DNA from: a virus | Taxonomy: Duplodnaviria; Caudoviricetes | Strand: one strand, 5' to 3' | IMG/VR virus record: IMGVR_UViG_3300032132_000748 | Length of the DNA stretch: 64,000 bases | Part shown: positions 1-64,000 of the stretch, one piece after another | Layout: every line of letters begins with the position of its first letter | How positions within the stretch are numbered: position 1 is the stretch's first letter | Position numbers and translations under genes: made by a program | Notes under the pieces: generated by a model | The model's input: the letters and a program-made list of their open reading frames with translations, nothing else | Told to the model about the DNA's origin: nothing | The model's database searches: none

Positions 1-146
1 TAACTGTGTATGGCTCTTCTTCGTCATGCAATATATTGACTGGGAGCCCGCCTCCTCCTGTCAAGGAAACTCAATTTCGTAAATCCTTATAAATCAAGGA
101 GTTAGGAGTTTGAGCGCTCCAGCCTATATTACAATAATACCAAATA

Positions 147-770
147 TTAGGTAGCAAGTAAAACGCTTCGGCCCAAAACGGCAACATTTTTAAAGGAATC
201 CTCTATAACTTCCTTCAGGCTAAAAGATTCGTCGATTTCTGCTTGAGCAAAACTTAAATATAGGTAGGCCATAGGCAGTTGGTCAAAAACAATTTGAGAT
301 AAAAGTGCGTCCCAAGATATCAGAATTGACTCACCGCACCATTTGCACTTTGTTTGTGATGGCTTTTTGACTTTCGTAAATCTTAAGAAAATGTGGTAAA
401 GGGCATCTATAAAGTAGTGAAGTCCTGTTCCCAAATATTTCCAGGTAAAATTATCGCTTTTATAGTCATCAACATGATAAGCGGCTAGTATTTTGTGCCA
501 GGAATCAAACTTTTTGGCCCACGTTTTAAATGAAAGAAATGAGGGAGCCTCTACGTCCGGTAATGACTTAAGAAATTTAAGGGCTCTCCTTACGTCTCCC
601 CGTAATTTTTTAACTCTGGTTTTGGATAACCTTACACAAAAAACATCATAGTTAGTGCGTTTATCACTTATTTGATAGTCATCAAAAAAGTATGAAGCAT
701 ATGAGGAGAGCATATCCACGCTCACCCCATAGGACGCATCGAGAGGTAGAGGTGCGAGTCTAGTTTCCAT
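147..770 (-). CDS. hypothetical protein
   Basis: ORF track 147..839; start moved to METRLAP (770), which lies 6 nt downstream of a TGG-TATAAT box. Confidence 0.6.
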   Translation of the reverse strand: METRLAPLPLDASYGVSVDMLSSYASYFFDDYQISDKRTNYDVFCVRLSKTRVKKLRGDVRRALKFLKSLPDVEAPSFLSFKTWAKKFDSWHKILAAYHVDDYKSDNFTWKYLGTGLHYFIDALYHIFLRFTKVKKPSQTKCKWCGESILISWDALLSQIVFDQLPMAYLYLSFAQAEIDESFSLKEVIEDSFKNVAVLGRSVLLAT

Positions 771-828
771 CGGCAAATTATACCACACAGAACTTGTCTG
801 TCTAGGCTTGCTAGTATAAAATAGAAGC

Positions 829-1512
829 ATGGTCAGCAAGAAACTTTATCACGAGTATAAGAATGCGGGTAAGTGTGTCATGTGTGGTAACGAACGAGGC
901 GAAAGCACTTCCAGTGTTCGGTGTCAAATATGCCACGATAAATTCAATGAAAGCCGCCTAAAACGTCTCAACAAGAGACAAGAAGAGTCTTTATGCTTCC
1001 AATGTGGAAAAAATCAAAGTGTAGGGAATAGTAACTATTGTGTAGATTGTAGACAAAAAAATGCTGAACAAAAGAAAAATCTGTCTGGTAAAAAATTAGC
1101 TAATTACAAAGCCAACAATAACATTTGTAGATTATGCAATGGCCCTGTTGACGCATTCAGAGTAATATGTAGTGGTTGCCTTAAAAAGGCTACTTTTACT
1201 AAGTTCGATGCTATTAAACGCTATGGTAACAAATGCATATCCTGTGATAGCGAAGCCCTAGAATCTCTTTGCTTAGTGTCGTCCGATATTAGCCAACCCC
1301 TTAAAAATACTGGAAAATCTCTATACAAAATCATATGCTACAGCACAAAACCTCCCGGAATCTATAGAGTTTTGTGCTCTAAGTGCTACTGGAATGAAAA
1401 TCTTGGTTATATAAAAAATGCCTGCGATTTCTTTGAAATGCCTAAGCATTACTCAGAAAACGAAGATGAAGAAGATGACGACATAATTGATGTTGACTAC
1501 CATCCTGAATAG
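829..1512 (+). CDS. Cys-rich multi zinc-finger protein with acidic tail
   Basis: eight CxxC pairs; D/E-rich C-terminus. Confidence 0.65.
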   Translation: MVSKKLYHEYKNAGKCVMCGNERGESTSSVRCQICHDKFNESRLKRLNKRQEESLCFQCGKNQSVGNSNYCVDCRQKNAEQKKNLSGKKLANYKANNNICRLCNGPVDAFRVICSGCLKKATFTKFDAIKRYGNKCISCDSEALESLCLVSSDISQPLKNTGKSLYKIICYSTKPPGIYRVLCSKCYWNENLGYIKNACDFFEMPKHYSENEDEEDDDIIDVDYHPE

Positions 1513-1529
1513 TTTGATATACTTATACT

Positions 1530-2234
1530 ATGGCTGATGCTGAAAAACCCTTATGGTTTCGACAATTACTCGGACTTAAACCCTATATCGATGAAGGAGA
1601 CTGGGCCTCACTTCAAGCGAAAGCTCCTGCGGTAATTAAGTCCTTGCACGCAGAAGCTCCTACGGTTAAAAAACCTATGGAAGTTATATTCATGGACATT
1701 CTACAGAATAAAGGTCCTAGCACGAGTGAACAAGTTAAAGCTCAGTATGTTAAGGCGTTAACTCGGGCCACCGTAGAGCTTAATACATCAACCTTTGATC
1801 GAATTGTAAAGGAAGAAGCTTTATCTGAACAACTTGATAGGATTTATAGTAACATCCATAAATCTTGGAGAAAAGTTTGGAATTATTGGAGGGGAGACGC
1901 AGCAGCAGATTATCTGAAATGGGCTGCTATTAAAGTTGAGATCGAAGACACACCCCTAACTCGTGTTGGAAGACTTCGGTTATTGGCCCGACACGCAGCT
2001 ATCGGGGACCGAATCTTGCCCTCCTTCATGGAGATGATAGTGCAACTTTGGCCTATTGCGGCACTTTGGTTACTCAAGAAGGGTGGCACGATGCTTGTAA
2101 CCCAAACCGTATCTAAATCCTTAGAAGCGAGAAAAACCAAAAAGAAATTACAGGATTTGAGTTCTAAGCTAAAAAGTAGTAAATTAAGTGTTAAGGGAGC
2201 TTCACTACTAAGAAAAAAATCAGATGGAAGCTAA
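1530..2234 (+). CDS. hypothetical protein
   Basis: 234-aa ORF directly after a TATACT box. Confidence 0.6.
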   Translation: MADAEKPLWFRQLLGLKPYIDEGDWASLQAKAPAVIKSLHAEAPTVKKPMEVIFMDILQNKGPSTSEQVKAQYVKALTRATVELNTSTFDRIVKEEALSEQLDRIYSNIHKSWRKVWNYWRGDAAADYLKWAAIKVEIEDTPLTRVGRLRLLARHAAIGDRILPSFMEMIVQLWPIAALWLLKKGGTMLVTQTVSKSLEARKTKKKLQDLSSKLKSSKLSVKGASLLRKKSDGS

Positions 2235-2865
2235 ATCATACTCAAATCTAAATAATCTCTTTAATCCTTCACCAGGTTTTGCGACAACAATTTTTGTTTC
2301 CTGGGAAGAGCTATCGCACGTTTTCGAAATTGATGAACGATGGGATTTAGTTAAAGAGGGGGATACAACCCCCATCGACGTAATTAATATGGCGTTCCAA
2401 GAGGCCCAAGTCTGGGCTGACAAGTATAAAGAGTCTGCAGGTAGTAATCCGAGTGATGAAGATCTTACGGAGACGGAAAATGATATAGCAAAGGCTATTA
2501 TGGACCACTGGTCTCATCGAGCAGTTTTATCCGCAAATATTGATTTTCAGTCTATGGTAGATGGTATTAATTTGTGGTGTAAAGCCGGACCAAAAAATAA
2601 AAACCTTTTCATTAACCCCCCTACACCTCAAACAGGTTTAAATTTTATTCTCAATGATTTAGGGGTAAGTTTTACTATTTATCCATCTTTTATAGTTCCC
2701 TATACTGAACTTTATTATAATAACTACGAAAATCTACCCGAATGGAACTTAGAAGATTTAGATGGGACGGACATAGCAGAGACTCTCTTTCTGTATTGCT
2801 ATTCTATAAACAAACCTATTACTCTTGAATTGACGCAATGGGACGCCAATAGAGAAAAACTTTAG
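2224..2865 (+). CDS. hypothetical protein
   Basis: 213-aa acidic ORF overlapping the upstream stop. Confidence 0.6.
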   Translation: MEAKSYSNLNNLFNPSPGFATTIFVSWEELSHVFEIDERWDLVKEGDTTPIDVINMAFQEAQVWADKYKESAGSNPSDEDLTETENDIAKAIMDHWSHRAVLSANIDFQSMVDGINLWCKAGPKNKNLFINPPTPQTGLNFILNDLGVSFTIYPSFIVPYTELYYNNYENLPEWNLEDLDGTDIAETLFLYCYSINKPITLELTQWDANREKL

Positions 2866-3032
2866 AATTTAATATGGATATCCCAGAGCTTGATAAGTGG
2901 AATAAAGAAAGGGATCCAATAGAATATATTGCTAAGAGACTTAAAGCTGTCAGAGAAACACTAATCTATGACGATTGGGCCTTAAATAAGCTTATTATTG
3001 ACTCTTATCCAGAATAACGTAAGCTCATTACT

Positions 3033-3569
3033 ATGGCGACTCCGAACTGGACTGATAAAACTTGCAACGAAACTATATGGCTTACCCCTAAAGGGGTTCT
3101 AGACTCTGTCAGGGGGTATTTCAAAGAGGATATACCTCTTGATCCTGCTACACAGCCCTCCAACCCCACAAAGGCAAAGCTCTTTTTTACAGAAAAAGAC
3201 AATGGGCTTCAGCAGTCTTGGGACGTTGGGGTATTTGTTAATCCTCCCTATGGTAAGGGTATAAAAGATTGGTGTAAAAAAATCCACGAAGAGGCTAAGA
3301 GAAAGCCTAAACGTCCCATACTGGCTTTGTTGCCTTGCGGCAGCGGTAGACCAGGTACGATTTATTGGCAAGATCATATCTTACAGGATCACCTTGATAT
3401 GATTTGCTACGTTAGGGGTCGTCTAAAATTTCTTCGCGCTGATGGTACCGTAGCCGGTAACAATACATACCCATCCCACATTCTTGGATTTAACGTCAAA
3501 AACCCCAAACACTTCATTAAATCATTTACTGGTCTCGGGAAAATAATGCAACTCAAAATTGTTAACTAG
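3033..3569 (+). CDS. phage-type DNA N6-adenine methyltransferase
   Basis: W-x-TP, LDPAT, DNGL..SW, VFVNPPY and RGRLKF motifs of the phage Dam family. Confidence 0.85.
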   Translation: MATPNWTDKTCNETIWLTPKGVLDSVRGYFKEDIPLDPATQPSNPTKAKLFFTEKDNGLQQSWDVGVFVNPPYGKGIKDWCKKIHEEAKRKPKRPILALLPCGSGRPGTIYWQDHILQDHLDMICYVRGRLKFLRADGTVAGNNTYPSHILGFNVKNPKHFIKSFTGLGKIMQLKIVN

Positions 3570-3623
3570 TCCTTGAATCTACGGGTTTTTGAAGTATGAT
3601 AATTGAAATAGAGAGAGATCTAA

Positions 3624-3905
3624 ATGACCAAACCAAATGTACGTATTATCGTCGGCAAAGACGATTCGATAGAAAAAACAATTAGAAAATTCAAAAAGCT
3701 CTGCGAAAAGCAAGGTATCCGAAAAGAATGCAGATCCCGACGCTATTTCGAAAAGCCTAGCGAAGTTCGTCGTAAGAACGAAAGAAAAGCTGCTCGTAAT
3801 CGTCGGAAAAATGCTATGGAAGGTAATGATAATAAAAAATTCAAACGAGCGAACCAGAGAAATTGGATATTTACGCACCCCAAACTAACTATTCCTAACT
3901 CATAA
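3624..3905 (+). CDS. rpsU: 30S ribosomal protein S21
   Basis: SIEKTIRKFKK...GIRKECRSRRYFEKPSEVRRK bS21 signature. Confidence 0.92.
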   Translation: MTKPNVRIIVGKDDSIEKTIRKFKKLCEKQGIRKECRSRRYFEKPSEVRRKNERKAARNRRKNAMEGNDNKKFKRANQRNWIFTHPKLTIPNS

Positions 3906-4138
3906 TGTATATACCCACTAAACTTCTTACCGAACGATATTATGTTGCTGTGCGTAAGACTAAAGCTTTTGCTAGTTGGGGTACGTTAGAAGAATCGATC
4001 GAATGTATTGAAAGATTCAAGGAGCTATCTCCTTACGAATTCAATACTATTAAAGGGGTGATTCGCGTTACTCCTGCGGGTCGAGAATGGGTTGAATCAG
4101 AAGATATTACACGGGTATTATCTCCTATCTCAAGTTGA
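3905..4138 (+). CDS. hypothetical protein
   Basis: 77-aa ORF, TAATG-coupled to rpsU. Confidence 0.5.
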   Translation: MYIPTKLLTERYYVAVRKTKAFASWGTLEESIECIERFKELSPYEFNTIKGVIRVTPAGREWVESEDITRVLSPISS

Positions 4139-4150
4139 TATACTTTCATT

Positions 4151-4900
4151 ATGGATAAAAATAAAGCCGTAGAAAAAATTAAAAAGCTTCTTGAGCTAGC
4201 TGATACTAAAAGAAATACAAATTTAGAAGAAGCGGCGGTTGCTGCGGCCAAAGCCCAGTCTTTGATGGAAAAATATCGTATAGAGAAAGCTCTCTTAGAT
4301 AAAGATTCGTCTTCTAAAGTTAATTGGAAAAAGCTAGCCGACAAAGGCCGACCAGAAAACTGGAAAAACTTCCTAGCAGGTAGTCTCGCTAGACATAACG
4401 GATGCTTTGTTGTTAGAAGTCAAAATTATGAATCGGATGGGCAAATACAAATCGTGGGTGAATCTCAAGATATTGATATGCTTCAGAATATCTATTCTTA
4501 TATTGTGTTTGAATTAAATAAACTCTGTATTAAAGAGTTACTTGTCTATAAAACTAAATTTGGTTTCTATCCTGGAAAGAATTACTCCAAAAGTTTTTAT
4601 TTAGGCGGCATTTCTGTAATAGATGAAAGATTACAGCAAGCCAAAGAGGCTGCGAGAGCAGAGGAACTTAAGAAAGCAGATAGCGTAAAAGATAAAATTA
4701 ATATCGAAAATGCACTTTCTATCATAGACAATAAATCAGATAAAGCTAAGGAATGGGTTCAATCAAACTTTAATGTAGAAATTAAAGGTGTTACTCCCAG
4801 CAACCCAGACCCCAACGGGTATGTTGCAGGAAAACAAGCTGCTGAGAATCTCAATCTTAGCTCAGCACCACAACTAAAGGATGAAAATGGAAGAAAGTAA
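4151..4900 (+). CDS. DUF2786-domain protein
   Basis: KIKKLLELA...EEAAVAAAKAQSLMEKY N-terminus; SFYLG and GYVAGKQAA motifs. Confidence 0.8.
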   Translation: MDKNKAVEKIKKLLELADTKRNTNLEEAAVAAAKAQSLMEKYRIEKALLDKDSSSKVNWKKLADKGRPENWKNFLAGSLARHNGCFVVRSQNYESDGQIQIVGESQDIDMLQNIYSYIVFELNKLCIKELLVYKTKFGFYPGKNYSKSFYLGGISVIDERLQQAKEAARAEELKKADSVKDKINIENALSIIDNKSDKAKEWVQSNFNVEIKGVTPSNPDPNGYVAGKQAAENLNLSSAPQLKDENGRK

Positions 4901-5120
4901 AACAGCGTGGCCTAGCTACTATATACAAAAATTTATTACTGATAATGTAGGCGGCTTAGAGGCAGTTACCAGCATAAAAGCTATTAGCGAGAGTGAAGTA
5001 CGTCTCTCCATATCAGACGAAAAAATTCGCGGGGGAGTTCTCGATCTACTAGGAGAATCAATTCGCGGAGTTAAAATTACTTATATCCTCGATAAGAACA
5101 CCCCAATTACAGAAAAGTAG
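4881..5120 (+). CDS. hypothetical protein
   Basis: 79-aa ORF overlapping the upstream gene. Confidence 0.5.
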   Translation: MKMEESKTAWPSYYIQKFITDNVGGLEAVTSIKAISESEVRLSISDEKIRGGVLDLLGESIRGVKITYILDKNTPITEK

Positions 5121-5148
5121 CGCCCTAATTTCTTAGGACGCTACTTTA
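5113..5148. terminator. bidirectional hairpin terminator
   Basis: AAAGTAGCG-CCCTAA...TTAGG-A-CGCTACTTT between convergent genes. Confidence 0.6.
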
Positions 5149-5169
5149 ACTGCTCAAGCGGGGAATATT

Positions 5170-6177
5170 TTACTTGCGGCGTCTGGCCTTGCGTGACTTG
5201 CGTGATCTACGCTTCATCATTTTCTTCTTACGCATCATCTTCTTACGAGATTTGCGGGCCTTGCGGGCTTTACGCGCCTTGCGTGACCGACGACGAGAAG
5301 CGACTGCGACAGCTTCGATCTTTGCTCTTTGCTTAGCAAGCTCTGCTCTACGGGCGACAGCTTTGTCTTTGCATTTCTGCTCTGTAGCATTAATCTTAGC
5401 TAACTCTTTCTCTAACTTAGCTAGCTTGTTAGTTTTACGAGTTGCCCGAGCCTTAGCATTTCTTGCTGCTTGCTTGACTCTCTTTGCCTCTGCATTTATC
5501 TTACGAGTAACTGCGGCTTTCTGAGCGCGAGCTTGTGCAGCGGCCTTTTTCTCAGCGGCTTTGGTAGCTAGTCCACGATTTCTGTTATAGATTTTAAGAG
5601 CTTCATCAACTCCGGCAACCAATATGGCCTCTTGTAGGCGAGGAATTCTCTGTTTGCTTCTGTATTGAGAAGCAACATTGAACTGCTTAGCCAATAATGT
5701 TGTAGGGTCGTCTGCGACGTGATGGCGGAATACTCGCGCCAAGTATTTTTTGGCTTGAGCTTTAGACCATCTCTTGAAGTTACCCTTACGGGAGTGATCT
5801 TTAGCTTTTGACTTCATTGAAGGTTTCGACGGACGAGCACCAGGAGACATTTGCTTCCAACCTTCGATTTTTTTCTTCTTGGCGTCCTTGAATGCTTGGT
5901 TCTGAACTTTCCACTCGTCAAGCTTAGCTTCGTAAGCTTCTAGGCGGCGGTTGTAATCGTTCCAGACGTTATTAGCTTCGCGCCAACGTACTCGTTCGAT
6001 TTCCTGCTCTTTCTTATTTTCAAGAACAATATCGCCTGCAGCAACAATGCCTGCCTTTTCTTTACGGGCCAGGTAAGCTTTAGCGACACCAGGGGTTGGT
6101 CGGACAGCGTTGCCGCCGCCTTTGCGCTTCATCTTTCTGCTTTTGCTTTTTTTAGCTTTTTTCTTCTTCTTTGCCAT
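5170..6177 (-). CDS. highly basic K/R/A-rich, histone H1-like protein
   Basis: K/R-rich termini, KARKARK repeats; TATAAT and GGGGAG RBS upstream. Confidence 0.7.
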   Translation of the reverse strand: MAKKKKKAKKSKSRKMKRKGGGNAVRPTPGVAKAYLARKEKAGIVAAGDIVLENKKEQEIERVRWREANNVWNDYNRRLEAYEAKLDEWKVQNQAFKDAKKKKIEGWKQMSPGARPSKPSMKSKAKDHSRKGNFKRWSKAQAKKYLARVFRHHVADDPTTLLAKQFNVASQYRSKQRIPRLQEAILVAGVDEALKIYNRNRGLATKAAEKKAAAQARAQKAAVTRKINAEAKRVKQAARNAKARATRKTNKLAKLEKELAKINATEQKCKDKAVARRAELAKQRAKIEAVAVASRRRSRKARKARKARKSRKKMMRKKKMMKRRSRKSRKARRRK

Positions 6178-6234
6178 GTTTATTTCTCCCCTAAGAGTTT
6201 AATTAATTATACATCATTTAATCGATGTTTTTAG

Positions 6235-7020
6235 CTATTTTTTCTTATTTTTGCGCTTTTTAAGCTTTTTACTTTTCTTTTTAAGTCTCTGACCTTCTCC
6301 ATTCTTTATATCTTCCATAAATTTAGTCAAATTTGCCGCATTACTTGACGCATATCTGCCCGCAGCTAATTTTCTTACTTTATAGATATAAGATGACTCA
6401 TAGCTTTCCCGCATAGCCGGAGTCACTGGATGTTTTCTACGTCTATTAGTTGTGATTCTCCAGGCTTTAATTCCTGTAATTAGATCTAGAACAATATCTC
6501 CCACTTGAGGTTCATTTCGAGTTCTAGTTCTTTTAAGAAATACTGCGCTTTTATTATAGTGCAGCTTAAATCTAATGACTTCGCCTTCTGGGCCTAAGCA
6601 TTCTTCATAGTGCGCGACGGTTGCATGTTCTTCTTCATCAGAAGTTCTAGTAAGGCGTGATCGAGAAGTTCCGTTACAAGCTTCTTTTCTTCTTTGTAGC
6701 ATGTTTAGACAATCTAGATTTAGATCTCGGGGGCGGGTAGTAGGTCCGCAGGTAGCATCGACGCTTGATTCTATGTCTGAGCAGTCAGTTGAGGTGTTTC
6801 CTTTTCTTCGATTTTTTCTTCGTCTATTTCTCTTATCTGCTCGTGCCACAACCTTTTGAGCTTCTTCAATTTCATCTATATGATCTTGCTGCTCTCTTCT
6901 GCCCATGCAAGAAGCCTTAATGAGAAATTTACGTGCATCTGATACGCTAAAAGTCAGCTTTGACCTTCCGGCAGCGTCACTGACGGTAGGATTTCTTCTG
7001 AAATGTCTGTAGCTTCCCAT
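6235..7020 (-). CDS. basic hypothetical protein
   Basis: 261-aa ORF with RRNP N-terminus and poly-K tail. Confidence 0.6.
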   Translation of the reverse strand: MGSYRHFRRNPTVSDAAGRSKLTFSVSDARKFLIKASCMGRREQQDHIDEIEEAQKVVARADKRNRRRKNRRKGNTSTDCSDIESSVDATCGPTTRPRDLNLDCLNMLQRRKEACNGTSRSRLTRTSDEEEHATVAHYEECLGPEGEVIRFKLHYNKSAVFLKRTRTRNEPQVGDIVLDLITGIKAWRITTNRRRKHPVTPAMRESYESSYIYKVRKLAAGRYASSNAANLTKFMEDIKNGEGQRLKKKSKKLKKRKNKKK

Positions 7021-7133
7021 ATTTACTCCGAGTATAGATTAAGTTTAGCAAACTATGGTTTAAAAAGAAACTTGAATATTGTCTTGAGGAGTTGCTATTT
7101 AAAATAGTTCTGCTACCATGTTAATATAAGCCT

Positions 7134-7475
7134 ATGAAATATTTACATGTAATTTTAGCAGTCTTCTTATGTTTTGGTAGTTCCGGATGTGCGTTACTTA
7201 CTGGCATACCTCCAGAGGCTAAGCAAAAAGCAGATGAAAATGCTAAACTCTCCGATGCCTTTGTTACGATGATGGATGCCGGAAGCACAACTCGCGAACA
7301 TGAGCAGCGTTTTATCCGTGCCAGCCGCAGAGCTTGGCATGCCATGAATTACGCTATAAACGATGAGCCTTTGCCTAGAGATATAGAGATTTGGTTCAGG
7401 AGACAACAACTAGGGATGCAAAATGATAACTCTGCTGCCACCCCAAGAACACCCGTAAGGAGGTCCAATAAATGA
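7134..7475 (+). CDS. putative lipoprotein
   Basis: MK + hydrophobic stretch + SSG|C lipobox. Confidence 0.65.
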   Translation: MKYLHVILAVFLCFGSSGCALLTGIPPEAKQKADENAKLSDAFVTMMDAGSTTREHEQRFIRASRRAWHAMNYAINDEPLPRDIEIWFRRQQLGMQNDNSAATPRTPVRRSNK

Positions 7476-7948
7476 GCAAAGTAGAAGATTTCTTAAGAAA
7501 ACAAGCTGAAGAACAGCTAGGTAACGCAGCTAAAGCTGTTGAAGATGGTGCTTGGTTTGACGATCTTGTCAGCAAAATGAACTCCGTTGTCGATAAAGGT
7601 GTTGCTGATCCTGATTCAAGCTTAAATCCTGCAGTGGCCACCGCCACAAAAGAAGCCATAGGGGCTCTTGAGGCTAACAAAGATAGCATCGTTGGCTTAG
7701 GTGGTGAAGCTTTCACTTTGATGATGTCACAGCTTGCTTCAGGTAATGATAAAGAAGCTGCGAATACGTATATCCAATCCCTTGGATCTGCTGATCTTAT
7801 TATTGAAGCAATGGATCGAGGCACCTACGGTCTTATTGAAGCTAAGAAGCAAATAGATGATTGGTGGGATAATGCATGGAAAGTTATTAAAGACGTTGCT
7901 ATAAAAGGAGCACAATATTTGCTGCCACTTTTGCTAGCATTGGTGTAG
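7472..7948 (+). CDS. hypothetical protein with hydrophobic C-terminus
   Basis: 158 aa, ends YLLPLLLALV. Confidence 0.6.
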   Translation: MSKVEDFLRKQAEEQLGNAAKAVEDGAWFDDLVSKMNSVVDKGVADPDSSLNPAVATATKEAIGALEANKDSIVGLGGEAFTLMMSQLASGNDKEAANTYIQSLGSADLIIEAMDRGTYGLIEAKKQIDDWWDNAWKVIKDVAIKGAQYLLPLLLALV

Positions 7949-8223
7949 TGAAACTTTCCGCAAAAGATGTTGCATCTCTAGCATTAAAACGAGCGCCTAC
8001 ACGAAAATGGTGTTATTTATGGGTCCAACCGGTAAATAACACCAGAAACTTCCAAGCTTTTTCTTTAATTCCCCCTTTTTCTCAAAAGGAATGGGTATGT
8101 GTCGGTAAGATACAAGGAATTAAAGCGGCTAAGAATACTAATATTGAATATTTAGCAGATCGTATTATCTGGACGCTAGAAATGCATAAAAGCTTTAATT
8201 ATGCAGAACCTAACCCTTCTTAA
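7948..8223 (+). CDS. hypothetical protein
   Basis: 91-aa ORF coupled to the upstream stop. Confidence 0.5.
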   Translation: MKLSAKDVASLALKRAPTRKWCYLWVQPVNNTRNFQAFSLIPPFSQKEWVCVGKIQGIKAAKNTNIEYLADRIIWTLEMHKSFNYAEPNPS

Positions 8224-8671
8224 ATTTAGGAACTTTAACTTTCTTAAATTTAGGGACTTTAACCTTAGGGCTTAGGGCCACCTTAGGATGACTGAGTTTT
8301 GGCTCTTTACTTTGTCCATTACCCAGTATTAATGCGGTTCCAAGCATAGCGGCAGCACCTGCTGCCAGCTTTTTAGCCATCTCAGCCGACTTTTCAAAAG
8401 CCTTATCCACAGCCTCTGCTCCTACGTTTAAACTCAGATTTACTACTAGGCTACTGTTTGATACCATGAAATTTTTTCCTTGAAGGATGTCATCAGGGCT
8501 TAGAATTGGTATTGGAAGAGTGGTTTCATCCTCGTCTTCAATAATCGGGGTTACAACTCTTGTGCTAGGTTCAGCTAATCTATTTTTGGGGGTAACCTTT
8601 ACAGGCAGGGTTTGGTTCTGCTGTATTTCGACCAGTTTCTCAAGTGGAGATTTCTTTTTTGCCCGGCTCAT
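8210..8671 (-). CDS. hypothetical membrane-associated protein
   Basis: hydrophobic AAGAAAMLGTALILG and KVKVPKFK repeat. Confidence 0.55.
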   Translation of the reverse strand: MSRAKKKSPLEKLVEIQQNQTLPVKVTPKNRLAEPSTRVVTPIIEDEDETTLPIPILSPDDILQGKNFMVSNSSLVVNLSLNVGAEAVDKAFEKSAEMAKKLAAGAAAMLGTALILGNGQSKEPKLSHPKVALSPKVKVPKFKKVKVPKFKKG

Positions 8672-8715
8672 ATCAGTATTTTAACCTATTAAGGGGCAGC
8701 TTCAACTTAAAAACG

Positions 8716-9666
8716 TTAGCCTTTACTCCGAAACAAGTAAAGAACTAGACCTATCCCCGCTAACACGAGTAAGGGATTCCACTTAGACTCGGTATCACCG
8801 TAGCCGCTTAATTCTTTTGCTTCGCTCTTAACGATTGCCGCTTTTCTTCGCAACTCTTTAATGGCAGCCTCTAGTTCGCTCTTAGTAGCTGTTCCCATCT
8901 TAACGTCCGCTGCAATCTGCTTTACTAACTCAGTTTGTTTTATGAGTTCATCGGATGTATAATTTACCTCTTTTACAACTTCTGTAGCTGCCCCGAATCC
9001 AGCTAAAGGCTTTGCGACAACTTTTGGCTGTGCATGGTATCCAGTGCCGCCGCCCATTATTTTTTCAGCTTCAGTTGAATATCCGGCGCTTTTTGGTTTT
9101 ATTTGTTGGGTGTCTCGACCATAAGCTGCTTGCTTTGCATGTGTTGCCTGCACTTTTGCTATCCTGGCGTTTTCTGCAGATCTCTTAGCTTCTATTTGTT
9201 GGCGTAATCTGGCTAATCTACCTTGTATTTCTTGAGTTTCAGAACTTACTATTGGGCCAGACTCATCATCCTCAAGAGGGGCATTGTCTTGTGCGCCCCC
9301 ACAAGCTACGTTTTGGAGTCGCTGTTTTAGTCGTTCCTTTTTTTCTTGTGCTACCGATACTCGGGTCTGATCCTTTTCTGCCGTATATAAATCTATTCTA
9401 ATTTGTTGGTAGTTAATTCCATGTTGAATAACTTTAGCCCACTTTTTTCCGCATTTAGGGGCATTTAAAAAAGGCTCTTTCATGCGCCTGAGTTTTTCTT
9501 TTGCTCTGTTTTTTTGTACCCTCAATGATCTAATATCTCCTGGCGCTGTCTTTGAAGCTACCGAACCATCATCTACCCCTATAGCCTCCGGTGGTATTGA
9601 ACCATCTGCTGGGGGTGGTGGTGATACAAAACCTTTTCCGAACCCTCCTAAATAACTATAAGACAT
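8716..9666 (-). CDS. tail-anchored coiled-coil protein (YLGG motif)
   Basis: MSYSYLGGFG start; C-terminal TM plus basic end; TATAAT and AAGGAG upstream. Confidence 0.65.
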   Translation of the reverse strand: MSYSYLGGFGKGFVSPPPPADGSIPPEAIGVDDGSVASKTAPGDIRSLRVQKNRAKEKLRRMKEPFLNAPKCGKKWAKVIQHGINYQQIRIDLYTAEKDQTRVSVAQEKKERLKQRLQNVACGGAQDNAPLEDDESGPIVSSETQEIQGRLARLRQQIEAKRSAENARIAKVQATHAKQAAYGRDTQQIKPKSAGYSTEAEKIMGGGTGYHAQPKVVAKPLAGFGAATEVVKEVNYTSDELIKQTELVKQIAADVKMGTATKSELEAAIKELRRKAAIVKSEAKELSGYGDTESKWNPLLVLAGIGLVLYLFRSKG

Positions 9667-9693
9667 GAATATACTCCTTTATGTATTATACAA

Positions 9694-9733
9694 AAATAAA
9701 ACAGAGGAGCCAATTAAGTCTCCTCTGTTTTAT
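9694..9733. terminator. hairpin terminator after protamine-like gene
   Basis: ATAAAACAGAGGAG...CTCCTCTGTTTTAT inverted repeat. Confidence 0.65.
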
Positions 9734-9756
9734 GTTTTTCAGTCAGCTAATTAAAA

Positions 9757-10734
9757 TTAGCGACGGCTGCGACGGCGACGACGACGTCCACGCTTACGAC
9801 CACGCTTCTTAGCGCGCTTCATACGCTTACGACCACGTTTGCGTCCACGTTTTGCCTTACGACGACCACGTTTTGCACGACGGGTGCGCTTACGTCCACG
9901 TTTTGCCTTACGACGACCGCGACGCTTCATGCGCTTACGACCACGTTTTGCCTTACGACGACCGCGACGAGCTTTTCTACGTCCACGACGCTTCATGCTC
10001 TTCTTGGCGCGACGACGACCGCGACGACGGGCCTTCTTACGACCGCGTTTTGCCTTACGACGACCACGACGCTTCATGCTCTTCTTGGCGCGACGACGAC
10101 CGCGACGACGGGCCTTCTTACGACCACGCTTTGAACGACGCTTTAGGCGACGACGACCGCGTTTCTTGCCAACCTTAGCTAGCTTACGAACGCCACGAGC
10201 GCGGAGCCATTTACGGCCTGCCTTGGAGCGACGAAGGTGTTTAACTGCTTTGTTGTAGACCTTACGCTTAGCGATTGATCCACCTTTACCACCGCGAGCG
10301 ATGCAAGCTTTTGCTGAACGTAGGGTTGTAGCCTTACGAGTCTTGGGGCAACGGCTGCTCTTACGCTTACGTGCGGAAAGACGAGGACGACCAACCTTAC
10401 GCTTACGTCCACGACGCTTGGCCTTAGCCTTACGACGCTTCATCTTGCGCTTCTTGCCTTTCTTGCGACCGGCTTTGCCTAGCTTAGCCATTTTAATTTT
10501 GTTTGTGCGGCACCATGTGCGACCGGCTTTTGACCGACGTAGACGACGAACTGCTGCGTTATAAACGCGCTTGCCACGGATAGTCTTACCTTTTCCACGA
10601 CGGACGCATGCTTTAGCTGCGCGAACTGTTCCCTTTTTGCGGAGGGTTCTGCAACGAGTTCCCTTACGTTTACGGGCTGACAGCTTAGGACGACCTACCT
10701 TGCGGGGACGACCTCTTCTCTTTTTTCTTGCCAT
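9757..10734 (-). CDS. protamine-like R/K-rich protein
   Basis: over half R+K, KRRGRRKA repeats, two Cys-containing repeat domains; AAGGAG RBS. Confidence 0.75.
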   Translation of the reverse strand: MARKKRRGRPRKVGRPKLSARKRKGTRCRTLRKKGTVRAAKACVRRGKGKTIRGKRVYNAAVRRLRRSKAGRTWCRTNKIKMAKLGKAGRKKGKKRKMKRRKAKAKRRGRKRKVGRPRLSARKRKSSRCPKTRKATTLRSAKACIARGGKGGSIAKRKVYNKAVKHLRRSKAGRKWLRARGVRKLAKVGKKRGRRRLKRRSKRGRKKARRRGRRRAKKSMKRRGRRKAKRGRKKARRRGRRRAKKSMKRRGRRKARRGRRKAKRGRKRMKRRGRRKAKRGRKRTRRAKRGRRKAKRGRKRGRKRMKRAKKRGRKRGRRRRRRSRR

Positions 10735-10867
10735 TTTAAATCTCCTTGTAACAAAGAACTGTTTTTTTGTTTCCTTGATATATCAAGATTACAAAAAATC
10801 ACATGATTATGTCAATCTTTTTTTGCATTTTTCTCTATTTTTCTCTATTTAATGATGAATTAAATAC

Positions 10868-10904
10868 AAAAACGGCCCAAAAATCTCGTTTTTGGGCCGT
10901 TTTT
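10868..10904. terminator. hairpin terminator downstream of rpsA
   Basis: AAAAACGGCCCAAAAA...TTTTTGGGCCGTTTTT. Confidence 0.7.
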
Positions 10905-10924
10905 ACGTCATTTTTTGGATTTAA

Positions 10925-12274
10925 TTAATCAAAAGCAAGTGATATTTTCTTTCTAGAAGTGTCTATTCGTAGGACAGTGACATTAACTTCGTCCCCTAAA
11001 TGAAGGTCTTTAGACGTTACAGTATGGTGAGCAAGCCCTTCTACCCCTTTTTCTAATTCAACAAAAATACCGAAATTCATTTTACTAGTAACTTTGCCTA
11101 AGGTAGAACCTCCTACTAAGTAGCGGTCAGCAATTGTTTCCCAAGGATCGGCACTTATTTGTTTTAAACCTAGAGATAAGTGTTTCTTCTCAGCGTCAAT
11201 ACCCAGAATAACTACTTCAACTTTTTCGCCTTCCGTTAATATCTCTTTAGGATGTTTAATGTGAACTGACCAGCTTAAGTCGCTTACGTGAATAAGGCCA
11301 TTAATTCCTGGCTCAATTTCTACAAAAACACCATAGGGAACTATTGTTCCCACTTCTCCTACTACTCGATCATCGATATTATATTTGCTGACTAGTTCGT
11401 TCCAAGTAGGCTCAGTTACTTGTCTAATACCTAGAGAAATTCTATTTTGTTTTTTATCTATTTTGATGATTTTAGATTTAATTTTTTGCCCTATCTCTAG
11501 GGTTTCGGTGCCTTTATCAGAATCGTGGCATAGACCAATAATTCCATTTCCTATCTGAATAAATACTCCAAAGGCAGTAATATTTTTAACAGTTCCGTCA
11601 ACTACGGCGTCAACATACAGCCCCTCTAAGTAAGTTTCTTTAGCAATACGCCTAACCTCATTTGCATAGCACTGTCGTGTTAGGGTTACGTAGGCATCAT
11701 TAATTGATTCAATATCTGCTTCGATCTCTGAATCTATTAACACTTCTGGATCTTGACCTGGTGGGTAGAGCAAGAATTCTTGGTTTGATGGTAGTGTGGC
11801 AGGTAGCCCGCCAATATCTACCAACCATCCCATCTTGGTTCTTTGGATGAGTCTGCCTACTATTTTTTGGCCGACTTCGATTTCAGTTAAGACTTTTCTC
11901 TGCTGAATAATAAGATCAACGTTGGATCTAGCTAACTGGACTGCTCCGTCTTTAGTGATGTTTTTAACAAGGAATTTTGTTTCATCACCAATATCAAGAT
12001 CCTCATTAACAAATGTTTCACTTTCTCTATAAGGCACTAAGCCTTCTGTTTTGTGACCAAAATCTACAAGAACATAATCATTTCTTATGATCGCAACTCG
12101 ACCGTCTACGATATCTCCAACCGCAACGTTAGGTTTAACTCTCAAAAGCTCGTTATTATAGAGCAGTTCATCCATATCCACGTCTTGGAATATTTCGAGC
12201 ATCTGTTTTTCGAGTTCTTCTTCCGACGGAAGGAAGCGTCTCAAGGAATTTTTTACTTTATCGCTAGTTAGCAT
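10925..12274 (-). CDS. rpsA: 30S ribosomal protein S1 (about five S1 domains)
   Basis: repeated S1 motifs (VKNITAFGVFI, YGVFVEIEPGINGLIHVSDLSW, HLSLGLKQISADPW); start at MLTSDK after AGGTGAG. Confidence 0.9.
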   Translation of the reverse strand: MLTSDKVKNSLRRFLPSEEELEKQMLEIFQDVDMDELLYNNELLRVKPNVAVGDIVDGRVAIIRNDYVLVDFGHKTEGLVPYRESETFVNEDLDIGDETKFLVKNITKDGAVQLARSNVDLIIQQRKVLTEIEVGQKIVGRLIQRTKMGWLVDIGGLPATLPSNQEFLLYPPGQDPEVLIDSEIEADIESINDAYVTLTRQCYANEVRRIAKETYLEGLYVDAVVDGTVKNITAFGVFIQIGNGIIGLCHDSDKGTETLEIGQKIKSKIIKIDKKQNRISLGIRQVTEPTWNELVSKYNIDDRVVGEVGTIVPYGVFVEIEPGINGLIHVSDLSWSVHIKHPKEILTEGEKVEVVILGIDAEKKHLSLGLKQISADPWETIADRYLVGGSTLGKVTSKMNFGIFVELEKGVEGLAHHTVTSKDLHLGDEVNVTVLRIDTSRKKISLAFD

Positions 12275-12382
12275 AGTTCTCTCACCTAAAGGTTTATGTC
12301 TAAAGAGTAATACGAGAGAGGGCTTTGAACAAGTTTTGGACAATATAAGTAATTTCTAGTTAAAATAGCTAAAATAGAGTAA

Positions 12383-13519
12383 ATGAACGATAAACTCAAT
12401 CAACTGGCTAAACAGCTCCATGAGCGAAATATGACTCCTGCTGATTTATGTGGGAAAAGAGAATTTAAAAGAAATTATGTGTATCTGCTTGCTTATACCT
12501 ACTATTTGATGAGTTTAAATAATCAAAATACTAGAAACCAATACAAGGCGGTTATTGATCATTTTACAAGATATATGGCCAATATAAGAGGAAATACTCC
12601 GCTAGACACTATTGGAGTAGACGTGAGTCTCTGGAGAAATGATTTAATCAGAACAGGGGGTGTCGGTGGCTCTCCACCTAATAAAAACTTGTCACGGTAT
12701 GAGCCTCACGAAAAGAGTTCTGTTCATAACAAGGTTTCTATACTCTCAGCCTTCTTTAAATTTCTACAAAAACCGGGCCTAGATGGCTCGCCCCCTCTCG
12801 TGAAATATAATCCGGTTGATGCATTACTAGATAGATTTAAGATTGAAAAGTATGGACGGTCAAAGAAAATAAGTATTGACGCACTTAAAGATATATTAAA
12901 AGTTATGGATATTAAAACTATAAAAGGATTGAGAGACTATACCCTTATATATGGTTTTTTTCTTACCGGACGTAGAAACACTGAATGGGTGACCCTTCAA
13001 TGGAAGCAATTAAACTTTAATACAGACCCCATCACCTACAGCTTCACTAGAAAAGGGCAGAAAGCCTCTGTTGATGAAGTTCCAGATGAGCTTCTTAGCG
13101 TTCTTATCACCTACATCACAAAAAGATGGGGAGAGAACTTTATTGAGGATATAGATGGGGAGACCTACCTCTTCACTGCTATGCCAGGCAGGGGAGGAAC
13201 TAGGCAAATCATAGACCCTAATCAGCCTTTGACGGAACGTTCGATGTTGCGTATTGTCAAAGGATATGCAAAAGATGCTGGTCTAGATGTAGAGAAGATA
13301 ACGGTTCACTCCCTCCGCCACCTTCACGCGCAATCCTACCTTGAGGCTGGGGCCAGTGTAGAGGAAGTTCGTGCTCGTCTAGGCCACGCTAGCTTGGCTA
13401 CAACGCAGCGCTACCTTGCTTCAATGCAACAAGGCAAGAATAGGCTAGCATCGAAGCTGGATGCAATGCTTAGAGATAAGCCGCCTATCGATAACGATGG
13501 GCCTTCCACTGACGCCTAG
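12383..13519 (+). CDS. tyrosine recombinase/integrase (XerC/D-like)
   Basis: LTGRR, HSLRH and LGHASLATTQRY catalytic motifs. Confidence 0.93.
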   Translation: MNDKLNQLAKQLHERNMTPADLCGKREFKRNYVYLLAYTYYLMSLNNQNTRNQYKAVIDHFTRYMANIRGNTPLDTIGVDVSLWRNDLIRTGGVGGSPPNKNLSRYEPHEKSSVHNKVSILSAFFKFLQKPGLDGSPPLVKYNPVDALLDRFKIEKYGRSKKISIDALKDILKVMDIKTIKGLRDYTLIYGFFLTGRRNTEWVTLQWKQLNFNTDPITYSFTRKGQKASVDEVPDELLSVLITYITKRWGENFIEDIDGETYLFTAMPGRGGTRQIIDPNQPLTERSMLRIVKGYAKDAGLDVEKITVHSLRHLHAQSYLEAGASVEEVRARLGHASLATTQRYLASMQQGKNRLASKLDAMLRDKPPIDNDGPSTDA

Positions 13520-13628
13520 CTCGTTTTCGCCAAAGCCGTTTCAGAGCCTTGCGCTCACTCCGGCAATTCCACCAATCATGGCACAAGCACCACCCCTGGT
13601 TATGGGGTGATGCTCCGTATGCCCGCAC

Positions 13629-14594
13629 TTACTGCCCCTCTCCGAAGTAGTCATACATCAGGTCGTAGGTGACGAAGAACTTGCAGAGTGCCTTGACGAT
13701 GTTGTATCGACTGGCACTCCAGTAAGCCTTGCGTCCGGTCCAAGCTTCCGACTGTCCGAAGATGAATTTCATCAACCGGTCGATGTCTTCGGTTCTACGA
13801 AGCAGAACTCGGTTTTCGCACTTGGTGCTATCGTGGCTTTCGTTGGTCGTGGTAGCGAGAATGTGAGCCAACGTGCCAGGGCGATACGAACCCTCTATCG
13901 GCTCGTAGGTAGTCTCTTCGGAGCGGAAGAGATAGCCGTATCTGCTGGCAGGCTGATAGCGGTAAACCCATCGCTTGTGCTCTGTAACCTTGACGCAAGG
14001 GTCATCGGCTTTGCAGGGACGATAAGCGTAGTCTTTGCAGACCTTGTTCAAACGCTTGTGACGAGTTTCAAAAGCTTCTTTCAAAGCCTTGTGGAACACG
14101 TCGCGGGTGAAGATGATGGGGACGCTGCGAACGCGATTCCAGCTACGGAATGCGTAGCGGTTGAAATCGTATTCCGGGTTCAGGAAGTGGCCCAAAGCGT
14201 GTTCGCGAATCAGGTCCGCAGGACCGCCAATGAGCCCAGAGATGGTGAAATAGCGAGCTTCAACATCCTCTTCGGGGATGTCCTTAGTGCGTGCGTTGCA
14301 CCACCGGACAAAGTGGCTGATCTTGTCAGCCCCTCTGCGGTCTCTAACCATCGTACGAAGGTCACGCTTACGTATGCCTTCGCTGTCGTTGATGCGAAGC
14401 ATCAACTCGGAGTCGTCGTGGAAGACCTCCTCCACGTCATCATCGTAACCGATGATACCGCCCACATCGCGCAGTGCCTGTCGGACCTGATGTCGATGTG
14501 CGCGGTTGATACGGGACCTCTCATCCCGTGCGCCCTTCCGGCCTCGGCTCGGAAGGATGGAGCGAGTCATCTCGCGGATCTTGTCTTTGTGCAT
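13629..14594 (-). CDS. hypothetical protein (GC-rich block)
   Basis: 321-aa ORF with GAGG RBS and GC3-biased codons. Confidence 0.65.
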   Translation of the reverse strand: MHKDKIREMTRSILPSRGRKGARDERSRINRAHRHQVRQALRDVGGIIGYDDDVEEVFHDDSELMLRINDSEGIRKRDLRTMVRDRRGADKISHFVRWCNARTKDIPEEDVEARYFTISGLIGGPADLIREHALGHFLNPEYDFNRYAFRSWNRVRSVPIIFTRDVFHKALKEAFETRHKRLNKVCKDYAYRPCKADDPCVKVTEHKRWVYRYQPASRYGYLFRSEETTYEPIEGSYRPGTLAHILATTTNESHDSTKCENRVLLRRTEDIDRLMKFIFGQSEAWTGRKAYWSASRYNIVKALCKFFVTYDLMYDYFGEGQ

Positions 14595-14947
14595 GATAGT
14601 ACCTCTTTCAGCATGTACTAATCATGGCACCTCCTTCTCCAGCGTAGTGTGAACATGGGTTCTCCTGTGAGGGCGTATGGTAGCAAACGGGCTGCACAGA
14701 GTCAAGGGTCGTGTACACGATTGGGGCCTCCTACACGCGATGGACGTGCGGAGGCCCCTGGCCTGTCACCTTGAATGAGTGCTTGACTCTGGCTCCTGGC
14801 GTGCTAGGATGCGGGATTCGCCAGGACTGCGCTGCCGCAGCCGAAGCCCAAGAGCGCCAACAGATGGGAGGCCCTATGCATCGTTCGTTGCTGTCACTGT
14901 GCCTGCCCCTGTGCAGGCGCATCCTAGACCCTGATGTTGGCTCTGTG

Positions 14948-17305
14948 CTAGGCGGCCAGGTCCCGGAGGTAGGTTCCGAGAATCTGCTTTGCAACACTGA
15001 GTTGCAGAGTGGAGTAATCCTGACCGTTGACCCGTTCCACAATCCCTTGGTCCCCGATTGCGCGCTGGAAGGTTTGGGCCTTGCTGAAGATGATGCCCTC
15101 CATGCGGTTGTCGATTGTGGGCACCCCAGATGGTCGGGTTGCCAACAGCTTGATGAAGCTGCAATCGAACTTTTGGCCCAGGCGCAACAACCGACCCGTG
15201 CATTGCTCAAAGTCTGCGGGGGACCAGGGCAGGTCCATGAAGTACGCAACACGGGATGCGAAGAGGTCAACACCGAACCCGCCTGCTGCCACATTGACGC
15301 ACATCAAGCCGGTCTTCCCCGCCTGGAAATCGTCAATCATCGCCATGCGCTTCTTATCGCTCTGGCCTCCCTTGATGATCCCTGCGCCCTTCCAACGCTT
15401 GCCCTGCTTAGTGGTTCCCACCGTGGTCTTGAACCGCGCCACCAGGGCATCGAGCGGGGCATTGAAGGCAGAGAACACAACGACTTGCTCACCCTTCCGC
15501 AACGTGTCCCCCACAATGCGAATGGCGGGCTTGATCTTGCCGTTTGCAGAGTGTTGGCGAAGCATGTTCAGTTGAGCCAGGATGTATCCGCGCTCCGCGC
15601 GCATGATCTTATCTGGGTCGGCACCTTGCCGACCCAGCCAGGCGATGAAATCGTTTTCCACACCCTCGTAATCCTCCCAGTTAGAAAGATCAACCGGTGC
15701 GCGGCCAACCTCGCTGTTAGGTGCATCGAGCCAGACCTCCGGGGTCAACCTGCGGACCATGAATCCGCCCTCACCGACGAGATGTTCCGCAATCTCGACC
15801 TGGTCTTCGGGCTTCTTGTACATCCTCACAAACTCCTTCATCGAGGCCCCCGTCCAGAGACGGCGGGTGATGCGAAGGAGGGGGTGAAGCTCTTTGATCC
15901 GGTTCTTGATTGGGGTTGCGGTCAGAACGATGCTATGCTTTGCATACTCAGCCAGGTAGAGGCACATCTGGGCTCGGGCAGAGTCATAGTTCTTGGCAAA
16001 GTGCCCTTCATCCAAGACCAACACGCGCTGCTGCTTCTCAATCAGATCGCGCAGGAACCACAGCTTTGGAGAGCGGGTTCTGGTTTCTGTGCCATCCCGC
16101 TTTGTGCGGCTGGCCTTGCCTGTGATGCCTTGCAGAGCGTCATAGCTCACAATGAGCACATCATACTTGTGCGCGTCACGGCAGTAGTCGCTGTTCAAGA
16201 CCTTTGTGGTCAACGTTGTAGCTTCTCTGAGCTTGCGTTGCCAGGGGAGGCGCAAAGCGGCTGGAACTACCAGAACGGACTTGCCACCACCCGCTGCCTT
16301 GTTGTGCTTCAACCAGGCGATGTGAGCCGCAAGCTCCCAAGACTTGCCAAGCCCCGTGTCATCGCAGAGGAAGGCACCGGACCCGCCTCGTGTTACGACA
16401 TTGAGGAACTGCATAGCGGCAGCTTGCCACGGGTACAGAGGCTTTTTCAGGAAGGGGTATTCGAGCTGTACGGTGTCATCGTAGTCGAGAAGCTTGTAGG
16501 CTTGGCGACAAAGATCCTTAGCCGCTTCCTCCTCATTGAACCAAGTGATGAACTCCGGGGACATCTCGATGTTGTAGTTTGCACCGATAGCACGGATGGC
16601 CTTGCGGAAGCTCTTGAGCACCTTCAACGCTTCCACGGCAGTGGAGTAGTTGAGAGGGGCGAGCTTCTTAGATGTCTTCTGCTTTTCAGATTCTACGATG
16701 CGCCCCTGCACGCGGCACAGTTCACTTGTCCCACCTTCTGCATCAGGGTCATAGGTGAACATCATCCGAAGATTGGACAGGACCGAGGGCCACTTGATCA
16801 TCATGCGCGTGTTGCGCTCAATGCCAACGTAGATGGTACGTTGTGGATCGCTCTTGGGCTTCGCGGGCTTGACAGGCTTCGATGTAGCGGCTTGTGCAGG
16901 CTTCGATGTAGCGGCTTGTGCAGGCTGTGCAGGCTTCTGCCCCTTCACAGGGTAGCTGGTCCTCACAGCCCTACGTGCGGCCTTACGCACAGCGGTCTTT
17001 GCGTCCCTCCTGTCCTTTCGGTCTGGAAGCTTTGGCAGGTCCCGATGTTGAGGCTTTGGGGCTGCCTGCACGGGCTTCGGCTTCGCAGCCTGAATCGGCT
17101 TTGGTGCCTCCTGTGTTCTGACAGCGCGGCGGGATGGGGTAGCTTCTGCCGGGCCAGCCTTGGCCTTTGTCAGCTTCCTACGTGCCCGCTTCATCGCCTT
17201 GCGGCGATGTTCCAGCGAGCTTCTACGCGGCTTCTTCATCGAGGGGGTGTCCTGTTCAGCGAGTGCATGGCACAAGGGCTCTCCTGCCCTCGATCCACCA
17301 AGCAT
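14948..17305 (-). CDS. SNF2-family (HARP/SMARCAL1-like) helicase with basic low-complexity N-terminus
   Basis: DDTGLGKS, LDEGH, LTATPIKN, GGFGVDL and LPWSPADFEQCTGRLLRLGQ motifs. Confidence 0.9.
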   Translation of the reverse strand: MLGGSRAGEPLCHALAEQDTPSMKKPRRSSLEHRRKAMKRARRKLTKAKAGPAEATPSRRAVRTQEAPKPIQAAKPKPVQAAPKPQHRDLPKLPDRKDRRDAKTAVRKAARRAVRTSYPVKGQKPAQPAQAATSKPAQAATSKPVKPAKPKSDPQRTIYVGIERNTRMMIKWPSVLSNLRMMFTYDPDAEGGTSELCRVQGRIVESEKQKTSKKLAPLNYSTAVEALKVLKSFRKAIRAIGANYNIEMSPEFITWFNEEEAAKDLCRQAYKLLDYDDTVQLEYPFLKKPLYPWQAAAMQFLNVVTRGGSGAFLCDDTGLGKSWELAAHIAWLKHNKAAGGGKSVLVVPAALRLPWQRKLREATTLTTKVLNSDYCRDAHKYDVLIVSYDALQGITGKASRTKRDGTETRTRSPKLWFLRDLIEKQQRVLVLDEGHFAKNYDSARAQMCLYLAEYAKHSIVLTATPIKNRIKELHPLLRITRRLWTGASMKEFVRMYKKPEDQVEIAEHLVGEGGFMVRRLTPEVWLDAPNSEVGRAPVDLSNWEDYEGVENDFIAWLGRQGADPDKIMRAERGYILAQLNMLRQHSANGKIKPAIRIVGDTLRKGEQVVVFSAFNAPLDALVARFKTTVGTTKQGKRWKGAGIIKGGQSDKKRMAMIDDFQAGKTGLMCVNVAAGGFGVDLFASRVAYFMDLPWSPADFEQCTGRLLRLGQKFDCSFIKLLATRPSGVPTIDNRMEGIIFSKAQTFQRAIGDQGIVERVNGQDYSTLQLSVAKQILGTYLRDLAA

Positions 17306-17416
17306 ACCATCATGGATGGCAACATGCCAGCATCAAGTTGGAGGGCCTAAGTCCTTTGCTGCCAAGGGGTTGCGTAAGTCCTTACGGGGCGGTCGAACAG
17401 GCCCCGGAGCGATGCT

Positions 17417-17640
17417 GGGCCTGTGCGGCTCCTGTGCTGGGCCTGTGCAGGGAGGGATGTAGGGCCTGTGCGGCTCCTGTGCTGGGCCTGTGCAGGGAGC
17501 GATGCTGGGCCTGTGCAGGGAGGGATGTAGGGCCTGTGCGGCTCCTGTGCTGGGCCTGTGTAGGGAGGGATGTTGGGCCTGTGCAGGGAGGGATGTAGGG
17601 CCTGTGCGGCTCCTGTGCTGGGCCTGTGCAGGGAGGGATG
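17417..17640 (+). repeat. tandem array of ten GGGCCTGTG-core units spaced 22-23 bp
   Basis: cores at 17417, 17439, 17462, 17484, 17507, 17530, 17552, 17575, 17598, 17620; two unit types. Confidence 0.92.
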
Positions 17641-17717
17641 ATGAAGGACGCATCTGGTGGCTCGGCTGCGGCTCTCCTAAGCCCTTGCGGGTGCTAGGCT
17701 TAGGGCCGGAGTTGGGG

Positions 17718-17745
17718 CTTGACTCTGCCCCAGGATACAGTATCA
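17718..17745 (+). promoter_or_regulatory. sigma70-like promoter
   Basis: TTGACT-N16-TATCAT upstream of the 17834 ORF. Confidence 0.5.
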
Positions 17746-17833
17746 TGGCGGGACTGTCAAGGGCGGGTCTGAGGACTCCCTGTGACAGCCTCTCATCCAT
17801 CGCGCATCATCTACGCCCAGAAGGACACCCATC

Positions 17834-18676
17834 ATGGTACAGCAACGGACTGCAAAGCCGAAGAAGAAAGCGGCTGCAAAGGCCGGACACAAGCATCGTG
17901 CCGCTGGCACGAAGAAAAAGAAGACCGGGGGCAAGAAGGGCTTGCTCGCAGCCATTGGCAAGAAGCCCACAACAGCCAAGAAGGCCAAAGAGGAAAAGCC
18001 AACCATCACCCTTGAGGATCAGGCTGAAACGTTGCTCGGGTTGCAGCAAGCCAAGGCGGATCTTGCGGAAGCCAAGGGGCGTGTTGCAGAGCTTGAGGCT
18101 GAGTTGCTTCCTGAGATGGAGGAGCACCGTCTTGGGCTTTGTGAGGCTCAGAGCAAGTACATTCGCTCCATCAACGTTCGCGCCACGGGCGAGGATGCCG
18201 ATGGTAACGAGATCAAGGCGGGCCAGGCGCTCTTCTACATCCAGAACCGCTACAGTGCCTTCGACCCCACAGCGCCCTCCACGGATGAGGACGTTATCAA
18301 TGCGGTAGGCGATGAAGCCACAATCCGCGACGAAGCAATCTTCTACATCGCTGCCGCGCTTGAGGTTGAGTGGGATGAGGCAGAAGAGCACTACGACACC
18401 CGCATCGAGGACAAGGTGGTTATCACCTTGAAGGATGGTGCTCTGGAAGATGAGGCCGTCATCGAGGTCCTGCAAGAGCACTTGCTTGAGTGGCTGGTTT
18501 CCACAACCAAGGCCACGCCTACAGAGTCTTTCCACGAGCGTAGCAACTTCATTGAGGAGGACAAGATTGTCATGGCTGCGCTCCAAGACGATGCCAACTT
18601 GTGCAAGCGTTCGAAGGGCACCGTAAAGGCGTCTGGTGCGCCCAAGGCAGCTCGCCGCGCAGTCAAGATCAAGTAA
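17834..18676 (+). CDS. hypothetical protein with K/A-rich N-terminus and acidic body
   Basis: AAGGA RBS, GC3-biased codons, followed by a hairpin. Confidence 0.7.
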   Translation: MVQQRTAKPKKKAAAKAGHKHRAAGTKKKKTGGKKGLLAAIGKKPTTAKKAKEEKPTITLEDQAETLLGLQQAKADLAEAKGRVAELEAELLPEMEEHRLGLCEAQSKYIRSINVRATGEDADGNEIKAGQALFYIQNRYSAFDPTAPSTDEDVINAVGDEATIRDEAIFYIAAALEVEWDEAEEHYDTRIEDKVVITLKDGALEDEAVIEVLQEHLLEWLVSTTKATPTESFHERSNFIEEDKIVMAALQDDANLCKRSKGTVKASGAPKAARRAVKIK

Positions 18677-18688
18677 CCACCAGATCCC

Positions 18689-18726
18689 GTGAAAGGGGCT
18701 GCATCGCCTAGATGCAGCCCCTTCAC
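18689..18726 (+). terminator. stem-loop after the 17834 ORF
   Basis: GTGAAAGGGGCTGCATC...GATGCAGCCCCTTCAC. Confidence 0.6.
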
Positions 18727-18741
18727 GCAATGAGGACCGCT

Positions 18742-19404
18742 ATGGGCTTTTTGACCATCTACCCAGACAAACCGCATGAACGTGACGATAGCAACTTAGC
18801 TAAGTGGGACAAGTCTGGCAAGTACATCTGCCAGCAAAAAGTCGATGGCTGGCGGATGATTCTTCTCATTGGAGAGGATGAGGTTGATTTTGTTTCTCGG
18901 CATGACAAGCTGTTCAGCAACGACATCCAACCGGAACTTTATGCTCAAGCAAGACAGCTATGTGGGATATTTCCTGCTGGAACACAGCTTGACAGTGAGT
19001 GGCTTTCACGACGCTCATGTAGTGTAAGCAACAAGGTCAAGGGCAAGATCCCAGCCAAGCTCATCATCTTTGACATCTTGCGGCTAGGCAAGAAATGGCA
19101 GAAGAGCACGACATACGAAGCTCGGTGGGACATCTTGCTTGAACGGCTAGGTGATATTCCCGATTCCATGCCAGACGTGAGCCTTTCCGTTGTGGCGGAA
19201 CCCGGAACGTTTGAAACCTTCTACGAGGAGCAGCGCAAGATCGCCGTCAGTGAAGGTGTGGTCATCAAGCACAAGAAATCCAAGATGACTGGTGCTCGCA
19301 ATGGATGCATAAAGAACATGCAGCACTACAAAGTCAAGTATCGGGGAGGCAGTGACGGCGAGCAGTCGATGGATCATCTCAAAAAGAGGCCCGCAAAAGT
19401 TTGA
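18742..19404 (+). CDS. minimal ATP-dependent DNA ligase-like nucleotidyltransferase
   Basis: QQKVDGWR (motif I), LDSEW, IFDIL, EGVVIK, YKVK; GAGGA RBS before ATG 18742. Confidence 0.8.
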   Translation: MGFLTIYPDKPHERDDSNLAKWDKSGKYICQQKVDGWRMILLIGEDEVDFVSRHDKLFSNDIQPELYAQARQLCGIFPAGTQLDSEWLSRRSCSVSNKVKGKIPAKLIIFDILRLGKKWQKSTTYEARWDILLERLGDIPDSMPDVSLSVVAEPGTFETFYEEQRKIAVSEGVVIKHKKSKMTGARNGCIKNMQHYKVKYRGGSDGEQSMDHLKKRPAKV

Positions 19405-19979
19405 CAATCTGGTTCTATAGCGATCCTCATTTTGGGCACGCAGGGATCATTGATCGCTGCGGACGCCCCTATGACTCTGTACAAGAGATGGATGAGAAGC
19501 TAATCCAGAACTACCAAAAGTGCGTAAAGCCAAGAGATGATGTCTACATTCTAGGAGATGTAGCCATGAAGGGCAGCCACGAGAAGATCCTTCGTCGGCT
19601 GCCAGGTAACAAACATCTCATCGTAGGCAACCACGATTGGAACAAGAATACTCGTATTACGGACTCCCACAAAGAGGCTTTGCGCTCCTGGGGCTACGCT
19701 TGGGTCAAAGACACCCACTTGCTGTGTGTAAAGAATTACCACGGCCCCAAAGATCATCTCTACATCTGGCTTGCACATTACGCGCATCTGACCTGGCCCA
19801 AAAAACACAGCAAAGGTGCCTGGCACCTATTCGGTCACTCTCACGGAAACCTAGAAGGCACTGGACTCTCGACGGATGTTGGGGTAGACTGTTGGGACTA
19901 CGCTCCCGTCAGCCTTTCCCAAATCAAAGAACATCTCAGTAAGAAGGAAAAGCATGGACCGCAACCTTCGGCGTCTTGA
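19401..19979 (+). CDS. calcineurin-like metallophosphoesterase
   Basis: SDPHFGH, LGDV, GNHD and GHSH motifs. Confidence 0.9.
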   Translation: MTIWFYSDPHFGHAGIIDRCGRPYDSVQEMDEKLIQNYQKCVKPRDDVYILGDVAMKGSHEKILRRLPGNKHLIVGNHDWNKNTRITDSHKEALRSWGYAWVKDTHLLCVKNYHGPKDHLYIWLAHYAHLTWPKKHSKGAWHLFGHSHGNLEGTGLSTDVGVDCWDYAPVSLSQIKEHLSKKEKHGPQPSAS

Positions 19980-20229
19980 GCGACGTGCGGCGGCTGAATA
20001 CCTCGATCCCGCAGAACAAGCACATCTTGTCCGACTACAATGTATGGCGTACGGTCACGATTGGGTTGAGGGCTGGGATGACCGGCAAAAGAACATTAAT
20101 AGTCGTGTCGAATACAAAGGGTTCTACTTTCACTGTGGTCGTTGTGACCCTAAAGCGGAACGGCGTATTACCGATATGGATGATCTAGGTGAAATAGACA
20201 TCTCAAAGGGACACGAAGAGGCGGCCTAG
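19954..20229 (+). CDS. hypothetical protein (MDRxLRxLER N-terminus)
   Basis: AAGGA RBS; C..GHDW...CxxC. Confidence 0.6.
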   Translation: MDRNLRRLERRAAAEYLDPAEQAHLVRLQCMAYGHDWVEGWDDRQKNINSRVEYKGFYFHCGRCDPKAERRITDMDDLGEIDISKGHEEAA

Positions 20230-20244
20230 TCTTGTCTGAGGTCT

Positions 20245-20556
20245 ATGGTAAACTCTCATCAAAGAGAGATTCCAATGGCCTCAGTAAAAGTAACTACAAC
20301 CATCGACTGCCAAGTAGCGACCCCCAACGACGCACATAATCTAGGAAAAGAGATTGAGGAGCGGCTTTACACCGCTATCAACGCAATGATGCCAAACTTG
20401 CGCCACAGCCGATTCATCCAAGCAGGTGCAATCAGGTTCTCCTTGGAGATTCAAGGGCGGCGCGTCAACATTAAACGTTCAGGTGAGGGTGGGGCGGCTG
20501 CTCCAAACAGCAAGGGCGAACTGAACTTACAGCTAGAAGGCCAAAAGAAGAAATAA
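20245..20556 (+). CDS. hypothetical protein
   Basis: ORF coupled (TAATG) to the ligase. Confidence 0.5.
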   Translation: MVNSHQREIPMASVKVTTTIDCQVATPNDAHNLGKEIEERLYTAINAMMPNLRHSRFIQAGAIRFSLEIQGRRVNIKRSGEGGAAAPNSKGELNLQLEGQKKK

Positions 20557-22916
20557 TGACAATGACTGCCCTCCCCAAGAAGCTTGAAGCTACGATCCAA
20601 AAACTACGTGAGTGGGAAGATTCCTACTACAACGGAACCCCGCGAGTTCCAGATGCGACGTATGACGAGCTTAAGGATAAGGTAGTCGAGGAACTAGAGA
20701 AGGGCTTTCCAGATCATCCATACCTTGATGAGGTTGGTGCCCCTGTTCCCGATGGTAGCATCTGGCCCAAGTTTACCCATCCAACTGTGATGGGTTCTTT
20801 GCTTAAGGTCGATGACAAAGATCCAGCAAAACGTCTTACAAAGCTCAAAGCTTTCGCAAAAGGAAAGGATGATGACTTCTTTCTTTCGGAGAAGGCAGAC
20901 GGCTGCACCATTGTTGCTTACTACACTGATGGTGTGCTTGATACTCTTGCTACGCGCGGAAATGCAACCGTAGGTGAGGATATCACCCCCAATGCCCGTT
21001 ATTTTGATAATGTGCGGCTCAAACTGGGGGACTTTACTGGTGTTCTTCGCGGGGAGGGCATTATCTGCATAGATAAGTTCAATAAGCACTTTTCAGACAT
21101 GGCAAACCCTCGCAATGCTGCGAGCGGCAAGGCCCGCGATACCAAAAACCCGGACCTAAAACGACACATCACAGTCATGTGGTTTGACGTTATGACTGAT
21201 GACAAAGTGTTTGGAACTTGGGAAGACAAGTTCAAGTTCATTCAAAGCTTTGGGCTTACCACCATACCTTACTATCCCAGCATTACACTAAAACGTGTCT
21301 GGGAGCTTCATAGAGAGTATGACGACTCGAAACGAGCGAAACTTAACTATTGGATTGACGGTTTGGTGGTCAGGGTTTCCAGCATCAAGAAGCATGATGC
21401 GTTTGGTATCACCGACAAAAAACCTAAAGGCTCTCGCGCAATCAAGTTCCCCGCTGTTGGGGTAGAGTCTGTTCTTCTCGGTGTAGAAATCAATCGAGGT
21501 AAGGGTGGTCGCTTTACTCCGGTTGGTTTGATTAAGCCTGTCCAGATCGATGGGACAACAGTTGGCCGAGTAAGTATGCACGGCCCCGACTGGATTGCTG
21601 CTATGGACGTAGCAATCGGAGATGAGGTTGAGGTTGCCAAGGCTGGCGACATCATCCCACAAATTCAGAAGGTTCTCAAACGTTCTGCTAGTCGCAAAAT
21701 AATAGGTTTCCCCACCCACTGCGATCTCTGTCAAATCAAGCTTACTAAAAATGGCGCATACATTGAGTGCCAGAACAAGTCGTGCGAAGGGGAACAATAC
21801 GGAGCCCTCGCAAAGTGGCTTGATAAGACCGGAATCAAAGGCGTCGGTGAAAGCATCTTGCAAGAGCTTCTTACAGATGTTGAGGACGTTGCAGACCTCT
21901 ATGAAGCAGACTACAAAGTCTTTGCTCGGGCGGCTCGCGGAAGCGACAAGCTAGGGAAGAAAATCTACCGAGCAGTGCAACAAACCCGAACTATCGAGTT
22001 GTCAATCTTCCTGAGCGGGCTGCACATTGATTCTTTGGGAACTACTAACGGACAGCGAATTGCAACGCATTTCAAGACTCTTGACGATGTCCTAAAGGCG
22101 TCCCAAGACGATCTTCGCAAGGTAGATGGTATTGCTGCCAATGCTGCCAAGATTGTGGCAGGGTTGAAACGCAAACGTAAGTTGATTGATCGGCTCCAAA
22201 AGCTGCTTGATATTGAAGATGTCACCGAAGGCAAACTCACTGGACTCAGTTTTTGCATCACAGGCACAATGAAGAGCGGCAAGAAGCGCTCGGTAATCGA
22301 AACCTGGGTTAAGAGCCACGGCGGGCTTATCAAGGGGGTGGATAAGAATCTCAGCTATCTTGTTACCGATACTCCCGACAGTGGTAGCTCTAAGAACCAA
22401 AAAGCAGATAAGTATGGTATTCCTAAGATAATGGAAGCCCAGCTTTACCAACTCGTCAACGGTGGTGGTTCTAACCCACCCCCGAAGCCAAAAGCTCGCG
22501 TAGTTGTTCCTTCTGGCCCTAGAAAAGCTGTTCGCATCAAAACCAGCAAGCCAGTACGTATTGCTGTGAAAAAGCGAGCAGGGCTGACTCTTTTTGACGC
22601 TCTAGGGGCTGACACTAGCTGGGTCGAGGTAGAAAGACTTAAAGATGATCGCTGGGCTGTCACCAAGAATGGTATGACTGAGAATGGCGATCCTCAGCTC
22701 AAAAGAACACATCTGGGTTTCTCGGCATGGTCCGACGATGTTGAGGATTTGGATGATGGGTCCAGCCTGCAATCACAGAAACTTCAAGTTTCTTCGCACC
22801 TAAGATGTGGTGATGTTGAGATTCGCGGGTCGAGGATTAGAGCAACCTCCCTCGAAGATATTAAGACCACGCTGAAAAAAATTACATTTGCCGCTTGGTC
22901 AGAAGGGGACCTGTAA
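20556..22916 (+). CDS. ligA: NAD-dependent DNA ligase with C-terminal extension
   Basis: YY...YD domain Ia, EKADG, NPRNAASG, DGLVV, AIKFP, KAGDIIPQI, Zn finger, HhH, BRCT. Confidence 0.95.
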   Translation: MTMTALPKKLEATIQKLREWEDSYYNGTPRVPDATYDELKDKVVEELEKGFPDHPYLDEVGAPVPDGSIWPKFTHPTVMGSLLKVDDKDPAKRLTKLKAFAKGKDDDFFLSEKADGCTIVAYYTDGVLDTLATRGNATVGEDITPNARYFDNVRLKLGDFTGVLRGEGIICIDKFNKHFSDMANPRNAASGKARDTKNPDLKRHITVMWFDVMTDDKVFGTWEDKFKFIQSFGLTTIPYYPSITLKRVWELHREYDDSKRAKLNYWIDGLVVRVSSIKKHDAFGITDKKPKGSRAIKFPAVGVESVLLGVEINRGKGGRFTPVGLIKPVQIDGTTVGRVSMHGPDWIAAMDVAIGDEVEVAKAGDIIPQIQKVLKRSASRKIIGFPTHCDLCQIKLTKNGAYIECQNKSCEGEQYGALAKWLDKTGIKGVGESILQELLTDVEDVADLYEADYKVFARAARGSDKLGKKIYRAVQQTRTIELSIFLSGLHIDSLGTTNGQRIATHFKTLDDVLKASQDDLRKVDGIAANAAKIVAGLKRKRKLIDRLQKLLDIEDVTEGKLTGLSFCITGTMKSGKKRSVIETWVKSHGGLIKGVDKNLSYLVTDTPDSGSSKNQKADKYGIPKIMEAQLYQLVNGGGSNPPPKPKARVVVPSGPRKAVRIKTSKPVRIAVKKRAGLTLFDALGADTSWVEVERLKDDRWAVTKNGMTENGDPQLKRTHLGFSAWSDDVEDLDDGSSLQSQKLQVSSHLRCGDVEIRGSRIRATSLEDIKTTLKKITFAAWSEGDL

Positions 22917-22954
22917 ACTAAGTTAAATTTTGTATAATGCCTGGTAGGTGTTAT

Positions 22955-23464
22955 ATGAGACCGGGATATTTGAATAACTTAGGTGATACGTGGTTTGGTG
23001 CCTTTGCAGGCAAGAAGAAGAAGAAGAAGAAGAAGAAGAAGAAGAAGAAGAAACGTCGGCAGAAGAAGAAAAACAAAGCTCAGTCTTCGCCAACACCACC
23101 CCCCACAGATCCAAATGCGCCGGTAAAGGTTTGGCATCCAAAAACAAGGCAAGAAATTCTTCTGCCCCTAGAGACAGCCAAAAATAAGTCAGCGATGCTT
23201 GCCTATTATGTTTCCCTCGGGGGAACTACTACCCAGGTCTCGTCCCAGTTACAACAACAATTTGGGACTAGAGGCTTGCTGCCCTGTGGTCGAGATGCAT
23301 CCCTCTTTTTCGGATCTCTTGTGAGAGACCTGCGAACCAGAAATATCTGGGAAAATGCGTATTATCTCATAACTCACGATCCAGCTTTGCATCGGTGCCC
23401 CAGACCTCAAAGCGAAAAACCTGCCCCATCCGGGGGATCTCACTACAACGGATGGTTCCGTTAA
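22955..23464 (+). CDS. poly-Lys protein (MRPGYL..L.D.WFG family)
   Basis: N-terminus shared with 25341-25592; K14 tract. Confidence 0.6.
   Translation: MRPGYLNNLGDTWFGAFAGKKKKKKKKKKKKKKRRQKKKNKAQSSPTPPPTDPNAPVKVWHPKTRQEILLPLETAKNKSAMLAYYVSLGGTTTQVSSQLQQQFGTRGLLPCGRDASLFFGSLVRDLRTRNIWENAYYLITHDPALHRCPRPQSEKPAPSGGSHYNGWFR
23012..23050 (+). repeat. (AAG)13 microsatellite
   Basis: perfect trinucleotide run encoding poly-Lys. Confidence 0.9.
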
Positions 23465-23494
23465 TATCTCTAATATGTTATTATTAGAGATGAG

Positions 23495-24208
23495 ATGTAT
23501 ACAAATCCCAGGAAGACCTTTGATAAGTGGCACGAACTTATAGACGATATCTGCTTTAATCGAATAACGATTAAGGATGCGGCAGAGAAGTGGGAGATAT
23601 CCCAACCAGCTATTTCTCAGTGGCTTAAAAAGCATCCCTCTATCAAAGCCTACTATTACAGCCGTCCTTGGGTTGTGAGACAGCGAGCTTTACAGTTCTT
23701 ACCGCAAGAATGTTTAGACTGCCAGGATATTATTGATCTTCTTGAAGACGGTAACGGAGATGCAATTTTTGTTAGCTCCCATAACCTTGCGATAGAAGAT
23801 CATCTATCCGAATGTGAAAAATGTAGAATCTATCAAATAGAAAAGCGGTTTGAGGTAGGGATTCCTTATAGGCTGGACTGCCCCTCTATTAACGATCTCT
23901 TGACATATATTGATATAGACGGCGACCAGGATACTATCATTACCCGGCACCTTCTACGATGCTTTCACTGTAAAGCAGAGTTTAGTGGGATAACTTACAG
24001 CCTAGATACCGAAACCTTCTCAATTCTAAGCTTAGCGGAAAAAGAAATAGAATTATATCCGACCAGGGGTTGGAGAGAAGCTTTAAACAGCTCTGAATTA
24101 CTTCAAGAGCTATTAGATGTTGTTGAGTATGGTTGTCGTGCTCCAACGTCTGAAGCAATAAGAGATTATTGCAAATGGTTAGTTTTACGAAGATCGATAG
24201 CGATCTAA
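23495..24208 (+). CDS. HTH protein with two anti-sigma-type zinc fingers
   Basis: IKDAAEKWEISQPAISQWLK HTH; HLSECEKC and HLLRCFHC. Confidence 0.7.
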   Translation: MYTNPRKTFDKWHELIDDICFNRITIKDAAEKWEISQPAISQWLKKHPSIKAYYYSRPWVVRQRALQFLPQECLDCQDIIDLLEDGNGDAIFVSSHNLAIEDHLSECEKCRIYQIEKRFEVGIPYRLDCPSINDLLTYIDIDGDQDTIITRHLLRCFHCKAEFSGITYSLDTETFSILSLAEKEIELYPTRGWREALNSSELLQELLDVVEYGCRAPTSEAIRDYCKWLVLRRSIAI

Positions 24209-24669
24209 CCTTTAAGACTTAACAACAGCGCTGCCGCACCTAAAGCGGCCAATACGGTTGGTATGTGAATACCACCCATTTTGCGTCCTCTTCTGCGCCG
24301 AGGTCGATCCATCATAACTACTCTAGGTTCTCTTGATCTGCGATAACGGTCGTAGTCATCTCGATAGCCAGGGGGTCTGTGACCATAATGAGGTCCGTAC
24401 CCATAAGTTTGATTATAGGGATAACCGTAACCGACGTGAATAGGTATTCCTACCCCTCCCGGCTTTGGCTTAGGTTTAGGGGCCGGTGCGGGCGGTAGTG
24501 GAGCGGGTGCTGGCGGCAGTGGGGCGGGTGCGGGAGGTAATACGGGAGCGGGTGCGGGAGGTAATACGGGAGCGGGTGTTGGCGCTATTACTGGGGCAGG
24601 AGTAGGGGTAGCTCCCAGCATTCTGTTTAATCCACCATAGTTTCCTAATCTATTATTTCTTGTATACAT
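24205..24669 (-). CDS. Pro-rich tail-anchored protein (NYGG motif)
   Basis: PAPAPLP repeats; C-terminal TM. Confidence 0.65.
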   Translation of the reverse strand: MYTRNNRLGNYGGLNRMLGATPTPAPVIAPTPAPVLPPAPAPVLPPAPAPLPPAPAPLPPAPAPKPKPKPGGVGIPIHVGYGYPYNQTYGYGPHYGHRPPGYRDDYDRYRRSREPRVVMMDRPRRRRGRKMGGIHIPTVLAALGAAALLLSLKG

Positions 24670-24899
24670 TATCTTCTAATCCCCCATAAAAGAGCGCCAA
24701 TTAAAAGGCTAGCCCCTAATGTTGGCCAATGAATTCCTGAATGACCTAAATCATCATCCTCTCGGCCTCTTTGTATTACATATGTAGGAGAATCGTAGTT
24801 TCTTCGATAGTAGTCGTAAGGGTCGTAACCATACCCATATCCGCGATATGGGTAATACCCTCGACCTCGTCTAGGAAAATGTCTACGTCGTCCTTTCAT
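24669..24899 (-). CDS. small R/Y/G-rich tail-anchored protein
   Basis: GIHWPTLG..TM..RR end resembles GIHIPTVL of its neighbour. Confidence 0.6.
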   Translation of the reverse strand: MKGRRRHFPRRGRGYYPYRGYGYGYDPYDYYRRNYDSPTYVIQRGREDDDLGHSGIHWPTLGASLLIGALLWGIRR

Positions 24900-25341
24900 C
24901 TCTCCACCTATTTAACCATTGTATTAAATCATGGGTGTGTTCTTGTTCTTGTTTTAGAATATCTTCTAAATCTACCCGTAGAGCTGTGTGTTTAACATCA
25001 GTTTCCAGAGTGTGAATAGCATTTGAGTATTTTTCAACCGCCTCTTTTTCTAAAGTAAAGTTTGCATCTAAGATACCGCTAAGAGAGACGGGCTGGATAT
25101 CTGGGATAGGTTTCCGTTTAAGCATCGGAGCAGCCCCATAACCCATCAAATACCTAGTTAATATGTCTATATGTAATTGTTCTTCTGCTAAATGGACTTT
25201 AAGGTGGCCATGAATGGCCGGGGATTCGAGGCCAGATAGGTAATAACCATAAGTCTCGTAAATATCTCTTTGGAGATACTCTAATTGTAGTAATTCTTCT
25301 AAAAGCTCTATGGCTACGGTATTTTGTGTCATACTGGCCAT
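24883..25341 (-). CDS. ferritin-like (bacterioferritin-type) protein
   Basis: E...EEQLH...LEKEA...EQEH di-iron pattern. Confidence 0.8.
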   Translation of the reverse strand: MASMTQNTVAIELLEELLQLEYLQRDIYETYGYYLSGLESPAIHGHLKVHLAEEQLHIDILTRYLMGYGAAPMLKRKPIPDIQPVSLSGILDANFTLEKEAVEKYSNAIHTLETDVKHTALRVDLEDILKQEQEHTHDLIQWLNRWRDERTT

Positions 25342-25592
25342 TATATCATCAACGTATTAAAAGTCCTAGGGTCGCGCAAGAGTGATGCTGATCTAGGACC
25401 CATATTAGGATGAAAATTAGGAAAAACTTGGGAGTATCTCATATATTCTGGTATATAACCAACCTCCCTTTCTGGGGGTAGTCCGTGTGAGACGGGATCC
25501 ATAAACCTAAGAGCTTCGCCTGGAGCAACATAATCATCTTCAACTTGCCCAAACCAGCAGTCTTCTAAATTTCCTAGATATCCCGGTCTCAT
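25341..25592 (-). CDS. small protein (MRPGYL..L.D.WFG family)
   Basis: paralogous N-terminus to 22955; TATACT box 6 nt upstream. Confidence 0.6.
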   Translation of the reverse strand: MRPGYLGNLEDCWFGQVEDDYVAPGEALRFMDPVSHGLPPEREVGYIPEYMRYSQVFPNFHPNMGPRSASLLRDPRTFNTLMI

Positions 25593-25627
25593 TTTAAAAG
25601 TATATCAAATTGAGTATAATTACTTTT

Positions 25628-26236
25628 ATGTGGTATAGAAGAAACCCCCCAACATGGATAACACGAGCTTATTATCGTTTACTTAATTGTGTTCCTACAT
25701 ACAGAGACGCCTTGAATATTTGTTTGGTATTAGGTGATTTGCGAACAGCCACCTATGTATCTACAGATAGAAACCAAGAAGGAGACCTAGTTCGTCCAGA
25801 TTACGATACTATTCATAGGGAATTGATGGATATTTGTAGAGGCAAAAAGCAAATACGGATAACAGGCTTTGATGATATTAAAGGCCATAAATCTCCCTTG
25901 ATTTTTTCGCCCCGAGTCGGAGAATTAGTAGATTTATGGGACGGCGATTTAAATAATCATAAACTTTTTGGAGAAGTTTTGGGTTACTACTGTGCTGGTG
26001 ATCTGGATCTTAAAGATAAGTTTTTTCATAATCTCATTACTATAAACCCCTATTCAGGCAATATAAATTCTTTTTTCTCGCAAGCTTGCAAAGAAGTATC
26101 TGAGGATACAGTCGCCCACTTTACTCAATTTGGCCAAGAAGTAAAAGACTTTTTTGTTGATCATGAGATCACAGATAAGATAGGTTTTGATATCAAAGAC
26201 AAAAAGAATGATGATATTTACGAAGTCTGGTTCTAA
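25628..26236 (+). CDS. hypothetical protein
   Basis: ATG 7 nt after TATAAT; MWYRRNP start. Confidence 0.55.
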   Translation: MWYRRNPPTWITRAYYRLLNCVPTYRDALNICLVLGDLRTATYVSTDRNQEGDLVRPDYDTIHRELMDICRGKKQIRITGFDDIKGHKSPLIFSPRVGELVDLWDGDLNNHKLFGEVLGYYCAGDLDLKDKFFHNLITINPYSGNINSFFSQACKEVSEDTVAHFTQFGQEVKDFFVDHEITDKIGFDIKDKKNDDIYEVWF

Positions 26237-26967
26237 TGAAGCACAGTGCTTGGGATGTTTTTAAACAATACTGCCCACATCACCCGGCACTTGACGATTT
26301 TACAGATTTTAAAGCTTTAATGTCTAAAATTAGGGCAGGAGAAAGCACACAGATAGCCAGATATAACGATGGAGAGTGGATTTGGATGCTCCAAATTCAG
26401 CCTCACTATATGAGATATATGGTCAACTACGGCGGAAATAAGGCAGAAGTTGACAAAATAAGTGAAAAATTACTAGGTATAATTGATTCTTGTCCAGATT
26501 ACTGGATTGGGGTGGGGTCTACTACTCGGGCAGGGCAGGGAATAACTGAAACTAGGAAAAAAGAAATAGATCTTAAACTATCCCGGCTCAATAAATTAAC
26601 TTATGGCGATATATTTAACGCAGCTACCATAAAGATGGGAATAAACCCTCTGATAGAACCTCTTCGAGAACGTAAGGTGATAACCGTAGGTCCAGATTAC
26701 ATGAAAAAATTAGGTATCTCGGACGATCATGTTAGTGTTCCAGTTAAAAATTGCTGGGAACAAGCAGATAAAATCCAAAAATTATTACAAGAAAAAACCA
26801 CAGGGCATCCTGTGGTTTTATACTCTTGTAGTTTGTTAGCCAAATATCTAATTGATGTTAATTATCGATTGTTGGGTGACGAAATCACTCAGCTTGATTT
26901 GGGGTCGTGTATTGATCCTTGGTGCGGAATAACATCGAGGCCCTGGCATAGATATTTGCTAATATAG
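26236..26967 (+). CDS. GT-D-fold (DUF1792-like) glycosyltransferase-related protein
   Basis: IARYNDGE and LDLGSCIDP motifs. Confidence 0.6.
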   Translation: MKHSAWDVFKQYCPHHPALDDFTDFKALMSKIRAGESTQIARYNDGEWIWMLQIQPHYMRYMVNYGGNKAEVDKISEKLLGIIDSCPDYWIGVGSTTRAGQGITETRKKEIDLKLSRLNKLTYGDIFNAATIKMGINPLIEPLRERKVITVGPDYMKKLGISDDHVSVPVKNCWEQADKIQKLLQEKTTGHPVVLYSCSLLAKYLIDVNYRLLGDEITQLDLGSCIDPWCGITSRPWHRYLLI

Positions 26968-26971
26968 GTGC

Positions 26972-29449
26972 ATGGCAATATTATCACCTATTTGTGTAGA
27001 CTCGGTTACTGGTCAGCAAACGGTAGCGACATCAAGTGACTCTTTAACACAAACATCCCCCGCTCTTACTCAAGTATTAAGCTCAGGAAACACTGCTGGG
27101 AGTAATGGGGGTATTGTCTTTGATGGGTCTACAGATGCTGATCGTACTGTTACAGGAACTAGCATTCGTCTTGCGCCCTCTGTTCTTGGAGATAGCGGCT
27201 TTGTTAATTTAATTGCCGCTGCCGGAACAGCCACCACTAATGGGTCTAACGTCACTATTAATGCAGGGTTAGGTGGTAGCAATAATAGTACGGGTCGTAT
27301 CGGGGGATCCGTGTATCTTAATGGTGGGTCATGCGATCTTTTCGGAGTAACCCCGCACATCGGAGGCGCTCGTATTCAAGTATCGGGTGGCTCAGGAAAC
27401 CTTGCCGGTGGATTAGATCGCGGCGGCGATTTAGATATGCGGGGAGGCCATTCAACCGGTACTGCATCGCGAGATGGTGGAAACGTCAATATTAGTGGTG
27501 GTGATACTGATGATGATACAGGAGGCAGCGTCACTATTTTAGGTGGTATTGCTGAAGATGCTGCTGGGACACATGGTAGTGTAACTATCGATAGTGGAAC
27601 TGGTACAGGAACAACATTTGGCACCGTTTCTTTAGGAGCTACAAGTGCAGCGTCTATCGCCATAGGTCATACAACAATTGATACAACAATTCGCGGAGGA
27701 TTAATTGGTGGTGCAGCTACTGGAACTACTGATGATGGTGACCTACGATTTGGAACTGCCACTCAATCAATGTTCTGGGATGCAAGTGCTACAACCCTAA
27801 ACCTGACTCCAGCATCTGGAGCTAACTCAACCATACTAGTAATGGGAGATACCGCGAACCGTGGTGCAGTTACTATGACCGCAGAAGGAAATGGCGGCGC
27901 AGGTCTTCACGGATTCATTATTCAAGGTTCTGCAGGCGTGGGCGGCGCTAATGAAGGAACAGATATAGAGATATATGGTGGTGCTGCTAGTGGAACGGGT
28001 ACCGGCGGTGACCTCGATTTCTTTGCTGGTGCAGGAGGTACTTCGGGCGAAGGCGGTGCCGTTCGTCTTCGCTCGGGCATCGGTGGATCAGCCAGCCCTT
28101 CTGGCACATTAGAAATCGCAACGGGCGCTGCCTCAGCAGGAGCTTCTGGAAACATCACTATTGATGTAGGAACTGCGAGCACTACCGCTGGAACTATTAC
28201 TATTGGCGGAACAAGCGCCTCTGCTTTAGCAATTGGCCGTTCAGGTATAACAACAGACTTCTTATCTGGCTCTACAGTTGATTTTACTGGAGCTACAGTA
28301 ACCGGACTCACCGCCACGTTCCTAAATGTTGGATCAGCCACCGCTGCAACCAGCACGGGTGATATTGCGGGGGGTGACGGAACCAGACAACTTACCTACG
28401 ATGCGGGAACCAACCGCATGTGGTTATCAGAGAATACCAACCCAGCAGGAACTTTGCCAGATCAATCAGGTACTAACTGGTTGATGGTGGCTTCTGGCTC
28501 AACAAATGCCAACATTAGAGAGCGAACGGCTCACGCCACACTATCATCCACTTTTGGGATGGAAAGATCCAAGGGAACTTTAACCTCTCCCACCGCTCTC
28601 AGCGATACTGACATCATCGGAGACTGGATCGGAAAAGCCTATATCGGCGGAACTAGCGAATATCAAACAGTAGCCCGTATACGGATGCGGGTAGATGGGA
28701 CCGTCACCGATACGAGTAGTTCTCCAGGAAGTATTCAATTCCTAACTGTCCCAGATAGCTCAATTACTCAAACATTGCGCTGGACTATCAGAAATGATGG
28801 GGTCTTCGAAGGTGACGTAGAAGCAGGAGCAGCCACTATACGAGGCGCTAATGCTACTACAGCCGCTACTGCGGGCGCTGGCATAAGTATACTTGGTGGC
28901 GATGGTCTTACCTCTGGGGTGGGTGGTTCCATAGTCATCAATGGTGGTGCATCTCCCAGCGGGACAGATGGTGTAATTTTCATAGGCGTAGCTAATACAA
29001 GCCTAATCGACATAGGCTCTTCTGGAATTAAGACAAACTTTTTCTCAGGGTCTACTGCTGATTTTACGGGAGTTTCGGTCGAGGGCCTACCATCCGTTAT
29101 ATCTACAACAGCCAGTGTAGATCTAACAACAATAGGAGACACCACTCTTTACACGGTCCCAGCAGGACTAACGTGTAAGATAATTTCAGTTGTTATAACA
29201 CCAACCTCAGTTACAGCGGCTGGTGCCGACTCTACTGTAAGTGTAGGGACAAACTCTACTCCGTTTGACAATATTATAGCCGACACCACCCTTACCGGAT
29301 TGGACGCGATTACTGAGTCATTTACTATGGAAGTAGGGGGTGTTAGCCATATTGGTGCTGCAGCAGAGGCAATCACCTTCCGTGTTGATACTGCAGATAC
29401 AGGAACAACAATGACTGCTACCGTGGAACTAATCGGCTATCTAGTCTAG
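26972..29449 (+). CDS. Gly/Thr-rich fibre-like structural protein
   Basis: 825 aa with repeated GG.V.I.GG beta motifs. Confidence 0.65.
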   Translation: MAILSPICVDSVTGQQTVATSSDSLTQTSPALTQVLSSGNTAGSNGGIVFDGSTDADRTVTGTSIRLAPSVLGDSGFVNLIAAAGTATTNGSNVTINAGLGGSNNSTGRIGGSVYLNGGSCDLFGVTPHIGGARIQVSGGSGNLAGGLDRGGDLDMRGGHSTGTASRDGGNVNISGGDTDDDTGGSVTILGGIAEDAAGTHGSVTIDSGTGTGTTFGTVSLGATSAASIAIGHTTIDTTIRGGLIGGAATGTTDDGDLRFGTATQSMFWDASATTLNLTPASGANSTILVMGDTANRGAVTMTAEGNGGAGLHGFIIQGSAGVGGANEGTDIEIYGGAASGTGTGGDLDFFAGAGGTSGEGGAVRLRSGIGGSASPSGTLEIATGAASAGASGNITIDVGTASTTAGTITIGGTSASALAIGRSGITTDFLSGSTVDFTGATVTGLTATFLNVGSATAATSTGDIAGGDGTRQLTYDAGTNRMWLSENTNPAGTLPDQSGTNWLMVASGSTNANIRERTAHATLSSTFGMERSKGTLTSPTALSDTDIIGDWIGKAYIGGTSEYQTVARIRMRVDGTVTDTSSSPGSIQFLTVPDSSITQTLRWTIRNDGVFEGDVEAGAATIRGANATTAATAGAGISILGGDGLTSGVGGSIVINGGASPSGTDGVIFIGVANTSLIDIGSSGIKTNFFSGSTADFTGVSVEGLPSVISTTASVDLTTIGDTTLYTVPAGLTCKIISVVITPTSVTAAGADSTVSVGTNSTPFDNIIADTTLTGLDAITESFTMEVGGVSHIGAAAEAITFRVDTADTGTTMTATVELIGYLV

Positions 29450-29742
29450 CTTCCTCCGCACTGACACCCCTTACTATTGAGAACTTGTATATCGCATATA
29501 CATTTTCCTGCACTATAAATTCCAGTTTTGCGGACTTTGAGATCTGAAATCTCAAAGGTACCATCTTCATCCCTGCTTACCAAAATAAGACTATCTCCGC
29601 TGGATATAGATGTCATAGGTATGTCTGGATTATCTTCGAGGAATTTAATTGCTTGTTCGATCCAGCGCTGTTTTGTAGTTTCTTCTACAGGCACGGCATT
29701 GGTAAAGTCGAACCAATCTTTTATCAAAATGGGTTTGGACAT
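29446..29742 (-). CDS. hypothetical protein
   Basis: 98 aa with C-terminal CxC...GCxCG. Confidence 0.55.
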   Translation of the reverse strand: MSKPILIKDWFDFTNAVPVEETTKQRWIEQAIKFLEDNPDIPMTSISSGDSLILVSRDEDGTFEISDLKVRKTGIYSAGKCICDIQVLNSKGCQCGGS

Positions 29743-29824
29743 TTTTTACTCATTATATAGAAATACTAGTTAAGTACCCCTAGTGTAGCGCATATAGCGT
29801 TATATACAAGATTCCGCGTAACTG

Positions 29825-30400
29825 CTAGTAAGGACCATCCCAAGGGTCTTCATCGTAGAATCGTTCTTCAGAATCTGGGTAGCTACCAGGATCTCTACCC
29901 CAATTTCGTGGTCGCCTAGGTATTCCTGATCCTCCGCAACTTGAACAATTAGTTCCTGGTGGATAACCCTCTCCGGTTCCTCGACAATCTCCGCAATCAT
30001 ACTCTCCGGTATCTATCGGATCATCCATTAATGCTGAGTCTAGTAAGGTAGGTGTTTCGTGCTCTTCCCAAGTATCTTGTCCGTGCTGTAATAGTGTGTC
30101 ATATTGGGCCATGCATCTATCATGCCCATATTCGCAATCAAAATCAGGGTTACAGTTATGGCAGGATTTCATACCGCAAACTCCGCTTACACAAAATAGG
30201 GCTTCTTCGCAAGCAGGGCAGCCTGTGCCCCACCCAGCAGGATCAGGTCTTTTTGTTAGTGGGTCGTAACCTTTACTGTGAAGCCCGTGTTGCGAGCAAA
30301 GACCATTATGAATACGAAGATTCTCTAAATTTTTACGGGCAGCAATATCTCCAGGATCTTGTTGAACTATGCGCTCTAACTCTCTTAACCGTCTATCCAT
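29825..30400 (-). CDS. Cys-rich protein (MDRRLRELER N-terminus, DnaJ-type CxxCxGxG repeats)
   Basis: CGDCRGTG and CSSCGGSG. Confidence 0.6.
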   Translation of the reverse strand: MDRRLRELERIVQQDPGDIAARKNLENLRIHNGLCSQHGLHSKGYDPLTKRPDPAGWGTGCPACEEALFCVSGVCGMKSCHNCNPDFDCEYGHDRCMAQYDTLLQHGQDTWEEHETPTLLDSALMDDPIDTGEYDCGDCRGTGEGYPPGTNCSSCGGSGIPRRPRNWGRDPGSYPDSEERFYDEDPWDGPY

Positions 30401-31904
30401 CGATTTCCTCTAATTTGTAGTAGTGATATTTTCCTATATACTCTTTATCGCCTATTCGTTCAAATAAATCAAGAGGGCGGCTATAGGATTTAATAACATG
30501 TTGATAATGTTTAAGATCCATAGGGCTTTTTTCGTCATAATTACTTTTAATTTTATTGGCTAATGACTCCCCTTCTACAAGATACAGATCAAAGCCTGAA
30601 AAGGCTTCCTTCATTTTTAGTAGGGCATAATCCATGTAATGATGGGGCAACTTGAAAAGCCACCGATTTCCCTTGGGATTAACCAGTTGTATTTGAGAGA
30701 CTAATAGTCTCATATCAGTTGCTATAGCAAAACCAATAATTAGAATAGGTTTTCCTCTTTTAGTTATTATGTATGCAAGCTGGTTATCTAGGTAAAATCT
30801 GTCGTAACGATGTGAAAGACCTAAAAGGTCAGTAATTTTTCCTTTTGAATTATAGTGACGAGTATATTTGGTCCGTCCAATCGGGTTCCAAGATCTGGTC
30901 CAATCAATATATGCTTCAAATCCTGCCCCAAAATCAAAAGTGGGGATGGCTTCGAAGGCAGCTACAAGAGTATTCCAGTCTTCTCCTTCGGAGTACTTGG
31001 AATTTTGGCGTAAAGCTATTTTTAATTTTGTTACAAGATCATAATCAGGAGCTGGTGTGGGGTATTTATCGCTGCCAGAACGGTCTCCTTCGTAGGCTTT
31101 AGACATACGGGAATAGGCGTAGATAGAGTAGTAGATTTTTGATAACTCATCGAAACTAAAATCTTTAAACCTAAGAGGGGAGATATTTTCTAAAAAAGCC
31201 TGGGGAGTATCAAAATCTTCTAACTTACCCCAGCCTTTTGCGATAACTCTGAGTTCGGGAGAGGAGACATCTTGAATTGGATCTTTATTTATAGTTTCTG
31301 CAACGGGGGCTAGCTCTTCAACAAAAGACGTTAAGGGTAGCCCTATCTGGGAAACCGGAATTTTGATTTGGGCATAGTCATATAAGTAAACAGCTTCGTT
31401 GAAGAAACCGAACTCTGATTTTCTAAGTTTTCTTTTTTCTTTTGTGCTTCTTACTTTAGTGACCCAAAAATTAATTAGAGAACTATCTCGATGACGGAGT
31501 TTAAACATTTTCCATAGTCTTGATAATTCACCGTTTGTTTTGCTCCAGCGAAAATCTTTTCTCTGTTTGTTTTTCTTTATCTTCTTCGTATATATAGCTA
31601 AGCAGGCATTTCCTCGTTCGTAGTCTAGTGTGATTACTCGATACAGAGCGTCTAAGAAAAATTGGTCCACAATATAATCGTGTTGATATTCTTTGGCTAT
31701 ATATCCATGAACCATTCTAAAACAGTAATTAGGCGCTGGCATGACATTTCTACTTAGAGTATAAAACCCAATAACGTCTTCGGTAAAAACTTGCCTATAC
31801 CTAGTAGGTATTCGACTTAGATCCACCCTAGCTCCGGGGTAATGTATGGCTACACGGACATCTCCGCTCAAGTTTCTACGTTCGGAGAAGTAAATTTCAT
31901 CCAT
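30393..31904 (-). CDS. hypothetical protein
   Basis: 503-aa ORF; TGG-TATCAT 6 nt upstream. Confidence 0.6.
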   Translation of the reverse strand: MDEIYFSERRNLSGDVRVAIHYPGARVDLSRIPTRYRQVFTEDVIGFYTLSRNVMPAPNYCFRMVHGYIAKEYQHDYIVDQFFLDALYRVITLDYERGNACLAIYTKKIKKNKQRKDFRWSKTNGELSRLWKMFKLRHRDSSLINFWVTKVRSTKEKRKLRKSEFGFFNEAVYLYDYAQIKIPVSQIGLPLTSFVEELAPVAETINKDPIQDVSSPELRVIAKGWGKLEDFDTPQAFLENISPLRFKDFSFDELSKIYYSIYAYSRMSKAYEGDRSGSDKYPTPAPDYDLVTKLKIALRQNSKYSEGEDWNTLVAAFEAIPTFDFGAGFEAYIDWTRSWNPIGRTKYTRHYNSKGKITDLLGLSHRYDRFYLDNQLAYIITKRGKPILIIGFAIATDMRLLVSQIQLVNPKGNRWLFKLPHHYMDYALLKMKEAFSGFDLYLVEGESLANKIKSNYDEKSPMDLKHYQHVIKSYSRPLDLFERIGDKEYIGKYHYYKLEEIDG

Positions 31905-32098
31905 CTCTATATGATACCAATTAAGTGTTTGGGTGCTGAGAGCATATTTTTTGATTATTATTTCTACGAAATCTGAGGCTGGAGTCCTAAGTCCTTGGAG
32001 AAGCTCGACTTAAGAAAATTTGGAGTTTGATGACACCGGGAGGCCCCCCGCTAGTCATTGGTAGTGAACAGGGAGTAAAACCTCTGCTCAACAATTAT

Positions 32099-32171
32099 CC
32101 GCTCGTAGCTCAATTAGAAGAGCACCCGGCTGTCTACTGGAAGGTTGCGAGTGCAAGTCTCGTCGAGCGGG
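32099..32171 (+). tRNA. tRNA-Asp(GUC)
   Basis: cloverleaf, CCGCTCG/CGAGCGG acceptor, loop CT-GTC-TA. Confidence 0.85.
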
Positions 32172-32262
32172 TCGTGTTAAAGGTCAGGTGATACTGCATC
32201 TTTATCACAAATGATTGTTCATTTACAATTCGGAAGAGTGTGCGCTGAAAGGCGTACATCAT

Positions 32263-32334
32263 GCACGTCGAGCCATAGTAGTGAGGCGACAGTCTGCAAA
32301 ACTGTATAACCCGGTGCAAGTCCGGGGGCGTGCT
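32263..32334 (+). tRNA. tRNA-Cys(GCA)
   Basis: cloverleaf, loop CT-GCA-AA, U73. Confidence 0.85.
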
Positions 32335-32340
32335 TAATTT

Positions 32341-32412
32341 TGCCTGGTGGTGTAATAGTAGTCACGTTTGGTTTTGAACCAAAAAGCGAAGGAGCGTAAC
32401 CTTCTCGGGCAG
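32341..32412 (+). tRNA. tRNA-Gln(UUG)
   Basis: cloverleaf, U1-A72, loop TT-TTG-AA. Confidence 0.8.
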
Positions 32413-32484
32413 TACCTGGTCGTCTAATTAGTAGGACGCAAGGCTTTGGACTTTGTAATGCTCGTGCGAATCGAGCCCAGGTAG
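32413..32484 (+). tRNA. tRNA-Gln(UUG)
   Basis: cloverleaf, loop CT-TTG-GA. Confidence 0.85.
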
Positions 32485-32488
32485 TTTT

Positions 32489-32559
32489 AGCCCGGTGGTG
32501 TAATAGTATCACTTCTGACTCTGACTTAGACAATGCGCGTGCGAATCGCGCCTGGGCTG
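32489..32559 (+). tRNA. tRNA-Gln(CUG)
   Basis: cloverleaf, loop CT-CTG-AC. Confidence 0.85.
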
Positions 32560-32594
32560 TTGCATATATTTGTATGCTTGTTACTATGCTTCTT

Positions 32595-33002
32595 ATGACT
32601 GACAAAACACAAACTGTAGCTCGATTGTTACGAAAAGGCGTTTGCCATGATTGTGAAGCTAAGCCTGGCGAATACCATGATATGGGTTGCGACGTAGAAC
32701 GTTGTCCTGATTGTGGTGGGCAATTAATAGCTTGTCAGTGTGACGAACCCCGTGAAACCTTCGATGAAGGTGAACGTTTGATTTGGACGGGGGTATGGCC
32801 AGGAACGGAAGAATGTATTGAATATGGATTCTTTAATAAATGGGTCGTAACAGGGACAAGGGAATTTAGGGGTCACACCCTAGAAACAGGAGACTGGATA
32901 CCTTGTGATATTGACGATCCTGACGCCTCGGCTGACCTATGTGAGCTTTCAGAAAAAGCTACATGGGATAGTAACAAGCGCAAATATGTGCTTAACAAAT
33001 AA
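32595..33002 (+). CDS. Cys-rich hypothetical protein
   Basis: CHDC...H..GCDVERCPDCGGQLIACQC. Confidence 0.7.
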   Translation: MTDKTQTVARLLRKGVCHDCEAKPGEYHDMGCDVERCPDCGGQLIACQCDEPRETFDEGERLIWTGVWPGTEECIEYGFFNKWVVTGTREFRGHTLETGDWIPCDIDDPDASADLCELSEKATWDSNKRKYVLNK

Positions 33003-33006
33003 TCCT

Positions 33007-33079
33007 GGGGGATTAGTTTAAACAGGTAAAACACAGCTTTTGCAAGGCTGAGAAAACGGAGCATTACCGTTATCCTCCA
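33007..33079 (+). tRNA. tRNA-Ala(UGC)
   Basis: G3:U70 pair, loop TT-TGC-AA. Confidence 0.85.
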
Positions 33080-33080
33080 T

Positions 33081-33209
33081 ACGGGCCGATTGTTTTCGGT
33101 TATCATTTCCTGAATAGAAAAAGGGGTGGGTTCGACTCCCACGCTCCCCATACGAGGGGAGTTGGTGTACGGTGCATGTAAAAACTACTCGAAGACGCTT
33201 ATTGCTCGT
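33081..33209 (+). ncRNA. Y RNA-like RNA 1 (GAA loop, permuted tRNA module)
   Basis: GGGCCGA/TTGCTC bulged helix, TGTTTTCGG/TCGAAGACG stem, GTTATC, then T-arm, capped acceptor, D-arm. Confidence 0.8.
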
Positions 33210-33214
33210 TATTT

Positions 33215-33287
33215 TCTCCTTTAGCTCAATAGTTAGAGTACCGGTTTGTTAAACCGAGGGATCTGGGTGCAATTCCCAGGGGGAGAG
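33215..33287 (+). tRNA. tRNA-Asn(GUU)
   Basis: cloverleaf, loop TT-GTT-AA. Confidence 0.85.
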
Positions 33288-33345
33288 TTAATATTTTTAA
33301 CAGTAATATTTATCACAAACGTCTTAAATATGTGCAATAAATTTT

Positions 33346-33419
33346 GCCTCCATAGCTCAATTAAGCAGAGCAGCAGGTTTTTACCCTGAAGGTTGAAAGT
33401 GCAATTCTTTCTGGAGGTA
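33346..33419 (+). tRNA. tRNA-Lys(UUU)
   Basis: cloverleaf, loop TT-TTT-AC. Confidence 0.85.
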
Positions 33420-33460
33420 TTGTGTTTAACAAATTGTTTGTTAGACTAATGAAATAACAA

Positions 33461-33528
33461 ATGGGCCGAATGTCTTAGGTTATCTTGACTTGTAATCAAA
33501 CCTCCACCTAAAACAACTTTTTGCTCAT
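33461..33528 (+). ncRNA. Y RNA-like RNA 2 (minimal; UGU anticodon hairpin)
   Basis: ATGGGCCGAA...TTGCTCAT, TGTCTTAGG/CCTAAAACA stem, TTGA-CTTGTAA-TCAA hairpin. Confidence 0.75.
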
Positions 33529-33538
33529 TACTACACTA

Positions 33539-33619
33539 GCCGGTGTGGTGGAACGGCAGACACGCGACATTTAGGATGTCGTGCCTTAGGGCGTGGGGGT
33601 TCAAATCCCTTCACCGGCA
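33539..33619 (+). tRNA. tRNA-Leu(UAG)
   Basis: long variable arm, loop TT-TAG-GA, canonical TTC T-loop. Confidence 0.92.
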
Positions 33620-33621
33620 TA

Positions 33622-34140
33622 ATGCGAGAATCTAAATATACAAAGAAATTACTTGCTCCGATGGTTAAAAGAGCGACATCTATTGCAGAAGTTTTAGACG
33701 AGCTTTGTCTCAAACCCTCAGGAGGAAATTATAGAAATATTAAAGGGCACATTGTAAGACATAACATAGATATATCTCATTTTACAGGTCAAGCCTGGAG
33801 TAGAGGTAAAACTGTTGAAACTTCACCAGCAGTTAAGCGAATAACTAGACTTATATCCTATAAAGATTCTGAAATTTTCAAAAAAAATACCAATTGGAAC
33901 AACAGAGAGCTAATAAAACGTCTCTTTAAAGATGGAAAGAAATATGCATGTGAAATTAAAAAATGTCCTTTGTATGGCCAAGAAACCCCTGAATGGGCTG
34001 AAAAGAAACTAACTTTACATCTTGATCATATCGATGGTAATAAAACAAATAATGAAAAAGAAAACTTAAGATTTATTTGTCCAAATTGTCATCAACAAAC
34101 CCCTACTTGGGGTAACAGTAAGGCTTCGTGGCAGACTTAG
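33622..34140 (+). CDS. HNH homing endonuclease
   Basis: LHLDHIDGNKTNNEKENLRFICPNCHQQTPTW. Confidence 0.9.
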   Translation: MRESKYTKKLLAPMVKRATSIAEVLDELCLKPSGGNYRNIKGHIVRHNIDISHFTGQAWSRGKTVETSPAVKRITRLISYKDSEIFKKNTNWNNRELIKRLFKDGKKYACEIKKCPLYGQETPEWAEKKLTLHLDHIDGNKTNNEKENLRFICPNCHQQTPTWGNSKASWQT

Positions 34141-34204
34141 TAATGCACCAGACTCTTAATCTGGGATCGAAAGATCAATGTGGGTGCGAACCCCACCGAA
34201 GTTA
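34122..34204 (+). tRNA. tRNA with Lys(CUU) anticodon and long variable arm
   Basis: loop CT-CTT-AA, GATC-GAAA-GATC extra arm, 3-bp D stem. Confidence 0.8.
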
Positions 34205-34210
34205 TAAAAA

Positions 34211-34272
34211 GCGGGCCGCTAATATTCGGTTATCTATTTTGAAGAAACCCCCGAATATATTCTTTTGCTCGT
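34211..34272 (+). ncRNA. Y RNA-like RNA 3 (minimal; UUG loop)
   Basis: GCGGGCCG...TTGCTCGT, ATATTCGG/CCGAATAT stem, GTTATC. Confidence 0.7.
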
Positions 34273-34283
34273 AATAAAATAAA

Positions 34284-34357
34284 CGGAGAGTAGCGTAGTC
34301 TGGTATCGCGCTGCGTTTGGGACGCAGAGATCGCAGGTTCAAATCCTGTCTCTCCGA
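34284..34357 (+). tRNA. tRNA-Pro(UGG)
   Basis: canonical cloverleaf, loop TT-TGG-GA. Confidence 0.92.
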
Positions 34358-34360
34358 ATT

Positions 34361-34444
34361 GGATCATAAACTTGACAAGGGTCAGGCGCGGTTTTGAAAA
34401 CCGATGGTGCTGAAAGGTATGGGGTGCAAGTCCTCTGTGATCCG
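34361..34444 (+). tRNA. tRNA-Ser(UGA)
   Basis: GGA start, long variable arm, G73, loop TT-TGA-AA. Confidence 0.8.
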
Positions 34445-34446
34445 TA

Positions 34447-34546
34447 ATGGGCCGAATGTTTTTGGTTATCTAATTGGCAAAGAACCCTGGTTTAACAGGG
34501 AAAGAAGGTTCAAATCCTTCATACTTCAAAAACACCATTTGCTCAT
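34447..34546 (+). ncRNA. Y RNA-like RNA 4 (GGC/D-like loop, extra hairpin, T-arm)
   Basis: ATGGGCCGAA...TTGCTCAT, TGTTTTTGG/TCAAAAACA stem, GAAGG-TTCAAAT-CCTTC T-arm. Confidence 0.75.
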
Positions 34547-34549
34547 ATT

Positions 34550-34639
34550 GGAAACGATCCGGTTAGATGAGGAGCATGTTTGCTAAACATGTAATGCTTA
34601 CGTGAGTAGGTATTGGGGGTGCGAATCCCTCCGTTTCCG
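34550..34639 (+). tRNA. tRNA-Ser(GCU)
   Basis: long variable arm, loop TT-GCT-AA. Confidence 0.85.
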
Positions 34640-34701
34640 TTAAGTTTGTTGTCTTTATACATTATTTTGTATAATTAAACCTCTTTAAGAGGTTAATTAT
34701 C

Positions 34702-34968
34702 ATGGCAAGCCCGACAGCAATAGCAGCAGCAAAAAAAGAACTAGCAGAAGCAACATTGGCAATGAATGTGCCGTCTTGCACTCAGGGACCCGCACAAGGA
34801 TTACCAGCGGTTGTTTGTAATCCAGCTCTAGCTGCGAAAACAGAACAAGCAGGAAAGAAACTTGCAGCCCTTATGGGTGGCGGCGGTCATATGAAAATGA
34901 TTCTTCTTACTGTGGCTGTAGCAGCGGGTATCGGCGGCTTCCTTTGGTGGAAGAAAAAGAAATCGTAG
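34702..34968 (+). CDS. small tail-anchored membrane protein
   Basis: LMGGGG, then TM and WWKKKKS; TATAAT and AGAGG RBS. Confidence 0.65.
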   Translation: MASPTAIAAAKKELAEATLAMNVPSCTQGPAQGLPAVVCNPALAAKTEQAGKKLAALMGGGGHMKMILLTVAVAAGIGGFLWWKKKKS

Positions 34969-35004
34969 TATTGACTCCTCGATTATCCCTGTTAATTTAG
35001 GTGT

Positions 35005-35361
35005 ATGAAATCACCGAAAATCGACTCCATCGAGTGGGGTCAAATCAAAGTAAACGAACAAACTTTTAAAGATGTCAGACTATTCCCCGGAGGAGTAGAA
35101 GGCTGGGATTGGCGAAAAACAGACACGCATCACAGGCCCGGCATTCAGATTGCTGATCTTGAAGGGTTAATGGATGCAGATATTGTTGTTCTAAGTAAAG
35201 GTTTCAAAGGTTGTCTGTGTTGCATGGATGAGACAATTAAGCATCTAGAAGATGCCGGAAAGATTGTTTATCACGAAGAAACAAAAGAAGCGGTAGAGAC
35301 ATATAACTCATTTGTTGAAAATGAAAGTAAAGTGTCAGCTTTAATTCACTCTACTTGCTAA
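35005..35361 (+). CDS. Mth938-like (DUF498/AAMDC) protein
   Basis: SPKIDSIEWG..FKD..LFPGG..WDWRKTDTHHRPGIQ...EAVETYN...ALIHSTC. Confidence 0.85.
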   Translation: MKSPKIDSIEWGQIKVNEQTFKDVRLFPGGVEGWDWRKTDTHHRPGIQIADLEGLMDADIVVLSKGFKGCLCCMDETIKHLEDAGKIVYHEETKEAVETYNSFVENESKVSALIHSTC

Positions 35362-35365
35362 AAAT

Positions 35366-35449
35366 GGACAGTAGACCAGATGGGATCTGGCCTCGCTTGG
35401 AAAGCGAGTGGTGCCCTAGCGGCATGAGGATCGAGACCTCTGTTGTCCG
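35366..35449 (+). tRNA. tRNA-Ser(GGA)
   Basis: long variable arm, loop TT-GGA-AA. Confidence 0.82.
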
Positions 35450-35500
35450 AAATTAGTTGACAGGACTCTTCGAGTTCTGAGTCATCTAAATAACAAGCTT

Positions 35501-35571
35501 GGGTCCATAGTGTAACAGCAGCATACCGGCTTCCAAACCCGTTGGTGAGGGTGCAAATCCTTCTGGACTCG
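35501..35571 (+). tRNA. tRNA-Trp(CCA)
   Basis: loop TT-CCA-AA, G73; weak anticodon stem. Confidence 0.75.
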
Positions 35572-35578
35572 TTATTTA

Positions 35579-35650
35579 GGGTGCGTGGTGTAACAGCTAG
35601 CACTAGAGCCTGAAAAACTCTCGGAGAAGGTGCAATTCCTTCCGTGCCCA
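35579..35650 (+). tRNA. tRNA-Phe(GAA)
   Basis: cloverleaf, loop CT-GAA-AA. Confidence 0.85.
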
Positions 35651-35696
35651 ATTAATCAAACCCATCCTTAAAGGAGGATACTATGAGGAGAATTGA

Positions 35697-35972
35697 AACA
35701 AGAAATTAAAAGAGATCCGCTTCCGACCACGGATAGCGGATCATGATCTGAAGATCAGGGTGAAACAAGCCAAGAACTTCCTAGATAAAGGTCACCGAGT
35801 AAAGGTAACCGTAATATTTTGGGGTAGAAAGTTTTCAGACCGTAAGCATTTTATGAAAGATGCTGAACAACGGTTGAAAGTGTTCGAAAGTCTTGGTAAA
35901 GTGGTGTCACCCGTGAAGATGAACGGATCAAATTACTCAATGATACTTGAGTCAGTCAAGAAGAAAGAGTAA
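35697..35972 (+). CDS. infC: translation initiation factor IF3, C-terminal domain only; homology begins upstream of the first in-frame start
   Basis: frame reads KEIRFRPRIADHDLKIRVKQAKNFLDKGHRVKVTVIFWGR; in-frame TGA at 35694. Confidence 0.8.
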   Translation, partial: NKKLKEIRFRPRIADHDLKIRVKQAKNFLDKGHRVKVTVIFWGRKFSDRKHFMKDAEQRLKVFESLGKVVSPVKMNGSNYSMILESVKKKE

Positions 35973-35980
35973 TACATGTT

Positions 35981-36052
35981 GGCCCTATCGTCTAGCAGTT
36001 AGGATACTAGTTTCTCGAACTAGTGACGCCGGTGCAAATCCGGCTGGGGTTA
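35981..36052 (+). tRNA. tRNA-Glu(CUC)
   Basis: cloverleaf, loop TT-CTC-GA. Confidence 0.85.
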
Positions 36053-36060
36053 TTAAAATT

Positions 36061-36136
36061 GGGTGCGTGGCCAAACTGGATAAGGCATCTCGCTACGAAC
36101 GAGAAGATTTTGCAGGTTCGAATCCTGCCGTGCTCA
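36061..36136 (+). tRNA. tRNA-Arg(ACG)
   Basis: canonical cloverleaf, loop CT-ACG-AA. Confidence 0.9.
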
Positions 36137-36147
36137 TATAAAAACAC

Positions 36148-36220
36148 GCTCCTAAAGCATAAGTAGTGATGTGCCTGTCTTGTAAGCAGGAAAACGTGGG
36201 TGCAAATCCCCGTGGGAGCT
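36148..36220 (+). tRNA. tRNA-Thr(UGU)
   Basis: cloverleaf, loop CT-TGT-AA. Confidence 0.82.
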
Positions 36221-36223
36221 TTT

Positions 36224-36294
36224 GGGTCCTTAGTGAAGTAGAATCACGCTAGGTTTCGAACCTTGTATCGAGGGTGCAAATCCTTCAGGACCTA
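36224..36294 (+). tRNA. tRNA-Arg(UCG)
   Basis: cloverleaf, loop TT-TCG-AA. Confidence 0.85.
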
Positions 36295-36303
36295 TTAATA
36301 CTC

Positions 36304-36375
36304 GCCTCCGTGGTGTAACAGAAGCACGCTTCTCTTCTAAAGAAGATGGTTCGGGTGCAAATCCTGACGGGGGTA
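36304..36375 (+). tRNA. tRNA-Arg(UCU)
   Basis: cloverleaf, loop CT-TCT-AA. Confidence 0.85.
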
Positions 36376-36381
36376 TTAAAT

Positions 36382-36452
36382 GCGGGATTGATGTAGCAGT
36401 AGCATGACATCCTTCCAAGTTGTTCGCACGGGTGCAAATCCCGTATCCCGCT
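36382..36452 (+). tRNA. tRNA-Gly(UCC)
   Basis: GCG start, U73, loop CT-TCC-AA. Confidence 0.85.
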
Positions 36453-36470
36453 TTTTGGTATAATGTTTTC

Positions 36471-36803
36471 ATGGGCTATGAAGCATTCGGTAACTTTGGA
36501 AGAACTCCTGAAGAAGTAATAGAAACCGCAAAGAAACAAAAGAAAATAGAGACTGCCGCAAGAGCGGTTTTACATCCTCTTTCTACTATTGTTTCAGGAA
36601 CAGCTAAAGTAGCTGGAGGAAACGGAAAACCTGTTGATGAGGAGCTTTATATTAAGGCCATTATTATCAAAATAATGAAAGACAAAGGTCTTCATCCTCA
36701 TGCTTCACTAGAAGATTTAATTCGCAAAACAGTTAAACAAGTAATGCGAGAAGAATCAGCAGGGCATCCTCATTGGAAACATCCAACGCTAAAAAGAAAA
36801 TAA
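36471..36803 (+). CDS. hypothetical protein
   Basis: ATG 6 nt after TGG-TATAAT; MGYEAFGNFG start. Confidence 0.6.
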   Translation: MGYEAFGNFGRTPEEVIETAKKQKKIETAARAVLHPLSTIVSGTAKVAGGNGKPVDEELYIKAIIIKIMKDKGLHPHASLEDLIRKTVKQVMREESAGHPHWKHPTLKRK

Positions 36804-36806
36804 TTT

Positions 36807-36878
36807 GGGTCTATAGTGTAATAGATAACATGTTTCTCTCCTAAAGAAACGATCTGGGTGCGACTCCCGGTAGACCTA
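36807..36878 (+). tRNA. tRNA-Arg(CCU)
   Basis: cloverleaf, loop CT-CCT-AA. Confidence 0.85.
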
Positions 36879-36879
36879 T

Positions 36880-37013
36880 TGATGGGCCGATAATTGTCAG
36901 TTATCGTTATCATAAAACCAAGGCGACGGTTCGATTCCGTCCCCCGCGATTCGTAGCGGGGTGGAGTAATGGCAGCTCGTGAAAAACACTTGACAGTGAC
37001 CCTTTGCTCATCA
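36880..37013 (+). ncRNA. Y RNA-like RNA 5 (CAU loop, permuted initiator-tRNA-like module)
   Basis: TGATGGGCCGA...TTGCTCATCA, ATTGTCAG/TTGACAGT stem; TCATAA, T-arm, CCCCGC/GCGGGG, D-arm. Confidence 0.82.
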
Positions 37014-37028
37014 GTCATATACATACAA

Positions 37029-37114
37029 GCTAGCGTGGCGTAATTAGCAGGCGCGGAAGGCTTAAACCCTTCTGGGAGTTAAATCCCGTGCAGGTGCAAA
37101 TCCTGTCGCTAGCA
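37029..37114 (+). tRNA. tRNA-Leu(UAA)
   Basis: long variable arm, loop CT-TAA-AC. Confidence 0.87.
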
Positions 37115-37240
37115 TTTGATGGGCCGAATTGTTTTCGGTTATCGCATTCCAAGCCGGAAGTCAGGGCGCGAATCCCTGCTTTGTAGTGTAATAGTAGCAC
37201 GCCGTAAAAAACGTCGAAGACGCATTTATTGCTCATCAAA
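37115..37240 (+). ncRNA. Y RNA-like RNA 6 (UCC loop, permuted module lacking acceptor stem)
   Basis: TTTGATGGGCCGAA...TTGCTCATCAAA; T-arm CAGGG/CCCTG then D-arm GTGT/GCAC. Confidence 0.8.
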
Positions 37241-37244
37241 ACCA

Positions 37245-37317
37245 CCTGGGTAGGTGTAATTAGAAGTCACGCGTATCTGTGGAATACGAGGATTGGGTGC
37301 AAACCCCAGACCCAGGA
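37245..37317 (+). tRNA. tRNA-His(GUG)
   Basis: loop CT-GTG-GA; A at -1 and at 73. Confidence 0.8.
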
Positions 37318-37320
37318 TAA

Positions 37321-37391
37321 GCCCGATTAGTTCAATAGTAGAATGTATGTGTGACTTACATAAGACAAAGGTGCGATTCCTTTATCGGGCA
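37321..37391 (+). tRNA. tRNA-Val(GAC)
   Basis: cloverleaf, loop GT-GAC-TT. Confidence 0.8.
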
Positions 37392-37411
37392 TGATATGTT
37401 ATTCTTTAGAT

Positions 37412-38068
37412 ATGCTTTGCGAGAATTGTAAAAAATATTCCTATAAAGGACCGCTTCCTAACTGTGGGGTGTGCCCTAAATCAGAATTTACTCCAAATCT
37501 ATTTATTAGAATTCCAAAAACGGCTAGTGTTTCTATTCATGTGGTGCCAGGCATTGATGCCTACCACAAAGTTGTGTCAGGAATAGGGCATAATACTGCC
37601 GAACAACTTAAGGAGTTTCTTGGAGAGGATCTATACAACTCGCGGTTCACCTTTGCTATAGCCAGAAATCCTTATGACCGACTGGTAAGTGCTTACCACT
37701 ATTTTGTTCAAAAAGCCGCCCGTAAATGGTCCAAAGCCCTTGCTAAAGAATTCCCAACATTCAAAAGTTTTTGCTATCAATTTAATAGGGAAAAATACGA
37801 AGGTGAGAGGCAACAGTTTAGATTACAAAAAGAATTTGTTGTTGATAAGAATGATGAAGTAATTGTTGATTACATTGGGAGGTTTGAGTCCTTACACCAA
37901 TCCTGGGAAGTAATTAAAAAAAGGCTCAATTTGAGTGACAGTTTAGACCACCTAAACAAGTCTAAACATAAGGCATGGCAGTCATATTATGACGAAAAAT
38001 GTCAGGATATAGTTTATAGAAGCTACAAAGAAGATTTTGAGTTTTTTGGCTATCCGGAAAAAATATAG
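37412..38068 (+). CDS. sulfotransferase (Sulfotransfer_2-like)
   Basis: FIRIPKTASVSI, RNPYDRLVSAY, DYIGRFESL, DFEFFGY. Confidence 0.85.
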   Translation: MLCENCKKYSYKGPLPNCGVCPKSEFTPNLFIRIPKTASVSIHVVPGIDAYHKVVSGIGHNTAEQLKEFLGEDLYNSRFTFAIARNPYDRLVSAYHYFVQKAARKWSKALAKEFPTFKSFCYQFNREKYEGERQQFRLQKEFVVDKNDEVIVDYIGRFESLHQSWEVIKKRLNLSDSLDHLNKSKHKAWQSYYDEKCQDIVYRSYKEDFEFFGYPEKI

Positions 38069-38139
38069 CGGCCTATAGTAGAGAAGCAGCACGCTTGTTT
38101 TACACGCAAGAAAAGATGGAGCGTTACCATCTAGGCCGA
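38069..38139 (+). tRNA. tRNA-Val(UAC)
   Basis: cloverleaf, loop TT-TAC-AC. Confidence 0.8.
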
Positions 38140-38142
38140 TAT

Positions 38143-38216
38143 TGGTGTTTCGTCTAATTGGTAAAGATCCTGTGCTCATAACACAGATAATCTCGGTTCG
38201 AGTCCGAGGGCACCAA
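38143..38216 (+). tRNA. tRNA-Met/Ile2(CAU)
   Basis: canonical cloverleaf, loop CT-CAT-AA. Confidence 0.85.
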
Positions 38217-38221
38217 ACTAC

Positions 38222-38294
38222 GCCCCTGTAGTATAATAGATAATTACAAGTCTTTGGTAAGGACTAGACCCGCGTGCAATTCGCGGCAGGGGCT
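38222..38294 (+). tRNA. tRNA-Thr(GGU)
   Basis: cloverleaf, loop TT-GGT-AA. Confidence 0.82.
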
Positions 38295-38327
38295 TGATGA
38301 TATTATCATAAAAGCTATAAAGCTATT

Positions 38328-38978
38328 ATGGCCGCTCCTCATCCAAAAAATACTAATTTTTACCAAGACACCTTAAATTTGAGACAAAGATATCGGTTGA
38401 GTAATCAACAAATAAACGATATTATCAATAATAAGGAAAAAAGAGTAAGTCAATCAGCGATAAACGGCTGGCTTAAAAAATTTCCTCTTTCCGGGGAGGA
38501 GCGACTAGAGAGTTTTGTCAAAAATATGAAACTCACCCGCTACAATCCCGGAGAACCTTCTAAATTTTGGACCCCTGAAATCAAAAATTTTAGTCGAAAT
38601 CAAGTTGGTAAAATAGCAGAAGCAGCGATTCTTTATCGACTGCTCCTTAACAACCACACAGTTTACTGCTCTCCTTTTGATGGAGACGTTGCTGACTGGT
38701 TGGTAGTTACACCTACTAAAAGCTACAAAATTCAAGTGCGAAAAGCTAAAACTCCAAAAACAGGTAAACCTATCATTTCTCTGTGTTGTAAGGACAACTC
38801 TAAAACAGATGAAATAATGAGGAGATTAACAGCCAATGACTACGATTTTATCGTGGGATATGATATCTATAAAGATAATGCTTACGTTTTTTCTTATGAG
38901 GAAACAAAAAATAATAAGACTTCTATAACAATAAGAGATGATGCACTTGAGGCGTGGCATAAAATAAGTTGTTTATAG
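38328..38978 (+). CDS. PD-(D/E)XK homing-type endonuclease with N-terminal HTH
   Basis: GKIAE...DWLV...KIQVR...DYDFIVGY, as in group I intron-associated PD-(D/E)XK nucleases. Confidence 0.75.
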   Translation: MAAPHPKNTNFYQDTLNLRQRYRLSNQQINDIINNKEKRVSQSAINGWLKKFPLSGEERLESFVKNMKLTRYNPGEPSKFWTPEIKNFSRNQVGKIAEAAILYRLLLNNHTVYCSPFDGDVADWLVVTPTKSYKIQVRKAKTPKTGKPIISLCCKDNSKTDEIMRRLTANDYDFIVGYDIYKDNAYVFSYEETKNNKTSITIRDDALEAWHKISCL

Positions 38979-39021
38979 TTACAAATATTGCGATGTCAGA
39001 GCCATCTGATATCATCCAAAT

Positions 39022-39429
39022 ATGGCCTATTCCGAAAAAGTTGTAGATCACTTCAATAATCCACGAAATGTTGGATCATTAAACAAGAATGATCTAGACG
39101 TAGGAACTGGTATTGTCGGTGCCCCCGAATGTGGGGACGTAATGCGTTTACAACTCAAAATAAAGAACAATATTATTCAAGAAGCGAAATTTAAGACCTT
39201 CGGTTGTGGTTCAGCCATAGCAAGTTCTTCATTAGCTACTGAATGGGTCTTAGGAAAGTCCCTTGATGAGGCTAATAAAATAAAGAATGTTCAATTCGTT
39301 GAAGAACTATCTTTACCTCCTGTAAAAATACACTGTAGTGTGCTCGCAGAAGATGCGATCAAGGCTGCAATTAAAGACTACAAAGCAAAACAAAACACCA
39401 AAGTCGAAGACTTTACAGTTAAAGTATGA
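39022..39429 (+). CDS. iscU: Fe-S cluster scaffold IscU
   Basis: MAYSEKVVDHF.NPRNVG, GAPECGDVM, KFKTFGCGSAIASSS, LPPVKIHCS. Confidence 0.97.
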   Translation: MAYSEKVVDHFNNPRNVGSLNKNDLDVGTGIVGAPECGDVMRLQLKIKNNIIQEAKFKTFGCGSAIASSSLATEWVLGKSLDEANKIKNVQFVEELSLPPVKIHCSVLAEDAIKAAIKDYKAKQNTKVEDFTVKV

Positions 39430-39653
39430 CTGATCTAGCTGATCTTCAGCGGATTCTCAAAGAGATGAGAAAAGAAAATAAAAGACTTCGATCAGAACGA
39501 AAACATTTCATAGCTAGAGATGGTCTACGACACTTAAATAATTACACCATTAGAACAATAGAATCATCTTACTACCAAGATAAAAAAGGTAGATACAGAT
39601 GCCAAGATTGTAAACGTTTTGTAATTGAACCTCGACATACAACGCTCTTATAG
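39426..39653 (+). CDS. hypothetical protein
   Basis: ATGA-coupled to iscU; CxxC. Confidence 0.45.
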   Translation: MTDLADLQRILKEMRKENKRLRSERKHFIARDGLRHLNNYTIRTIESSYYQDKKGRYRCQDCKRFVIEPRHTTLL

Positions 39654-39715
39654 TTTAATTAGTAGAATCTCTGTTTCGTAATCAGAGGGAGTCAGTGCAA
39701 TTCTGACTAAGAGCT
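39644..39715 (+). tRNA. tRNA-Thr(CGU)
   Basis: cloverleaf, loop TT-CGT-AA. Confidence 0.82.
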
Positions 39716-39733
39716 TTTGGTATAATTCGTATC

Positions 39734-40015
39734 ATGCAATTATCCTACTACACAACACCAGGAACCGGACCCTTAAGCTGGCAAAAAACAAACGAAAATG
39801 TTCGTAAAGTCAGTGATAATGAATTTCGTAAGCATACGTCTTCATTTTATGACCTAGATGGCAAAAAAGAAGGCTTTCTTTCAAAGTTAGCCAAAGCTTT
39901 CAAAGGCAAGAAGAAACGTCCAAAAGGTTCTTGGGGGTTACGTGTTGGTCATAGAGGAGATACCTCTCAGCGACCAGGATTTTTGCAGGGCATTGACGAT
40001 CACTGGTGGGGTTAA
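39734..40015 (+). CDS. hypothetical protein
   Basis: ATG 7 nt after TGG-TATAAT. Confidence 0.55.
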   Translation: MQLSYYTTPGTGPLSWQKTNENVRKVSDNEFRKHTSSFYDLDGKKEGFLSKLAKAFKGKKKRPKGSWGLRVGHRGDTSQRPGFLQGIDDHWWG

Positions 40016-40096
40016 GTCCTTCAACTTCAAGCATTTAAGAAAATATCAATCAAGTGACAGCTAACTTCGGTTAGTTAGTCATTAATATACAACCGC

Positions 40097-40168
40097 AGCG
40101 GTATGGTGTAAGTAGTAACTCACTAATTTCATACGTTAGAGTTATGGGTGCAAGTCCCGTTACCGCTA
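40097..40168 (+). tRNA. tRNA-Met/Ile2(CAU)
   Basis: AGCGGTA/TACCGCT acceptor, loop TT-CAT-AC. Confidence 0.78.
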
Positions 40169-40172
40169 TTAC

Positions 40173-40243
40173 GGGGATATGGTGAAACAGGATCATATTT
40201 GCCTGGCAGGCAAAAGTTTTGGGCGCGATTCCCAATATCTCCA
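40173..40243 (+). tRNA. tRNA-Ala(GGC)
   Basis: G3:U70, loop CT-GGC-AG. Confidence 0.83.
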
Positions 40244-40246
40244 TAT

Positions 40247-40384
40247 ATGATGGGCCGACTTTGTTTTCGGTTATCGATCTACGGAATCCGTGGAGGAGGT
40301 TCGAATCCTTCACTCTCGATACGTCGAGAGTTAGTGTAATGGTAGCACACGCAAACCCCGAGGACGCCCTTTATTGCTCGTCAT
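40247..40384 (+). ncRNA. Y RNA-like RNA 7 (ACG loop, permuted tRNA module)
   Basis: ATGATGGGCCGA...TTGCTCGTCAT; GAT-CTACGGA-ATC hairpin, T-arm, ACTCTCGA-TACG-TCGAGAGT capped acceptor, D-arm. Confidence 0.82.
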
Positions 40385-40388
40385 GTTT

Positions 40389-40462
40389 CAGGCTGTAGCT
40401 CAGCTTAGTAGAGCGCTAGTTCGGGGAACTAGAAGTCGCAGGTGCGAATCCTGTCAGCCTGA
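40389..40462 (+). tRNA. tRNA-Pro(GGG)
   Basis: C1-G72, A73, loop TC-GGG-GA (C33). Confidence 0.8.
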
Positions 40463-40514
40463 TTTTTTAAAAGTGTCAATCATATTGACTGGAGCAGAAG
40501 GAAAAGGTGAACCG

Positions 40515-41399
40515 ATGGGTTACCAAAAAATCAAAAATCTGTACCAGGATCCAACAATCCTAACACTCTTCCGAGAAGTATACTGTCTAGAAAAAATTCA
40601 CGGCACATCAGCTCATATTACATGGAAAGATGGAAAAGTGAGCTATTTCTCTGGCGGTGAAAAGCATGCTAATTTCGTAAAGCTATTTGATGAGGAAACT
40701 CTTGTTAAAAAGCTCACCGAAGAATTCGGTAACTACACTACTGTTACTATTTACGGTGAGGCTTACGGAGGTAGCTGCCAGAGAATGTCTACCACTTATG
40801 GTAAGCAGCTAAGATTCGTTGCTTTTGAAGTCAATATTGACGATCACTGGCTCGACGTTCTAAACGCTGAAGATGTTACTAAGAAAATGGGTCTTGAATT
40901 CGTTGATTACATTAAGGGTCCTGCTACTCTTGAATTTGTTAACGAACAACGGGATCGTCCCAGCACTCAGGCTATTCGTAATGGTATTACTGATGAGCCT
41001 AAGCTTCGAGAAGGTGTCGTTATTCGACCCTTAATTGAGCTTGCTAAGAATGACGGTAATCGTCTTATGGTGAAGCACAAGGGAGAAGCATTCTCAGAGC
41101 ACAAAACTCCTCGTGAGGTTAACCCTGAGAAAGTGAAAGTCATGTCTGACGCTAGAGAAATAGCCGAAGACTGGGTCACTGCAATGCGTCTTGAACACGT
41201 AATGGACAAACTCAGCCCTGACGGTATTGAATTAACTGTTAAAAGCACTAGAGAAGTGATTTCTGCAATGGTTCAGGACGTTAAGGACGAGAGTGAGGGA
41301 GAAATCGTATGGACTCCTGCTGTCTCCAAGGCAATCGGTAAAGCGGCTGCGAACTTGTTTCATAGGCATCTTAAATCGAAGCTTGCCAGCCTAGAATAG
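40515..41399 (+). CDS. Rnl2-family RNA ligase
   Basis: Y.KI, EKIHGT (motif I), IYGE.YGG, AFEV, REGVVIRP, VKHK..F.E; start MGYQK after AAGGTGA. Confidence 0.85.
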   Translation: MGYQKIKNLYQDPTILTLFREVYCLEKIHGTSAHITWKDGKVSYFSGGEKHANFVKLFDEETLVKKLTEEFGNYTTVTIYGEAYGGSCQRMSTTYGKQLRFVAFEVNIDDHWLDVLNAEDVTKKMGLEFVDYIKGPATLEFVNEQRDRPSTQAIRNGITDEPKLREGVVIRPLIELAKNDGNRLMVKHKGEAFSEHKTPREVNPEKVKVMSDAREIAEDWVTAMRLEHVMDKLSPDGIELTVKSTREVISAMVQDVKDESEGEIVWTPAVSKAIGKAAANLFHRHLKSKLASLE

Positions 41400-41440
41400 A
41401 GTTCGGGGCTTAGTCGATCTTCGGCTAAGCCCTAACTCTT
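41397..41440 (+). terminator. long stem-loop after the RNA ligase
   Basis: AGAGTT-C-GGGGCTTAGTCGA-TCT-TCGGCTAAGCCCT-AACTCT. Confidence 0.6.
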
Positions 41441-41486
41441 GACTAAGATCAACGATACAGTATAGTAGTAGCAACAAGGAAGTATC

Positions 41487-41582
41487 ATGGGAAACAAAGA
41501 TAAGAAAAAAGAGAAGAAGAAACCTAAAAAGGTTAAACCTCCAAAAAATCCAAAACCTAATACTGATCCAAAGAATAAATAA
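41487..41582 (+). CDS. 31-aa K/P-rich peptide
   Basis: TTGACT..TATAGT promoter, AAGGA RBS, MGNKDKKKEKKKPKK. Confidence 0.5.
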   Translation: MGNKDKKKEKKKPKKVKPPKNPKPNTDPKNK

Positions 41583-41599
41583 TGTTATGATATAAATAG

Positions 41600-41804
41600 T
41601 TCTAATACAGCCCCGTTTGCTCTATTAGAAGTATGAGTGGTTGCCAAAACCACTCCGATGATATAATACTCACCGAGTATATCTAGCGGAAGACGGGCCG
41701 CTAGCTTAAATGAGGACCTGTGCCAGCCTCAAATCGGCACCACCCACTTGGGGTTAGTAATTTTGCTGCCCCTTAAATTAAAATCAACTAATAGGAGGTT
41801 GACT
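41600..41804 (+). ncRNA. putative structured leader RNA with pseudoknot
   Basis: consecutive hairpins; TGAGG/CCTCA stem whose loop GTGCC pairs with downstream GGCAC. Confidence 0.5.
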
Positions 41805-42712
41805 ATGACACCGCTAAACGCATTTTAACTCGATTTGAGGAATTCGGATTTCCTCTCCATATCGACAAAAACATTCTTCCGAATGACAATTCAACTGTCT
41901 TTGTTTGCTCAGGGATGCAACAGGTTAAAGAGAGATTCTCAAATCCTGACGGATCCAAATACGGCTCACTTCAGAGCTGCATTAGAACAAACGATATAGA
42001 CTTAATCGGTGATGGCTCACATCTCACATATTTTGAGATGATGGGCAATTTTTCTTTTGGGGGCGATGATTACTTTGCTTCAATTGATCTTTGGGATTGC
42101 TTACTCAAAGATCTAAAAATCCCCGTTACCCACATTACCGTTCACCCAACTCAGGATCACCACAAACAATATTGGCTCAATAAGGGCTACCAAGTCAAAC
42201 CGGACGAAGAATGTGTCTGGAGCGACGGAAATATTGGTGGATATTGTTGTGAGGTATTTGTAGGAGACCTAGAGATAGGTAACCTAGTTAATACTTTGGG
42301 ACACTCGACAGACGTTGGGTTTGGTTTCGAGAGAATTATTCAAATAATCGAGCAAAAGTCTAGAGTAGACGAAACTTCGATATTTGACCAGACTCTCCAC
42401 CCAATTGTTCGGGACCACTACCGAACATTACTATCCCTCAAAGAAAATGGGGTAGATCCTGGCTATAAAAGTAGAAACTGTATTACTCGAAGGCTACTTC
42501 ATCGTGCCCTCGACCTAGAAGATCAATCTAAACTATCTGAATTTTCAGAATGGATTGAATCTGAAAAGCAGCTCTACGAAAAAAAGCTTAGAACTGCTAA
42601 GAGAGTTTGGAAGAAGCATAAAAAGAAGCCCTACTCCTGGTGGAAAGAAAGCTTCGGTTTAACAGAGGACGAGTATGATCTTCTTGTTAAGATGAAAGCT
42701 AAGCCAGGTTAA
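41795..42712 (+). CDS. truncated alanyl-tRNA synthetase-like protein (aminoacylation domain only)
   Basis: ILPNDNSTVFVCSGMQQ, QSCIRTNDIDLIGDGSHLTYFEMMGNFSFG, LEIGNLV, DVGFGFERI, DHYRT; frame open from 41795, first in-frame ATG 41915. Confidence 0.82.
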   Translation, partial: EVDYDTAKRILTRFEEFGFPLHIDKNILPNDNSTVFVCSGMQQVKERFSNPDGSKYGSLQSCIRTNDIDLIGDGSHLTYFEMMGNFSFGGDDYFASIDLWDCLLKDLKIPVTHITVHPTQDHHKQYWLNKGYQVKPDEECVWSDGNIGGYCCEVFVGDLEIGNLVNTLGHSTDVGFGFERIIQIIEQKSRVDETSIFDQTLHPIVRDHYRTLLSLKENGVDPGYKSRNCITRRLLHRALDLEDQSKLSEFSEWIESEKQLYEKKLRTAKRVWKKHKKKPYSWWKESFGLTEDEYDLLVKMKAKPG

Positions 42713-43389
42713 GTAGGCTTTTTATAGACGTAGACTGTATACTCATACATGTTGTAATCATTTCTAATTACAAAATGTCGGCTGACTTCCTTTGTTAGGA
42801 AGTCAGCCAGAGTATCTAGAGGGAGATGAAATAAATCGTCTCTCTCCCAGTCTACCTGTTTCGACATCACGTTAAATGCAATCCCACGAGCCGCCCCATC
42901 ATAGGCGGCTTTTATTATGTCTCTAGAAAATCCCCACATCTCGTCAAAGGAGAGTTTGTCTTTGACGGTGAGGATACCATTCATGACTATATAGTCATAA
43001 GACTCAGGAGTAAGGGGGTTTTTGAGTATATCTTGAGCAATGAATTTATCTTTTATGTTTGGGTATTCTTCTTTACAGAATTTTATAAATTCTGGATTTA
43101 TATCCATACCAGTATACCTACAACGCCAATTTATTTGCTTATGTTTTGGAGATATGAGATGCGGCCAAAACTTACCAGTCCCACAACCTAAGTCTAATAA
43201 TTTCCACCCAACGTAGGGGACAATACTATCATCGTCTGTATCAGAGGGCCTTTCTCGCATGACATCAGCCATGATGTTGAAACGTTTTTCCATGCCTTCC
43301 GCATTTTGCCAAGCTAGACCTTCAGGGGTGTCTCCAAATTGGGCAAAAGTAGCATCATAGTAGTCTTTGATAACATTGTAGTCAGTCAT
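42709..43389 (-). CDS. class I SAM-dependent methyltransferase
   Basis: LLDLGCGTG, YTGMDIN, YDYIVMNG. Confidence 0.85.
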   Translation of the reverse strand: MTDYNVIKDYYDATFAQFGDTPEGLAWQNAEGMEKRFNIMADVMRERPSDTDDDSIVPYVGWKLLDLGCGTGKFWPHLISPKHKQINWRCRYTGMDINPEFIKFCKEEYPNIKDKFIAQDILKNPLTPESYDYIVMNGILTVKDKLSFDEMWGFSRDIIKAAYDGAARGIAFNVMSKQVDWERDDLFHLPLDTLADFLTKEVSRHFVIRNDYNMYEYTVYVYKKPT

Positions 43390-43440
43390 ATTACCTTAAA
43401 GATAAGTGATACCTCTATATTTACAAGGTATAATGAATCA

Positions 43441-44043
43441 ATGAGCAAAATATTTGGAATAGGTTTTCATAAAACAGGAACAACATCTCTAGAAAAATGT
43501 CTTCTAGATTTGGGTTATAGACCACAAGCTGCTTGGGGAGAATCAAATCATCTAAACAAAAATTGGTTTAATAAAGATTATGATCCTATAATTAATTTCG
43601 CTAAACGTTTTAAAAGTTTAAGTGATGGTCCTTGGAATTTCGGAGATTTTTATAAAGTTCTGGATAAACATTTTCCGGATAGTAAATTTATTCTTACGGT
43701 AAGAGACTCAGATAGTTGGTTTAATTCCCTAAGAAAATGGTGTACACCTCGCTACGGGATTAAATCTTCTATAAAATGCTTGCCAGATGGTCCGGCCTTC
43801 CATAAGGCTATATTTGGTATGACAGAAGACTCACTAGAAGACCACGAGACGCGATATAAGAGCGTCTACGAGCAGCGCAACCAAGACATAGTGGATCACT
43901 TCAAAGATACTAATAAGTTGCTTGTAGTGGACTGGAATCAGCATGGATGGAAAGAACTCTGTGAATTTTTAGAAATTCCAACAGTTAAAAGAGCATTCCC
44001 TCACATGAATAAGGGTAAAATAAACCACATTAAACAAAATTAG
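43441..44043 (+). CDS. sulfotransferase (Sulfotransfer_4-like)
   Basis: KIFGIGFHKTGTTSL, KFILTVRD..SW..S, GWKELCEFL...FPHMN. Confidence 0.85.
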   Translation: MSKIFGIGFHKTGTTSLEKCLLDLGYRPQAAWGESNHLNKNWFNKDYDPIINFAKRFKSLSDGPWNFGDFYKVLDKHFPDSKFILTVRDSDSWFNSLRKWCTPRYGIKSSIKCLPDGPAFHKAIFGMTEDSLEDHETRYKSVYEQRNQDIVDHFKDTNKLLVVDWNQHGWKELCEFLEIPTVKRAFPHMNKGKINHIKQN

Positions 44044-44087
44044 TTCCTGTTCTTTCGGCTGAGATGTGTTTGTGGTACATTAAATCG

Positions 44088-45242
44088 ATGACCATTCCCT
44101 TATTCAAAGTATTTATGGCGGATACAGCCGGTGACGCTGTCTCCAAGGTGTTAGACAGTGGTTACATAGGGCAAGGCCCGAAGGTGGAAGCCTTTGAGTC
44201 TCAGCTTAAGTCTTGGTTTAACCATGACCTTTGTCTTACCTTGAACAGTGCCACGTCAGGACTACATCTAGCTCTCCATCTCCTCAAAAAAGAATTCTAC
44301 AGCGGTTTACGTGGCTGGGAAGGGATTCAACCAGGAGACGAAGTTTTAGCAACACCGTTAACATGCACAGCCAGCAATTGGCCAATATTAGCGAATAATT
44401 TCAAAATAAAATGGGTAGATGTAGACCCAACCACGTTGAATATGGATCTAGATGATCTTGCTCGTAAAATAACACCTACCACGAAGGCCATTATGTTAGT
44501 TCATTGGGGCGGCTACCCGGTGGACTTAGATAGAGTTAAAGAGATTCAACAAAAAGCTTTTGATATGTATGGTTTCAAACCTGCTGTCATAGAGGATTGT
44601 GCTCACAGTTTTGGTAGCACCTATAAAGGAAAAAGAATTGGAACTCATGGCAACATAAATGTTTTTAGTTTTCAAGCTATTAAGCATTTAACCACTGGTG
44701 ATGGTGGTTTAGTGGTGCTACCCCACCAAGAGCTATACAATCGTGCCAAGCTCATACGTTGGTATGGAATTGACAGAGATACAAATAGGAAAGATTTCCG
44801 TTGCGAAGCAGATATCACTGAGTGGGGTTACAAATTTCATATGAATGATATTGCTGCGGCTATCGGTCTGGAGAACTTTAAACATGTTGAAAAAGAAGTT
44901 ATTGAAAAACAGCAGCAAAATGCGGCGTTCTATGATGCATCATTCAAAGATTTTGAAGGCGTGACTCTGCTGGAAAATAAAGACGATAGAGAATCCGCCC
45001 ACTGGCTTTATACTATTAAAGTTCAACGTCGTGAGAATTTCATCGCGGCACTCAAAGCTAGGGGTGTAACAGCAAGTCGTGTTCACGAAAGAAATGACAA
45101 ACATACTTGCACCAGACCTTTTCTGACTCAACTACCTAATTTAGAAAAAGTTGTTAAAGAGATGGTATGTATACCAGTTGGGTGGTGGCTATCTGATGAA
45201 GAACGTCAGCAAGTAGTTGATGCGGTTAAGGAGGGTTGGTAA
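44088..45242 (+). CDS. DegT/DnrJ/EryC1/StrS PLP sugar aminotransferase
   Basis: NSATSGLHLAL, VHWGG, IEDCAH, FSFQAIKHLTTGDGG. Confidence 0.92.
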   Translation: MTIPLFKVFMADTAGDAVSKVLDSGYIGQGPKVEAFESQLKSWFNHDLCLTLNSATSGLHLALHLLKKEFYSGLRGWEGIQPGDEVLATPLTCTASNWPILANNFKIKWVDVDPTTLNMDLDDLARKITPTTKAIMLVHWGGYPVDLDRVKEIQQKAFDMYGFKPAVIEDCAHSFGSTYKGKRIGTHGNINVFSFQAIKHLTTGDGGLVVLPHQELYNRAKLIRWYGIDRDTNRKDFRCEADITEWGYKFHMNDIAAAIGLENFKHVEKEVIEKQQQNAAFYDASFKDFEGVTLLENKDDRESAHWLYTIKVQRRENFIAALKARGVTASRVHERNDKHTCTRPFLTQLPNLEKVVKEMVCIPVGWWLSDEERQQVVDAVKEGW

Positions 45243-45868
45243 TGCAAGTTTCTCATGAAATACTATATGGTATTAAAAGCTTTTACGATCACAAGGAAGG
45301 TATTTCTTTAAGAAAGGTTAATGAAACAGATTTGCCTGATTTGATGAATCTTAAAAATGAATCATGGTTTGGAACAGTAAATACTGTGTGTCTTAATATT
45401 CATGATCAACGTAAGTGGTTCGAAAAAATAAGTAACGACTCCTCTAGTATGTATTTCATCTGTAGTTCCGATCTAGGTAGGGGTGAAACAGATAATATAG
45501 GTCTTTATGGGTTTACTGATATAGACCCTATAAATCAAAGCTGTAGTTTTACTCATTCCCTTTACGAACGGTTTAGGGGCCAAGGGTTGGGTAAGAAAAC
45601 TCTCTACGCTGGAATAGATATGACCTTTGAAGTTTTCAACATGCGTCGTATTGAAACGTGGATTCTAGAAAATAACCAAGCAGAGATAGCCGTCGCCAAG
45701 TCAGTAGGTTTTGTGGGAGAGGGCTCTAAACGAAAAGCTATCTATAAATGTAATGAATACTTAGACTGCAATCTTTATGGTCTTCTAAGGGACGAATGGC
45801 AAGCCACTGATCGAGTAAAAGATTACAAGGGCCTCTGCAACACGTCCTACATGCCCAAGACGAGGTAA
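45242..45868 (+). CDS. GNAT (RimJ/PseH-like) N-acetyltransferase
   Basis: FRGQGLGK, N..A....GFVGEG. Confidence 0.8.
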   Translation: MQVSHEILYGIKSFYDHKEGISLRKVNETDLPDLMNLKNESWFGTVNTVCLNIHDQRKWFEKISNDSSSMYFICSSDLGRGETDNIGLYGFTDIDPINQSCSFTHSLYERFRGQGLGKKTLYAGIDMTFEVFNMRRIETWILENNQAEIAVAKSVGFVGEGSKRKAIYKCNEYLDCNLYGLLRDEWQATDRVKDYKGLCNTSYMPKTR

Positions 45869-45870
45869 GC

Positions 45871-47907
45871 ATGCGTTATGTAACTTCTCTTTTAGTAACC
45901 GGAGGGGCGACCGGACATAGATTTAAAGATCAGCTTACGGCTCGCGTGGCCTCCGAGCTATATGATCTTACCTACGTCCACTCCCCTTTCCCTAAAGATC
46001 TTTATGATGAGCATCTTTGGGAAGAGTTCCTGGGTTTCGGTGACGACCATCCTAAGCTCTATGAGATAGATTTTTCTAAACTTAAACAAGTACGAATAGA
46101 TAAGAATGCTTGGAGGGGGTCTGATTTCTCCTATATTGAGAATATAATTAAATCACATCCTGAAGATAATGTAATTTTTATCTTTACAGAGTCTGCTAGA
46201 ATTCTTGTTGAACAGGTAGAAAAATCGATTCGAGATAGAACTATAGGTGCTCTTAAAGAAAAATACTGGAATAGGCGAGCTATATCTCCCATTAAGAGCT
46301 ATTTCAGTGAGAACACTATAAGTGTAGCGCTCCATGTTCGTCGAGGTAAGGATGTTACTTTAGATAAGCCCACTAAATGGAGATTTACTAAAAATAACTA
46401 TTACATAAAGATAATTAAGAATTTAATTAAAGCAATTCCACATCCTATAAATTTTCATATTTATTCAGAAGGTGTTGCTGAAGAATTTAAAGAGTTTACA
46501 AAAATTCCTGGCGTATTTATTCACCTCTGTCCTTGGCCTCCCGCTAATTACAACGATTTATTTAATGTGTTTCATCACATGATAACTGCGGATATACTAG
46601 TAACCGCTACTAGCGAATTTTCATATTTTCTATCTCATATGAGTTCTGGTTATGTGCTGACGCTACCTATGAAAGGTGTTGTTAAATTACCAATAGATGA
46701 ACGATTTGCTAAAACTACGTCTGATGGTTCTTTTGACGAGGACCAGCTAAGAAACTATTTATTTAAAACCGGAAAAATAACACTTAAAAACATGAATGAA
46801 GACTTTCCTCACGCATACAAAGCTTTTATTAAAGCAGATACTTTAGAAAATCCCTACGTTATCAATACACTCTATAAAAGATTGCTTAATCAAGGCATTA
46901 CTCCTATGCTTACTGATAAAAAATGGCAAGATATCGATAATAATGGAGACCCCTTTCTCTACTACAGAAATCCGTACCTAAGATTTGATAAAGAAAAAGA
47001 AATTCTGCAGTTTCATCACAATAACGACTTTCCTTTTATTCAAACGCAAGATGAAGAAATAATAAGTGTTAATCCCGCCAGTAAGGCTGTTACAGAATTT
47101 AATCTAAATGATAGAACCTATTTACATAATCCGAGTATTGAACCTTTGCCTATACTTCTAGGAACGCATCAGCGCCCGCTATACCTGGAACTCACATTAA
47201 ACAGTCTCATATACAATACAAAACACATACCTGACCAAAAAATATACATAGTTGCAAGTGCTCCTGATGATAAAACTAAAGAGATCATAACTAGGTTTAT
47301 GTCTGATAATGAAAATATAAATACAGTTTTGGTAGAGGAAAACATAGGTTATGGATTAACCAATTTCGGTGCTAAATTCTACAAACTTAAAAAGTTTATT
47401 CACTTCGAAGACGATGGTATTCTTCCAGACTCTACTTGCCATCTGTTGCCTTACTGGACGAAACAGCTCAATTATCGGACCCAAACAGCCGGGTTGGTAG
47501 GATTTAGAATATCTGAGCAAAATAGATGTGCCTATCTTCATACCCAGAGAGAAAAACACCTAGAAGATTACCGTGATTTATCGTTTACTGGAGCGATCTG
47601 GAACTACTTTACCCCACAACCTAATGATCTGCCCCCTATTAGTGGTCTGGGCCTTGTCATAGATAGCAACACAATGTATAGAGATTTTAAGAGAATCGGC
47701 ACCTTTCAAACAGATCTTAATCTCTATAATAATTCGGATTCTGTTTGCATCATAGATATTCCGGTCTACCATCTAGGCGCAAATCAAAAAATGGATTATG
47801 GTCTCAAAGCAACCCCCGCGATTAAGCAACATTACATAGGTATGGATCTAAAAAGTAGAATAACTCAGCAGATAGATTTGCTAAGGGATTGGTCAGAATA
47901 TGCGTAG
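45871..47907 (+). CDS. two-domain glycosyltransferase-like protein (fucosyltransferase-like plus GT-A-like)
   Basis: VALHVRRG and ADILVTATSEFSY; C-half HQRPLYLELTLNSL, HFEDDG. Confidence 0.65.
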   Translation: MRYVTSLLVTGGATGHRFKDQLTARVASELYDLTYVHSPFPKDLYDEHLWEEFLGFGDDHPKLYEIDFSKLKQVRIDKNAWRGSDFSYIENIIKSHPEDNVIFIFTESARILVEQVEKSIRDRTIGALKEKYWNRRAISPIKSYFSENTISVALHVRRGKDVTLDKPTKWRFTKNNYYIKIIKNLIKAIPHPINFHIYSEGVAEEFKEFTKIPGVFIHLCPWPPANYNDLFNVFHHMITADILVTATSEFSYFLSHMSSGYVLTLPMKGVVKLPIDERFAKTTSDGSFDEDQLRNYLFKTGKITLKNMNEDFPHAYKAFIKADTLENPYVINTLYKRLLNQGITPMLTDKKWQDIDNNGDPFLYYRNPYLRFDKEKEILQFHHNNDFPFIQTQDEEIISVNPASKAVTEFNLNDRTYLHNPSIEPLPILLGTHQRPLYLELTLNSLIYNTKHIPDQKIYIVASAPDDKTKEIITRFMSDNENINTVLVEENIGYGLTNFGAKFYKLKKFIHFEDDGILPDSTCHLLPYWTKQLNYRTQTAGLVGFRISEQNRCAYLHTQREKHLEDYRDLSFTGAIWNYFTPQPNDLPPISGLGLVIDSNTMYRDFKRIGTFQTDLNLYNNSDSVCIIDIPVYHLGANQKMDYGLKATPAIKQHYIGMDLKSRITQQIDLLRDWSEYA

Positions 47908-49006
47908 AGCCTTTATAAAAACAGATCTCATGGAAGATCCTGAAATACTAGAAAATCTTAGTAACAGGCTACGAGGACAAGGCATAACCCCCATTCATAC
48001 GGAAAAAGAATGGAAAGATATCTTGTCAAAAGAACCTTTTCTATACTTTAGAAATCCTTATGTTCGTATTGATGGAGAAGGAGACGTTGCGGCGTTCCAC
48101 GCAAAAAGTCCTGATATACCTAAATTAAGGACCGCCAACGGAGAAATAATATCAATAAGTCCACTTGCTAGTGGAACATGTGATTTTCAGCTTAACAAAG
48201 GAACTTACTACCAGAGACCGGACTACGATCCTTTGCCAATACTCATAGGAATTCATTCTCGACCACTATACTCAGAATTAACCCTAAATAGTCTTCTCTA
48301 TAATTTACATGATGATCAAAAGGTCTACATTGTGGCCAGCCAGCCAGATCCGAAGTGTAAAGAAATCATAGAAAAAGCCCTCAAGGCGAGTCCAGTCGAG
48401 ACACATGCAGTTATTACTGAGAAAAATTTGTTCTATGCTTTCTCTAATTTTGGTGCTAAATACTTCAATCTAAAAAAGTTTATACATTTTGAAGAGGACG
48501 CAATACTTCCCGAAAATATTGAATATCACATTCCTTTTTGGACTAGACAATTCAATTATCGGTCAACTACTACAGACCTGCTCTCTTTGAGAGTTAGCGG
48601 CATAAACTATTCATCAGAGTTTTTTAAATCTCCTATGTATGCCAACGGAGAAATCTTAAAAATTCCAGATTCTTCACTATGGCATTACACAAGGCCGGAC
48701 AGCAGTAAGATAACCCCGATTGGGGGTATGGGAATGGTGATAGATTGTCCCACTATGTATAAAAACTTTTTACCACCTAACTTCTGTACTAGTGACCATA
48801 TTCTCTATAATGCTTCTTCTTCGATCTGCATTGCTAACGTTTCTGTATATCACCTTGGAGCGAATCAAGAAATGGATTATCAGGAGTATTTTCAAAGCAA
48901 GCGAACAGGCCACGCTCCAGTAGTTGAGCGGTTTCAAGTTGGCAAAGATATGCGAACTGGCGAAGAAAAGCGTATTGATCTAGCTCAAGACTGGGGGAAG
49001 CACTAA
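47900..49006 (+). CDS. GT-A-like protein, paralog of the C-half of the upstream gene
   Basis: shared AFIKxD, PFLYxRNPY, RPLYxELTLNSL, NFGAK, FIHFExD, VYHLGANQxMDY. Confidence 0.7.
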   Translation: MRRAFIKTDLMEDPEILENLSNRLRGQGITPIHTEKEWKDILSKEPFLYFRNPYVRIDGEGDVAAFHAKSPDIPKLRTANGEIISISPLASGTCDFQLNKGTYYQRPDYDPLPILIGIHSRPLYSELTLNSLLYNLHDDQKVYIVASQPDPKCKEIIEKALKASPVETHAVITEKNLFYAFSNFGAKYFNLKKFIHFEEDAILPENIEYHIPFWTRQFNYRSTTTDLLSLRVSGINYSSEFFKSPMYANGEILKIPDSSLWHYTRPDSSKITPIGGMGMVIDCPTMYKNFLPPNFCTSDHILYNASSSICIANVSVYHLGANQEMDYQEYFQSKRTGHAPVVERFQVGKDMRTGEEKRIDLAQDWGKH

Positions 49007-49839
49007 TGCGAAAAGCTATAGTAAATATGTGCCCTACAGGGATGGTGCCTACCAAAGAAATGAACCCTTTTGTGCCTATATCTCCTGATGAAATAGGGCA
49101 GGCAGTGGGTGGTTATGAGGGATTGAAACCTAGTATTATTCATATTCATCCACGAGATGAGGACGGAAAACCCACATGGGACCCTGATATCTACAAACAA
49201 ATAGTAGATTCAATTAGAAAACACTATCCTGAGGTTTTACTCTCAGCCACGACTAGTGGTAGGCTTTGGTCGGATTTCGATAAGAGATCAGCACTGCTCG
49301 AACTAAAGGGGGACTACAAACCGGATTTAGCTTCCCTTACTCTAGGTTCTAACAATTTTGCGAGAACAGCCAGTCAAAACCCTCCGAAAATGATTAAAGA
49401 TTTAGCTCTTAAGATGGTAGACAACGGCATAAAACCGGAGTTAGAGGTTTTTGAACCGGGAATGATACATACAGCTAATCATCTAATTAGTAAAGGTATT
49501 CTCTCGAAGGAAGCACCTTATTTTAATATTCTGCTAGATTCCCCAGGAACATCTCCCTTACACCCATCAACGCTTGCATCGTTTCACGCGTTGCTTCCAG
49601 AAAATGCTGTATGGGGTTTGGCTGGTATTGGAATACAACAAACAGCCGCTAATTTGATTGCCTTAGGTTTTGGCGGGCATATTAGGGTGGGTCTAGAGGA
49701 TAGTGTATATGTGATGAGTCGGGGGAAAAAGAAAGTTATTAGTAATTATCTTTTGCTTAAAAGATTAAATCCAGTTTTTGATTTATTAGATATAGAGGCC
49801 GCCACACCTACAGAAACTAGGGAACTATTAAATTTATGA
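49006..49839 (+). CDS. beta-keto acid cleavage enzyme family (DUF849/Kce)
   Basis: PTG, IHIHPRD.DGKP, TTSG, IKPELEVF, GGHIRVGLED. Confidence 0.9.
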   Translation: MRKAIVNMCPTGMVPTKEMNPFVPISPDEIGQAVGGYEGLKPSIIHIHPRDEDGKPTWDPDIYKQIVDSIRKHYPEVLLSATTSGRLWSDFDKRSALLELKGDYKPDLASLTLGSNNFARTASQNPPKMIKDLALKMVDNGIKPELEVFEPGMIHTANHLISKGILSKEAPYFNILLDSPGTSPLHPSTLASFHALLPENAVWGLAGIGIQQTAANLIALGFGGHIRVGLEDSVYVMSRGKKKVISNYLLLKRLNPVFDLLDIEAATPTETRELLNL

Positions 49840-50420
49840 TACTAGTAATGCTATCGGGAGGCTTGGACAGCACGGCGATGCTGGTAAAGCTCCTACAGGA
49901 AACAAATGAACCTATTCATGTTCACCATGTAATTTTAAGAAACGTAGAAAAAAGATGGATGGCCGAGAATGTGGCAACAGGAAATATAGTAAATTACTGT
50001 CGTAAGAATTATCGGGATTTTAAATATACAGCAAATGTGTTTGGATTTACACAATTTGATTCTTTCTTCGGTTGGGATAATGACATTGTTCGTTTTATTG
50101 CAGCGCAAATATGTAAAGGAAATCCTTTAATAACTGAACTAGCTCTCGGTAAATGTAAAGATGACGTTTCACAAACCTTCCGAGTAAGGGCATTACAATC
50201 TGCGACCATCTGGAGAGCATGTTTCTTGGATGGAATAGGAAAGCCTCCAGAAATAATACGGCCCGTGGAGAATATGACTAAAAAACAGTTGGTAGAATAT
50301 CTATCTCCTGAATTATTCAAGATGACGTGGTCCTGCAGAACCCCAAAAAAAGAAAGAGGTCAACTAGTGAGGTGCGAAATCTGTGATACGTGTAAAATAT
50401 TTATTGAGCAGGGATTATAA
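49836..50420 (+). CDS. QueC-like PP-loop protein
   Basis: SGGLDS; TWSC...CEICDTC. Confidence 0.8.
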   Translation: MILVMLSGGLDSTAMLVKLLQETNEPIHVHHVILRNVEKRWMAENVATGNIVNYCRKNYRDFKYTANVFGFTQFDSFFGWDNDIVRFIAAQICKGNPLITELALGKCKDDVSQTFRVRALQSATIWRACFLDGIGKPPEIIRPVENMTKKQLVEYLSPELFKMTWSCRTPKKERGQLVRCEICDTCKIFIEQGL

Positions 50421-50920
50421 TGGCACTAATACTAATGAAAGCACTGACTTTTTGTCATGATAAAAGATTTACTACTCCAGATAAAGCTTTTATTTATGAA
50501 GAAATTCTTAGGTTAATGAAGCCTTTTAATATGCATCGAGTTCCGAGTCTTGAGATGCCTGAACTTGAATTAGATAAGTTCTTTCTAGCAATTATCGACG
50601 GTAATATTGTTGGTGCTGCGGGCTATAAGATGATTTCAGATACTGAAGGTAAAACTACTCTTATGGCAGTTGATCCTAAGTATTCTGGACAAGGAATAGG
50701 GTTAGAGCTTCAGAGAATGCGAATGAACGAGATGAAAACTCTCGGAGCCACTAGCATTGTTACTAATGCTGATCGACCTAAGAGCATTGCCTGGTATAAG
50801 AAGCATTTTGGTTATCAAGAGGTTGGCACTATTCCGAAAATCCATAGTTTCGGTTGGGAGGGGGTTGATCATTGGACAACGCTAAAAACTACTGATTTTA
50901 GCCTAGAGGCCGCACCTTGA
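50420..50920 (+). CDS. GNAT acetyltransferase
   Basis: MAVDPKYSGQGIG, WYKKHFGY. Confidence 0.85.
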   Translation: MALILMKALTFCHDKRFTTPDKAFIYEEILRLMKPFNMHRVPSLEMPELELDKFFLAIIDGNIVGAAGYKMISDTEGKTTLMAVDPKYSGQGIGLELQRMRMNEMKTLGATSIVTNADRPKSIAWYKKHFGYQEVGTIPKIHSFGWEGVDHWTTLKTTDFSLEAAP

Positions 50921-50969
50921 ATCCTGCTTAACATTGACAAATGGCTTTAGTGCGGTATCCTTAAGACAA

Positions 50970-51989
50970 ATGATTAAGTATGTGCAAAATAAACTGATAG
51001 ACTACGCCTCAGTGCAAGTCTTGTTAGATAAATCAGCCAAGGTCTGCCGATTTTCAAATGGCGGCCCAGTTAAATTTGAACTGGAATCCTATCTTGAAGG
51101 TCTGTTGGAACTACCTGAAACCAAAAAACTGATTTGTGCCAATAATGGTACGTCGGCTTTGCATGTTTTGATGTTCCTATATGAGCATCTTTCCGAGAAA
51201 AAGAAATTCAACTGGGCCACTGTCGCTTATAACTTTCCTTGCCCTGTTGTAAATAACTTTAATGCACACATTTTTGATATAACTCTTGAGCCAAACAGTT
51301 ATGCAATTGATCTATCCAAAAAACTTGCTAAATATGACGGGTTTGTTTTACCTACGCTATTTGGAACGCTCCCTCGTAACTTAATGGACTGTGTTTCGTT
51401 TTGTAAAGAAAATGATATTATTTTATTACTAGATAATGCTAGTTCCTTTTTATCAAAAAAAGATAGTGTGAATATATGTGCATTAGGTGATGGTAGTATT
51501 GGAAGTCTTCACCATACAAAATATTTAGGTTTTGGGGAGGGCGGCTTTCTTGTTATTGACAAAGATCTTTATCTTAAGGCTGATTCCCTAACTAATTTTG
51601 GTTTCTTTCAAGATCGTATCTATAAGCCATATTCATCTAATTTCAAAATGTCTGATATTAGTGCGGCTTTCATTCTTTCACACATACGAAACTATAACTT
51701 AGAAATGCACAAAGAGATACAACAAAAGTTTAGAGACTCTTTAGATCTGTTCAATGATTCTGCAGAGGTGGTATACGGTAACTTACCTATTCAGTTCAAA
51801 AATCCTACGAGTCAGCTTCTTTTTAGAGATTACGGTATCGAAGCCAATAAATATTATGTTCCTCTAAAAAGTCTTCCAAATAGTGACTATTTATATGAAA
51901 GAATGGTTAATTTCCCTTTACACGCTGAATTATCAGATTATGAAATTAATAAGATAGTTGAGCAAATAAATATTCAGGCAAAAAAATGA
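50970..51989 (+). CDS. DegT/DnrJ-family aminotransferase
   Basis: SNGGP, NNGTSAL, DNAS, SLHHTKYLGFGEGG, NFKMSDISAA. Confidence 0.85.
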   Translation: MIKYVQNKLIDYASVQVLLDKSAKVCRFSNGGPVKFELESYLEGLLELPETKKLICANNGTSALHVLMFLYEHLSEKKKFNWATVAYNFPCPVVNNFNAHIFDITLEPNSYAIDLSKKLAKYDGFVLPTLFGTLPRNLMDCVSFCKENDIILLLDNASSFLSKKDSVNICALGDGSIGSLHHTKYLGFGEGGFLVIDKDLYLKADSLTNFGFFQDRIYKPYSSNFKMSDISAAFILSHIRNYNLEMHKEIQQKFRDSLDLFNDSAEVVYGNLPIQFKNPTSQLLFRDYGIEANKYYVPLKSLPNSDYLYERMVNFPLHAELSDYEINKIVEQINIQAKK

Positions 51990-52693
51990 AACTCGCGATA
52001 ATGCAGCCTTATTTTTTCCCGTATATTGGGTATTTTCAGATGCTCAGTGCGGTAGAAACTTTTGTTTTTTTGGATAATGTGAATTTCATCAAAAAGGGAT
52101 GGATCCATCGAAATAATATATTTCTTGAAGGAAAAGACCATCCATTTCGATTGCCGCTTAAAAAGGCTAGTCAAAATAAACTAATTTGTAATATAGATCT
52201 TCATGAGTCCTACGATGAATGGAAAGAGAAGTTCAAAAAAACCCTACATCACGCATATAGAAAAACAGAAAACTTTGATTTAGTATATCCAAAAGTTTGT
52301 AATTTTTTAGATTACTACAGCGGAAAAAAGGGATACTCTACTCAATTACATAAATTTTGTGCTGATTCTATTAATCTTTCTGCCAGATTGCTTGGTATTA
52401 GTACTAAGACTTTGTCTTCGTGCGACATAGACACAGGGAGTCTCTCCGGGGAAGCGCGTATTCTTAGAATTTGTCAAAAACGTAAAGCTACGCACTATAT
52501 AAACGCTATAGGGGGGAAGAAACTATATAACCAAGAGGTTTTTGACAGTGCGGGAGTGGATTTGAGGTTTTTGAGATGTGATCTCGAACCTTCTGAAAAT
52601 TTTAACCCATATAGATCAATTCTAGACTTATTATTCCGATACTCTTTGGATGAAGTTAAAGAAATGCTCTACGCCTATAAATTAGAGAGATAG
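51986..52693 (+). CDS. WbqC-like protein
   Basis: MQPYFFPYIGYFQ...GWIHRN...YINAIGG...SILDLL. Confidence 0.92.
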   Translation: MKLAIMQPYFFPYIGYFQMLSAVETFVFLDNVNFIKKGWIHRNNIFLEGKDHPFRLPLKKASQNKLICNIDLHESYDEWKEKFKKTLHHAYRKTENFDLVYPKVCNFLDYYSGKKGYSTQLHKFCADSINLSARLLGISTKTLSSCDIDTGSLSGEARILRICQKRKATHYINAIGGKKLYNQEVFDSAGVDLRFLRCDLEPSENFNPYRSILDLLFRYSLDEVKEMLYAYKLER

Positions 52694-53356
52694 ATGAAAG
52701 TAATAATATTTGGAGTAAAGGACATAGCTCAACTAGCGCACTATTACCTAGAAAACGACACCCCCGATACAGTTGTTTCAGCCTTTTGCGTCAATGAAGA
52801 GTATATGCCAGAAAACAGAGAATTCTGCGGAAGACCTGTCTACCCCTTTGAGACCATAGAGACAGTACTACCGCCAGGAGAATATAAGTTTTTCGCTCCT
52901 ATGACTGGCTCTCAGATGAGCACTTTACGTGAAAAAGTTTACATTGAGGCTAAGGCTAAAGGTTATGAATTTATTTCATACATAAGCACTAAAGCTACTA
53001 ATTTTGCCTCTAAAATAGGTGAGAACTGTTTTATTTTAGAAGATAACACCATTCAACCTTTTGTGGAAATAGGTAATAATGTCGTGCTTTGGAGCGGTAA
53101 CCATATCGGGCATCACTCCGTAATTAAGGACCACGCATTTTTTACGTCTCAAGTCGTCCTCTCGGGCCACTGCACGGTCAACTCATACGCCTGGTTTGGG
53201 GTCAACTCGACCGTCAGAGACGGCTGTGAGGTCGCTGAAGGCACTTGCCTCTCTATGGGGGCCTGCCTCACTAAATCGAAGACAGACCCGTGGTCCCTTT
53301 ATATGGGAATGCCAGCCAAGAAGAAAGACGGGGTTGATCCCCGGAAAATAATTTAA
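52694..53356 (+). CDS. NeuD/PglD-family sugar acetyltransferase
   Basis: hexapeptide repeats IGENCFILEDNTIQPFVEIGNNVVLWSGNHIGHHS. Confidence 0.9.
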   Translation: MKVIIFGVKDIAQLAHYYLENDTPDTVVSAFCVNEEYMPENREFCGRPVYPFETIETVLPPGEYKFFAPMTGSQMSTLREKVYIEAKAKGYEFISYISTKATNFASKIGENCFILEDNTIQPFVEIGNNVVLWSGNHIGHHSVIKDHAFFTSQVVLSGHCTVNSYAWFGVNSTVRDGCEVAEGTCLSMGACLTKSKTDPWSLYMGMPAKKKDGVDPRKII

Positions 53357-54264
53357 TGCAGAACTGGACCTTTCAAGATAAAATTTTTAACGAACAAGCT
53401 CAGTGCCCTACGGTTTTGCAGCTTGCTGATCGTTGGAGAATATTCTTCTCTCAGAGAGATATTGAAAATAGAAGCCTCCCTTACTACATTGATGTAGAAC
53501 CTGGAAACCCTTCAAAAATAATTACAGAAAAAACAGGGCCGCTACTGTCTTTAGGGAAACCCGGAACGTTTGATCATTTCGGTATTATTCCTTCCTCAAT
53601 AGTAACGGAGTCGGATGGTAGTGTATATTTATACTATGTTGGATGGAGCGTTAGAAAAGACGTTCCATACCATAATACAGCAGGGCTTGCGGTCAGCTTA
53701 GATAACGGAGAAACCTTCTCTAAAGTGTCCGAAGGGCCTATTTTAAGTGTTACTGCATTAGAACCATATTTCAATGGAACAACGTGTGTAAAACTCGTCG
53801 ATCATCAATGGACTTGTTGGTATATGTCGTGCACGGAATGGGTTGAAATTGAGGGTAAACAAGAGCCTCGATATCATCTGAAATTAGCAACATCGGAAGA
53901 TGGGATTAATTGGGACCAATCGGGATTGACTGCCGTAGATTACACGTCTGATCTTGAAGGAGGGCTCTCCAAAGCATCGGTTATAGTGAATGATGATAGC
54001 TATAAGATGTGGTATTCATATCGAGCCCTTCACAACTATAGATCTAACTGGGACAAGTCCTATAAAATAGGATATGCAGAATCTCTTGATGGGGTTAGCT
54101 GGGAAAGAATGGACGATAGTATTTCTGTTAAATCTGGCCAGGGATGGGATTTGCAAATGCAATGCTACCCTTGTGTTGTTGCCTACGAAAACAAGTTATT
54201 CATGTTCTACAATGGAAATAACTTCGGAAAAACGGGCTTTGGCTTTTCAACTTATTTACTTTAG
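53356..54264 (+). CDS. five-bladed beta-propeller glycosidase-like protein
   Basis: LGKPGTFD, LYYVGW, Asp-boxes SLDNG/SEDG/SLDG, MFYNGN.FGKTGFG. Confidence 0.75.
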   Translation: MQNWTFQDKIFNEQAQCPTVLQLADRWRIFFSQRDIENRSLPYYIDVEPGNPSKIITEKTGPLLSLGKPGTFDHFGIIPSSIVTESDGSVYLYYVGWSVRKDVPYHNTAGLAVSLDNGETFSKVSEGPILSVTALEPYFNGTTCVKLVDHQWTCWYMSCTEWVEIEGKQEPRYHLKLATSEDGINWDQSGLTAVDYTSDLEGGLSKASVIVNDDSYKMWYSYRALHNYRSNWDKSYKIGYAESLDGVSWERMDDSISVKSGQGWDLQMQCYPCVVAYENKLFMFYNGNNFGKTGFGFSTYLL

Positions 54265-54321
54265 CTTAGTCTACATATAGCTTATATGTTATAATAGACT
54301 GTGCGCTGCAGGGCGCTTAAA

Positions 54322-54546
54322 ATGACTGAACCTGATTTTGACAACCAACCCGATAAAATTTTCCTTGACGAAAATGGTGAAATTACCAGAAATTGGAAAA
54401 CTTATTGGAGACATCGCTTGCAGAACCCTATCACCAGACGGGAGGTTCGCCAGGAAAAGGCTGCAACCAGAAAACGAATCCATAGAACTAATAGGAAAAA
54501 GACTAAGAGATGGCTTAACGATATGAAATCTGATTTATCGTCTTAA
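54322..54546 (+). CDS. small basic hypothetical protein
   Basis: ATG 54322 downstream of TGT-TATAAT. Confidence 0.45.
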   Translation: MTEPDFDNQPDKIFLDENGEITRNWKTYWRHRLQNPITRREVRQEKAATRKRIHRTNRKKTKRWLNDMKSDLSS

Positions 54547-54565
54547 TGTTGTTATACTACATACT

Positions 54566-54934
54566 ATGCATACTATTTTAGTAGTAGACGACGATGATAG
54601 CATCCGTGATCTATTGGAAATAATCTTAGGGAGACTCTATCACGTCATTACAGCCGATGGTGTTGGAGCGGCTACTGCCGCGTTAGATACTTATGAAAAT
54701 ATTGATCTAATCTTAACAGATTATCATATGGATGACGGTGTAGGTACGGATTTGTGTGGTCAGGAAGTTCCTGTATTTTTAATGTCTGCAGGCTTTGATC
54801 CTGATTTAGCTAAAGATTTGCTACAATCCGGGGATATAGCGGGCTTTATACCTAAACCTTTTGACAAATTTCACCTCTTTATAGGAATAGAAGATATCCT
54901 CTCCCCACGAAACAATCCTTATGATTTTTTCTAG
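54566..54934 (+). CDS. stand-alone response regulator receiver
   Basis: ILVVDDD, LILTD, MSA, KPF. Confidence 0.88.
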   Translation: MHTILVVDDDDSIRDLLEIILGRLYHVITADGVGAATAALDTYENIDLILTDYHMDDGVGTDLCGQEVPVFLMSAGFDPDLAKDLLQSGDIAGFIPKPFDKFHLFIGIEDILSPRNNPYDFF

Positions 54935-55012
54935 CAATATCAGCCCTCAATATTGCAAGTAATGATTCCAAGGCTATACTAGGGGCAGTTATCCATTAAA
55001 GGAGTCTTTAGT

Positions 55013-55399
55013 ATGAGTGATACAGTTAAAAGTGCAAAGAAAGCCAAAGTCGATCCAAATGAGCCAAAGGACGCCAGATTCCGGCGGCTGGCTTCAGCCC
55101 GTGGAGATAAATTGATCCACCAAATGAAGCTTCTCAAGAATTTAGGTACTTCATATGCCTATCGATTGGACCCGGATGTAGCCGAAGAGCTTTTGAGCAA
55201 ATTTGATAAACATGTAAACGATCTTCGCGACACTTGGGTTGCAAAGATCAACGAAATGAGAAAAACCACAGAACCTGTTGGCGATGACGACGTTATTGTC
55301 GATAATGTAGTCTCTCTTGACGATGTGGTCGTTGACGACGTTGAGGTTGACGTAGAAGTGGAAGTGGAAGAAGAGCCAGTAGTCGCAATTAACGACTAA
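55013..55399 (+). CDS. hypothetical protein with acidic tail
   Basis: RFRRLASAR...LKNLG...Y; AAGGAG RBS. Confidence 0.65.
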   Translation: MSDTVKSAKKAKVDPNEPKDARFRRLASARGDKLIHQMKLLKNLGTSYAYRLDPDVAEELLSKFDKHVNDLRDTWVAKINEMRKTTEPVGDDDVIVDNVVSLDDVVVDDVEVDVEVEVEEEPVVAIND

Positions 55400-55425
55400 T
55401 TAGCACTTTAGCTTACTTTATTAAA

Positions 55426-55457
55426 TAAGGACTGGGAGATCTTCTCTCAGTCCTTAT
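55426..55457. terminator. bidirectional hairpin
   Basis: ATAAGGACTGGGAGA...TCTCTCAGTCCTTAT between convergent genes. Confidence 0.65.
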
Positions 55458-56380
55458 TTTTTTCTGAAAAACCTCTGAGCATCTTGTGCTCTTTTATTTT
55501 CTAGAAACTCCTCGAAGGACCCTTCTCCGAAAATGAATTTATAGGGGCCAGATGCAATCCATCTGCATACGACAAAACTAGAAATAACTCTAGTTAAGTT
55601 GGGCTCTGGAATAGTAAGAGTGTTAGATACTCTAACTCCAGTTACTTGAACAACTATTCCAAAAATCTTACCAGATAGAGTAAAAACCCCACCCCCACTA
55701 TTTCCAAATATGGCAAAACCTGTAACTAGGTGTCTGTCTGTAGTAATAGACGATATATTACCATTTGTAATGGCTGGAGTGTTTCCTAGGCTGCATCCAG
55801 ATATAAAAATAGGATCGTAAATAGATACTTTTTCAAAATCTTCTAATGTTATAAAATGTGCAACTTCTCCTATAGGATGTGGTGATCTTATTTCTATTAG
55901 TGCTAAATCTCTAGAGCTACTGCGGGCAAGAATTTTTCCACTATACGATATTGTTTCTCCGATAGTTTGATTATTTAAATAATTAAACTTTTCTATAGTA
56001 ACGGTACTTGCAGTTCCAACAACATGTCTATTTGTTATTACGTAGGTATAATATTCTTGTGGTGACGCGGTACCAGACCATATTATTACTCCAGTTCCTC
56101 TATTCGTGCCAGTGCTGATTCTAACGGTCGAATTAAGTATAGAAAACGCAGTTTCTCTCGGTAATCTATTTCTAACAATTGAACTTGAGACTATTTCTGC
56201 TACAAGAGCGCTATCCACATGAGATATGTTGGTCTCGTGAGGGCAACTCGCGGGAATAGATATTATGGTGGGCTCTAGGCTAGTCGCTAATCTTTCTGTT
56301 AGTCCAAAAACACCGACTACAAAGAGTGCAGTTGCTGCAATAGTTAATGATATTTTGAGGTAGAATTTTTTACTTCGCAT
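55454..56380 (-). CDS. trypsin-like (S1C) serine protease with N-terminal anchor
   Basis: TNRHVV, DLALI, GNSGGG catalytic triad. Confidence 0.88.
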   Translation of the reverse strand: MRSKKFYLKISLTIAATALFVVGVFGLTERLATSLEPTIISIPASCPHETNISHVDSALVAEIVSSSIVRNRLPRETAFSILNSTVRISTGTNRGTGVIIWSGTASPQEYYTYVITNRHVVGTASTVTIEKFNYLNNQTIGETISYSGKILARSSSRDLALIEIRSPHPIGEVAHFITLEDFEKVSIYDPIFISGCSLGNTPAITNGNISSITTDRHLVTGFAIFGNSGGGVFTLSGKIFGIVVQVTGVRVSNTLTIPEPNLTRVISSFVVCRWIASGPYKFIFGEGSFEEFLENKRAQDAQRFFRKK

Positions 56381-56461
56381 TTCCTATTTATTTATTGTCC
56401 AGTATTTTACGTACCCTGTCAAGAAAGTTACCATACAGCAATACTTTTAACGAGGATCTCA

Positions 56462-58309
56462 ATGGAAACAATTGTCGGTATTGACCTAGGCACCACTAAC
56501 TCAGCCATTGCCATAATGGAGAATGATGAAGTAAAAATCATTCAAAACAGGCATGGCGACGCTACAACACCATCTGTTGTCGCATTTACTAACGAAGGAG
56601 GCATCTTAGTCGGAAAAGAAGCTAAGAACCAGGCAGCCTCTAATCCCAAGAAAACTATTTCTTCAGTTAAGAGAGTCATAGGTAGTCGAGTCATGGAAGT
56701 TCCTGACGCGGCCAAAAAAGTCCCCTACTCTTTAGTAGGCAGACCTACGGATCCTGTCCAGATTCTAATTGGAGACGATCCTGCTAGTCAAAAAGCTTTT
56801 ATGCCTCAAAGCATTTCCGCACGTATTCTTCAAGACCTTAAAAAGAGTGCTGAAGAATATCTTGGGCGACCCGTAACAGATGCCGTTATTACGGTGCCTG
56901 CATACTTTAATGACGGGCAGCGCCAAGCAACTAAACGAGCAGGGGAGCTAGCAGGCTTAAATGTCCGTCGTATTATTAACGAGCCGACAGCGGCAGCACT
57001 TGCTTATGGCATTAGTGTCGAAGATCCTACAGTAGAAAAGAAAATTGCAGTCTTTGACCTCGGAGGAGGAACCTTTGATATTTCAATTCTTGAAATTGGT
57101 GGTGGGGTTTGGGAAGTCAAAGCCGTAAACGGTGACACCTTCTTGGGTGGTGATGATTTTGACCGAGAAATCGTAAACCTTCTTGTTCGTAATTTTCTAA
57201 ATAAACCTGATGGAATCGACTTGAGAGAATATCCTTCCGCCATGCAGCGACTTAAAGAAGCAGCAGAGGGGGCCAAATTTGGACTTTCCTCTTCTCTAGA
57301 GTCTAAGATTACACAAGCATTCCTTGCAGAAGAGCTTGGAGAAAATGGTCACCTCGAATTTGTTCTATCCAGAAGTAAATTTGAATCTCTTATTGATAAA
57401 TACATGAAACGCATTGAGAGTTGCTGTAAGCAGGCTCTTAAAGATGCTAACATCTCAGCATCATCAATTACTGACGTGGTGCTTGTAGGAGGCTCTACTA
57501 GAGTTCCTCTAGTAAAAGATCTTGCTAAGAAAATCTTCGGCAAAGACCCAGATACTTCGGTTAATCCTGATGAAGTTGTTGCACTTGGTGCTGCAATTCA
57601 AGGTGCAATCCTTTCTGGAGCTAAGAAGGGGATGATTCTTGTAGATGTAACCCCTCTCTCTCTTGGTATAGAGACTGAACATGAAATTATGGATGTTCTT
57701 ATCCCTCGAAATACCTCTGTTCCGTGCGTTGCCAAAGAGGTTTATACCACAACAGAAGACGAGCAAGAGGAGGTAGACGTATATGTCTATCAAGGAGAAA
57801 GCCGTAGAGTTAGTCGAAATAGGCTTTTAGCTCAATTTGTTCTTGATGGTATCGAGCCTGCTTACGAAGGAGACCCGCAAATCGAAGTTCGTTTTGCTAT
57901 CGACGCAGATGGTATTCTTCAGGTTTCAGCAAAAAATCTTGCGACAGGCTCTGAACAGGCAATTACTGTTAAAGATTCTTCTACGGTATCTGACGCAGAC
58001 GTTTTGAAATTTCAGAGTGCTGCGGAGCAGGATCAATTTGATACCTTTGACTATGATGACGGAGACGATGAGGACGAGGAATATGATCTAGAAGATCTAG
58101 TCCAAGTAGCAGAAGTGCTTCTACAAGATACAACTAGTGGTTTGGACGAATTTGCCACGGTATTAGACGCGCTTACCTTGTCCAAAGTAAAGCAAGCAAA
58201 AGAATCGCTTGCAGAAGCCCTCGACGAAGAAGATATGGAGCTTATAGAAAGCAGCCTAAATAATCTACTTACTCTCTGGGATACAATCGAAGCAACCCTA
58301 GAGGAATAG
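56462..58309 (+). CDS. dnaK: Hsp70 chaperone DnaK
   Basis: GIDLGTTNS, TVPAYFND, NEPTAAALAYG, DLGGGTFD, VGGSTR, DVTPLSLGIET. Confidence 0.96.
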   Translation: METIVGIDLGTTNSAIAIMENDEVKIIQNRHGDATTPSVVAFTNEGGILVGKEAKNQAASNPKKTISSVKRVIGSRVMEVPDAAKKVPYSLVGRPTDPVQILIGDDPASQKAFMPQSISARILQDLKKSAEEYLGRPVTDAVITVPAYFNDGQRQATKRAGELAGLNVRRIINEPTAAALAYGISVEDPTVEKKIAVFDLGGGTFDISILEIGGGVWEVKAVNGDTFLGGDDFDREIVNLLVRNFLNKPDGIDLREYPSAMQRLKEAAEGAKFGLSSSLESKITQAFLAEELGENGHLEFVLSRSKFESLIDKYMKRIESCCKQALKDANISASSITDVVLVGGSTRVPLVKDLAKKIFGKDPDTSVNPDEVVALGAAIQGAILSGAKKGMILVDVTPLSLGIETEHEIMDVLIPRNTSVPCVAKEVYTTTEDEQEEVDVYVYQGESRRVSRNRLLAQFVLDGIEPAYEGDPQIEVRFAIDADGILQVSAKNLATGSEQAITVKDSSTVSDADVLKFQSAAEQDQFDTFDYDDGDDEDEEYDLEDLVQVAEVLLQDTTSGLDEFATVLDALTLSKVKQAKESLAEALDEEDMELIESSLNNLLTLWDTIEATLEE

Positions 58310-58801
58310 TAATCCAGCGGCTAGCGCTGCCCCAGCAGCTAATGCGGGATTAATTCTAGGTCTCGGTGCCATTCCTGGTCTGCCTGCAGGTAATGCTGAG
58401 GTAGCCGGGAAACCGGTAGGCATCCCATATCCTGGTAATCCGGGAGCATAGGGGTAGGGCATTATAGGAGCCGTGGTGGGGATCGTCGCTGTAGGATCTA
58501 CAGGTAATGGTGCTGCGGGATCTACGGGTAATGGTGCAGGATCTACAGGTAATGGTGCTGGGGGTAGTGGTAATCCTTTAGGTGGTAACTTAGGGAACAT
58601 CTTGGGCATTATTTTAGCTGCCAGCTTAGGAAATCTAGCTAACCTTTTAGGGGGTGGTAATCCTGCGGCAGCGCGTCTTTTTGCTGTGCGACGTACTCTT
58701 GCTCGTCTTTTACCTCGGGTTCGTCTCCGACCCCTTCGGCCAGCAAATCCGTGATAATTCGATAACCCTCCGTAGGATCCTGTGTTAGTGAATTGATACA
58801 T
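58298..58801 (-). CDS. R/P-rich tail-anchored protein (SYGG motif)
   Basis: ends ALAAGLLFL; AGGAG RBS. Confidence 0.65.
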   Translation of the reverse strand: MYQFTNTGSYGGLSNYHGFAGRRGRRRTRGKRRARVRRTAKRRAAAGLPPPKRLARFPKLAAKIMPKMFPKLPPKGLPLPPAPLPVDPAPLPVDPAAPLPVDPTATIPTTAPIMPYPYAPGLPGYGMPTGFPATSALPAGRPGMAPRPRINPALAAGAALAAGLLFL

Positions 58802-58808
58802 ATTTCTC

Positions 58809-59582
58809 CTATAAGAATAGTAATCCTGCCGCGAGAGCAGCGGTTATAGTTCCTAGTCTGGCTTGTTGTGGTGTAATTGCTGCCTTCGGCAGAGGTCCTC
58901 TGGGTCTGATCATTCCTGGCCCCTGCCTTACAGGTCCTCGCATCATTACTCCTCTGGGGAGCATTAATCCGGTAGGTGTCATTCCGACCGGTGCGCCAGG
59001 AACTACTGCGGGTCCTGTGGCTGCAGGGGGAAGCCCACCTGGAGGGATCATCCCAGGCATCGCAGGAACATACTGACCGGTAACAGGATCTAACATATAA
59101 GGTATTTGTTGCTGCTGTGCAAGAGGGTCAAACTCTTTAGTTGTTCTCGCAATAACGTCCTCTTTTAGTTTTGCCATCTCATCAGTAAGTGGTGGCACTC
59201 CGGGTCTAATTTCTGGAGGTAGTGGTGCAACTACTACAGGGGGTAATTTTGGTTTAACCTCCGGCAAGGGTAGCGGTCTTGGTTTTGGTTTTATTATGAC
59301 CGGTGGTGCCGGTGGGCGTTTAGGTGCCGGTGGGCGTTTAGGTGCCGGTGGGCGTTTAGCTGCCGGTGGGCGTTTAGCTGCAGGCTTAGGGGGCCTAGGT
59401 TGTGGTTTTGGTTTAGGGGTTCTAGGTCTTGGGGTTGGGGGGCGTGCGGCTGCTGTCATTCTTCTGGCGATTTGCCTAAGAATTGAAATATTACCTAACC
59501 CACCTCTTGCACTAGCATTAGGGCCGCCCCACATACCGGATAATCCGCCATAATTTCTTGAATTTGAGTATTCGTAAGCCAT
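58809..59582 (-). CDS. Pro-rich tail-anchored protein (NYGG motif)
   Basis: KRPPAP repeats; ends ALAAGLLFL. Confidence 0.65.
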   Translation of the reverse strand: MAYEYSNSRNYGGLSGMWGGPNASARGGLGNISILRQIARRMTAAARPPTPRPRTPKPKPQPRPPKPAAKRPPAAKRPPAPKRPPAPKRPPAPPVIIKPKPRPLPLPEVKPKLPPVVVAPLPPEIRPGVPPLTDEMAKLKEDVIARTTKEFDPLAQQQQIPYMLDPVTGQYVPAMPGMIPPGGLPPAATGPAVVPGAPVGMTPTGLMLPRGVMMRGPVRQGPGMIRPRGPLPKAAITPQQARLGTITAALAAGLLFL

Positions 59583-59585
59583 TAG

Positions 59586-59948
59586 TTATCCTTTCTGCCT
59601 TTTTCTTATAAATATTTTTTGATAATTAGAATCGTCATAAGAATCAAAATTCCACTTAACTTGAGATACGGGGGTAGCTGTACTATCAAAGGACAAAACT
59701 GGATATAGAGGATGATCTTCTAGAGATTTCTCTACCGCCTTTAAAATGCTTGGTAAGTTCTGAGCTTTATCTTCAACTACCGCTACAGTTATTTTTAAAT
59801 GCTTTCTAGCTCTTCTAGAGTTTGTTCTATAGCTCTCTAGACCGCAGGCAACAAAGCCTAGATCCTTGCGGTTAGATACTATTTGTCGATACACCAGCTT
59901 TGCTGCGTCTTTATCACCATATTTAATTGTATATAGTTCTGCGTTCAT
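59586..59948 (-). CDS. hypothetical protein
   Basis: 120-aa ORF in the same run. Confidence 0.55.
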   Translation of the reverse strand: MNAELYTIKYGDKDAAKLVYRQIVSNRKDLGFVACGLESYRTNSRRARKHLKITVAVVEDKAQNLPSILKAVEKSLEDHPLYPVLSFDSTATPVSQVKWNFDSYDDSNYQKIFIRKRQKG

Positions 59949-59952
59949 TTTC

Positions 59953-60339
59953 CTACTTCTTGGTTAGAATGTTTAGATAGATTGATAGCGTGGCCAGTCC
60001 GGCTAAGTAAAGTAAACTTTTCTTCATGAAACCAGATAAGGAGAGCAACTCTTCCACGGCTAATTTTGTTTTGTAATCGAAGCGGCGAGCTAGCTCTTCG
60101 ATGGGTATGTGTTGAATTCGCTGGATATATCTTTCCATATCCTCAGCGGTTCTGGCGACGGTGGTTAGTACACCCCGTCCCTGTCGAATAGCGCCCTGCG
60201 CTTCTTCGATAGCTTTACTAGCTTTCTTCGCGGTTGTACTCGCGGCTGATGCTGCACCTTTTGCTGCAGAAAAGGTGTCAAATATACCACCTAAATTCCT
60301 GTTTGTTCCGGTGACATCACGGCTCATGCCATAGACCAT
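59953..60339 (-). CDS. tail-anchored helical protein (NLGG motif)
   Basis: TATAAT and GGAGGAGG upstream; C-terminal TM plus KK. Confidence 0.65.
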   Translation of the reverse strand: MVYGMSRDVTGTNRNLGGIFDTFSAAKGAASAASTTAKKASKAIEEAQGAIRQGRGVLTTVARTAEDMERYIQRIQHIPIEELARRFDYKTKLAVEELLSLSGFMKKSLLYLAGLATLSIYLNILTKK

Positions 60340-60373
60340 CGCTATACCTCCTCCATATTATACAAAAAGGAAC

Positions 60374-60904
60374 TCATTTTGAAGACATCCAAAGAAAGAA
60401 ACCTCCTACTCCTAGTAATAATAAGTTTTTTTTATTAATAAAATCGTCATCGTAATCGCTTAGCCCTTTATGTATTTTATTCAGAGATTTCTGATCTAAG
60501 CTTTGGATTTCTGAAATTGTTATCGGGTTCGCCACCCTAGCCCACAAACCATCCGGGTCTGTTTCAGATATCGGTTTACATTTATATTTTCGATACCAAG
60601 ATCTGAGCTTCTCTTTAGAAGCTACTTTTGTGTCGTAAGGTATTATTTTTCCTATTAAATTAATGTTAACCTCATCGGCCAAACCCATGACGGACTTAAT
60701 CGCATCGGATCCGCTGCCCTCTCCCGGCCTCAAAGCTCTTATAGAAATAAAATGCACCCAATTACTTGTGATCGGGACCATCTCTACTGCAACTGAATCA
60801 TTGATAATAAATTCTTCATCATCATCCGGGTTTATGGCAAACCTAGAAGACATCTTTGCTAAATGATAGAGCTTATCCATAAATTGGTTGGAGAGGGTTT
60901 TCAT
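60374..60904 (-). CDS. GNAT-like protein with C-terminal membrane anchor
   Basis: PGEGSGS...LRSWYRKY; ends LLLLGVGGFFLWMSSK. Confidence 0.55.
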   Translation of the reverse strand: MKTLSNQFMDKLYHLAKMSSRFAINPDDDEEFIINDSVAVEMVPITSNWVHFISIRALRPGEGSGSDAIKSVMGLADEVNINLIGKIIPYDTKVASKEKLRSWYRKYKCKPISETDPDGLWARVANPITISEIQSLDQKSLNKIHKGLSDYDDDFINKKNLLLLGVGGFFLWMSSK

Positions 60905-60926
60905 ATTTATATGATATACTATTGTT

Positions 60927-61241
60927 ATGGACCGTAAACAGAAATTTCACGCAAAAGAGTCTGCGCTCGATGCCGCAACTAATAAGATGGAAGAAGCCAT
61001 AGCATCAGTTAAATCACTCTCCAAAAGTGTTAAATCGGGAACCGTTGATAAGCGAGAACTAGAAGACGCCATAAAAGAACTAAAGAGTTTAGCTAGGAAA
61101 GTAGAAATTCTAACGGCTGAATCTAAAATGCTCGGGGGTTTCTCCGCAGTTAAAGAGTTTGCCCCCAAAGAAGAAAAAGCCACTAATCCGGTCTGGTATG
61201 TTGCTGTTTTGGCCTCTGTTTGGTTTTTATTCTTAAGATAG
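60927..61241 (+). CDS. tail-anchored protein, paralog of the C-terminus of 8716-9666
   Basis: VKSGTVDKRELEDAIKELK vs VKMGTATKSELEAAIKELR; NP plus TM. Confidence 0.7.
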   Translation: MDRKQKFHAKESALDAATNKMEEAIASVKSLSKSVKSGTVDKRELEDAIKELKSLARKVEILTAESKMLGGFSAVKEFAPKEEKATNPVWYVAVLASVWFLFLR

Positions 61242-61277
61242 CTTGAAGATATTGGTGGTCATGATAATTTAAGAGTT

Positions 61278-62399
61278 ATGACTGACGTAGACCAATTATT
61301 CTCAGATAGCCCTGAAGAAGCAGCTTTCTCCAATTTCGTTAACAAGTTAGAGGCGTCTACTGCTCCTACAGCCGTTAGGGGGGAGTTTACTCTTGTTCCT
61401 CGCGGGATAGGTCCCTTCAGAGACAAATATCGTCCCCAAAAGATTGAAGAAATTGTCCCTACTTGTTCTGTAGAACAACTTGTCAATCAAATAGGTAATC
61501 CCAGCGCATCTCAGGTGTATCTATTTGAAGGAAATACCGGAACCGGGAAAACGACTTGTGCTCGCATTTTAGCTAAAGCAGCCAACTGTCTTGCGGGTAA
61601 TGCTTCGGAAAGACCTTGTCTGAAATGTAAATGTTGTTCTTCTTTCGAGAACAGCTACGATAAGGTTGAAATTAATACAGCTAATCAAAACAAAATTGAT
61701 GATGTCAGAAATCTTGTGGCAGATATGCGTTACGCCCCCGCTATCTACAATAAAAAGATTTACATCATGGATGAAGTTCAGAGATTAACCGCTGACGCGC
61801 AGCAAGTTTTGCTGACTGAACTTGAAGAGCCCTATTCGTATCTTCTTGTTTTTCTATGCACCACCAATATTAAAAAAATAGACAAAGCTTTAGTGGACAG
61901 GGCATGTAGAATAACATTCTCCGCCCTAACCCCTCGGCAAGCGAGTCTGATTACTCAGCAAATATTTAAACACGAGGGTCTTTCTGGAGATGACGACTTA
62001 ATCGAAAGTCTATATCAACAATCTGATGGCTCAGTAAGAGCGCTTCTTAATAATATAGAGGCGTATAAGGATAAAGGATTTAATCCTGATTCTTGGGAGG
62101 AGGATGAAGCTCCTGCTGAGGTTAAAAGCCTCTTCCAGGTGATAAATAAGGGCGATTGGGTAGGACTCAGTAAGATACTTAAAAGACCCAACGTTAGAAA
62201 AGAACCTGAATCTTTGAGAATTGGCTTAGAAAGCTATATTAGAGGGGTAATGTTGCGGCAGGCGTCTATTGCTGATGCTACGAAATATGGAACAGCCTTG
62301 ATGCGCCTAGAAGGAACCCTTATGAATGAGCCTTCAGTCTCTCAGTACAATGGTTTTGTTCTTAAATGTCTGCGTGCCTGTGCCCTATTTAAGCAATAG
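61278..62399 (+). CDS. dnaX: DNA polymerase III gamma/tau-like clamp loader ATPase
   Basis: KYRPQ, GNTGTGKTT.ARILAK..NC, PC..C..C, IMDEVQ, LEEP. Confidence 0.85.
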   Translation: MTDVDQLFSDSPEEAAFSNFVNKLEASTAPTAVRGEFTLVPRGIGPFRDKYRPQKIEEIVPTCSVEQLVNQIGNPSASQVYLFEGNTGTGKTTCARILAKAANCLAGNASERPCLKCKCCSSFENSYDKVEINTANQNKIDDVRNLVADMRYAPAIYNKKIYIMDEVQRLTADAQQVLLTELEEPYSYLLVFLCTTNIKKIDKALVDRACRITFSALTPRQASLITQQIFKHEGLSGDDDLIESLYQQSDGSVRALLNNIEAYKDKGFNPDSWEEDEAPAEVKSLFQVINKGDWVGLSKILKRPNVRKEPESLRIGLESYIRGVMLRQASIADATKYGTALMRLEGTLMNEPSVSQYNGFVLKCLRACALFKQ

Positions 62400-62715
62400 C
62401 TAAGATACTTATAACAATTCCCATTATTGTTTGTATTACTGCAAAAACAGTTATTGCTTTGGTTTTAAAATATTTCAGATCATCAACAGTTTGTTTTAAT
62501 TCTTTAAACTGAGTAGGAGAACAAACTTCGGATATATCTTTTTTCCACTCCTTTAGCTCATGAGTTTGATCTTCAAGAACTGCCATTTTTTGCATTCCCG
62601 TCTTTACAGACTGTAGTTCGGAGTGAAGTCCATCAATCCCATCATTGAGCCGTTCTAGCTCCTTGAGGACGTGCTTTGACCACTCGTTCCACCCATTTTG
62701 GACATCATTACTCAT
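62389..62715 (-). CDS. coiled-coil protein with C-terminal TM
   Basis: NGWNEWSKHVLKELERL; hydrophobic tail. Confidence 0.6.
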   Translation of the reverse strand: MSNDVQNGWNEWSKHVLKELERLNDGIDGLHSELQSVKTGMQKMAVLEDQTHELKEWKKDISEVCSPTQFKELKQTVDDLKYFKTKAITVFAVIQTIMGIVISILAIA

Positions 62716-63160
62716 TTAGCACCCCGCTTTTACATATTTTAGATAACTCAGAATTTGGGGCTACTTCAATAGAAAAGCCTACCATCCTCTCGTCTACTAA
62801 TTTGGCTATAGTATGTAAGACTTTTTCTTTTCCTCCCAAGGTTAGTATTCTATGACATTCATCAAAACTATTTCCGCTACTAAGAGTGTTTTCCAGAGCA
62901 GCTTCTATTCGACTTAGATCATCTAAATGGCAGGATTCCTTGAAATCATTAGGTGAAGTTATTTTTCTTCCAAAAACTTTCTCCATCCCGCAGCCGCAAC
63001 TATCTACTATAGTATTATTTTCTAACTCCCAAACCCAGGCACACGATACCACGACCCCCATTACTAGTTGTAATAACTCATTTCGTTGGTGGATTTCTTT
63101 GTCTTTTTTGTGAAGATTATCCGTTAACGTCCGTAAATAGTCTAATTGCTTTTTGGGCAT
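62708..63160 (-). CDS. PAS-domain protein
   Basis: AWVWEL...FG...HLDD..RI...F..CHRI. Confidence 0.65.
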   Translation of the reverse strand: MPKKQLDYLRTLTDNLHKKDKEIHQRNELLQLVMGVVVSCAWVWELENNTIVDSCGCGMEKVFGRKITSPNDFKESCHLDDLSRIEAALENTLSSGNSFDECHRILTLGGKEKVLHTIAKLVDERMVGFSIEVAPNSELSKICKSGVLNE

Positions 63161-63259
63161 GCTCTAAAGCTCCACTCAGAGTATATCAAATGTGTTGTAT
63201 ATTTAATCTAGATCCTTATAAGTTTTATGGCGACATAATCCTTGAACGCCTAATAAGGT

Positions 63260-63772
63260 GTGCTAGAATTACATATCCTTAGAGACTCTATGCATAAAAG
63301 AACAACTGACATCTTCAAGAATTTAGGGTTCGGTGATGAAACAATAGCAAACATTGAAAAAACCGCATCCAAAGCCAAAACCCCATTTAACAGACGAATG
63401 ATGTCATCTCTTAAAAAAATGGGGATGCCTGATACTGCTTTAAAGCAGATAAAGTATCTAGAAGAACCAATTCTAGACGAAGATACTGAACACACAAATA
63501 AAGAATTAATTTCTCTCTTAGTTAAGAAGCTAAGAAGAAGTTTTGACGCTTTTGCTAATAAAGATGTAAAAGCAATGATTATTTTTTCTGAACAAGACTG
63601 GACCATATACGCAGAGGAGTATAGTAGAGAAATCCAGCATCTTCATGAAATTTGTAAACCCTATTTTGATGAATGGTGTCTTAAAAATATAGAAGTCAAA
63701 TTTGAATTTGATGGAACTTCTACATGGAAAATTATTGCACCAAAGAAATCAGATTTACCCGACACTTTTTAA
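63260..63772 (+). CDS. hypothetical protein
   Basis: 170-aa ORF. Confidence 0.55.
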   Translation: MLELHILRDSMHKRTTDIFKNLGFGDETIANIEKTASKAKTPFNRRMMSSLKKMGMPDTALKQIKYLEEPILDEDTEHTNKELISLLVKKLRRSFDAFANKDVKAMIIFSEQDWTIYAEEYSREIQHLHEICKPYFDEWCLKNIEVKFEFDGTSTWKIIAPKKSDLPDTF

Positions 63773-63788
63773 TAATAAGGATTTTTTA

Positions 63789-64000
63789 ATGGACAATTGG
63801 TCACCGGAATTTAGGTATTGCAGAAAGTGCTATAAAACTAGTCATAGACATGTTTATGATGGCTACTGTAAAAAATGTTATCACGAAATGGAACAGGAAA
63901 AACTTTCTAAAGAAAAGAACAGAAACTGTCTTAAATGCGACGCAATCTTTTTATCAAAAGGACCTGGGAATAGAAAATGTAAAGAATGTTTGTCGAAAGA
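63789..64000 (+). CDS. Cys-rich protein, truncated by window end
   Basis: AAGGA RBS; MDNWSPEFRYCRKC...CKKC...CLKC. Confidence 0.5.
   Translation, partial: MDNWSPEFRYCRKCYKTSHRHVYDGYCKKCYHEMEQEKLSKEKNRNCLKCDAIFLSKGPGNRKCKECLSK

What the first reader, a model, noticed from the sequence alone, without database searches (positions are those of the whole stretch)
33081..40384. Seven Y RNA-like ncRNAs hidden in the tRNA array
Seen: seven non-coding units (33081, 33461, 34211, 34447, 36880, 37115, 40247), most directly behind a tRNA, share one architecture: GGGCCG, an 8-9-bp stem, GTTATC, variable cargo, an A/C-rich linker, the stem partner, a pyrimidine bulge, TTGCTC. The inner stem covaries between copies (TGTTTTCGG/TCGAAGACG, TGTCTTAGG/CCTAAAACA, ATATTCGG/CCGAATAT, TGTTTTTGG/TCAAAAACA, ATTGTCAG/TTGACAGT), and so do the terminal pairs. 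Established: GGGC-C-GA paired to UUGCUC forms the bulged-C helix that Ro60/Rsr binds in Y RNAs (GGUCCGA/UUGACU in vertebrates). As I recall it, GUUAUC also follows the stem in human Y1. Bacterial Y RNAs normally occur as one or two genes beside rsr. Inference: an expanded, modular viral Y RNA family that is co-transcribed and processed with the tRNAs.
Basis: partly seen in the sequence, partly recalled or inferred. Interest (0 to 1): 0.95.

Follow-up and report, generated by a model that had tools for sequence, protein, structure and literature searches.

The report
Y RNAs that display tRNA anticodons
A giant bacterial virus carries seven small RNA genes among its tRNA genes, each with the docking handle for the RNA-surveillance protein Ro60; five also display a tRNA anticodon loop, a design I did not find in the papers I could search, and my leading but unproven guess is that they are baits against host enzymes that cut tRNAs.

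Summary
The seven units are real: 7 matches against 0.01 expected, with paired inner stems and orthologs in two related viruses. The handle is a Ro60-type Y RNA module. It sits beside ro60 in 22/80 viral and 31/80 prokaryotic loci and inside tRNA arrays of other Ro60 jumbo phages.

U1, U5 and U7 are whole circularly permuted tRNAs (Phe GAA, initiator-type Met CAU, Arg ACG). U6 is one lacking the acceptor stem (Gly UCC). U2 is a bare Thr UGU anticodon stem-loop. U4 has the D-anticodon-T order. U3 is minimal. Published YrlA lacks the anticodon loop. Here it is kept with compensatory changes, and 13/80 handle RNAs beside ro60 carry an exact tRNA loop (shuffle mean 0.14).

Best mechanism (about 45%): Ro60-held baits or inhibitors of host anticodon nucleases. 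Not shown: expression, Ro60 binding, and Ro60 in this genome (only an unchecked scan note). The scan noted related designs on other DNA before.

The parts
33081..33209 (+). U1: Y handle plus whole circularly permuted tRNA; anticodon loop CUGAAUA (Phe GAA, U37) at 33110-33116, T arm 33126-33142, closed 7-bp acceptor stem, D arm
   Evidence: ortholog L131:9245 keeps the loop while the T arm differs at 5 of 17 positions
33460..33529 (+). U2: Y handle plus a bare Thr(UGU) anticodon stem-loop (loop CUUGUAA at 33489-33495, 4-bp stem)
   Evidence: minimum-energy fold; identical stem-loop in ortholog L131:9875; loop equals real tRNA loops; weak Rfam Y_RNA match, 19.1 bits, E 5.1
34211..34272 (+). U3: minimal Y RNA (Yrn2/YrlB-like hairpin); no conserved anticodon loop
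   Evidence: ortholog L131:10629 keeps the handle, not the loop
34447..34546 (+). U4: Y handle in place of the acceptor stem; D arm, anticodon-position hairpin with 6-nt loop (34485-34500), T arm (34504-34520), in normal tRNA order (Yrn1-like)
   Evidence: Rfam tRNA model positions 7-64, E 0.015; degenerate ortholog L131:11103
36880..37013 (+). U5: Y handle plus whole permuted initiator-type tRNA-Met; loop AUCAUAA at 36909-36915, T arm 36925-36941, acceptor stem 6/7 with 1:72 mismatch
   Evidence: body without the anticodon arm best matches Met(CAU) tRNAs; orthologs L131:13830 and L121:3285 with compensatory changes
37117..37238 (+). U6: Y handle plus permuted tRNA-Gly(UCC) with the acceptor stem deleted; loop AUUCCAA at 37146-37152, T arm 37162-37178
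   Evidence: ortholog L121:3511 keeps a 7-bp acceptor stem ending C70 G71 C72 U73
40248..40383 (+). U7: Y handle plus whole permuted tRNA-Arg; loop CUACGGA at 40279-40285, T arm 40295-40311, 7-bp closed acceptor stem
   Evidence: weak Rfam YrlA match, 20.2 bits against gathering score 69; orthologs L121:8955 (ACG) and L131:19275 (UCG)
32098..40463 (+). tRNA array (about 30 tRNA genes; the seven inspected have no encoded CCA) that hosts the Y RNAs and holds normal tRNAs with the same anticodons
40515..41399 (+). RNA ligase (PF09414) closing the array; syntenic in both relatives; functional link inferred only

Best explanation
These are seven Y RNA genes of a giant bacterial virus (858,992-bp contig). 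SHOWN IN SEQUENCE: all share a Ro60-type handle made of a bulged-C terminal helix, an 8-9-bp inner stem and GUUAUC. U1, U5, U6 and U7 are circularly permuted tRNAs with the handle grafted into the 5' strand of the anticodon stem (after nt 27, 28 or 29). The anticodon loop is kept, and the 5-bp stem is completed by bases that follow the D arm. U2 shows only an anticodon stem-loop. INFERRED: the RNAs are cut out of tRNA-array transcripts and loaded on Ro60 (viral or host), which protects their ends. MOST LIKELY JOB: they act as baits or competitive inhibitors for host enzymes that read anticodon loops, chiefly anticodon nucleases of antiviral defence and toxin-antitoxin systems. This would spare the real tRNAs, with the neighbouring RNA ligase serving tRNA repair. 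My odds: Ro60-type Y RNA 0.9; anticodon display real and selected 0.85; decoy or inhibitor role about 0.45.
For: Handle. Anticodon arm: 5/5 split stem in all four long units at a fixed offset from the T arm (shuffle P 0.012-0.036 each). Re-permuted U1, U5 and U7 are called tRNA-Phe, -Met and -Arg by ARAGORN at default threshold. Compensatory changes in orthologs: U7 GAT/ATC, GAC/GTC, GCT/AGC; U5 GTT/AAC, GTA/TAC, GAC/GTT; U6 CCG/CGG to TCG/CGA. Anticodon unchanged in 5 of 6 ortholog pairs, the sixth staying in the Arg box. Elsewhere, 13/80 handle RNAs beside ro60 carry an exact tRNA loop closed by 3 or more bp; null mean 0.14, maximum 2 in 2000 shuffles. For bait rather than decoder: U2 is loop only and U6 has no acceptor stem; normal tRNAs with the same anticodons are in the array; A32 occurs in 6/15 ends-out units against 11/570 real tRNAs; U1 has U37; in bacterial inside-out relatives, 90-98% identical bodies carry different anticodons; Leu and Ser anticodons are kept although bacterial LeuRS and SerRS do not read them (own knowledge). 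Literature: YrlA was proposed as a competitive inhibitor of an anticodon nuclease, and the Salmonella rsr-yrl-rtcB operon responds to anticodon-cut tRNAs including Phe, fMet and Leu UAG (PMC7790460); phage tRNAs are proposed to counter such nucleases (PMC10264068).
Against: No function was tested. ViennaRNA does not favour the anticodon helix in the long units (pair probabilities 0-0.21; model 8-18 kcal/mol above the minimum-energy fold), so it rests on comparative evidence. Exact 7-bp acceptor stems and the fMet-type 1:72 mismatch are kept, which a pure bait would not need. Within this virus lineage the anticodons are stable, not rapidly diversifying. Non-canonical A32 or U37 could lower nuclease recognition. 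U3 and U4 have no conserved anticodon loop. Ro60 in this genome is unverified by me.
Confidence: 0.45

Rival explanations
1. Adaptor model: each RNA tethers Ro60 (with or without PNPase) to a specific aminoacyl-tRNA synthetase or other tRNA-reading enzyme through identity elements, to redirect, sequester or degrade parts of the host translation machinery.
For: Tethering Ro60 to an effector is the shown role of Yrn1, and a tRNA-binding effector was predicted for YrlA (10.1101/312249). Bases 34-36 are kept while 32, 33 and 37 drift. Gly C72/U73, the fMet body and a Leu long variable arm are retained. U2 recalls the thrS-operator anticodon mimic (own knowledge).
Against: Leu and Ser anticodons are kept though their synthetases ignore them (own knowledge). 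Bacterial relatives swap anticodons on one body. The body matches the anticodon isotype for Met and Leu, but not for Phe, Arg or (top hit) Gly.
Confidence: 0.2
2. Precursors of working, nuclease-resistant tRNAs: RNase P and CCA addition open the closed acceptor stem (as in M. smegmatis YrlA), giving a chargeable two-piece tRNA, or the handle is spliced out and the RNA ligase seals it.
For: 7/7 acceptor pairs in exact register in U1, U7 and several orthologs. [quoted passage not shown] Inside-out forms with free acceptor ends are common beside ro60 (54 in 40 loci). An RNA ligase is adjacent.
Against: U2 and U6 cannot be charged, and L121's U5 has a degenerate T arm. The junction varies from 27/28 to 29/30. 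U5 lacks the three G-C anticodon pairs of initiators. Same-anticodon tRNAs are already encoded. A handle with bound Ro60 at nt 27-30 should clash with the ribosome (inference).
Confidence: 0.15
3. Ribosome-directed mimic: the Ro60 particle pairs with cognate codons in empty A sites of stalled ribosomes, to block starvation sensors such as RelA or to deliver PNPase to stalled complexes.
For: Complete tRNA shape with anticodon and a blocked CCA end; a phage Ro60-Yrl-PNPase complex has been shown (PMC12135203).
Against: Loop-only and minimal units do not fit; A32 and U37 weaken decoding geometry; steric doubt about the handle.
Confidence: 0.1
4. The anticodon loops are leftovers of the tRNA origin of Y RNAs. 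Only the handle and elbow matter (generic RYPER-type RNA decay), and the expansion is redundancy.
For: Y RNAs are proposed to arise from dimeric tRNA transcripts. The anticodon helix is not favoured by energy. U3 and U4 lack it.
Against: Loops stay constant while T and acceptor stems diverge; there are compensatory changes; exact loops occur on minimal RNAs with no other tRNA part.
Confidence: 0.1

Closest known systems
YrlA, tRNA-like Y RNA of bacteria and phages (Rfam RF02553; Chen 2014 PMC4201824; Wang 2018 10.1101/312249)
   Same: T arm, closed acceptor stem, D arm order; GNCGA start; YUAY motif; association with Ro60; found in phages.
   Different: YrlA lacks the anticodon loop, whereas U1, U5, U6 and U7 keep a full anticodon arm. 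Both strands of the bulged-C helix are kept here; only the 5' strand is recognisable in Salmonella and M. smegmatis. U7 scores 20.2 bits against gathering score 69. No ro60 gene lies within the window.
Deinococcus Yrn1 and Yrn2
   Same: Two-stranded bulged helix with GGC-N-GA; U4 has the Yrn1-type order with a 5-bp stem and 6-nt loop; U3 is a Yrn2-like hairpin; Yrn1 and Yrn2 are co-transcribed with a tRNA.
   Different: No Rfam hit to a Deinococcus Y RNA model was listed. Here the YrlA-type and Yrn1-type layouts sit on one handle in one genome, although they were proposed to have evolved independently.
Vertebrate Y RNA (RF00019) and nematode stem-bulge RNAs
   Same: Bulged-C lower stem, upper stem and UUAUC loop motif.
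   Different: GGGC rather than GGUC before the bulge, with the partner strand changed to match; tRNA-derived cargo; U2 scores 19.1 bits against 38.
Thermus phage phiLo Ro60 with Yrl1 and Yrl2 (PMC12135203)
   Same: A phage Ro60-Y RNA system; binds host PNPase.
   Different: Two RNAs adjacent to ro60; no anticodon display mentioned in the passages read.
Circularly permuted tRNA genes of algae and archaea
   Same: Closed acceptor stem; 3' half precedes 5' half.
   Different: Those are spliced to working tRNAs; here the junction carries a Ro60 handle and varies in position.

Membership tests
Y RNA (Ro60-bound class) | Terminal helix with a single bulged C and the 5' GGNC-C-GA strand | tested here: met
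   All 18 units from three genomes; A after the bulge-G is replaced in U3 and one ortholog
Y RNA (Ro60-bound class) | Upper stem followed by the UUAUC/YUAY motif | tested here: met
   motif described
Y RNA (Ro60-bound class) | The handle type co-occurs with a TROVE/Ro60 gene | tested here: met
   4/4 virus records, control negative; 22/80 viral and 31/80 prokaryotic ro60 loci, nearly all same strand
Y RNA (Ro60-bound class) | Ro60 encoded by this genome or its host | tested here: inconclusive
   Contig not searchable; not among the top 120 hits of two Ro60 searches; only unchecked note e1-5634432 places ro60 145 kb downstream; host unknown
Y RNA (Ro60-bound class) | Expressed as discrete RNAs and bound by Ro60 | not testable with these tools
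   Needs small-RNA sequencing and a binding assay
YrlA (RF02553) | T arm, closed acceptor stem, D arm order | tested here: met
   U1, U5, U7; U6 without acceptor stem; not U2, U3, U4
YrlA (RF02553) | GNCGAAN0-1G motif | tested here: inconclusive
   Full in U2 and U4, GNCGAA in U6, GNCGA in U1, U5, U7, absent in U3
YrlA (RF02553) | No anticodon loop; anticodon stem runs into the Ro60 module | tested here: not met
   Anticodon loop and 5-bp stem present; definition
YrlA (RF02553) | Rfam gathering score 69 bits | tested here: not met
   20.2 bits for U7; no gathering hit in the window
YrlA (RF02553) | Within about 4 kb of ro60 | tested here: inconclusive
   None of the large ORFs scanned around the array hit TROVE (not every ORF was scanned); remote arrays also occur in G006 and G007
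Yrn1-type Y RNA | D, anticodon-like (6-nt loop), T order on the Ro60 stem | tested here: met
   U4 only
Functional permuted tRNA gene | Complete cloverleaf on re-permutation | tested here: met
   U1, U5, U7 called by ARAGORN; U6 not called
Functional permuted tRNA gene | Fixed splice junction and mature charged tRNA | tested here: inconclusive
   Junction varies; processing cannot be tested here

The most novel reading that the evidence does not exclude
Ro60 particles are a programmable tRNA-decoy platform. One ancient handle (bulged-C helix plus UUAUC, shared with animal Y RNAs) displays interchangeable anticodon loops, whole or bare, that titrate or inhibit anticodon nucleases. Giant viruses stock a panel of them for counter-defence, and bacteria keep them beside ro60 for protection. 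This would name the long-sought effector of tRNA-like bacterial Y RNAs and define a large class missed by Rfam.
Probability: 0.35. Interest if true: 0.9.

Novelty: new variant of a known kind. Interest (0 to 1): 0.72.

Why it matters
What the tRNA-like domain of bacterial Y RNAs binds is still open. RNAs that differ mainly in a named anticodon make it directly testable: swap the loop and see which partner or protection follows. The class is missed by Rfam yet present beside about a third of the ro60 loci sampled (from one Ro60 clade), and it links bacterial and viral Y RNAs to animal ones through the two-stranded helix and UUAUC. It would also add an RNA-based route to phage counter-defence against tRNA-cutting immunity.

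Tried and rejected
Ro60 in this genome: no whole genome is held, the ENA contig is not searchable, two Ro60 homolog searches did not list the 858,992-bp contig in their top 120, P0256 lies on another contig, and walking 145 kb exceeded the look-up cap.

Expression: no RNA holder was listed; this is no evidence either way.

Searches that led nowhere: a tight handle pattern and the ligase found no close relatives in IMG/VR. Most of the pattern hits lack the inner stem and were treated as chance. Ligase relatives at 65-67% identity have no array nearby.

Readings rejected: an anticodon loop for U3 or U4, because it is not conserved in the ortholog. The exhaustive re-permutation was too permissive and was replaced by a fixed-rule parse. 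The 45/92 tally mixes ends-out and inside-out forms and was replaced. The promoter scan showed no excess over shuffles. The contig does not look like a simple dimer: NifU occurs once per contig.

Literature gaps: three reviews and Burroughs and Aravind 2016 were not held, so a prior description there cannot be excluded.


Full report
Observation. The seven units exist as described. GGGCCG-N8-14-GTTATC occurs seven times on the + strand and nowhere else in the window, against 0.01 expected. Each closes with TTGCTC. Inner stems pair at 7-8 of 8 positions (shuffle P 0.001-0.03 each), and the helix positions outside the invariant core vary as base pairs across 18 units from three genomes. Six units begin 3-8 nt after a tRNA, and all end 4-19 nt before the next one. 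Rfam gives no gathering-level hit; U2 matches Y_RNA at 19.1 bits and U7 matches YrlA at 20.2 bits.

Context. The window lies on an 858,992-bp ENA contig. It has phage-type genes (clamp loader, integrase, DNA and RNA ligases, HNH nuclease) and about 30 tRNAs, so I infer a giant bacterial virus. I did not test capsid genes, and the host is unknown. Two relatives have the syntenic array: TARA scaffolds L115/L131 with eight units, and Logan contig L121 with three units in the part held.

The handle is a Ro60-type Y module. Its 5' strand matches the Rsr-protected bases of Deinococcus Yrn1 and the YUAY motif of YrlA (PMC4201824). UUAUC is also the loop motif of vertebrate Y and nematode stem-bulge RNAs (PMC4726728). 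Four IMG/VR records (three lineages) found only by this DNA pattern all encode TROVE just downstream on the same strand, and a chance-match control does not. Conversely, a strict descriptor finds the handle in 22/80 viral and 31/80 prokaryotic ro60 loci, almost all on the ro60 strand. These loci come from one Ro60 clade, the best hits to my alignment. Two Ro60-encoding jumbo phages carry 6 and 4 or more units inside tRNA arrays over 100 kb from ro60, the arrangement implied here. Ro60 in this genome rests only on an unchecked scan note (e1-5634432); my attempts to verify it failed.

The cargo. With one fixed rule (4-nt variable region before the T arm), U1, U5, U6 and U7 parse as anticodon loop, 3' anticodon strand, T arm, closed acceptor stem, D arm. 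The 5-bp anticodon stem is complete in all four. It is split between bases before the loop and bases after the D arm: 4+1, 3+2, 2+3 and 3+2 (shuffle P 0.012-0.036 each). The handle is therefore grafted in after nt 27-29. Re-joined in tRNA order, U1, U5 and U7 are called tRNA-Phe(GAA), -Met(CAU) and -Arg(ACG); U6 (Gly UCC) lacks the acceptor stem, which its L121 ortholog keeps. With the anticodon arm removed, the U5 body best matches Met(CAU) tRNAs, and the extra TARA unit best matches Leu(UAG) tRNAs and has UAG at 34-36. This agreement is not seen for Phe, Arg or, as top hit, Gly. Orthologs keep the stems by double changes and keep the anticodon in 5 of 6 pairs while T arms differ at 2-8 of 17 positions. 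U2 is the handle plus a bare Thr(UGU) stem-loop, identical in the relative. U4 has D, 6-nt-loop hairpin and T in normal order, like Yrn1. U3 is minimal, with no conserved loop. Caveat: energy models do not favour the anticodon helix in the long units; its support is comparative.

The design is general. Of 80 distinct handle RNAs beside ro60, 13 carry an exact tRNA anticodon-loop heptamer closed by at least 3 bp right after GUUAYC. Shuffles give a mean of 0.14 and a maximum of 2 in 2000; some of the 13 come from related genomes. Ends-out forms like these (40 in 25 loci) and their inside-out permutants with free acceptor ends (54 in 40 loci) both occur; 15 and 23 of them pass a U33/R37/M38 loop test. 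A32 is frequent in ends-out forms (6/15) and rare in real tRNAs (11/570). In bacterial inside-out forms, bodies 90-98% identical carry different anticodons.

Mechanism. Shown: the architecture, its conservation and the Ro60 association of the handle type. Inferred: release from tRNA-array transcripts (precedent), Ro60 loading, and the role. I favour bait or competitive inhibitor of anticodon nucleases (0.45). The loop is the smallest conserved payload, several units cannot be charged, true tRNAs with the same anticodons are present, and decoding features drift. Leu and Ser anticodons are kept although their synthetases ignore them (own knowledge). Ro60 operons respond to anticodon-cut tRNAs, and YrlA was proposed as such an inhibitor (PMC7790460); phage tRNAs are proposed to counter these nucleases (PMC10264068). 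Rivals: synthetase adaptor (0.2), precursor of chargeable tRNA (0.15, favoured by the exact 7-bp acceptor stems), ribosome-directed mimic (0.1) and relic (0.1).

Comparison and novelty. The RNAs work like YrlA and Yrn RNAs, but they fail strict YrlA membership: YrlA lacks the anticodon loop (10.1101/312249) and the Rfam score is far below threshold. I found no description of anticodon-displaying Y RNAs in the papers searched, but key reviews were not held. The scan has noted related designs on other DNA; I treated those as leads. Verdict: new variant of a known kind, interest 0.72.

Noticed in passing
window 35684-35972 +: An IF3 C-terminal domain (PF00707, E 1e-21) has no in-frame ATG/GTG/TTG start. 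A short ORF MRRIETRN behind a Shine-Dalgarno site overlaps it in another frame, and the same arrangement is in the TARA relative. A conserved -1 frameshift or an unusual start codon is possible; the short ORF has AGG-AGA codons.
   Followed up: partly
window 41915-42712 +: Short (265 aa) alanyl-tRNA synthetase-like protein with only the catalytic N-terminal part (PF01411); 263 aa in L121, so the short form is conserved.
   Followed up: no
window 41590-41830 +: Hairpin-rich non-coding stretch between the RNA ligase and the short AlaRS gene, conserved in L121; possible leader or small RNA. Its GGGCCG is not a Y handle.
   Followed up: partly
ENA contig ERZ27248692 k141_839137: The contig is 858,992 bp, very large for a bacterial virus; NifU occurs once on it. 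Unchecked scan notes suggest jelly-roll capsid genes and no tail genes.
   Followed up: no
L131:8934-9078 +: Eighth Y unit in the TARA relative, with a class II Leu body, long variable arm and UAG at 34-36; absent from the window at the syntenic spot (33002-33007).
   Followed up: yes
L121:6033-7496 +: The NifU/IscU ortholog is split by an intein (PF14890) and followed by two endonuclease VII genes.
   Followed up: no
L219:4175, L227:4212, L230:4375, L279:787, L261:4150 and 4332: Inside-out tRNA-Y hybrids of Longimicrobium and Gemmatimonadota MAGs: near-identical bodies with different anticodons, one reading UCA.
   Followed up: partly
window 33622-34140 and 38328-38978 +: HNH and PD-(D/E)XK endonuclease genes inside the tRNA array, probably homing endonucleases.
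   Followed up: no
window 14000-20000: G+C rises to 53-59% against about 40% elsewhere, with long overlapping ORFs on both strands (14711-17350 + and 14948-17305 -).
   Followed up: no
window tRNA array 32098-40463: Many tRNAs have G instead of U at position 55 of the T loop (GTGCAA/GTGCGA), and no classical initiator tRNA is seen; the only initiator-type body is inside U5.
   Followed up: no

What the first reader, a model, noticed from the sequence alone, without database searches (positions are those of the whole stretch)
33101..40290. Each Y-like RNA displays a different anticodon loop
Seen: 2-5 nt after GTTATC every copy has a 7-nt loop with U in second place, usually on a 2-4-bp stem: CTGAATA (GAA, Phe), CTTGTAA (UGU, Thr; identical to the loop of tRNA-Thr at 36148), TTTTGAA (UUG, Gln; identical to tRNA-Gln at 32341), TTGGCAA (GGC, Ala), ATCATAA (CAU, Met), ATTCCAA (UCC, Gly) and CTACGGA (ACG, Arg). 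That is seven copies with seven different anticodons. Copies 2 and 3 consist of little more than scaffold plus this loop. Copies 3 and 4 have weak closing stems and are the least certain. Established: anticodon nucleases (PrrC, RloC, VapC, PARIS AriB) are anti-phage or stress effectors. Inference: a constant protein-binding handle carrying a variable anticodon cassette, i.e. a decoy or sensor library for tRNA-cleaving defences, or an adaptor for tRNA-specific enzymes.
Basis: partly seen in the sequence, partly recalled or inferred. Interest (0 to 1): 0.9.

Follow-up and report, generated by a model that had tools for sequence, protein, structure and literature searches.

The report
Y RNAs displaying swappable anticodon loops
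A giant marine phage hides seven small Y RNAs (partners of the ring protein Ro60) among its tRNA genes, and most show a tRNA anticodon loop whose three letters change quickly between relatives, which suggests bait for the tRNA-cutting enzymes bacteria use against phages.

Summary
Mostly confirmed, and general. All seven copies are real Y RNAs of the YrlA/YrlB kind. Five loops hold as read (copy 1 weakly). Copy 3 fits better one base upstream (UUU), and copy 4 is unsupported. In homologues found with patterns blind to the loop, 174 of 228 carry an anticodon stem-loop (22 expected). U33, purine 37 and tRNA spacing are kept, 51 triplets occur, and G37 follows G36 as in tRNA. The anticodon stem is complete but split by the Ro60 handle, so the long copies are whole permuted cloverleaves. 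The hairpin published as YrlA's 'V arm' is, by position, an anticodon arm. Short forms keep only handle plus loop. The triplet is uncoupled from the body and changes about 2.5 times faster than synonymous sites in Nostocaceae. Ro60 is the only constant neighbour; it is not in this window. Best reading (0.45, inferred): bait that brings anticodon nucleases to Ro60. A cleavage sensor is the main rival. I found no paper describing this, but three reviews were unreadable. This scan noted the same design before on other DNA (e1-2161917, e1-3496498, e1-5466833, e1-5493077).

The parts
33081..33209 (+). Copy 1: long Y RNA, complete permuted cloverleaf with 7-bp acceptor closed by a loop; loop 33110-33116, triplet GAA, atypical U37; anticodon stem split 1+4
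33461..33528 (+). Copy 2: short form, handle plus 4-bp anticodon stem-loop; loop 33489-33495, triplet UGU
34211..34272 (+).
34447..34546 (+). Copy 4: handle, a 9-nt-loop hairpin, an extra 5-bp hairpin and a T arm; no D arm or acceptor; anticodon not assignable
36882..37011 (+). Copy 5: long Y RNA, body resembling tRNA-Met; loop 36909-36915, triplet CAU; stem split 2+3
37119..37236 (+). Copy 6: long Y RNA with the acceptor stem almost deleted; loop 37146-37152, triplet UCC; stem split 3+2
40250..40381 (+). Copy 7: long Y RNA, 8-bp acceptor capped by a tetraloop; loop 40279-40285, triplet ACG with G37; stem split 2+3; a competing hairpin is predicted
32098..40463 (+). Array of 33 tRNA genes in which the Y RNAs are interleaved; only 4 keep the canonical UUC T loop
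40515..41399 (+). Rnl2-type RNA ligase gene closing the array; link to the Y RNAs is inferred only
   Evidence: PF09414, E 5e-13; start codon

Best explanation
The copies are Ro60-bound Y RNAs that present a host-like anticodon loop as bait. Shown by sequence: a conserved Ro60-type handle; in long copies a full tRNA cloverleaf in permuted order, with the handle grafted into the 5' strand of the anticodon stem and the acceptor end closed; in short copies only handle plus anticodon stem-loop; a triplet that is swapped freely. Inferred: the RNAs are cut out of the tRNA-array transcript and load on the phage's Ro60. An activated tRNA-cutting defence or toxin enzyme binds the mimic through elbow and anticodon loop, and the tethered Ro60 ring holds or blocks it, sparing real tRNA. 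Several triplets cover several nuclease specificities, and the triplet turns over as the nucleases change.
For: Loop consensus in homologues found without specifying it: 174/228 against 22 shuffled, 51 triplets, loop-to-T-stem 9-10 nt in 153/174; geometry-only loops have U33 89% and purine 37 93%. Class-specific loop context is copied: G37 in 29/40 Pro/Leu/Arg/His loops against 4/113 non-G36 loops, U32 in 11/16 Pro loops. The body does not predict the triplet, 11/194 against 10.6 by permutation, while real tRNAs classify at 98/150. The triplet differs in 18 of 31 pairs with at least 90% body identity and diverges at 0.49 per site against 0.19 at four-fold sites of the adjacent rsr gene, with no change at U33. 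Short forms drop the elbow but keep the loop, 59/172 against 4.9. Decoding is not required: CCA follows the acceptor in only 14/105, and non-ACG A34 occurs in 26/157 against 4/1098 tRNAs. The Y copies keep a host-like T loop (4/5) that this phage's tRNAs have lost (4/33), p=0.004, and four other phages show the same. Ro60 is the only constant neighbour, 128/201 loci, always on the same strand; RtcB only 6/201. A phage Ro60-like protein counters an anti-phage system (PMC11482910). The Salmonella rsr-yrl operon is induced by cut tRNA (PMC7790460).
Against: No binding, cleavage or protection data. No Ro60 in the window; its presence 145 kb away rests on an unchecked note. A plain competitor would have to outnumber cellular tRNA, so trapping by Ro60 is needed and unshown. 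The defence countered by Bas63 gp130 (Ppl) is not described as a tRNA nuclease in that paper. About a third of homologues (105/333, shorter or longer spacer) show no loop enrichment. Part of the fast turnover in Nostocaceae is shuffling of paralogues in a tandem array. RNAalifold does not predict the short stems unaided. Homologues were thinned at 85% identity but are not independent lineages.
Confidence: 0.45

Rival explanations
1. Tripwire or gate: the Y RNA keeps Ro60 inactive until a nuclease cuts its anticodon loop, and the cut frees or switches Ro60 to protect or hand over nicked tRNA for repair.
For: All loop evidence above fits equally. It needs no excess over tRNA. Bound Y RNA inhibits Rsr in D. 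radiodurans rRNA maturation (PMC4201824). An RNA ligase closes this array.
Against: No downstream effector is a constant neighbour. A32 and A34 are far commoner than in tRNA, which may make some loops poor substrates.
Confidence: 0.2
2. The loop is a leftover of tRNA ancestry, refreshed by gene conversion from tRNA genes. The working part is the elbow that tethers PNPase or stabilises the RNA, as proposed for known Y RNAs.
For: The RNAs sit among tRNA genes; about 60% of loops equal a real tRNA loop exactly; copy 5 has a Met body and a Met triplet. Phage phiLo Ro60 with its Y RNAs binds and dampens PNPase (PMC12135203). Salmonella YrlA has no such loop.
Against: Short forms lose the elbow and keep the loop. 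U33 does not change while neighbouring bases change faster than neutral sites. Bodies do not match triplets, and 32/157 loops carry Ser/Leu/Tyr triplets on short-variable-arm bodies.
Confidence: 0.13
3. Adaptor for repair: the loop docks an RNA ligase or healing enzyme on Ro60.
For: Ligase at 40515-41399; rsr-yrl-rtcB operons.
Against: RtcB is beside only 6/201 loci. Ligases do not read the triplet, so its turnover is unexplained.
Confidence: 0.1
4. Ligand for other anticodon readers: synthetases, modification enzymes or T-box leaders.
For: Class-specific positions 32, 37 and 38 are copied.
Against: These readers are conserved, so fast triplet turnover is unexpected. Ser, whose synthetase ignores the anticodon (established knowledge), is the commonest class, 20/157.
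Confidence: 0.08
5. Precursors of working two-piece tRNAs, opened by RNase P and charged.
For: Complete cloverleaf. M. smegmatis YrlA is cut by RNase P and gains CCA. Copy 1 has a 7-bp acceptor.
Against: Acceptor absent or nearly so in copies 2, 3, 4 and 6; CCA in 14/105; body and triplet disagree; the handle sits in the anticodon stem and should clash with the ribosome (inference).
Confidence: 0.04

Closest known systems
YrlA Y RNAs of bacteria and mycobacteriophages (Chen et al. 2014, PMC4201824; structure Wang et al. 2018, bioRxiv 10.1101/312249; Rfam RF02553)
   Same: 5' GNCGA-type motif, YUAY motif, T arm before D arm, closed acceptor stem, link to Ro60.
   Different: Published YrlA is said to lack an anticodon loop, and the hairpin before the T arm is called V. 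Here that hairpin is the lower half of a split anticodon arm with a variable triplet. It is also present beside Ro60 in Bxz1 and Myrna. There are seven copies, far from Ro60, none reaching the Rfam score.
YrlB, Yrn2 and phiLo Yrl1/Yrl2 short Y RNAs (PMC4201824; PMC12135203)
   Same: Short hairpin Y RNAs with the same kind of handle, several per locus.
   Different: [quoted passage not shown]
rsr-yrlBA-rtcBA RNA repair operon (Hughes et al. 2020, PMC7790460)
   Same: Ro60 and Y RNA tied to anticodon-loop cleavage; the authors suggest YrlA may competitively inhibit the nuclease.
   Different: That idea was for a loop-less YrlA that is not cut. No RtcR, RtcA or RtcB here; no triplet specificity was proposed.
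Nuclease-resistant phage tRNAs (van den Berg et al. 2023, PMC10264068)
   Same: Phage RNAs answering host tRNA cleavage, in the same arrays.
   Different: Those replace tRNA and avoid recognition; these cannot decode and look more host-like than the neighbouring tRNAs.
Circularly permuted tRNA genes of algae and archaea (as discussed in 10.1101/312249)
   Same: 3' half precedes 5' half with a closed acceptor.
   Different: Those mature into decoding tRNAs; these carry a Ro60 handle and mismatched identity elements.

Membership tests
YrlA-type bacterial Y RNA | 5' GNCGA(A) Ro60 motif on a stem joining the two ends | tested here: met
   GGCCGA in six copies, GGCCGC in copy 3; terminal stem predicted in all
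YrlA-type bacterial Y RNA | T arm, closed acceptor, D arm in that order | tested here: met
   Copies 1, 5, 7; copy 6 with vestigial acceptor. Copies 2-4 lack it and are YrlB-like
YrlA-type bacterial Y RNA | YUAY motif before the V region | tested here: met
   GUUAUC in all seven
YrlA-type bacterial Y RNA | Ro60 gene within about 4 kb on the same strand | tested here: not met
   No Ro60 hit in the window. Met by homologues: 128/201 loci; 5/5 jumbo phages with such RNAs encode TROVE, in at least two over 100 kb from the RNAs
YrlA-type bacterial Y RNA | Ro60 encoded somewhere in the same genome | not testable with these tools
   No genome is held; only an unchecked note, e1-5634432
YrlA-type bacterial Y RNA | Binds Ro60; carries tRNA modifications | not testable with these tools
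   Needs experiment
Rfam RF02553 (YrlA) | Score at or above 69 bits | tested here: not met
   No hit in the window at E up to 10; homologue genomes reach at most 52.5 bits
YrlA as published | No anticodon loop | tested here: not met
   Loop present in five or six copies and 174/228 homologues
Canonical decoding tRNA | Anticodon arm geometry: 5-bp stem, 7-nt loop, U33, purine 37, 9-10 nt to the T stem | tested here: met
   90/105 homologues pair all of 39-43, on two strands; compensatory changes on an unfitted alignment
Canonical decoding tRNA | Free acceptor with CCA and a body matching the anticodon | tested here: not met
   no CCA after the acceptor in any window copy
Anti-nuclease decoy | Binds or is cut by an anticodon nuclease and protects translation | not testable with these tools
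   Indirect support only

The most novel reading that the evidence does not exclude
Ro60 with these Y RNAs is an RNA-programmed inhibitor or sensor of tRNA-cleaving enzymes, used by phages and bacteria alike. The anticodon triplet sets which nuclease is neutralised, and arrays like this one are a repertoire under arms-race selection.
Probability: 0.4. Interest if true: 0.93.

Novelty: new variant of a known kind. Interest (0 to 1): 0.78.

Why it matters
What the tRNA-like domain of bacterial Y RNA is for has been open since 2014, and the papers I could read state that it has no anticodon loop. A conserved, split anticodon arm with a fast-changing triplet, in hundreds of phage and bacterial loci and in cultured phages (Bxz1, Myrna, Cashline, Boopy), turns the question into a one-variable test: swap the triplet and see whether protection follows the nuclease's specificity. 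If it does, this is a programmable RNA-protein counter-defence. It also affects annotation, since some of these RNAs are deposited as tRNAs.

Tried and rejected
No whole genome is held, so Ro60 could not be checked. The ligase found no relatives or source contig. A loose first pattern gave mostly chance hits. Rfam names none of the copies; a weak RF00019 match to copy 2 (E 5.9) is not counted. Sequencing runs: no RNA holder listed; the one DNA run may be the source and shows no loop variants. The promoter scan is at chance level. Distinct triplets within a locus (1 of 41 pairs identical, about 1.4 expected) is uninformative. Comparing G37 use between viral and cellular tRNA sets showed no useful contrast. 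Plasmids gave no full match. Single-sequence folding and RNAalifold cannot resolve 2-3-bp stems. Three Wolin-lab reviews and Burroughs and Aravind 2016 were not held, and the figure sequences of Chen 2014 were not available, so equating the V hairpin with this arm rests on its described position and on Bxz1. Rejected: chance in AT-rich DNA; decoding tRNA; a feature unique to this phage.
Full report
Setting. The window looks like part of a huge phage from a marine metagenome. It encodes ribosomal protein S1, an IF3 domain, DnaK, an NAD ligase and an integrase-family protein. An array of 33 tRNA genes runs from 32098 to 40463 and ends with an Rnl2-type RNA ligase. No whole genome is held.

The observation. 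Seven copies of one handle lie in the array, against 0.04 expected. Their two ends pair, and all seven match a model built from outside homologues. Copies 1, 5, 6 and 7 have T arm, closed acceptor and D arm in the YrlA order; copies 2 and 3 are short; copy 4 has a T arm only. Scored against homologues, the loops of copies 2, 5, 6 and 7 are well supported and copy 1 weakly (U37). Copy 3 fits better one base upstream, and copy 4 is not supported.

Homologue test. I searched viral, genome and metagenome collections with patterns that fix only the handle and the T loop. After thinning at 85% identity, 333 remained. In the main spacer class (20-24 nt), 174 of 228 carry a loop with at least two closing pairs, U33 and purine 37, against about 22 in shuffles; the result holds in each collection. 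Loops chosen by geometry alone have U33 in 89% and purine 37 in 93%, with under 0.1 bit at the three triplet positions. G37 follows G36 (p = 5e-14), and Pro loops have U32, as in tRNA. The 105 homologues with shorter or longer spacers show no enrichment.

Anatomy. The anticodon stem is complete but built from two strands. Pairs 27:43 and 28:42 use the bases just after the D arm (87/105 and 79/105 Watson-Crick, against 53 and 33 shuffled; slid controls at chance). The lower pairs use the bases at and after the YUAY motif (30:40 in 103/105), and 90 of 105 pair all of 39-43. An unfitted alignment shows the same compensatory changes. By direct reading, the four long window copies split 1+4, 2+3, 3+2 and 2+3. 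So the long RNAs are whole permuted cloverleaves with the Ro60 handle grafted into the anticodon stem. Short forms with handle plus loop only are common: 59 of 172 have a stem of three or more pairs, against 4.9 shuffled.

The triplet is a cassette. The body does not predict it (11/194 against 10.6; control 98/150); copy 5 is an exception. In 31 disjoint pairs with at least 90% body identity the triplet differs in 18 and U33 in one. In Nostocaceae, the RNA just upstream of rsr (confirmed as Ro60) carries Asn, Gly, Lys, Pro, His, Met or Ile loops. Its triplet diverges at 0.49 per site against 0.19 at four-fold sites of rsr, and U33 never changes. Shuffling of tandem paralogues explains part of this.

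Not for decoding. CCA follows the acceptor in 14 of 105, and A34 and A32 are far commoner than in tRNA. Yet the RNAs stay host-like where this phage's tRNAs do not: canonical T loop in 4 of 5 against 4 of 33 (p = 0.004), with the same contrast in four other phages.

Partner. Ro60 is the only constant neighbour (128 of 201 loci, always the same strand); RtcB is beside six. Five of five jumbo phages with such RNAs encode Ro60, in at least two cases over 100 kb away. The window has none; an unchecked note places one 145 kb further on.

Mechanism. The structure, the Ro60 link and the triplet turnover are shown from sequence; the function is inferred. Among proteins that read anticodon loops, nucleases of defence and toxin systems are the ones in conflict with phages and variable in specificity (established knowledge). 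I therefore favour bait that delivers a nuclease to Ro60 (0.45), then a cleavage-triggered gate (0.2); together they make 0.65 for a nuclease-facing role. Against: no functional data, weak predicted stems, a competing fold for copy 7, and the excess a simple decoy would need.

Relation to what is known. Chen et al. 2014 call the hairpin before the T arm 'V', and Wang et al. 2018 state that YrlA lacks the anticodon loop. Hughes et al. 2020 floated competitive inhibition of a nuclease for loop-less Salmonella YrlA. Phage Ro60 proteins are reported to counter Ppl and to dampen PNPase, with no mention of anticodons. Ten searches found no description of the loop, but several reviews could not be read. 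Cultured phages carry it beside Ro60: Bxz1 (UGC), Myrna (GCG), Cashline and Boopy. Earlier notes of this scan report the same design on other DNA; they are unchecked and are not counted as evidence.

Verdict. A real feature and a new variant of a known kind: Y RNAs with a split anticodon arm and a swappable triplet. Interest 0.78.

Noticed in passing
L157 (minus strand, tandem array before rsr); L149 3999-4531: In cyanobacterial tandem arrays the acceptor 5' strand pairs better with the next unit, which ends in ACCA, and a short loop closes the handle. These may mature into tRNA-order RNAs with a CCA end and an internal handle, the opposite permutation to YrlA.
   Followed up: partly
window 32098-40463: 29 of 33 tRNA genes lack the canonical UUC T loop, most having G at position 55; possibly evasion of elbow-reading enzymes.
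   Followed up: partly
L459 4034-4101 and 4220-4308 (Gordonia phage Boopy): Two anticodon-bearing Y RNAs overlap features deposited as tRNA-Ile and tRNA-Leu.
   Followed up: partly
homologue set: A34 triplets other than ACG in 26/157 loops, mostly G34-to-A versions of common anticodons; may be uncleavable variants.
   Followed up: no
window 41915-42712: Protein with only an N-terminal alanyl-tRNA synthetase fragment (PF01411) just after the RNA ligase.
   Followed up: no
window 10925-12343 (-), 35712-35972 (+): Virus-borne ribosomal protein S1 and an IF3 C-terminal domain, the latter inside the tRNA array.
   Followed up: no
window 33622-34140, 35005-35361, 37391-38068, 38328-38978, 39022-39429: HNH, DUF498, sulfotransferase, PD-(D/E)XK and IscU/NifU genes inserted between tRNA genes.
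   Followed up: no
window 18712-19404: A second, ATP-dependent ligase-family gene next to a probable phosphoesterase ORF (19401-19979), possibly an end-healing and sealing pair.
   Followed up: no
L421, L426, L427: Jumbo-phage Y RNAs with a tyrosine-like body and long variable arm; the loop reads GUA in two and GGA in one.
   Followed up: no

What the first reader, a model, noticed from the sequence alone, without database searches (positions are those of the whole stretch)
36880..37013. Circularly permuted tRNA bodies, including an initiator-Met mimic
Seen: copies 1, 5, 6 and 7 read anticodon loop, variable region, T-arm, acceptor 3' strand, short loop, acceptor 5' strand, D-arm. This is a tRNA opened 5' of the anticodon with its native ends joined. 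Copy 5 (TCATAA..GACGG-TTCGATT-CCGTC-CCCCGCG-A..A-GCGGGG-TG-GAGT-AATGGCA-GCTC) follows bacterial tRNA-fMet, including a 1:72 mismatch and a CAU loop, so body and anticodon agree; the array has no ordinary initiator tRNA. Copy 7 caps its acceptor with a UACG tetraloop, copy 6 has lost the acceptor stem, and copy 4 keeps only a T-arm plus a hairpin. Established: YrlA RNAs have a tRNA-like domain with a closed acceptor stem. Inference: repeated capture of different tRNAs into one scaffold. These could be uncharged mimics or, less likely, precursors of permuted tRNAs.
Basis: partly seen in the sequence, partly recalled or inferred. Interest (0 to 1): 0.82.

Follow-up and report, generated by a model that had tools for sequence, protein, structure and literature searches.

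The report
Initiator-tRNA-shaped phage Y RNA
This 132-base stretch is a small RNA gene of the already known YrlA (bacterial/phage Y RNA) class, a Ro60-binding handle carrying a tRNA with its strands in rearranged order; this copy is unusual because its tRNA part is clearly modelled on the initiator tRNA.

Summary
Window 36881-37012 (+) is one of seven Y-RNA-like genes wedged between tRNA genes. Each has a Ro60-type handle (GGGC-C-GA...GUUAUC / UUGCUC). Copies 1, 5 and 7 also carry anticodon-like arm, variable loop, T arm, 7-bp acceptor capped by A-UNCG-N, then D arm.

This is the published YrlA layout, already described as a "circularly permuted tRNA with a closed acceptor stem". A covariance model built from 35 such modules scores 82.6 bits on the published YrlA site of Mycobacterium phage ET08. 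It finds 143 members in 782 kb of phage DNA, with 27 of 28 pairs covarying.

The permutation point is 26|27, not the anticodon loop: the whole anticodon-type arm is kept.

Copy 5 is 76% identical to E. coli tRNA-fMet, the best of 535 tRNAs. It has G2:C71, C3:G70, A11:U24, A73 and CAU, but lacks the three G:C anticodon-stem pairs and free ends. Two other phage modules with an initiator-type D stem also carry CAU.

Body and loop do not agree in general (4 of 35), nor for copies 1 and 7.

Ro60 is absent from the window and could not be verified in this genome.

This scan has noted similar phage Y-RNA/tRNA mimics on many other genomes.

Verdict: known kind, new initiator-type variant.

The parts
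36881..37012 (+). Copy 5: complete YrlA-type Y RNA gene (handle plus permuted initiator-like tRNA body)
   Evidence: R1 covariance model 99.9 bits, full length, though this copy was in the training set. Sequence read.
36881..36905 (+). Copy 5 handle, 5' strand: GAUGGGC, bulged C36888, G36889-A36890, inner stem UGUCA 36895-36899, invariant GUUAUC 36900-36905
   Evidence: GGGCCG and GTTATC are invariant in all 7 copies. The outer helix covaries in the family.
36904..36920 (+). Anticodon-type arm (YrlA 'V' element): 27-31 UCGUU, loop AUCAUAA with CAU at 36911-36913, 39-43 AACCA
   Evidence: Collinear with E. coli tRNA-fMet UCGGG-CUCAUAA-CCCGA. 52 of 89 family modules have a stem of at least 3 bp closing a 7-nt loop at tRNA spacing, against 19.6 in shuffles; U33 in 42 of 52 and A38 in 43 of 52.
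36921..36941 (+). Variable loop AGGC and T arm GACGG-UUCGAUU-CCGUC
   Evidence: The T stem covaries in the family.
36942..36961 (+). Capped acceptor stem: 66-72 CCCCGCG, A73, UUCG, U(-1), 1-7 AGCGGGG
   Evidence: All seven acceptor pairs covary in the family. Positions 2-7 and 66-71 are identical to E. coli tRNA-fMet.
36962..36979 (+). U8, G9, D arm GAGU-AAUGGCA-GCUC (A11:U24), G26
   Evidence: An initiator-type D stem occurs in only 3 family members.
36980..37012 (+). A-rich linker, inner handle 3' strand UGACA 36991-36995, UU 37004-37005, outer strand GCUCAUC 37006-37012
   Evidence: TTGCTC is invariant in all 7 copies.
33080..33210 (+). Copy 1: full YrlA-type module, V loop CUGAAUA, cap A-UACG-A
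   Evidence: R1 75.0 bits. ARAGORN calls the re-linearised form tRNA-Phe(GAA). The body has no Phe-like nearest neighbour.
33460..33529 (+). Copy 2: minimal Y RNA (handle plus one hairpin)
   Evidence: R1 36 bits, not in the training set. Weak Rfam Y_RNA match of 19.1 bits.
34210..34273 (+). Copy 3: minimal Y RNA
   Evidence: R1 29.6 bits, not in the training set.
34446..34547 (+). Copy 4: handle plus 5-bp hairpin plus T arm; no acceptor stem or D arm
   Evidence: R1 29.4 bits. Fold.
37118..37237 (+). Copy 6: handle, V hairpin (AUUCCAA), T arm with CGCGAAU loop, no acceptor stem, D arm with AG loop
   Evidence: R1 72.1 bits. Fold. The elbow type matches the array's own tRNAs.
40249..40382 (+). 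Copy 7: full module with an 8-bp acceptor-type stem closed by UACG
   Evidence: R1 85.3 bits. Folds.
36806..36879 (+). tRNA-Arg(CCU) ending 1 nt before copy 5
37029..37114 (+). tRNA-Leu(UAA) starting 16 nt after copy 5 and ending 3 nt before copy 6

Best explanation
Window 36881-37012 encodes a YrlA-class Y RNA. It is one of seven paralogues embedded between tRNA genes in the tRNA array of a very large marine phage-like genome.

Shown: its two ends pair into the Ro60-type bulged helix. The middle is a complete tRNA body in permuted order (27-73, a 6-nt cap, then 1-26). It obeys tRNA covariation and is recognised as a tRNA once re-linearised. The body of this copy descends from, or was converted by, an initiator tRNA; a tandem pair of such genes gives exactly this strand order.

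Inferred mechanism:
1. The RNA is co-transcribed with the tRNAs.
2. Its ends are set by 3' processing of the upstream tRNA-Arg and RNase P cleavage of the downstream tRNA-Leu.
3. The handle binds a phage Ro60 (TROVE) ring.
4. The L-shaped, initiator-shaped domain acts as an effector module that engages tRNA-binding proteins, within an RNA surveillance, decay or repair particle of the kind described for Ro60-Y RNA-PNPase.

With its closed acceptor end and without the three G:C anticodon-stem pairs, it is a mimic, not a working initiator tRNA. Its 7-bp acceptor stem with U at -1 makes opening by RNase P possible, as seen for Mycobacterium smegmatis YrlA.
For: Family identity:
- The order V-T-AS-D, the GNCGA motif and YUAY are as defined for YrlA (PMC4201824).
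- Model R1, built from the four window copies with tRNA-like bodies (1, 5, 6 and 7) and 31 IMG/VR modules, hits the published YrlA site 162 nt upstream of the Ro gene of Mycobacterium phage ET08 at 82.6 bits.
- R1 also hits a minimal Y RNA about 300 nt upstream of Ro60 in jumbo record G004.

Structure:
- RNAalifold finds 20 of 28 pairs compensatory.
- On 143 members, 94.9% of cells pair, 27 of 28 pairs covary, and the covariation score is 0.63 against 0.07-0.11 in slid controls.

tRNA-likeness: ARAGORN calls the re-linearised copies 1, 5 and 7, and 36 of 52 family constructs, with the anticodon at the V-loop triplet.

Initiator identity of copy 5:
- 76% identity to E. coli tRNA-fMet, the best of 535 tRNAs (z 5.1); 7 of the top 8 hits are CAU tRNAs.
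- z is still 4.7 with the anticodon masked. At z>=4.5 the same classifier is right for 41 of 43 real tRNAs.
- A11:U24 within a GAG/CUC D stem occurs in only 3 family members, and all three carry CAU.

Ro60 link: 4 of 4 near-complete jumbo phage records that carry these handles encode TROVE, mostly more than 100 kb away from the handles.

Position: all seven copies lie 0-16 nt from flanking tRNAs. In the family, 38 of 89 hits with a tRNA in the locus lie within 20 nt of one.

Origin model: tandem initiator genes with an 8-nt spacer exist in Novosphingobium.
Against: - No Ro60 gene lies in the 64-kb window (tblastn). Its presence elsewhere on the contig rests only on an untested first-reader note, which I could not verify.
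- Rfam's YrlA model RF02553 does not match any window copy even at E<=10.
- T and D stem sequences, reported as nearly invariant in YrlA, vary freely in this phage family. The effector may therefore differ from that of bacterial YrlA.
- No expression or processing data exist.
- For copy 5 the MFE fold prefers a local hairpin in the 5' handle strand (CGAUAA/UUAUCG) over the inner handle stem.
Confidence: 0.8

Rival explanations
1. Chargeable two-piece initiator mimic. RNase P opens the cap, the 3' strand is trimmed and receives CCA, and MetRS and formyltransferase charge the domain. It would stay tethered to Ro60 through the handle, and act as a decoy or sensor for initiator-specific factors or toxins.
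For: - 7-bp acceptor stem, U(-1), A73, G2:C71, C3:G70, an unpaired 1:72, A11:U24 and CAU in a 7-nt loop on a 4-of-5-bp stem are all present.
- M. smegmatis YrlA is cleaved by RNase P and gains CCA in vivo (PMC4201824).
- An initiator-type body recurs together with CAU in three unrelated phage contigs.
Against: - Nothing was tested biochemically.
- L123 and L064 have a paired 1:72 or a 6-bp stem, so the formylation determinants are not conserved.
- Most YrlA RNAs are not cleaved (PMC4201824).
- Position 32 is A, and the stem has a C x C mismatch at 28:42.
Confidence: 0.1
2. Precursor of a true permuted initiator tRNA. The handle is excised, positions 26 and 27 are ligated (for example by the nearby RNA ligase at 40374-41399) into a circle, and RNase P and RNase Z then open the cap to give a normal tRNA.
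For: - Strand order and capped acceptor are as in Cyanidioschyzon permuted tRNA genes.
- An RNA ligase gene closes the array (Pfam RNA_ligase).
- No ordinary initiator tRNA is in the array.
- Wang et al. raise this possibility for YrlA.
Against: - The termini form the conserved Ro60-type helix shared with copies 2-4, which have no complete tRNA body.
- Copy 5 has no bulge-helix-bulge motif: a 1-nt bulge and a 4x8 internal loop instead.
- No bacterial or phage splicing endonuclease is known.
- The anticodon stem lacks the three G:C pairs that an initiator needs.
Confidence: 0.03
3. Non-functional debris of recombination between tandem tRNA genes in a fast-evolving array.
For: - Copies 4 and 6 are visibly decayed.
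- R1 gives weak hits at ordinary tRNA-tRNA junctions (35524-35619).
- Tandem fMet genes mimic the pattern.
Against: - The handle motifs are invariant in 7 of 7 copies.
- 143 family members show compensatory changes in every helix.
- The same handle sits next to Ro60 genes in ET08 and G004.
Confidence: 0.05

Closest known systems
YrlA, the tRNA-like bacterial and phage Y RNA bound by Ro60/Rsr (Chen et al. 2014, PMC4201824; structure in Wang et al. 2018, bioRxiv 10.1101/312249; Rfam RF02553)
   Same: - Paired ends carrying a GNCGA Ro60 motif, and YUAY.
- Then V, T, closed acceptor stem and D.
- tRNA tertiary nucleotides are present.
- Already described as a circularly permuted tRNA, possibly born from a tRNA dimer.
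   Different: - Seven copies inside a tRNA array, not beside Ro60.
- T and D stems are not conserved.
- 7-bp acceptor stems with UNCG-type caps.
- The V element is a full anticodon-type arm.
- Copy 5 has a specific isotype (initiator).
- No Rfam RF02553 match.
YrlA of Mycobacterium phage ET08 (NC_013650.1, about 128160-128301)
   Same: Detected by the same covariance model at 82.6 bits. It has the same V hairpin with a 7-nt loop (AUUGAAA), an AGGUC variable loop, and T, capped acceptor and D.
   Different: ET08 has a single full copy directly upstream of its Ro gene. Its cap loop is longer and it has no initiator features.
Metazoan Y RNAs (Rfam RF00019)
   Same: The bulged Ro60-binding helix is formed by both ends: GG(G/U)C-C-GA pairing with UU-G(C/A)(U/C)(C/A). 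Copy 2 gives a weak RF00019 match.
   Different: Metazoan Y RNAs have no tRNA-like domain.
Bacterial initiator tRNA (E. coli metZ, L087:3388-3464)
   Same: 76% identity overall. Positions 2-7:66-71 are identical. Also shared: U8, G9, the G10-A11-G12 / C23-U24-C25 stem, G26, U27:A43, G29:C41, UCAUAA, AGG-C and A73.
   Different: Permuted and capped. G30:C40 and G31:C39 are replaced by U:A pairs. There is a C x C at 28:42 and A at 32. There is no CCA or free 5' end, and a handle is inserted at 26|27.
Circularly permuted tRNA genes of Cyanidioschyzon merolae and some archaea (Soma et al. 2007, cited)
   Same: The 3' half lies upstream of the 5' half, and the acceptor ends are joined by a short intervening sequence.
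   Different: Those rely on a bulge-helix-bulge motif and a splicing endonuclease, and mature into normal tRNAs. Here the termini are a conserved protein-binding helix.
Two-piece (circularly permuted) tmRNA genes of alphaproteobacteria and cyanobacteria (own knowledge)
   Same: A bacterial precedent for a permuted tRNA-like domain whose acceptor end is generated by processing.
   Different: tmRNA has an mRNA module and is alanylated. No such module is present here.

Membership tests
YrlA Y RNA | 5' GNCGAAN0-1G motif near the 5' end (putative Ro60 contact) | tested here: inconclusive
   GNCGA is kept in 6 of 7 copies. The full GNCGAA motif is present in copies 2, 4 and 6. Copy 5 reads GCCGAU.
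YrlA Y RNA | Conserved YUAY at the start of the V region | tested here: met
   GUUAUC is invariant in all 7 copies and across alignment A2.
YrlA Y RNA | Order V, T stem-loop, closed acceptor-like stem-loop, D stem-loop, between paired 5' and 3' ends | tested here: met
   Covariation.
YrlA Y RNA | tRNA tertiary-interaction nucleotides (U8, A14, G18 G19, U54 U55 C56, A58) | tested here: met
   Copy 5 has U8, A14, GG in the D loop and UUCGA in the T loop. Only the 15:48 pair (A and C) is non-canonical (read). Copy 6 follows the array's own AG/GC elbow variant.
YrlA Y RNA | Nearly invariant T-stem and D-stem sequences | tested here: not met
   T-stem and D-stem pairs show 3-6 pair types each among 143 members.
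YrlA Y RNA | Encoded within about 4 kb of, and on the same strand as, a Ro60/TROVE gene | tested here: not met
   No TROVE match in the 64-kb window. In related jumbo phages the handles lie more than 100 kb from Ro60 in G001 and G002.
YrlA Y RNA | Rfam RF02553 gathering score (69 bits) | tested here: not met
   No hit at E<=10. The published ET08 YrlA itself reaches only 37.4 bits.
YrlA Y RNA | Homology to a published YrlA by sequence-plus-structure model | tested here: met
   R1 scores 82.6 bits at the ET08 YrlA site. ET08 was not in the training set.
YrlA Y RNA | Bound by Ro60/Rsr | not testable with these tools
   Needs co-immunoprecipitation or EMSA.
Bacterial initiator tRNA | CAU anticodon in a 7-nt loop | tested here: met
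   AUCAUAA at 36909-36915. ARAGORN places the anticodon there.
Bacterial initiator tRNA | G2:C71, C3:G70, A11:U24 and no Watson-Crick 1:72 pair | tested here: met
   alignment. The 1:72 mismatch lies under a cap, so its meaning is doubtful.
Bacterial initiator tRNA | Three consecutive G:C pairs at 29-31:39-41 | tested here: not met
   Only G29:C41 remains. 30:40 and 31:39 are U:A.
Bacterial initiator tRNA | Free 5' end and 3' CCA-accepting end in normal strand order | tested here: not met
   The acceptor stem is closed by A-UUCG-U and the strand order is permuted.
Permuted tRNA genes (Cyanidioschyzon type) | 3' half upstream of 5' half, with the acceptor ends joined | tested here: met
Permuted tRNA genes (Cyanidioschyzon type) | Bulge-helix-bulge motif formed by leader and trailer | tested here: not met
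   The copy 5 termini give 7 bp, a 1-nt bulge, 2 bp, a 4x8 internal loop and 5 bp.
Permuted tRNA genes (Cyanidioschyzon type) | Splicing endonuclease available | not testable with these tools
   The whole genome is not held.

The most novel reading that the evidence does not exclude
Copy 5 and its counterparts in L064 and L123 form a distinct class of Ro60-tethered initiator-tRNA mimics. The cap would be opened by RNase P, the RNA would gain CCA, and it would be methionylated and possibly formylated. It would then act during infection as a decoy or sensor for initiator-specific host factors or toxins, such as formyltransferase, IF2, or nucleases that cleave initiator tRNA. This would give the tRNA-like domain of a Y RNA a defined molecular target for the first time.
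Probability: 0.1. Interest if true: 0.8.

Novelty: new variant of a known kind. Interest (0 to 1): 0.47.

Why it matters
The function of the tRNA-like domain of YrlA has been open since 2014. An isotype-specific version narrows the candidate partners to factors that read initiator tRNA. It keeps the acceptor and D-stem determinants and the CAU loop of initiator tRNA, and it recurs in three unrelated phage contigs. This can be tested with simple assays.

Copy 5 is also the clearest sequence evidence I know of for the proposed origin of YrlA from tandem tRNA genes. Both halves still match one identifiable tRNA species.

The survey shows that large phages commonly carry several such RNAs inside tRNA arrays, far from their Ro60 gene. 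ARAGORN mis-calls their 5' parts as tRNAs.

Tried and rejected
- Megablast and tblastn of window pieces against the 'phages' collection: no match.
- Whole genome: not held.
- Exact copy-5 patterns in viral and metagenome contigs: none.
- Sulfotransferase neighbour used to find syntenic relatives: none in metagenome contigs. The best protein relative is 37% identical. Orthologues of copy 5 in close relatives could therefore not be examined.
- Ligase relatives L001 and L002 are cut just upstream and hold no Y RNA.
- Looking for this genome's Ro60 among the top 120 relatives of a jumbo-phage Ro60: none sits on the 859,269-bp contig. Ro60 in this genome remains unverified.
- BLAST of copy 5 against E. 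coli genomes: nothing, because the database is too large for so short a query. I fetched metZ by coordinates instead.
- My first isotype tests were contaminated by ARAGORN pseudo-tRNA calls that overlap the modules themselves. I repeated them without those calls.
- Sequencing runs: no RNA holder listed. The only full holder is a marine metagenome that may be the source.
- Promoter and terminator scan: uninformative.
- Two review papers were not held.
- The genome-contig scan for permuted fMet-like modules returned only a tandem pair of normal initiator genes.

Full report
**What is there**

The window holds a tRNA array at 32.1-40.5 kb on the + strand. ARAGORN and Rfam find 23-28 tRNAs, and 32 at a relaxed threshold. 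Seven non-tRNA units lie between these genes, each 0-16 nt from its neighbours: 33080-33210, 33460-33529, 34210-34273, 34446-34547, 36881-37012, 37118-37237 and 40249-40382. All seven share invariant GGGCCG and GTTATC near the 5' end and TTGCTC near the 3' end.

The ends pair as GGGC-C-GA with UU-GCUC, a helix with a bulged C. This is the form of the Ro60-binding helix of Y RNAs. Copy 2 even gives a weak Rfam Y_RNA match.

**Anatomy of the finding (copy 5)**

Reading the sequence gives, in order:
- handle 5' strand;
- a hairpin UCGUU-AUCAUAA-AACCA;
- AGGC;
- T arm GACGG-UUCGAUU-CCGUC;
- CCCCGCG;
- A, UUCG, U;
- AGCGGGG;
- UG;
- D arm GAGU-AAUGGCA-GCUC;
- G, an A-rich linker, then the handle 3' strand.

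Copies 1 and 7 have the same plan, with caps A-UACG-A and A-UACG-U. Copy 6 lacks the acceptor hairpin. Copy 4 keeps a hairpin and a T arm. Copies 2 and 3 are handle plus one small hairpin.

Unconstrained folding gives this architecture for copies 1, 6 and 7. For copy 5 the constrained fold is within 0.5 kcal/mol of the optimum.

**What family it is**

The layout is that of YrlA: a GNCGA motif, YUAY, then V, T, a closed acceptor stem and D (PMC4201824). [quoted passage not shown] It also cites a model in which they arose from dimeric tRNA transcripts (bioRxiv 10.1101/312249).

I tested the relationship rather than assuming it.
- A degenerate pattern of handle plus T loop found 79 stretches in IMG/VR. 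Most are on contigs of 100-465 kb, often with several per contig.
- An alignment of 35 modules gave an RNAalifold consensus of outer and inner handle helices, T arm, 7-bp acceptor stem and D arm. 20 of 28 pairs had compensatory changes.
- The covariance model R1 built from this alignment scores the four full window copies at 72-100 bits; these were in the training set. It scores copies 2-4, which were not, at 29-36 bits.
- R1 scores 82.6 bits at a site 162 nt upstream of the Ro-like gene gp220 of Mycobacterium phage ET08, the published phage YrlA.
- Over 782 kb of phage loci it finds 143 members. On their alignment 94.9% of cells pair, against 38-47% when partners are slid, and 27 of 28 pairs show double changes. 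That alignment is fitted to the model, which favours the structure somewhat.

Rfam's own YrlA model (RF02553) is narrow. It gives ET08 only 37.4 bits, below its 69-bit threshold, and gives the window copies nothing.

**Link to Ro60**

No TROVE gene lies in the window, and the genome is not held. I could not verify it.

Indirect support comes from related phages.
- All four near-complete jumbo-phage records that carry these handles encode a TROVE protein.
- In two of them the handles lie more than 100 kb from that gene. In a third, one minimal Y RNA lies about 300 nt upstream of it.
- One record has nine R1 matches in one cluster.

Multi-copy Y RNAs in tRNA arrays, remote from Ro60, thus seem to be the rule in this group of phages. 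38 of the 89 family members that have a tRNA in the fetched locus lie within 20 nt of one.

**Where the tRNA is opened**

In 52 of 89 unique modules the V element is a stem of 3-5 bp closing a 7-nt loop. It lies exactly 3-6 nt (mostly 4-5) upstream of the T stem, as an anticodon arm does. Shuffles of that segment give 19.6 on average, at most 35.

The loop has U at position 33 in 42 of 52, a purine at 37 in 46 of 52, and A at 38 in 43 of 52. Pairs 29:41, 30:40 and 31:39 show four or five pair types each. The choice of register favoured U33 and R37 slightly. ET08's published YrlA has the same feature.

The permutation point is therefore between positions 26 and 27. The body is a whole tRNA with the handle attached at the D-stem/anticodon-stem junction through short linkers.

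With the handle removed at that point, ARAGORN at default settings calls copy 1 tRNA-Phe(GAA), copy 5 tRNA-Met(CAU) and copy 7 tRNA-Arg(ACG). It of 52 family constructs with the anticodon at the V-loop triplet. Controls with a shuffled arm are called in 36% of cases, and for copy 5 in 2 of 20.

**Is copy 5 an initiator mimic?**

Yes, as far as sequence can show. I fetched E. coli metZ by tool and built a reference set of 535 distinct tRNAs from E. coli and the phage loci.
- Re-linearised copy 5 is 76% identical to tRNA-fMet. This is the top hit (z 5.1), and 7 of the best 8 hits are CAU tRNAs.
- With the anticodon masked, and after removing spurious ARAGORN calls, it is still the top hit (z 4.7). 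It is the only one of 35 modules above z 4.5, a level at which the classifier is right for 41 of 43 real tRNAs.
- Shared features: positions 2-7:66-71, U8, G9, G10-A11-G12 with C23-U24-C25, G26, U27:A43, G29:C41, UCAUAA, AGG-C and A73.
- Missing: the G30:C40 and G31:C39 pairs (now U:A), C32, and free ends.
- The 1:72 mismatch is real but weak evidence.

The initiator-type D stem occurs in only three family members: copy 5, L064:1092-1225 and L123:1010-1114. These lie on unrelated contigs, and all three carry CAU at the anticodon position. Fisher P is 0.006 for the two that are full length.

The array's two ordinary CAU tRNAs (38142, 40097) are not initiator-like.

**Does body match loop in general?**

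No. Only 4 of 35 modules agree with their nearest tRNA isotype, against 1.9 expected by permutation (P=0.12). The same method is right for 65% of real tRNAs. 11 of 35 carry Ser or Leu triplets on bodies with short variable loops. The bodies of copies 1 and 7 are nearest to Gly/Ala and Gln/Pro tRNAs.

The claim of repeated capture of different tRNAs is therefore supported only for the initiator-type copy. The common A-UNCG-N cap of copies 1, 5 and 7 suggests shared descent, or convergence on a stable tetraloop.

A tandem pair of normal initiator genes with an 8-nt spacer (Novosphingobium) shows the arrangement from which such a body can arise by recombination with an existing Y RNA.

**How it probably works**

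Inferred, not shown:
1. Co-transcription with the tRNAs.
2. Ends set by processing of the flanking tRNA-Arg and tRNA-Leu.
3. Binding of the handle by a Ro60 ring.
4. The L-shaped domain serving as the effector end of a Ro60 particle. Examples are the bacterial Ro60-Y RNA-PNPase complex and a Thermus phage Ro60 (PMC12135203).

The 7-bp acceptor stem and U(-1) make RNase P opening possible, as in M. smegmatis. Maturation into a true tRNA is unlikely, because the termini are a conserved protein-binding helix shared with body-less copies and no bulge-helix-bulge motif is present.

**Novelty**

The kind is known, and this scan's notes list hundreds of similar phage elements. New here are the following:
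- the initiator-specific body with a matching loop, recurring in three contigs;
- the recognition that the V element is an anticodon-type arm;
- the non-conserved T and D stems;
- the multi-copy placement inside tRNA arrays.

Noticed in passing
window 32098-40463: Every array tRNA with a UGC or CGC T loop has AG instead of GG in its D loop. The few with UUC keep GG. The Y modules obey the same rule: copy 6 has AG with CGC, and copies 1, 5 and 7 have GG with UUC. This suggests the D/T elbow contact forms in them too.
   Followed up: partly
window 33105-40290: The V-loop triplets of copies 1, 2, 3, 5, 6 and 7 (GAA, UGU, UUG, CAU, UCC, ACG) are all anticodons of tRNAs present in the same array. 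Two loops are identical heptamers: CUUGUAA with tRNA-Thr at 36148, and UUUUGAA with tRNA-Gln at 32340.
   Followed up: partly
phage loci L003-L081, e.g. L025:4403-4476, L037:6059-6135, L038:8386-8453: ARAGORN 'tRNAs' that are really the handle 5' strand plus V hairpin plus T arm of Y RNAs. This is a likely source of mis-annotated tRNAs in phage genomes.
   Followed up: yes
window 35524-35619: The Y-RNA model gives a weak hit (24 bits) across the junction of two ordinary adjacent tRNAs: T arm of one, D arm of the next. This is the false-positive type that Chen et al. warned of.
   Followed up: no
L123:1010-1240 (-): A GC-rich 115-kb viral contig has two tandem YrlA-like modules without the GUUAUC motif. 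One has an initiator-like body (E. coli tRNA-fMet is its best hit, z about 4) and CAU at the anticodon position.
   Followed up: partly
L064 (47-kb viral contig): R1 finds seven matches within about 3 kb. One of them (1092-1225, minus strand) has an initiator-type D stem, a UUCAUAA loop and a degenerate T arm.
   Followed up: partly
window 37391-38068: The sulfotransferase-family protein encoded here is recorded on a single contig of 859,269 bp and has no relative above 37% identity. The source genome is unusually large for a phage and has no close relatives in the collections.
   Followed up: no
window 14000-20000: A stretch of 53-59% GC in a roughly 40% GC window, with a periodic TGCTGGGCCT repeat at 17413-17625.
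   Followed up: no
window 34122-34204: An 83-nt tRNA with a Lys (CUU) anticodon and a long variable arm.
   Followed up: no
window 41915-42712: A 265-aa ORF matching only the N-terminal part of class II alanyl-tRNA synthetase (Pfam tRNA-synt_2c, profile positions 55-140). It lies just downstream of the RNA ligase that closes the array.
   Followed up: no
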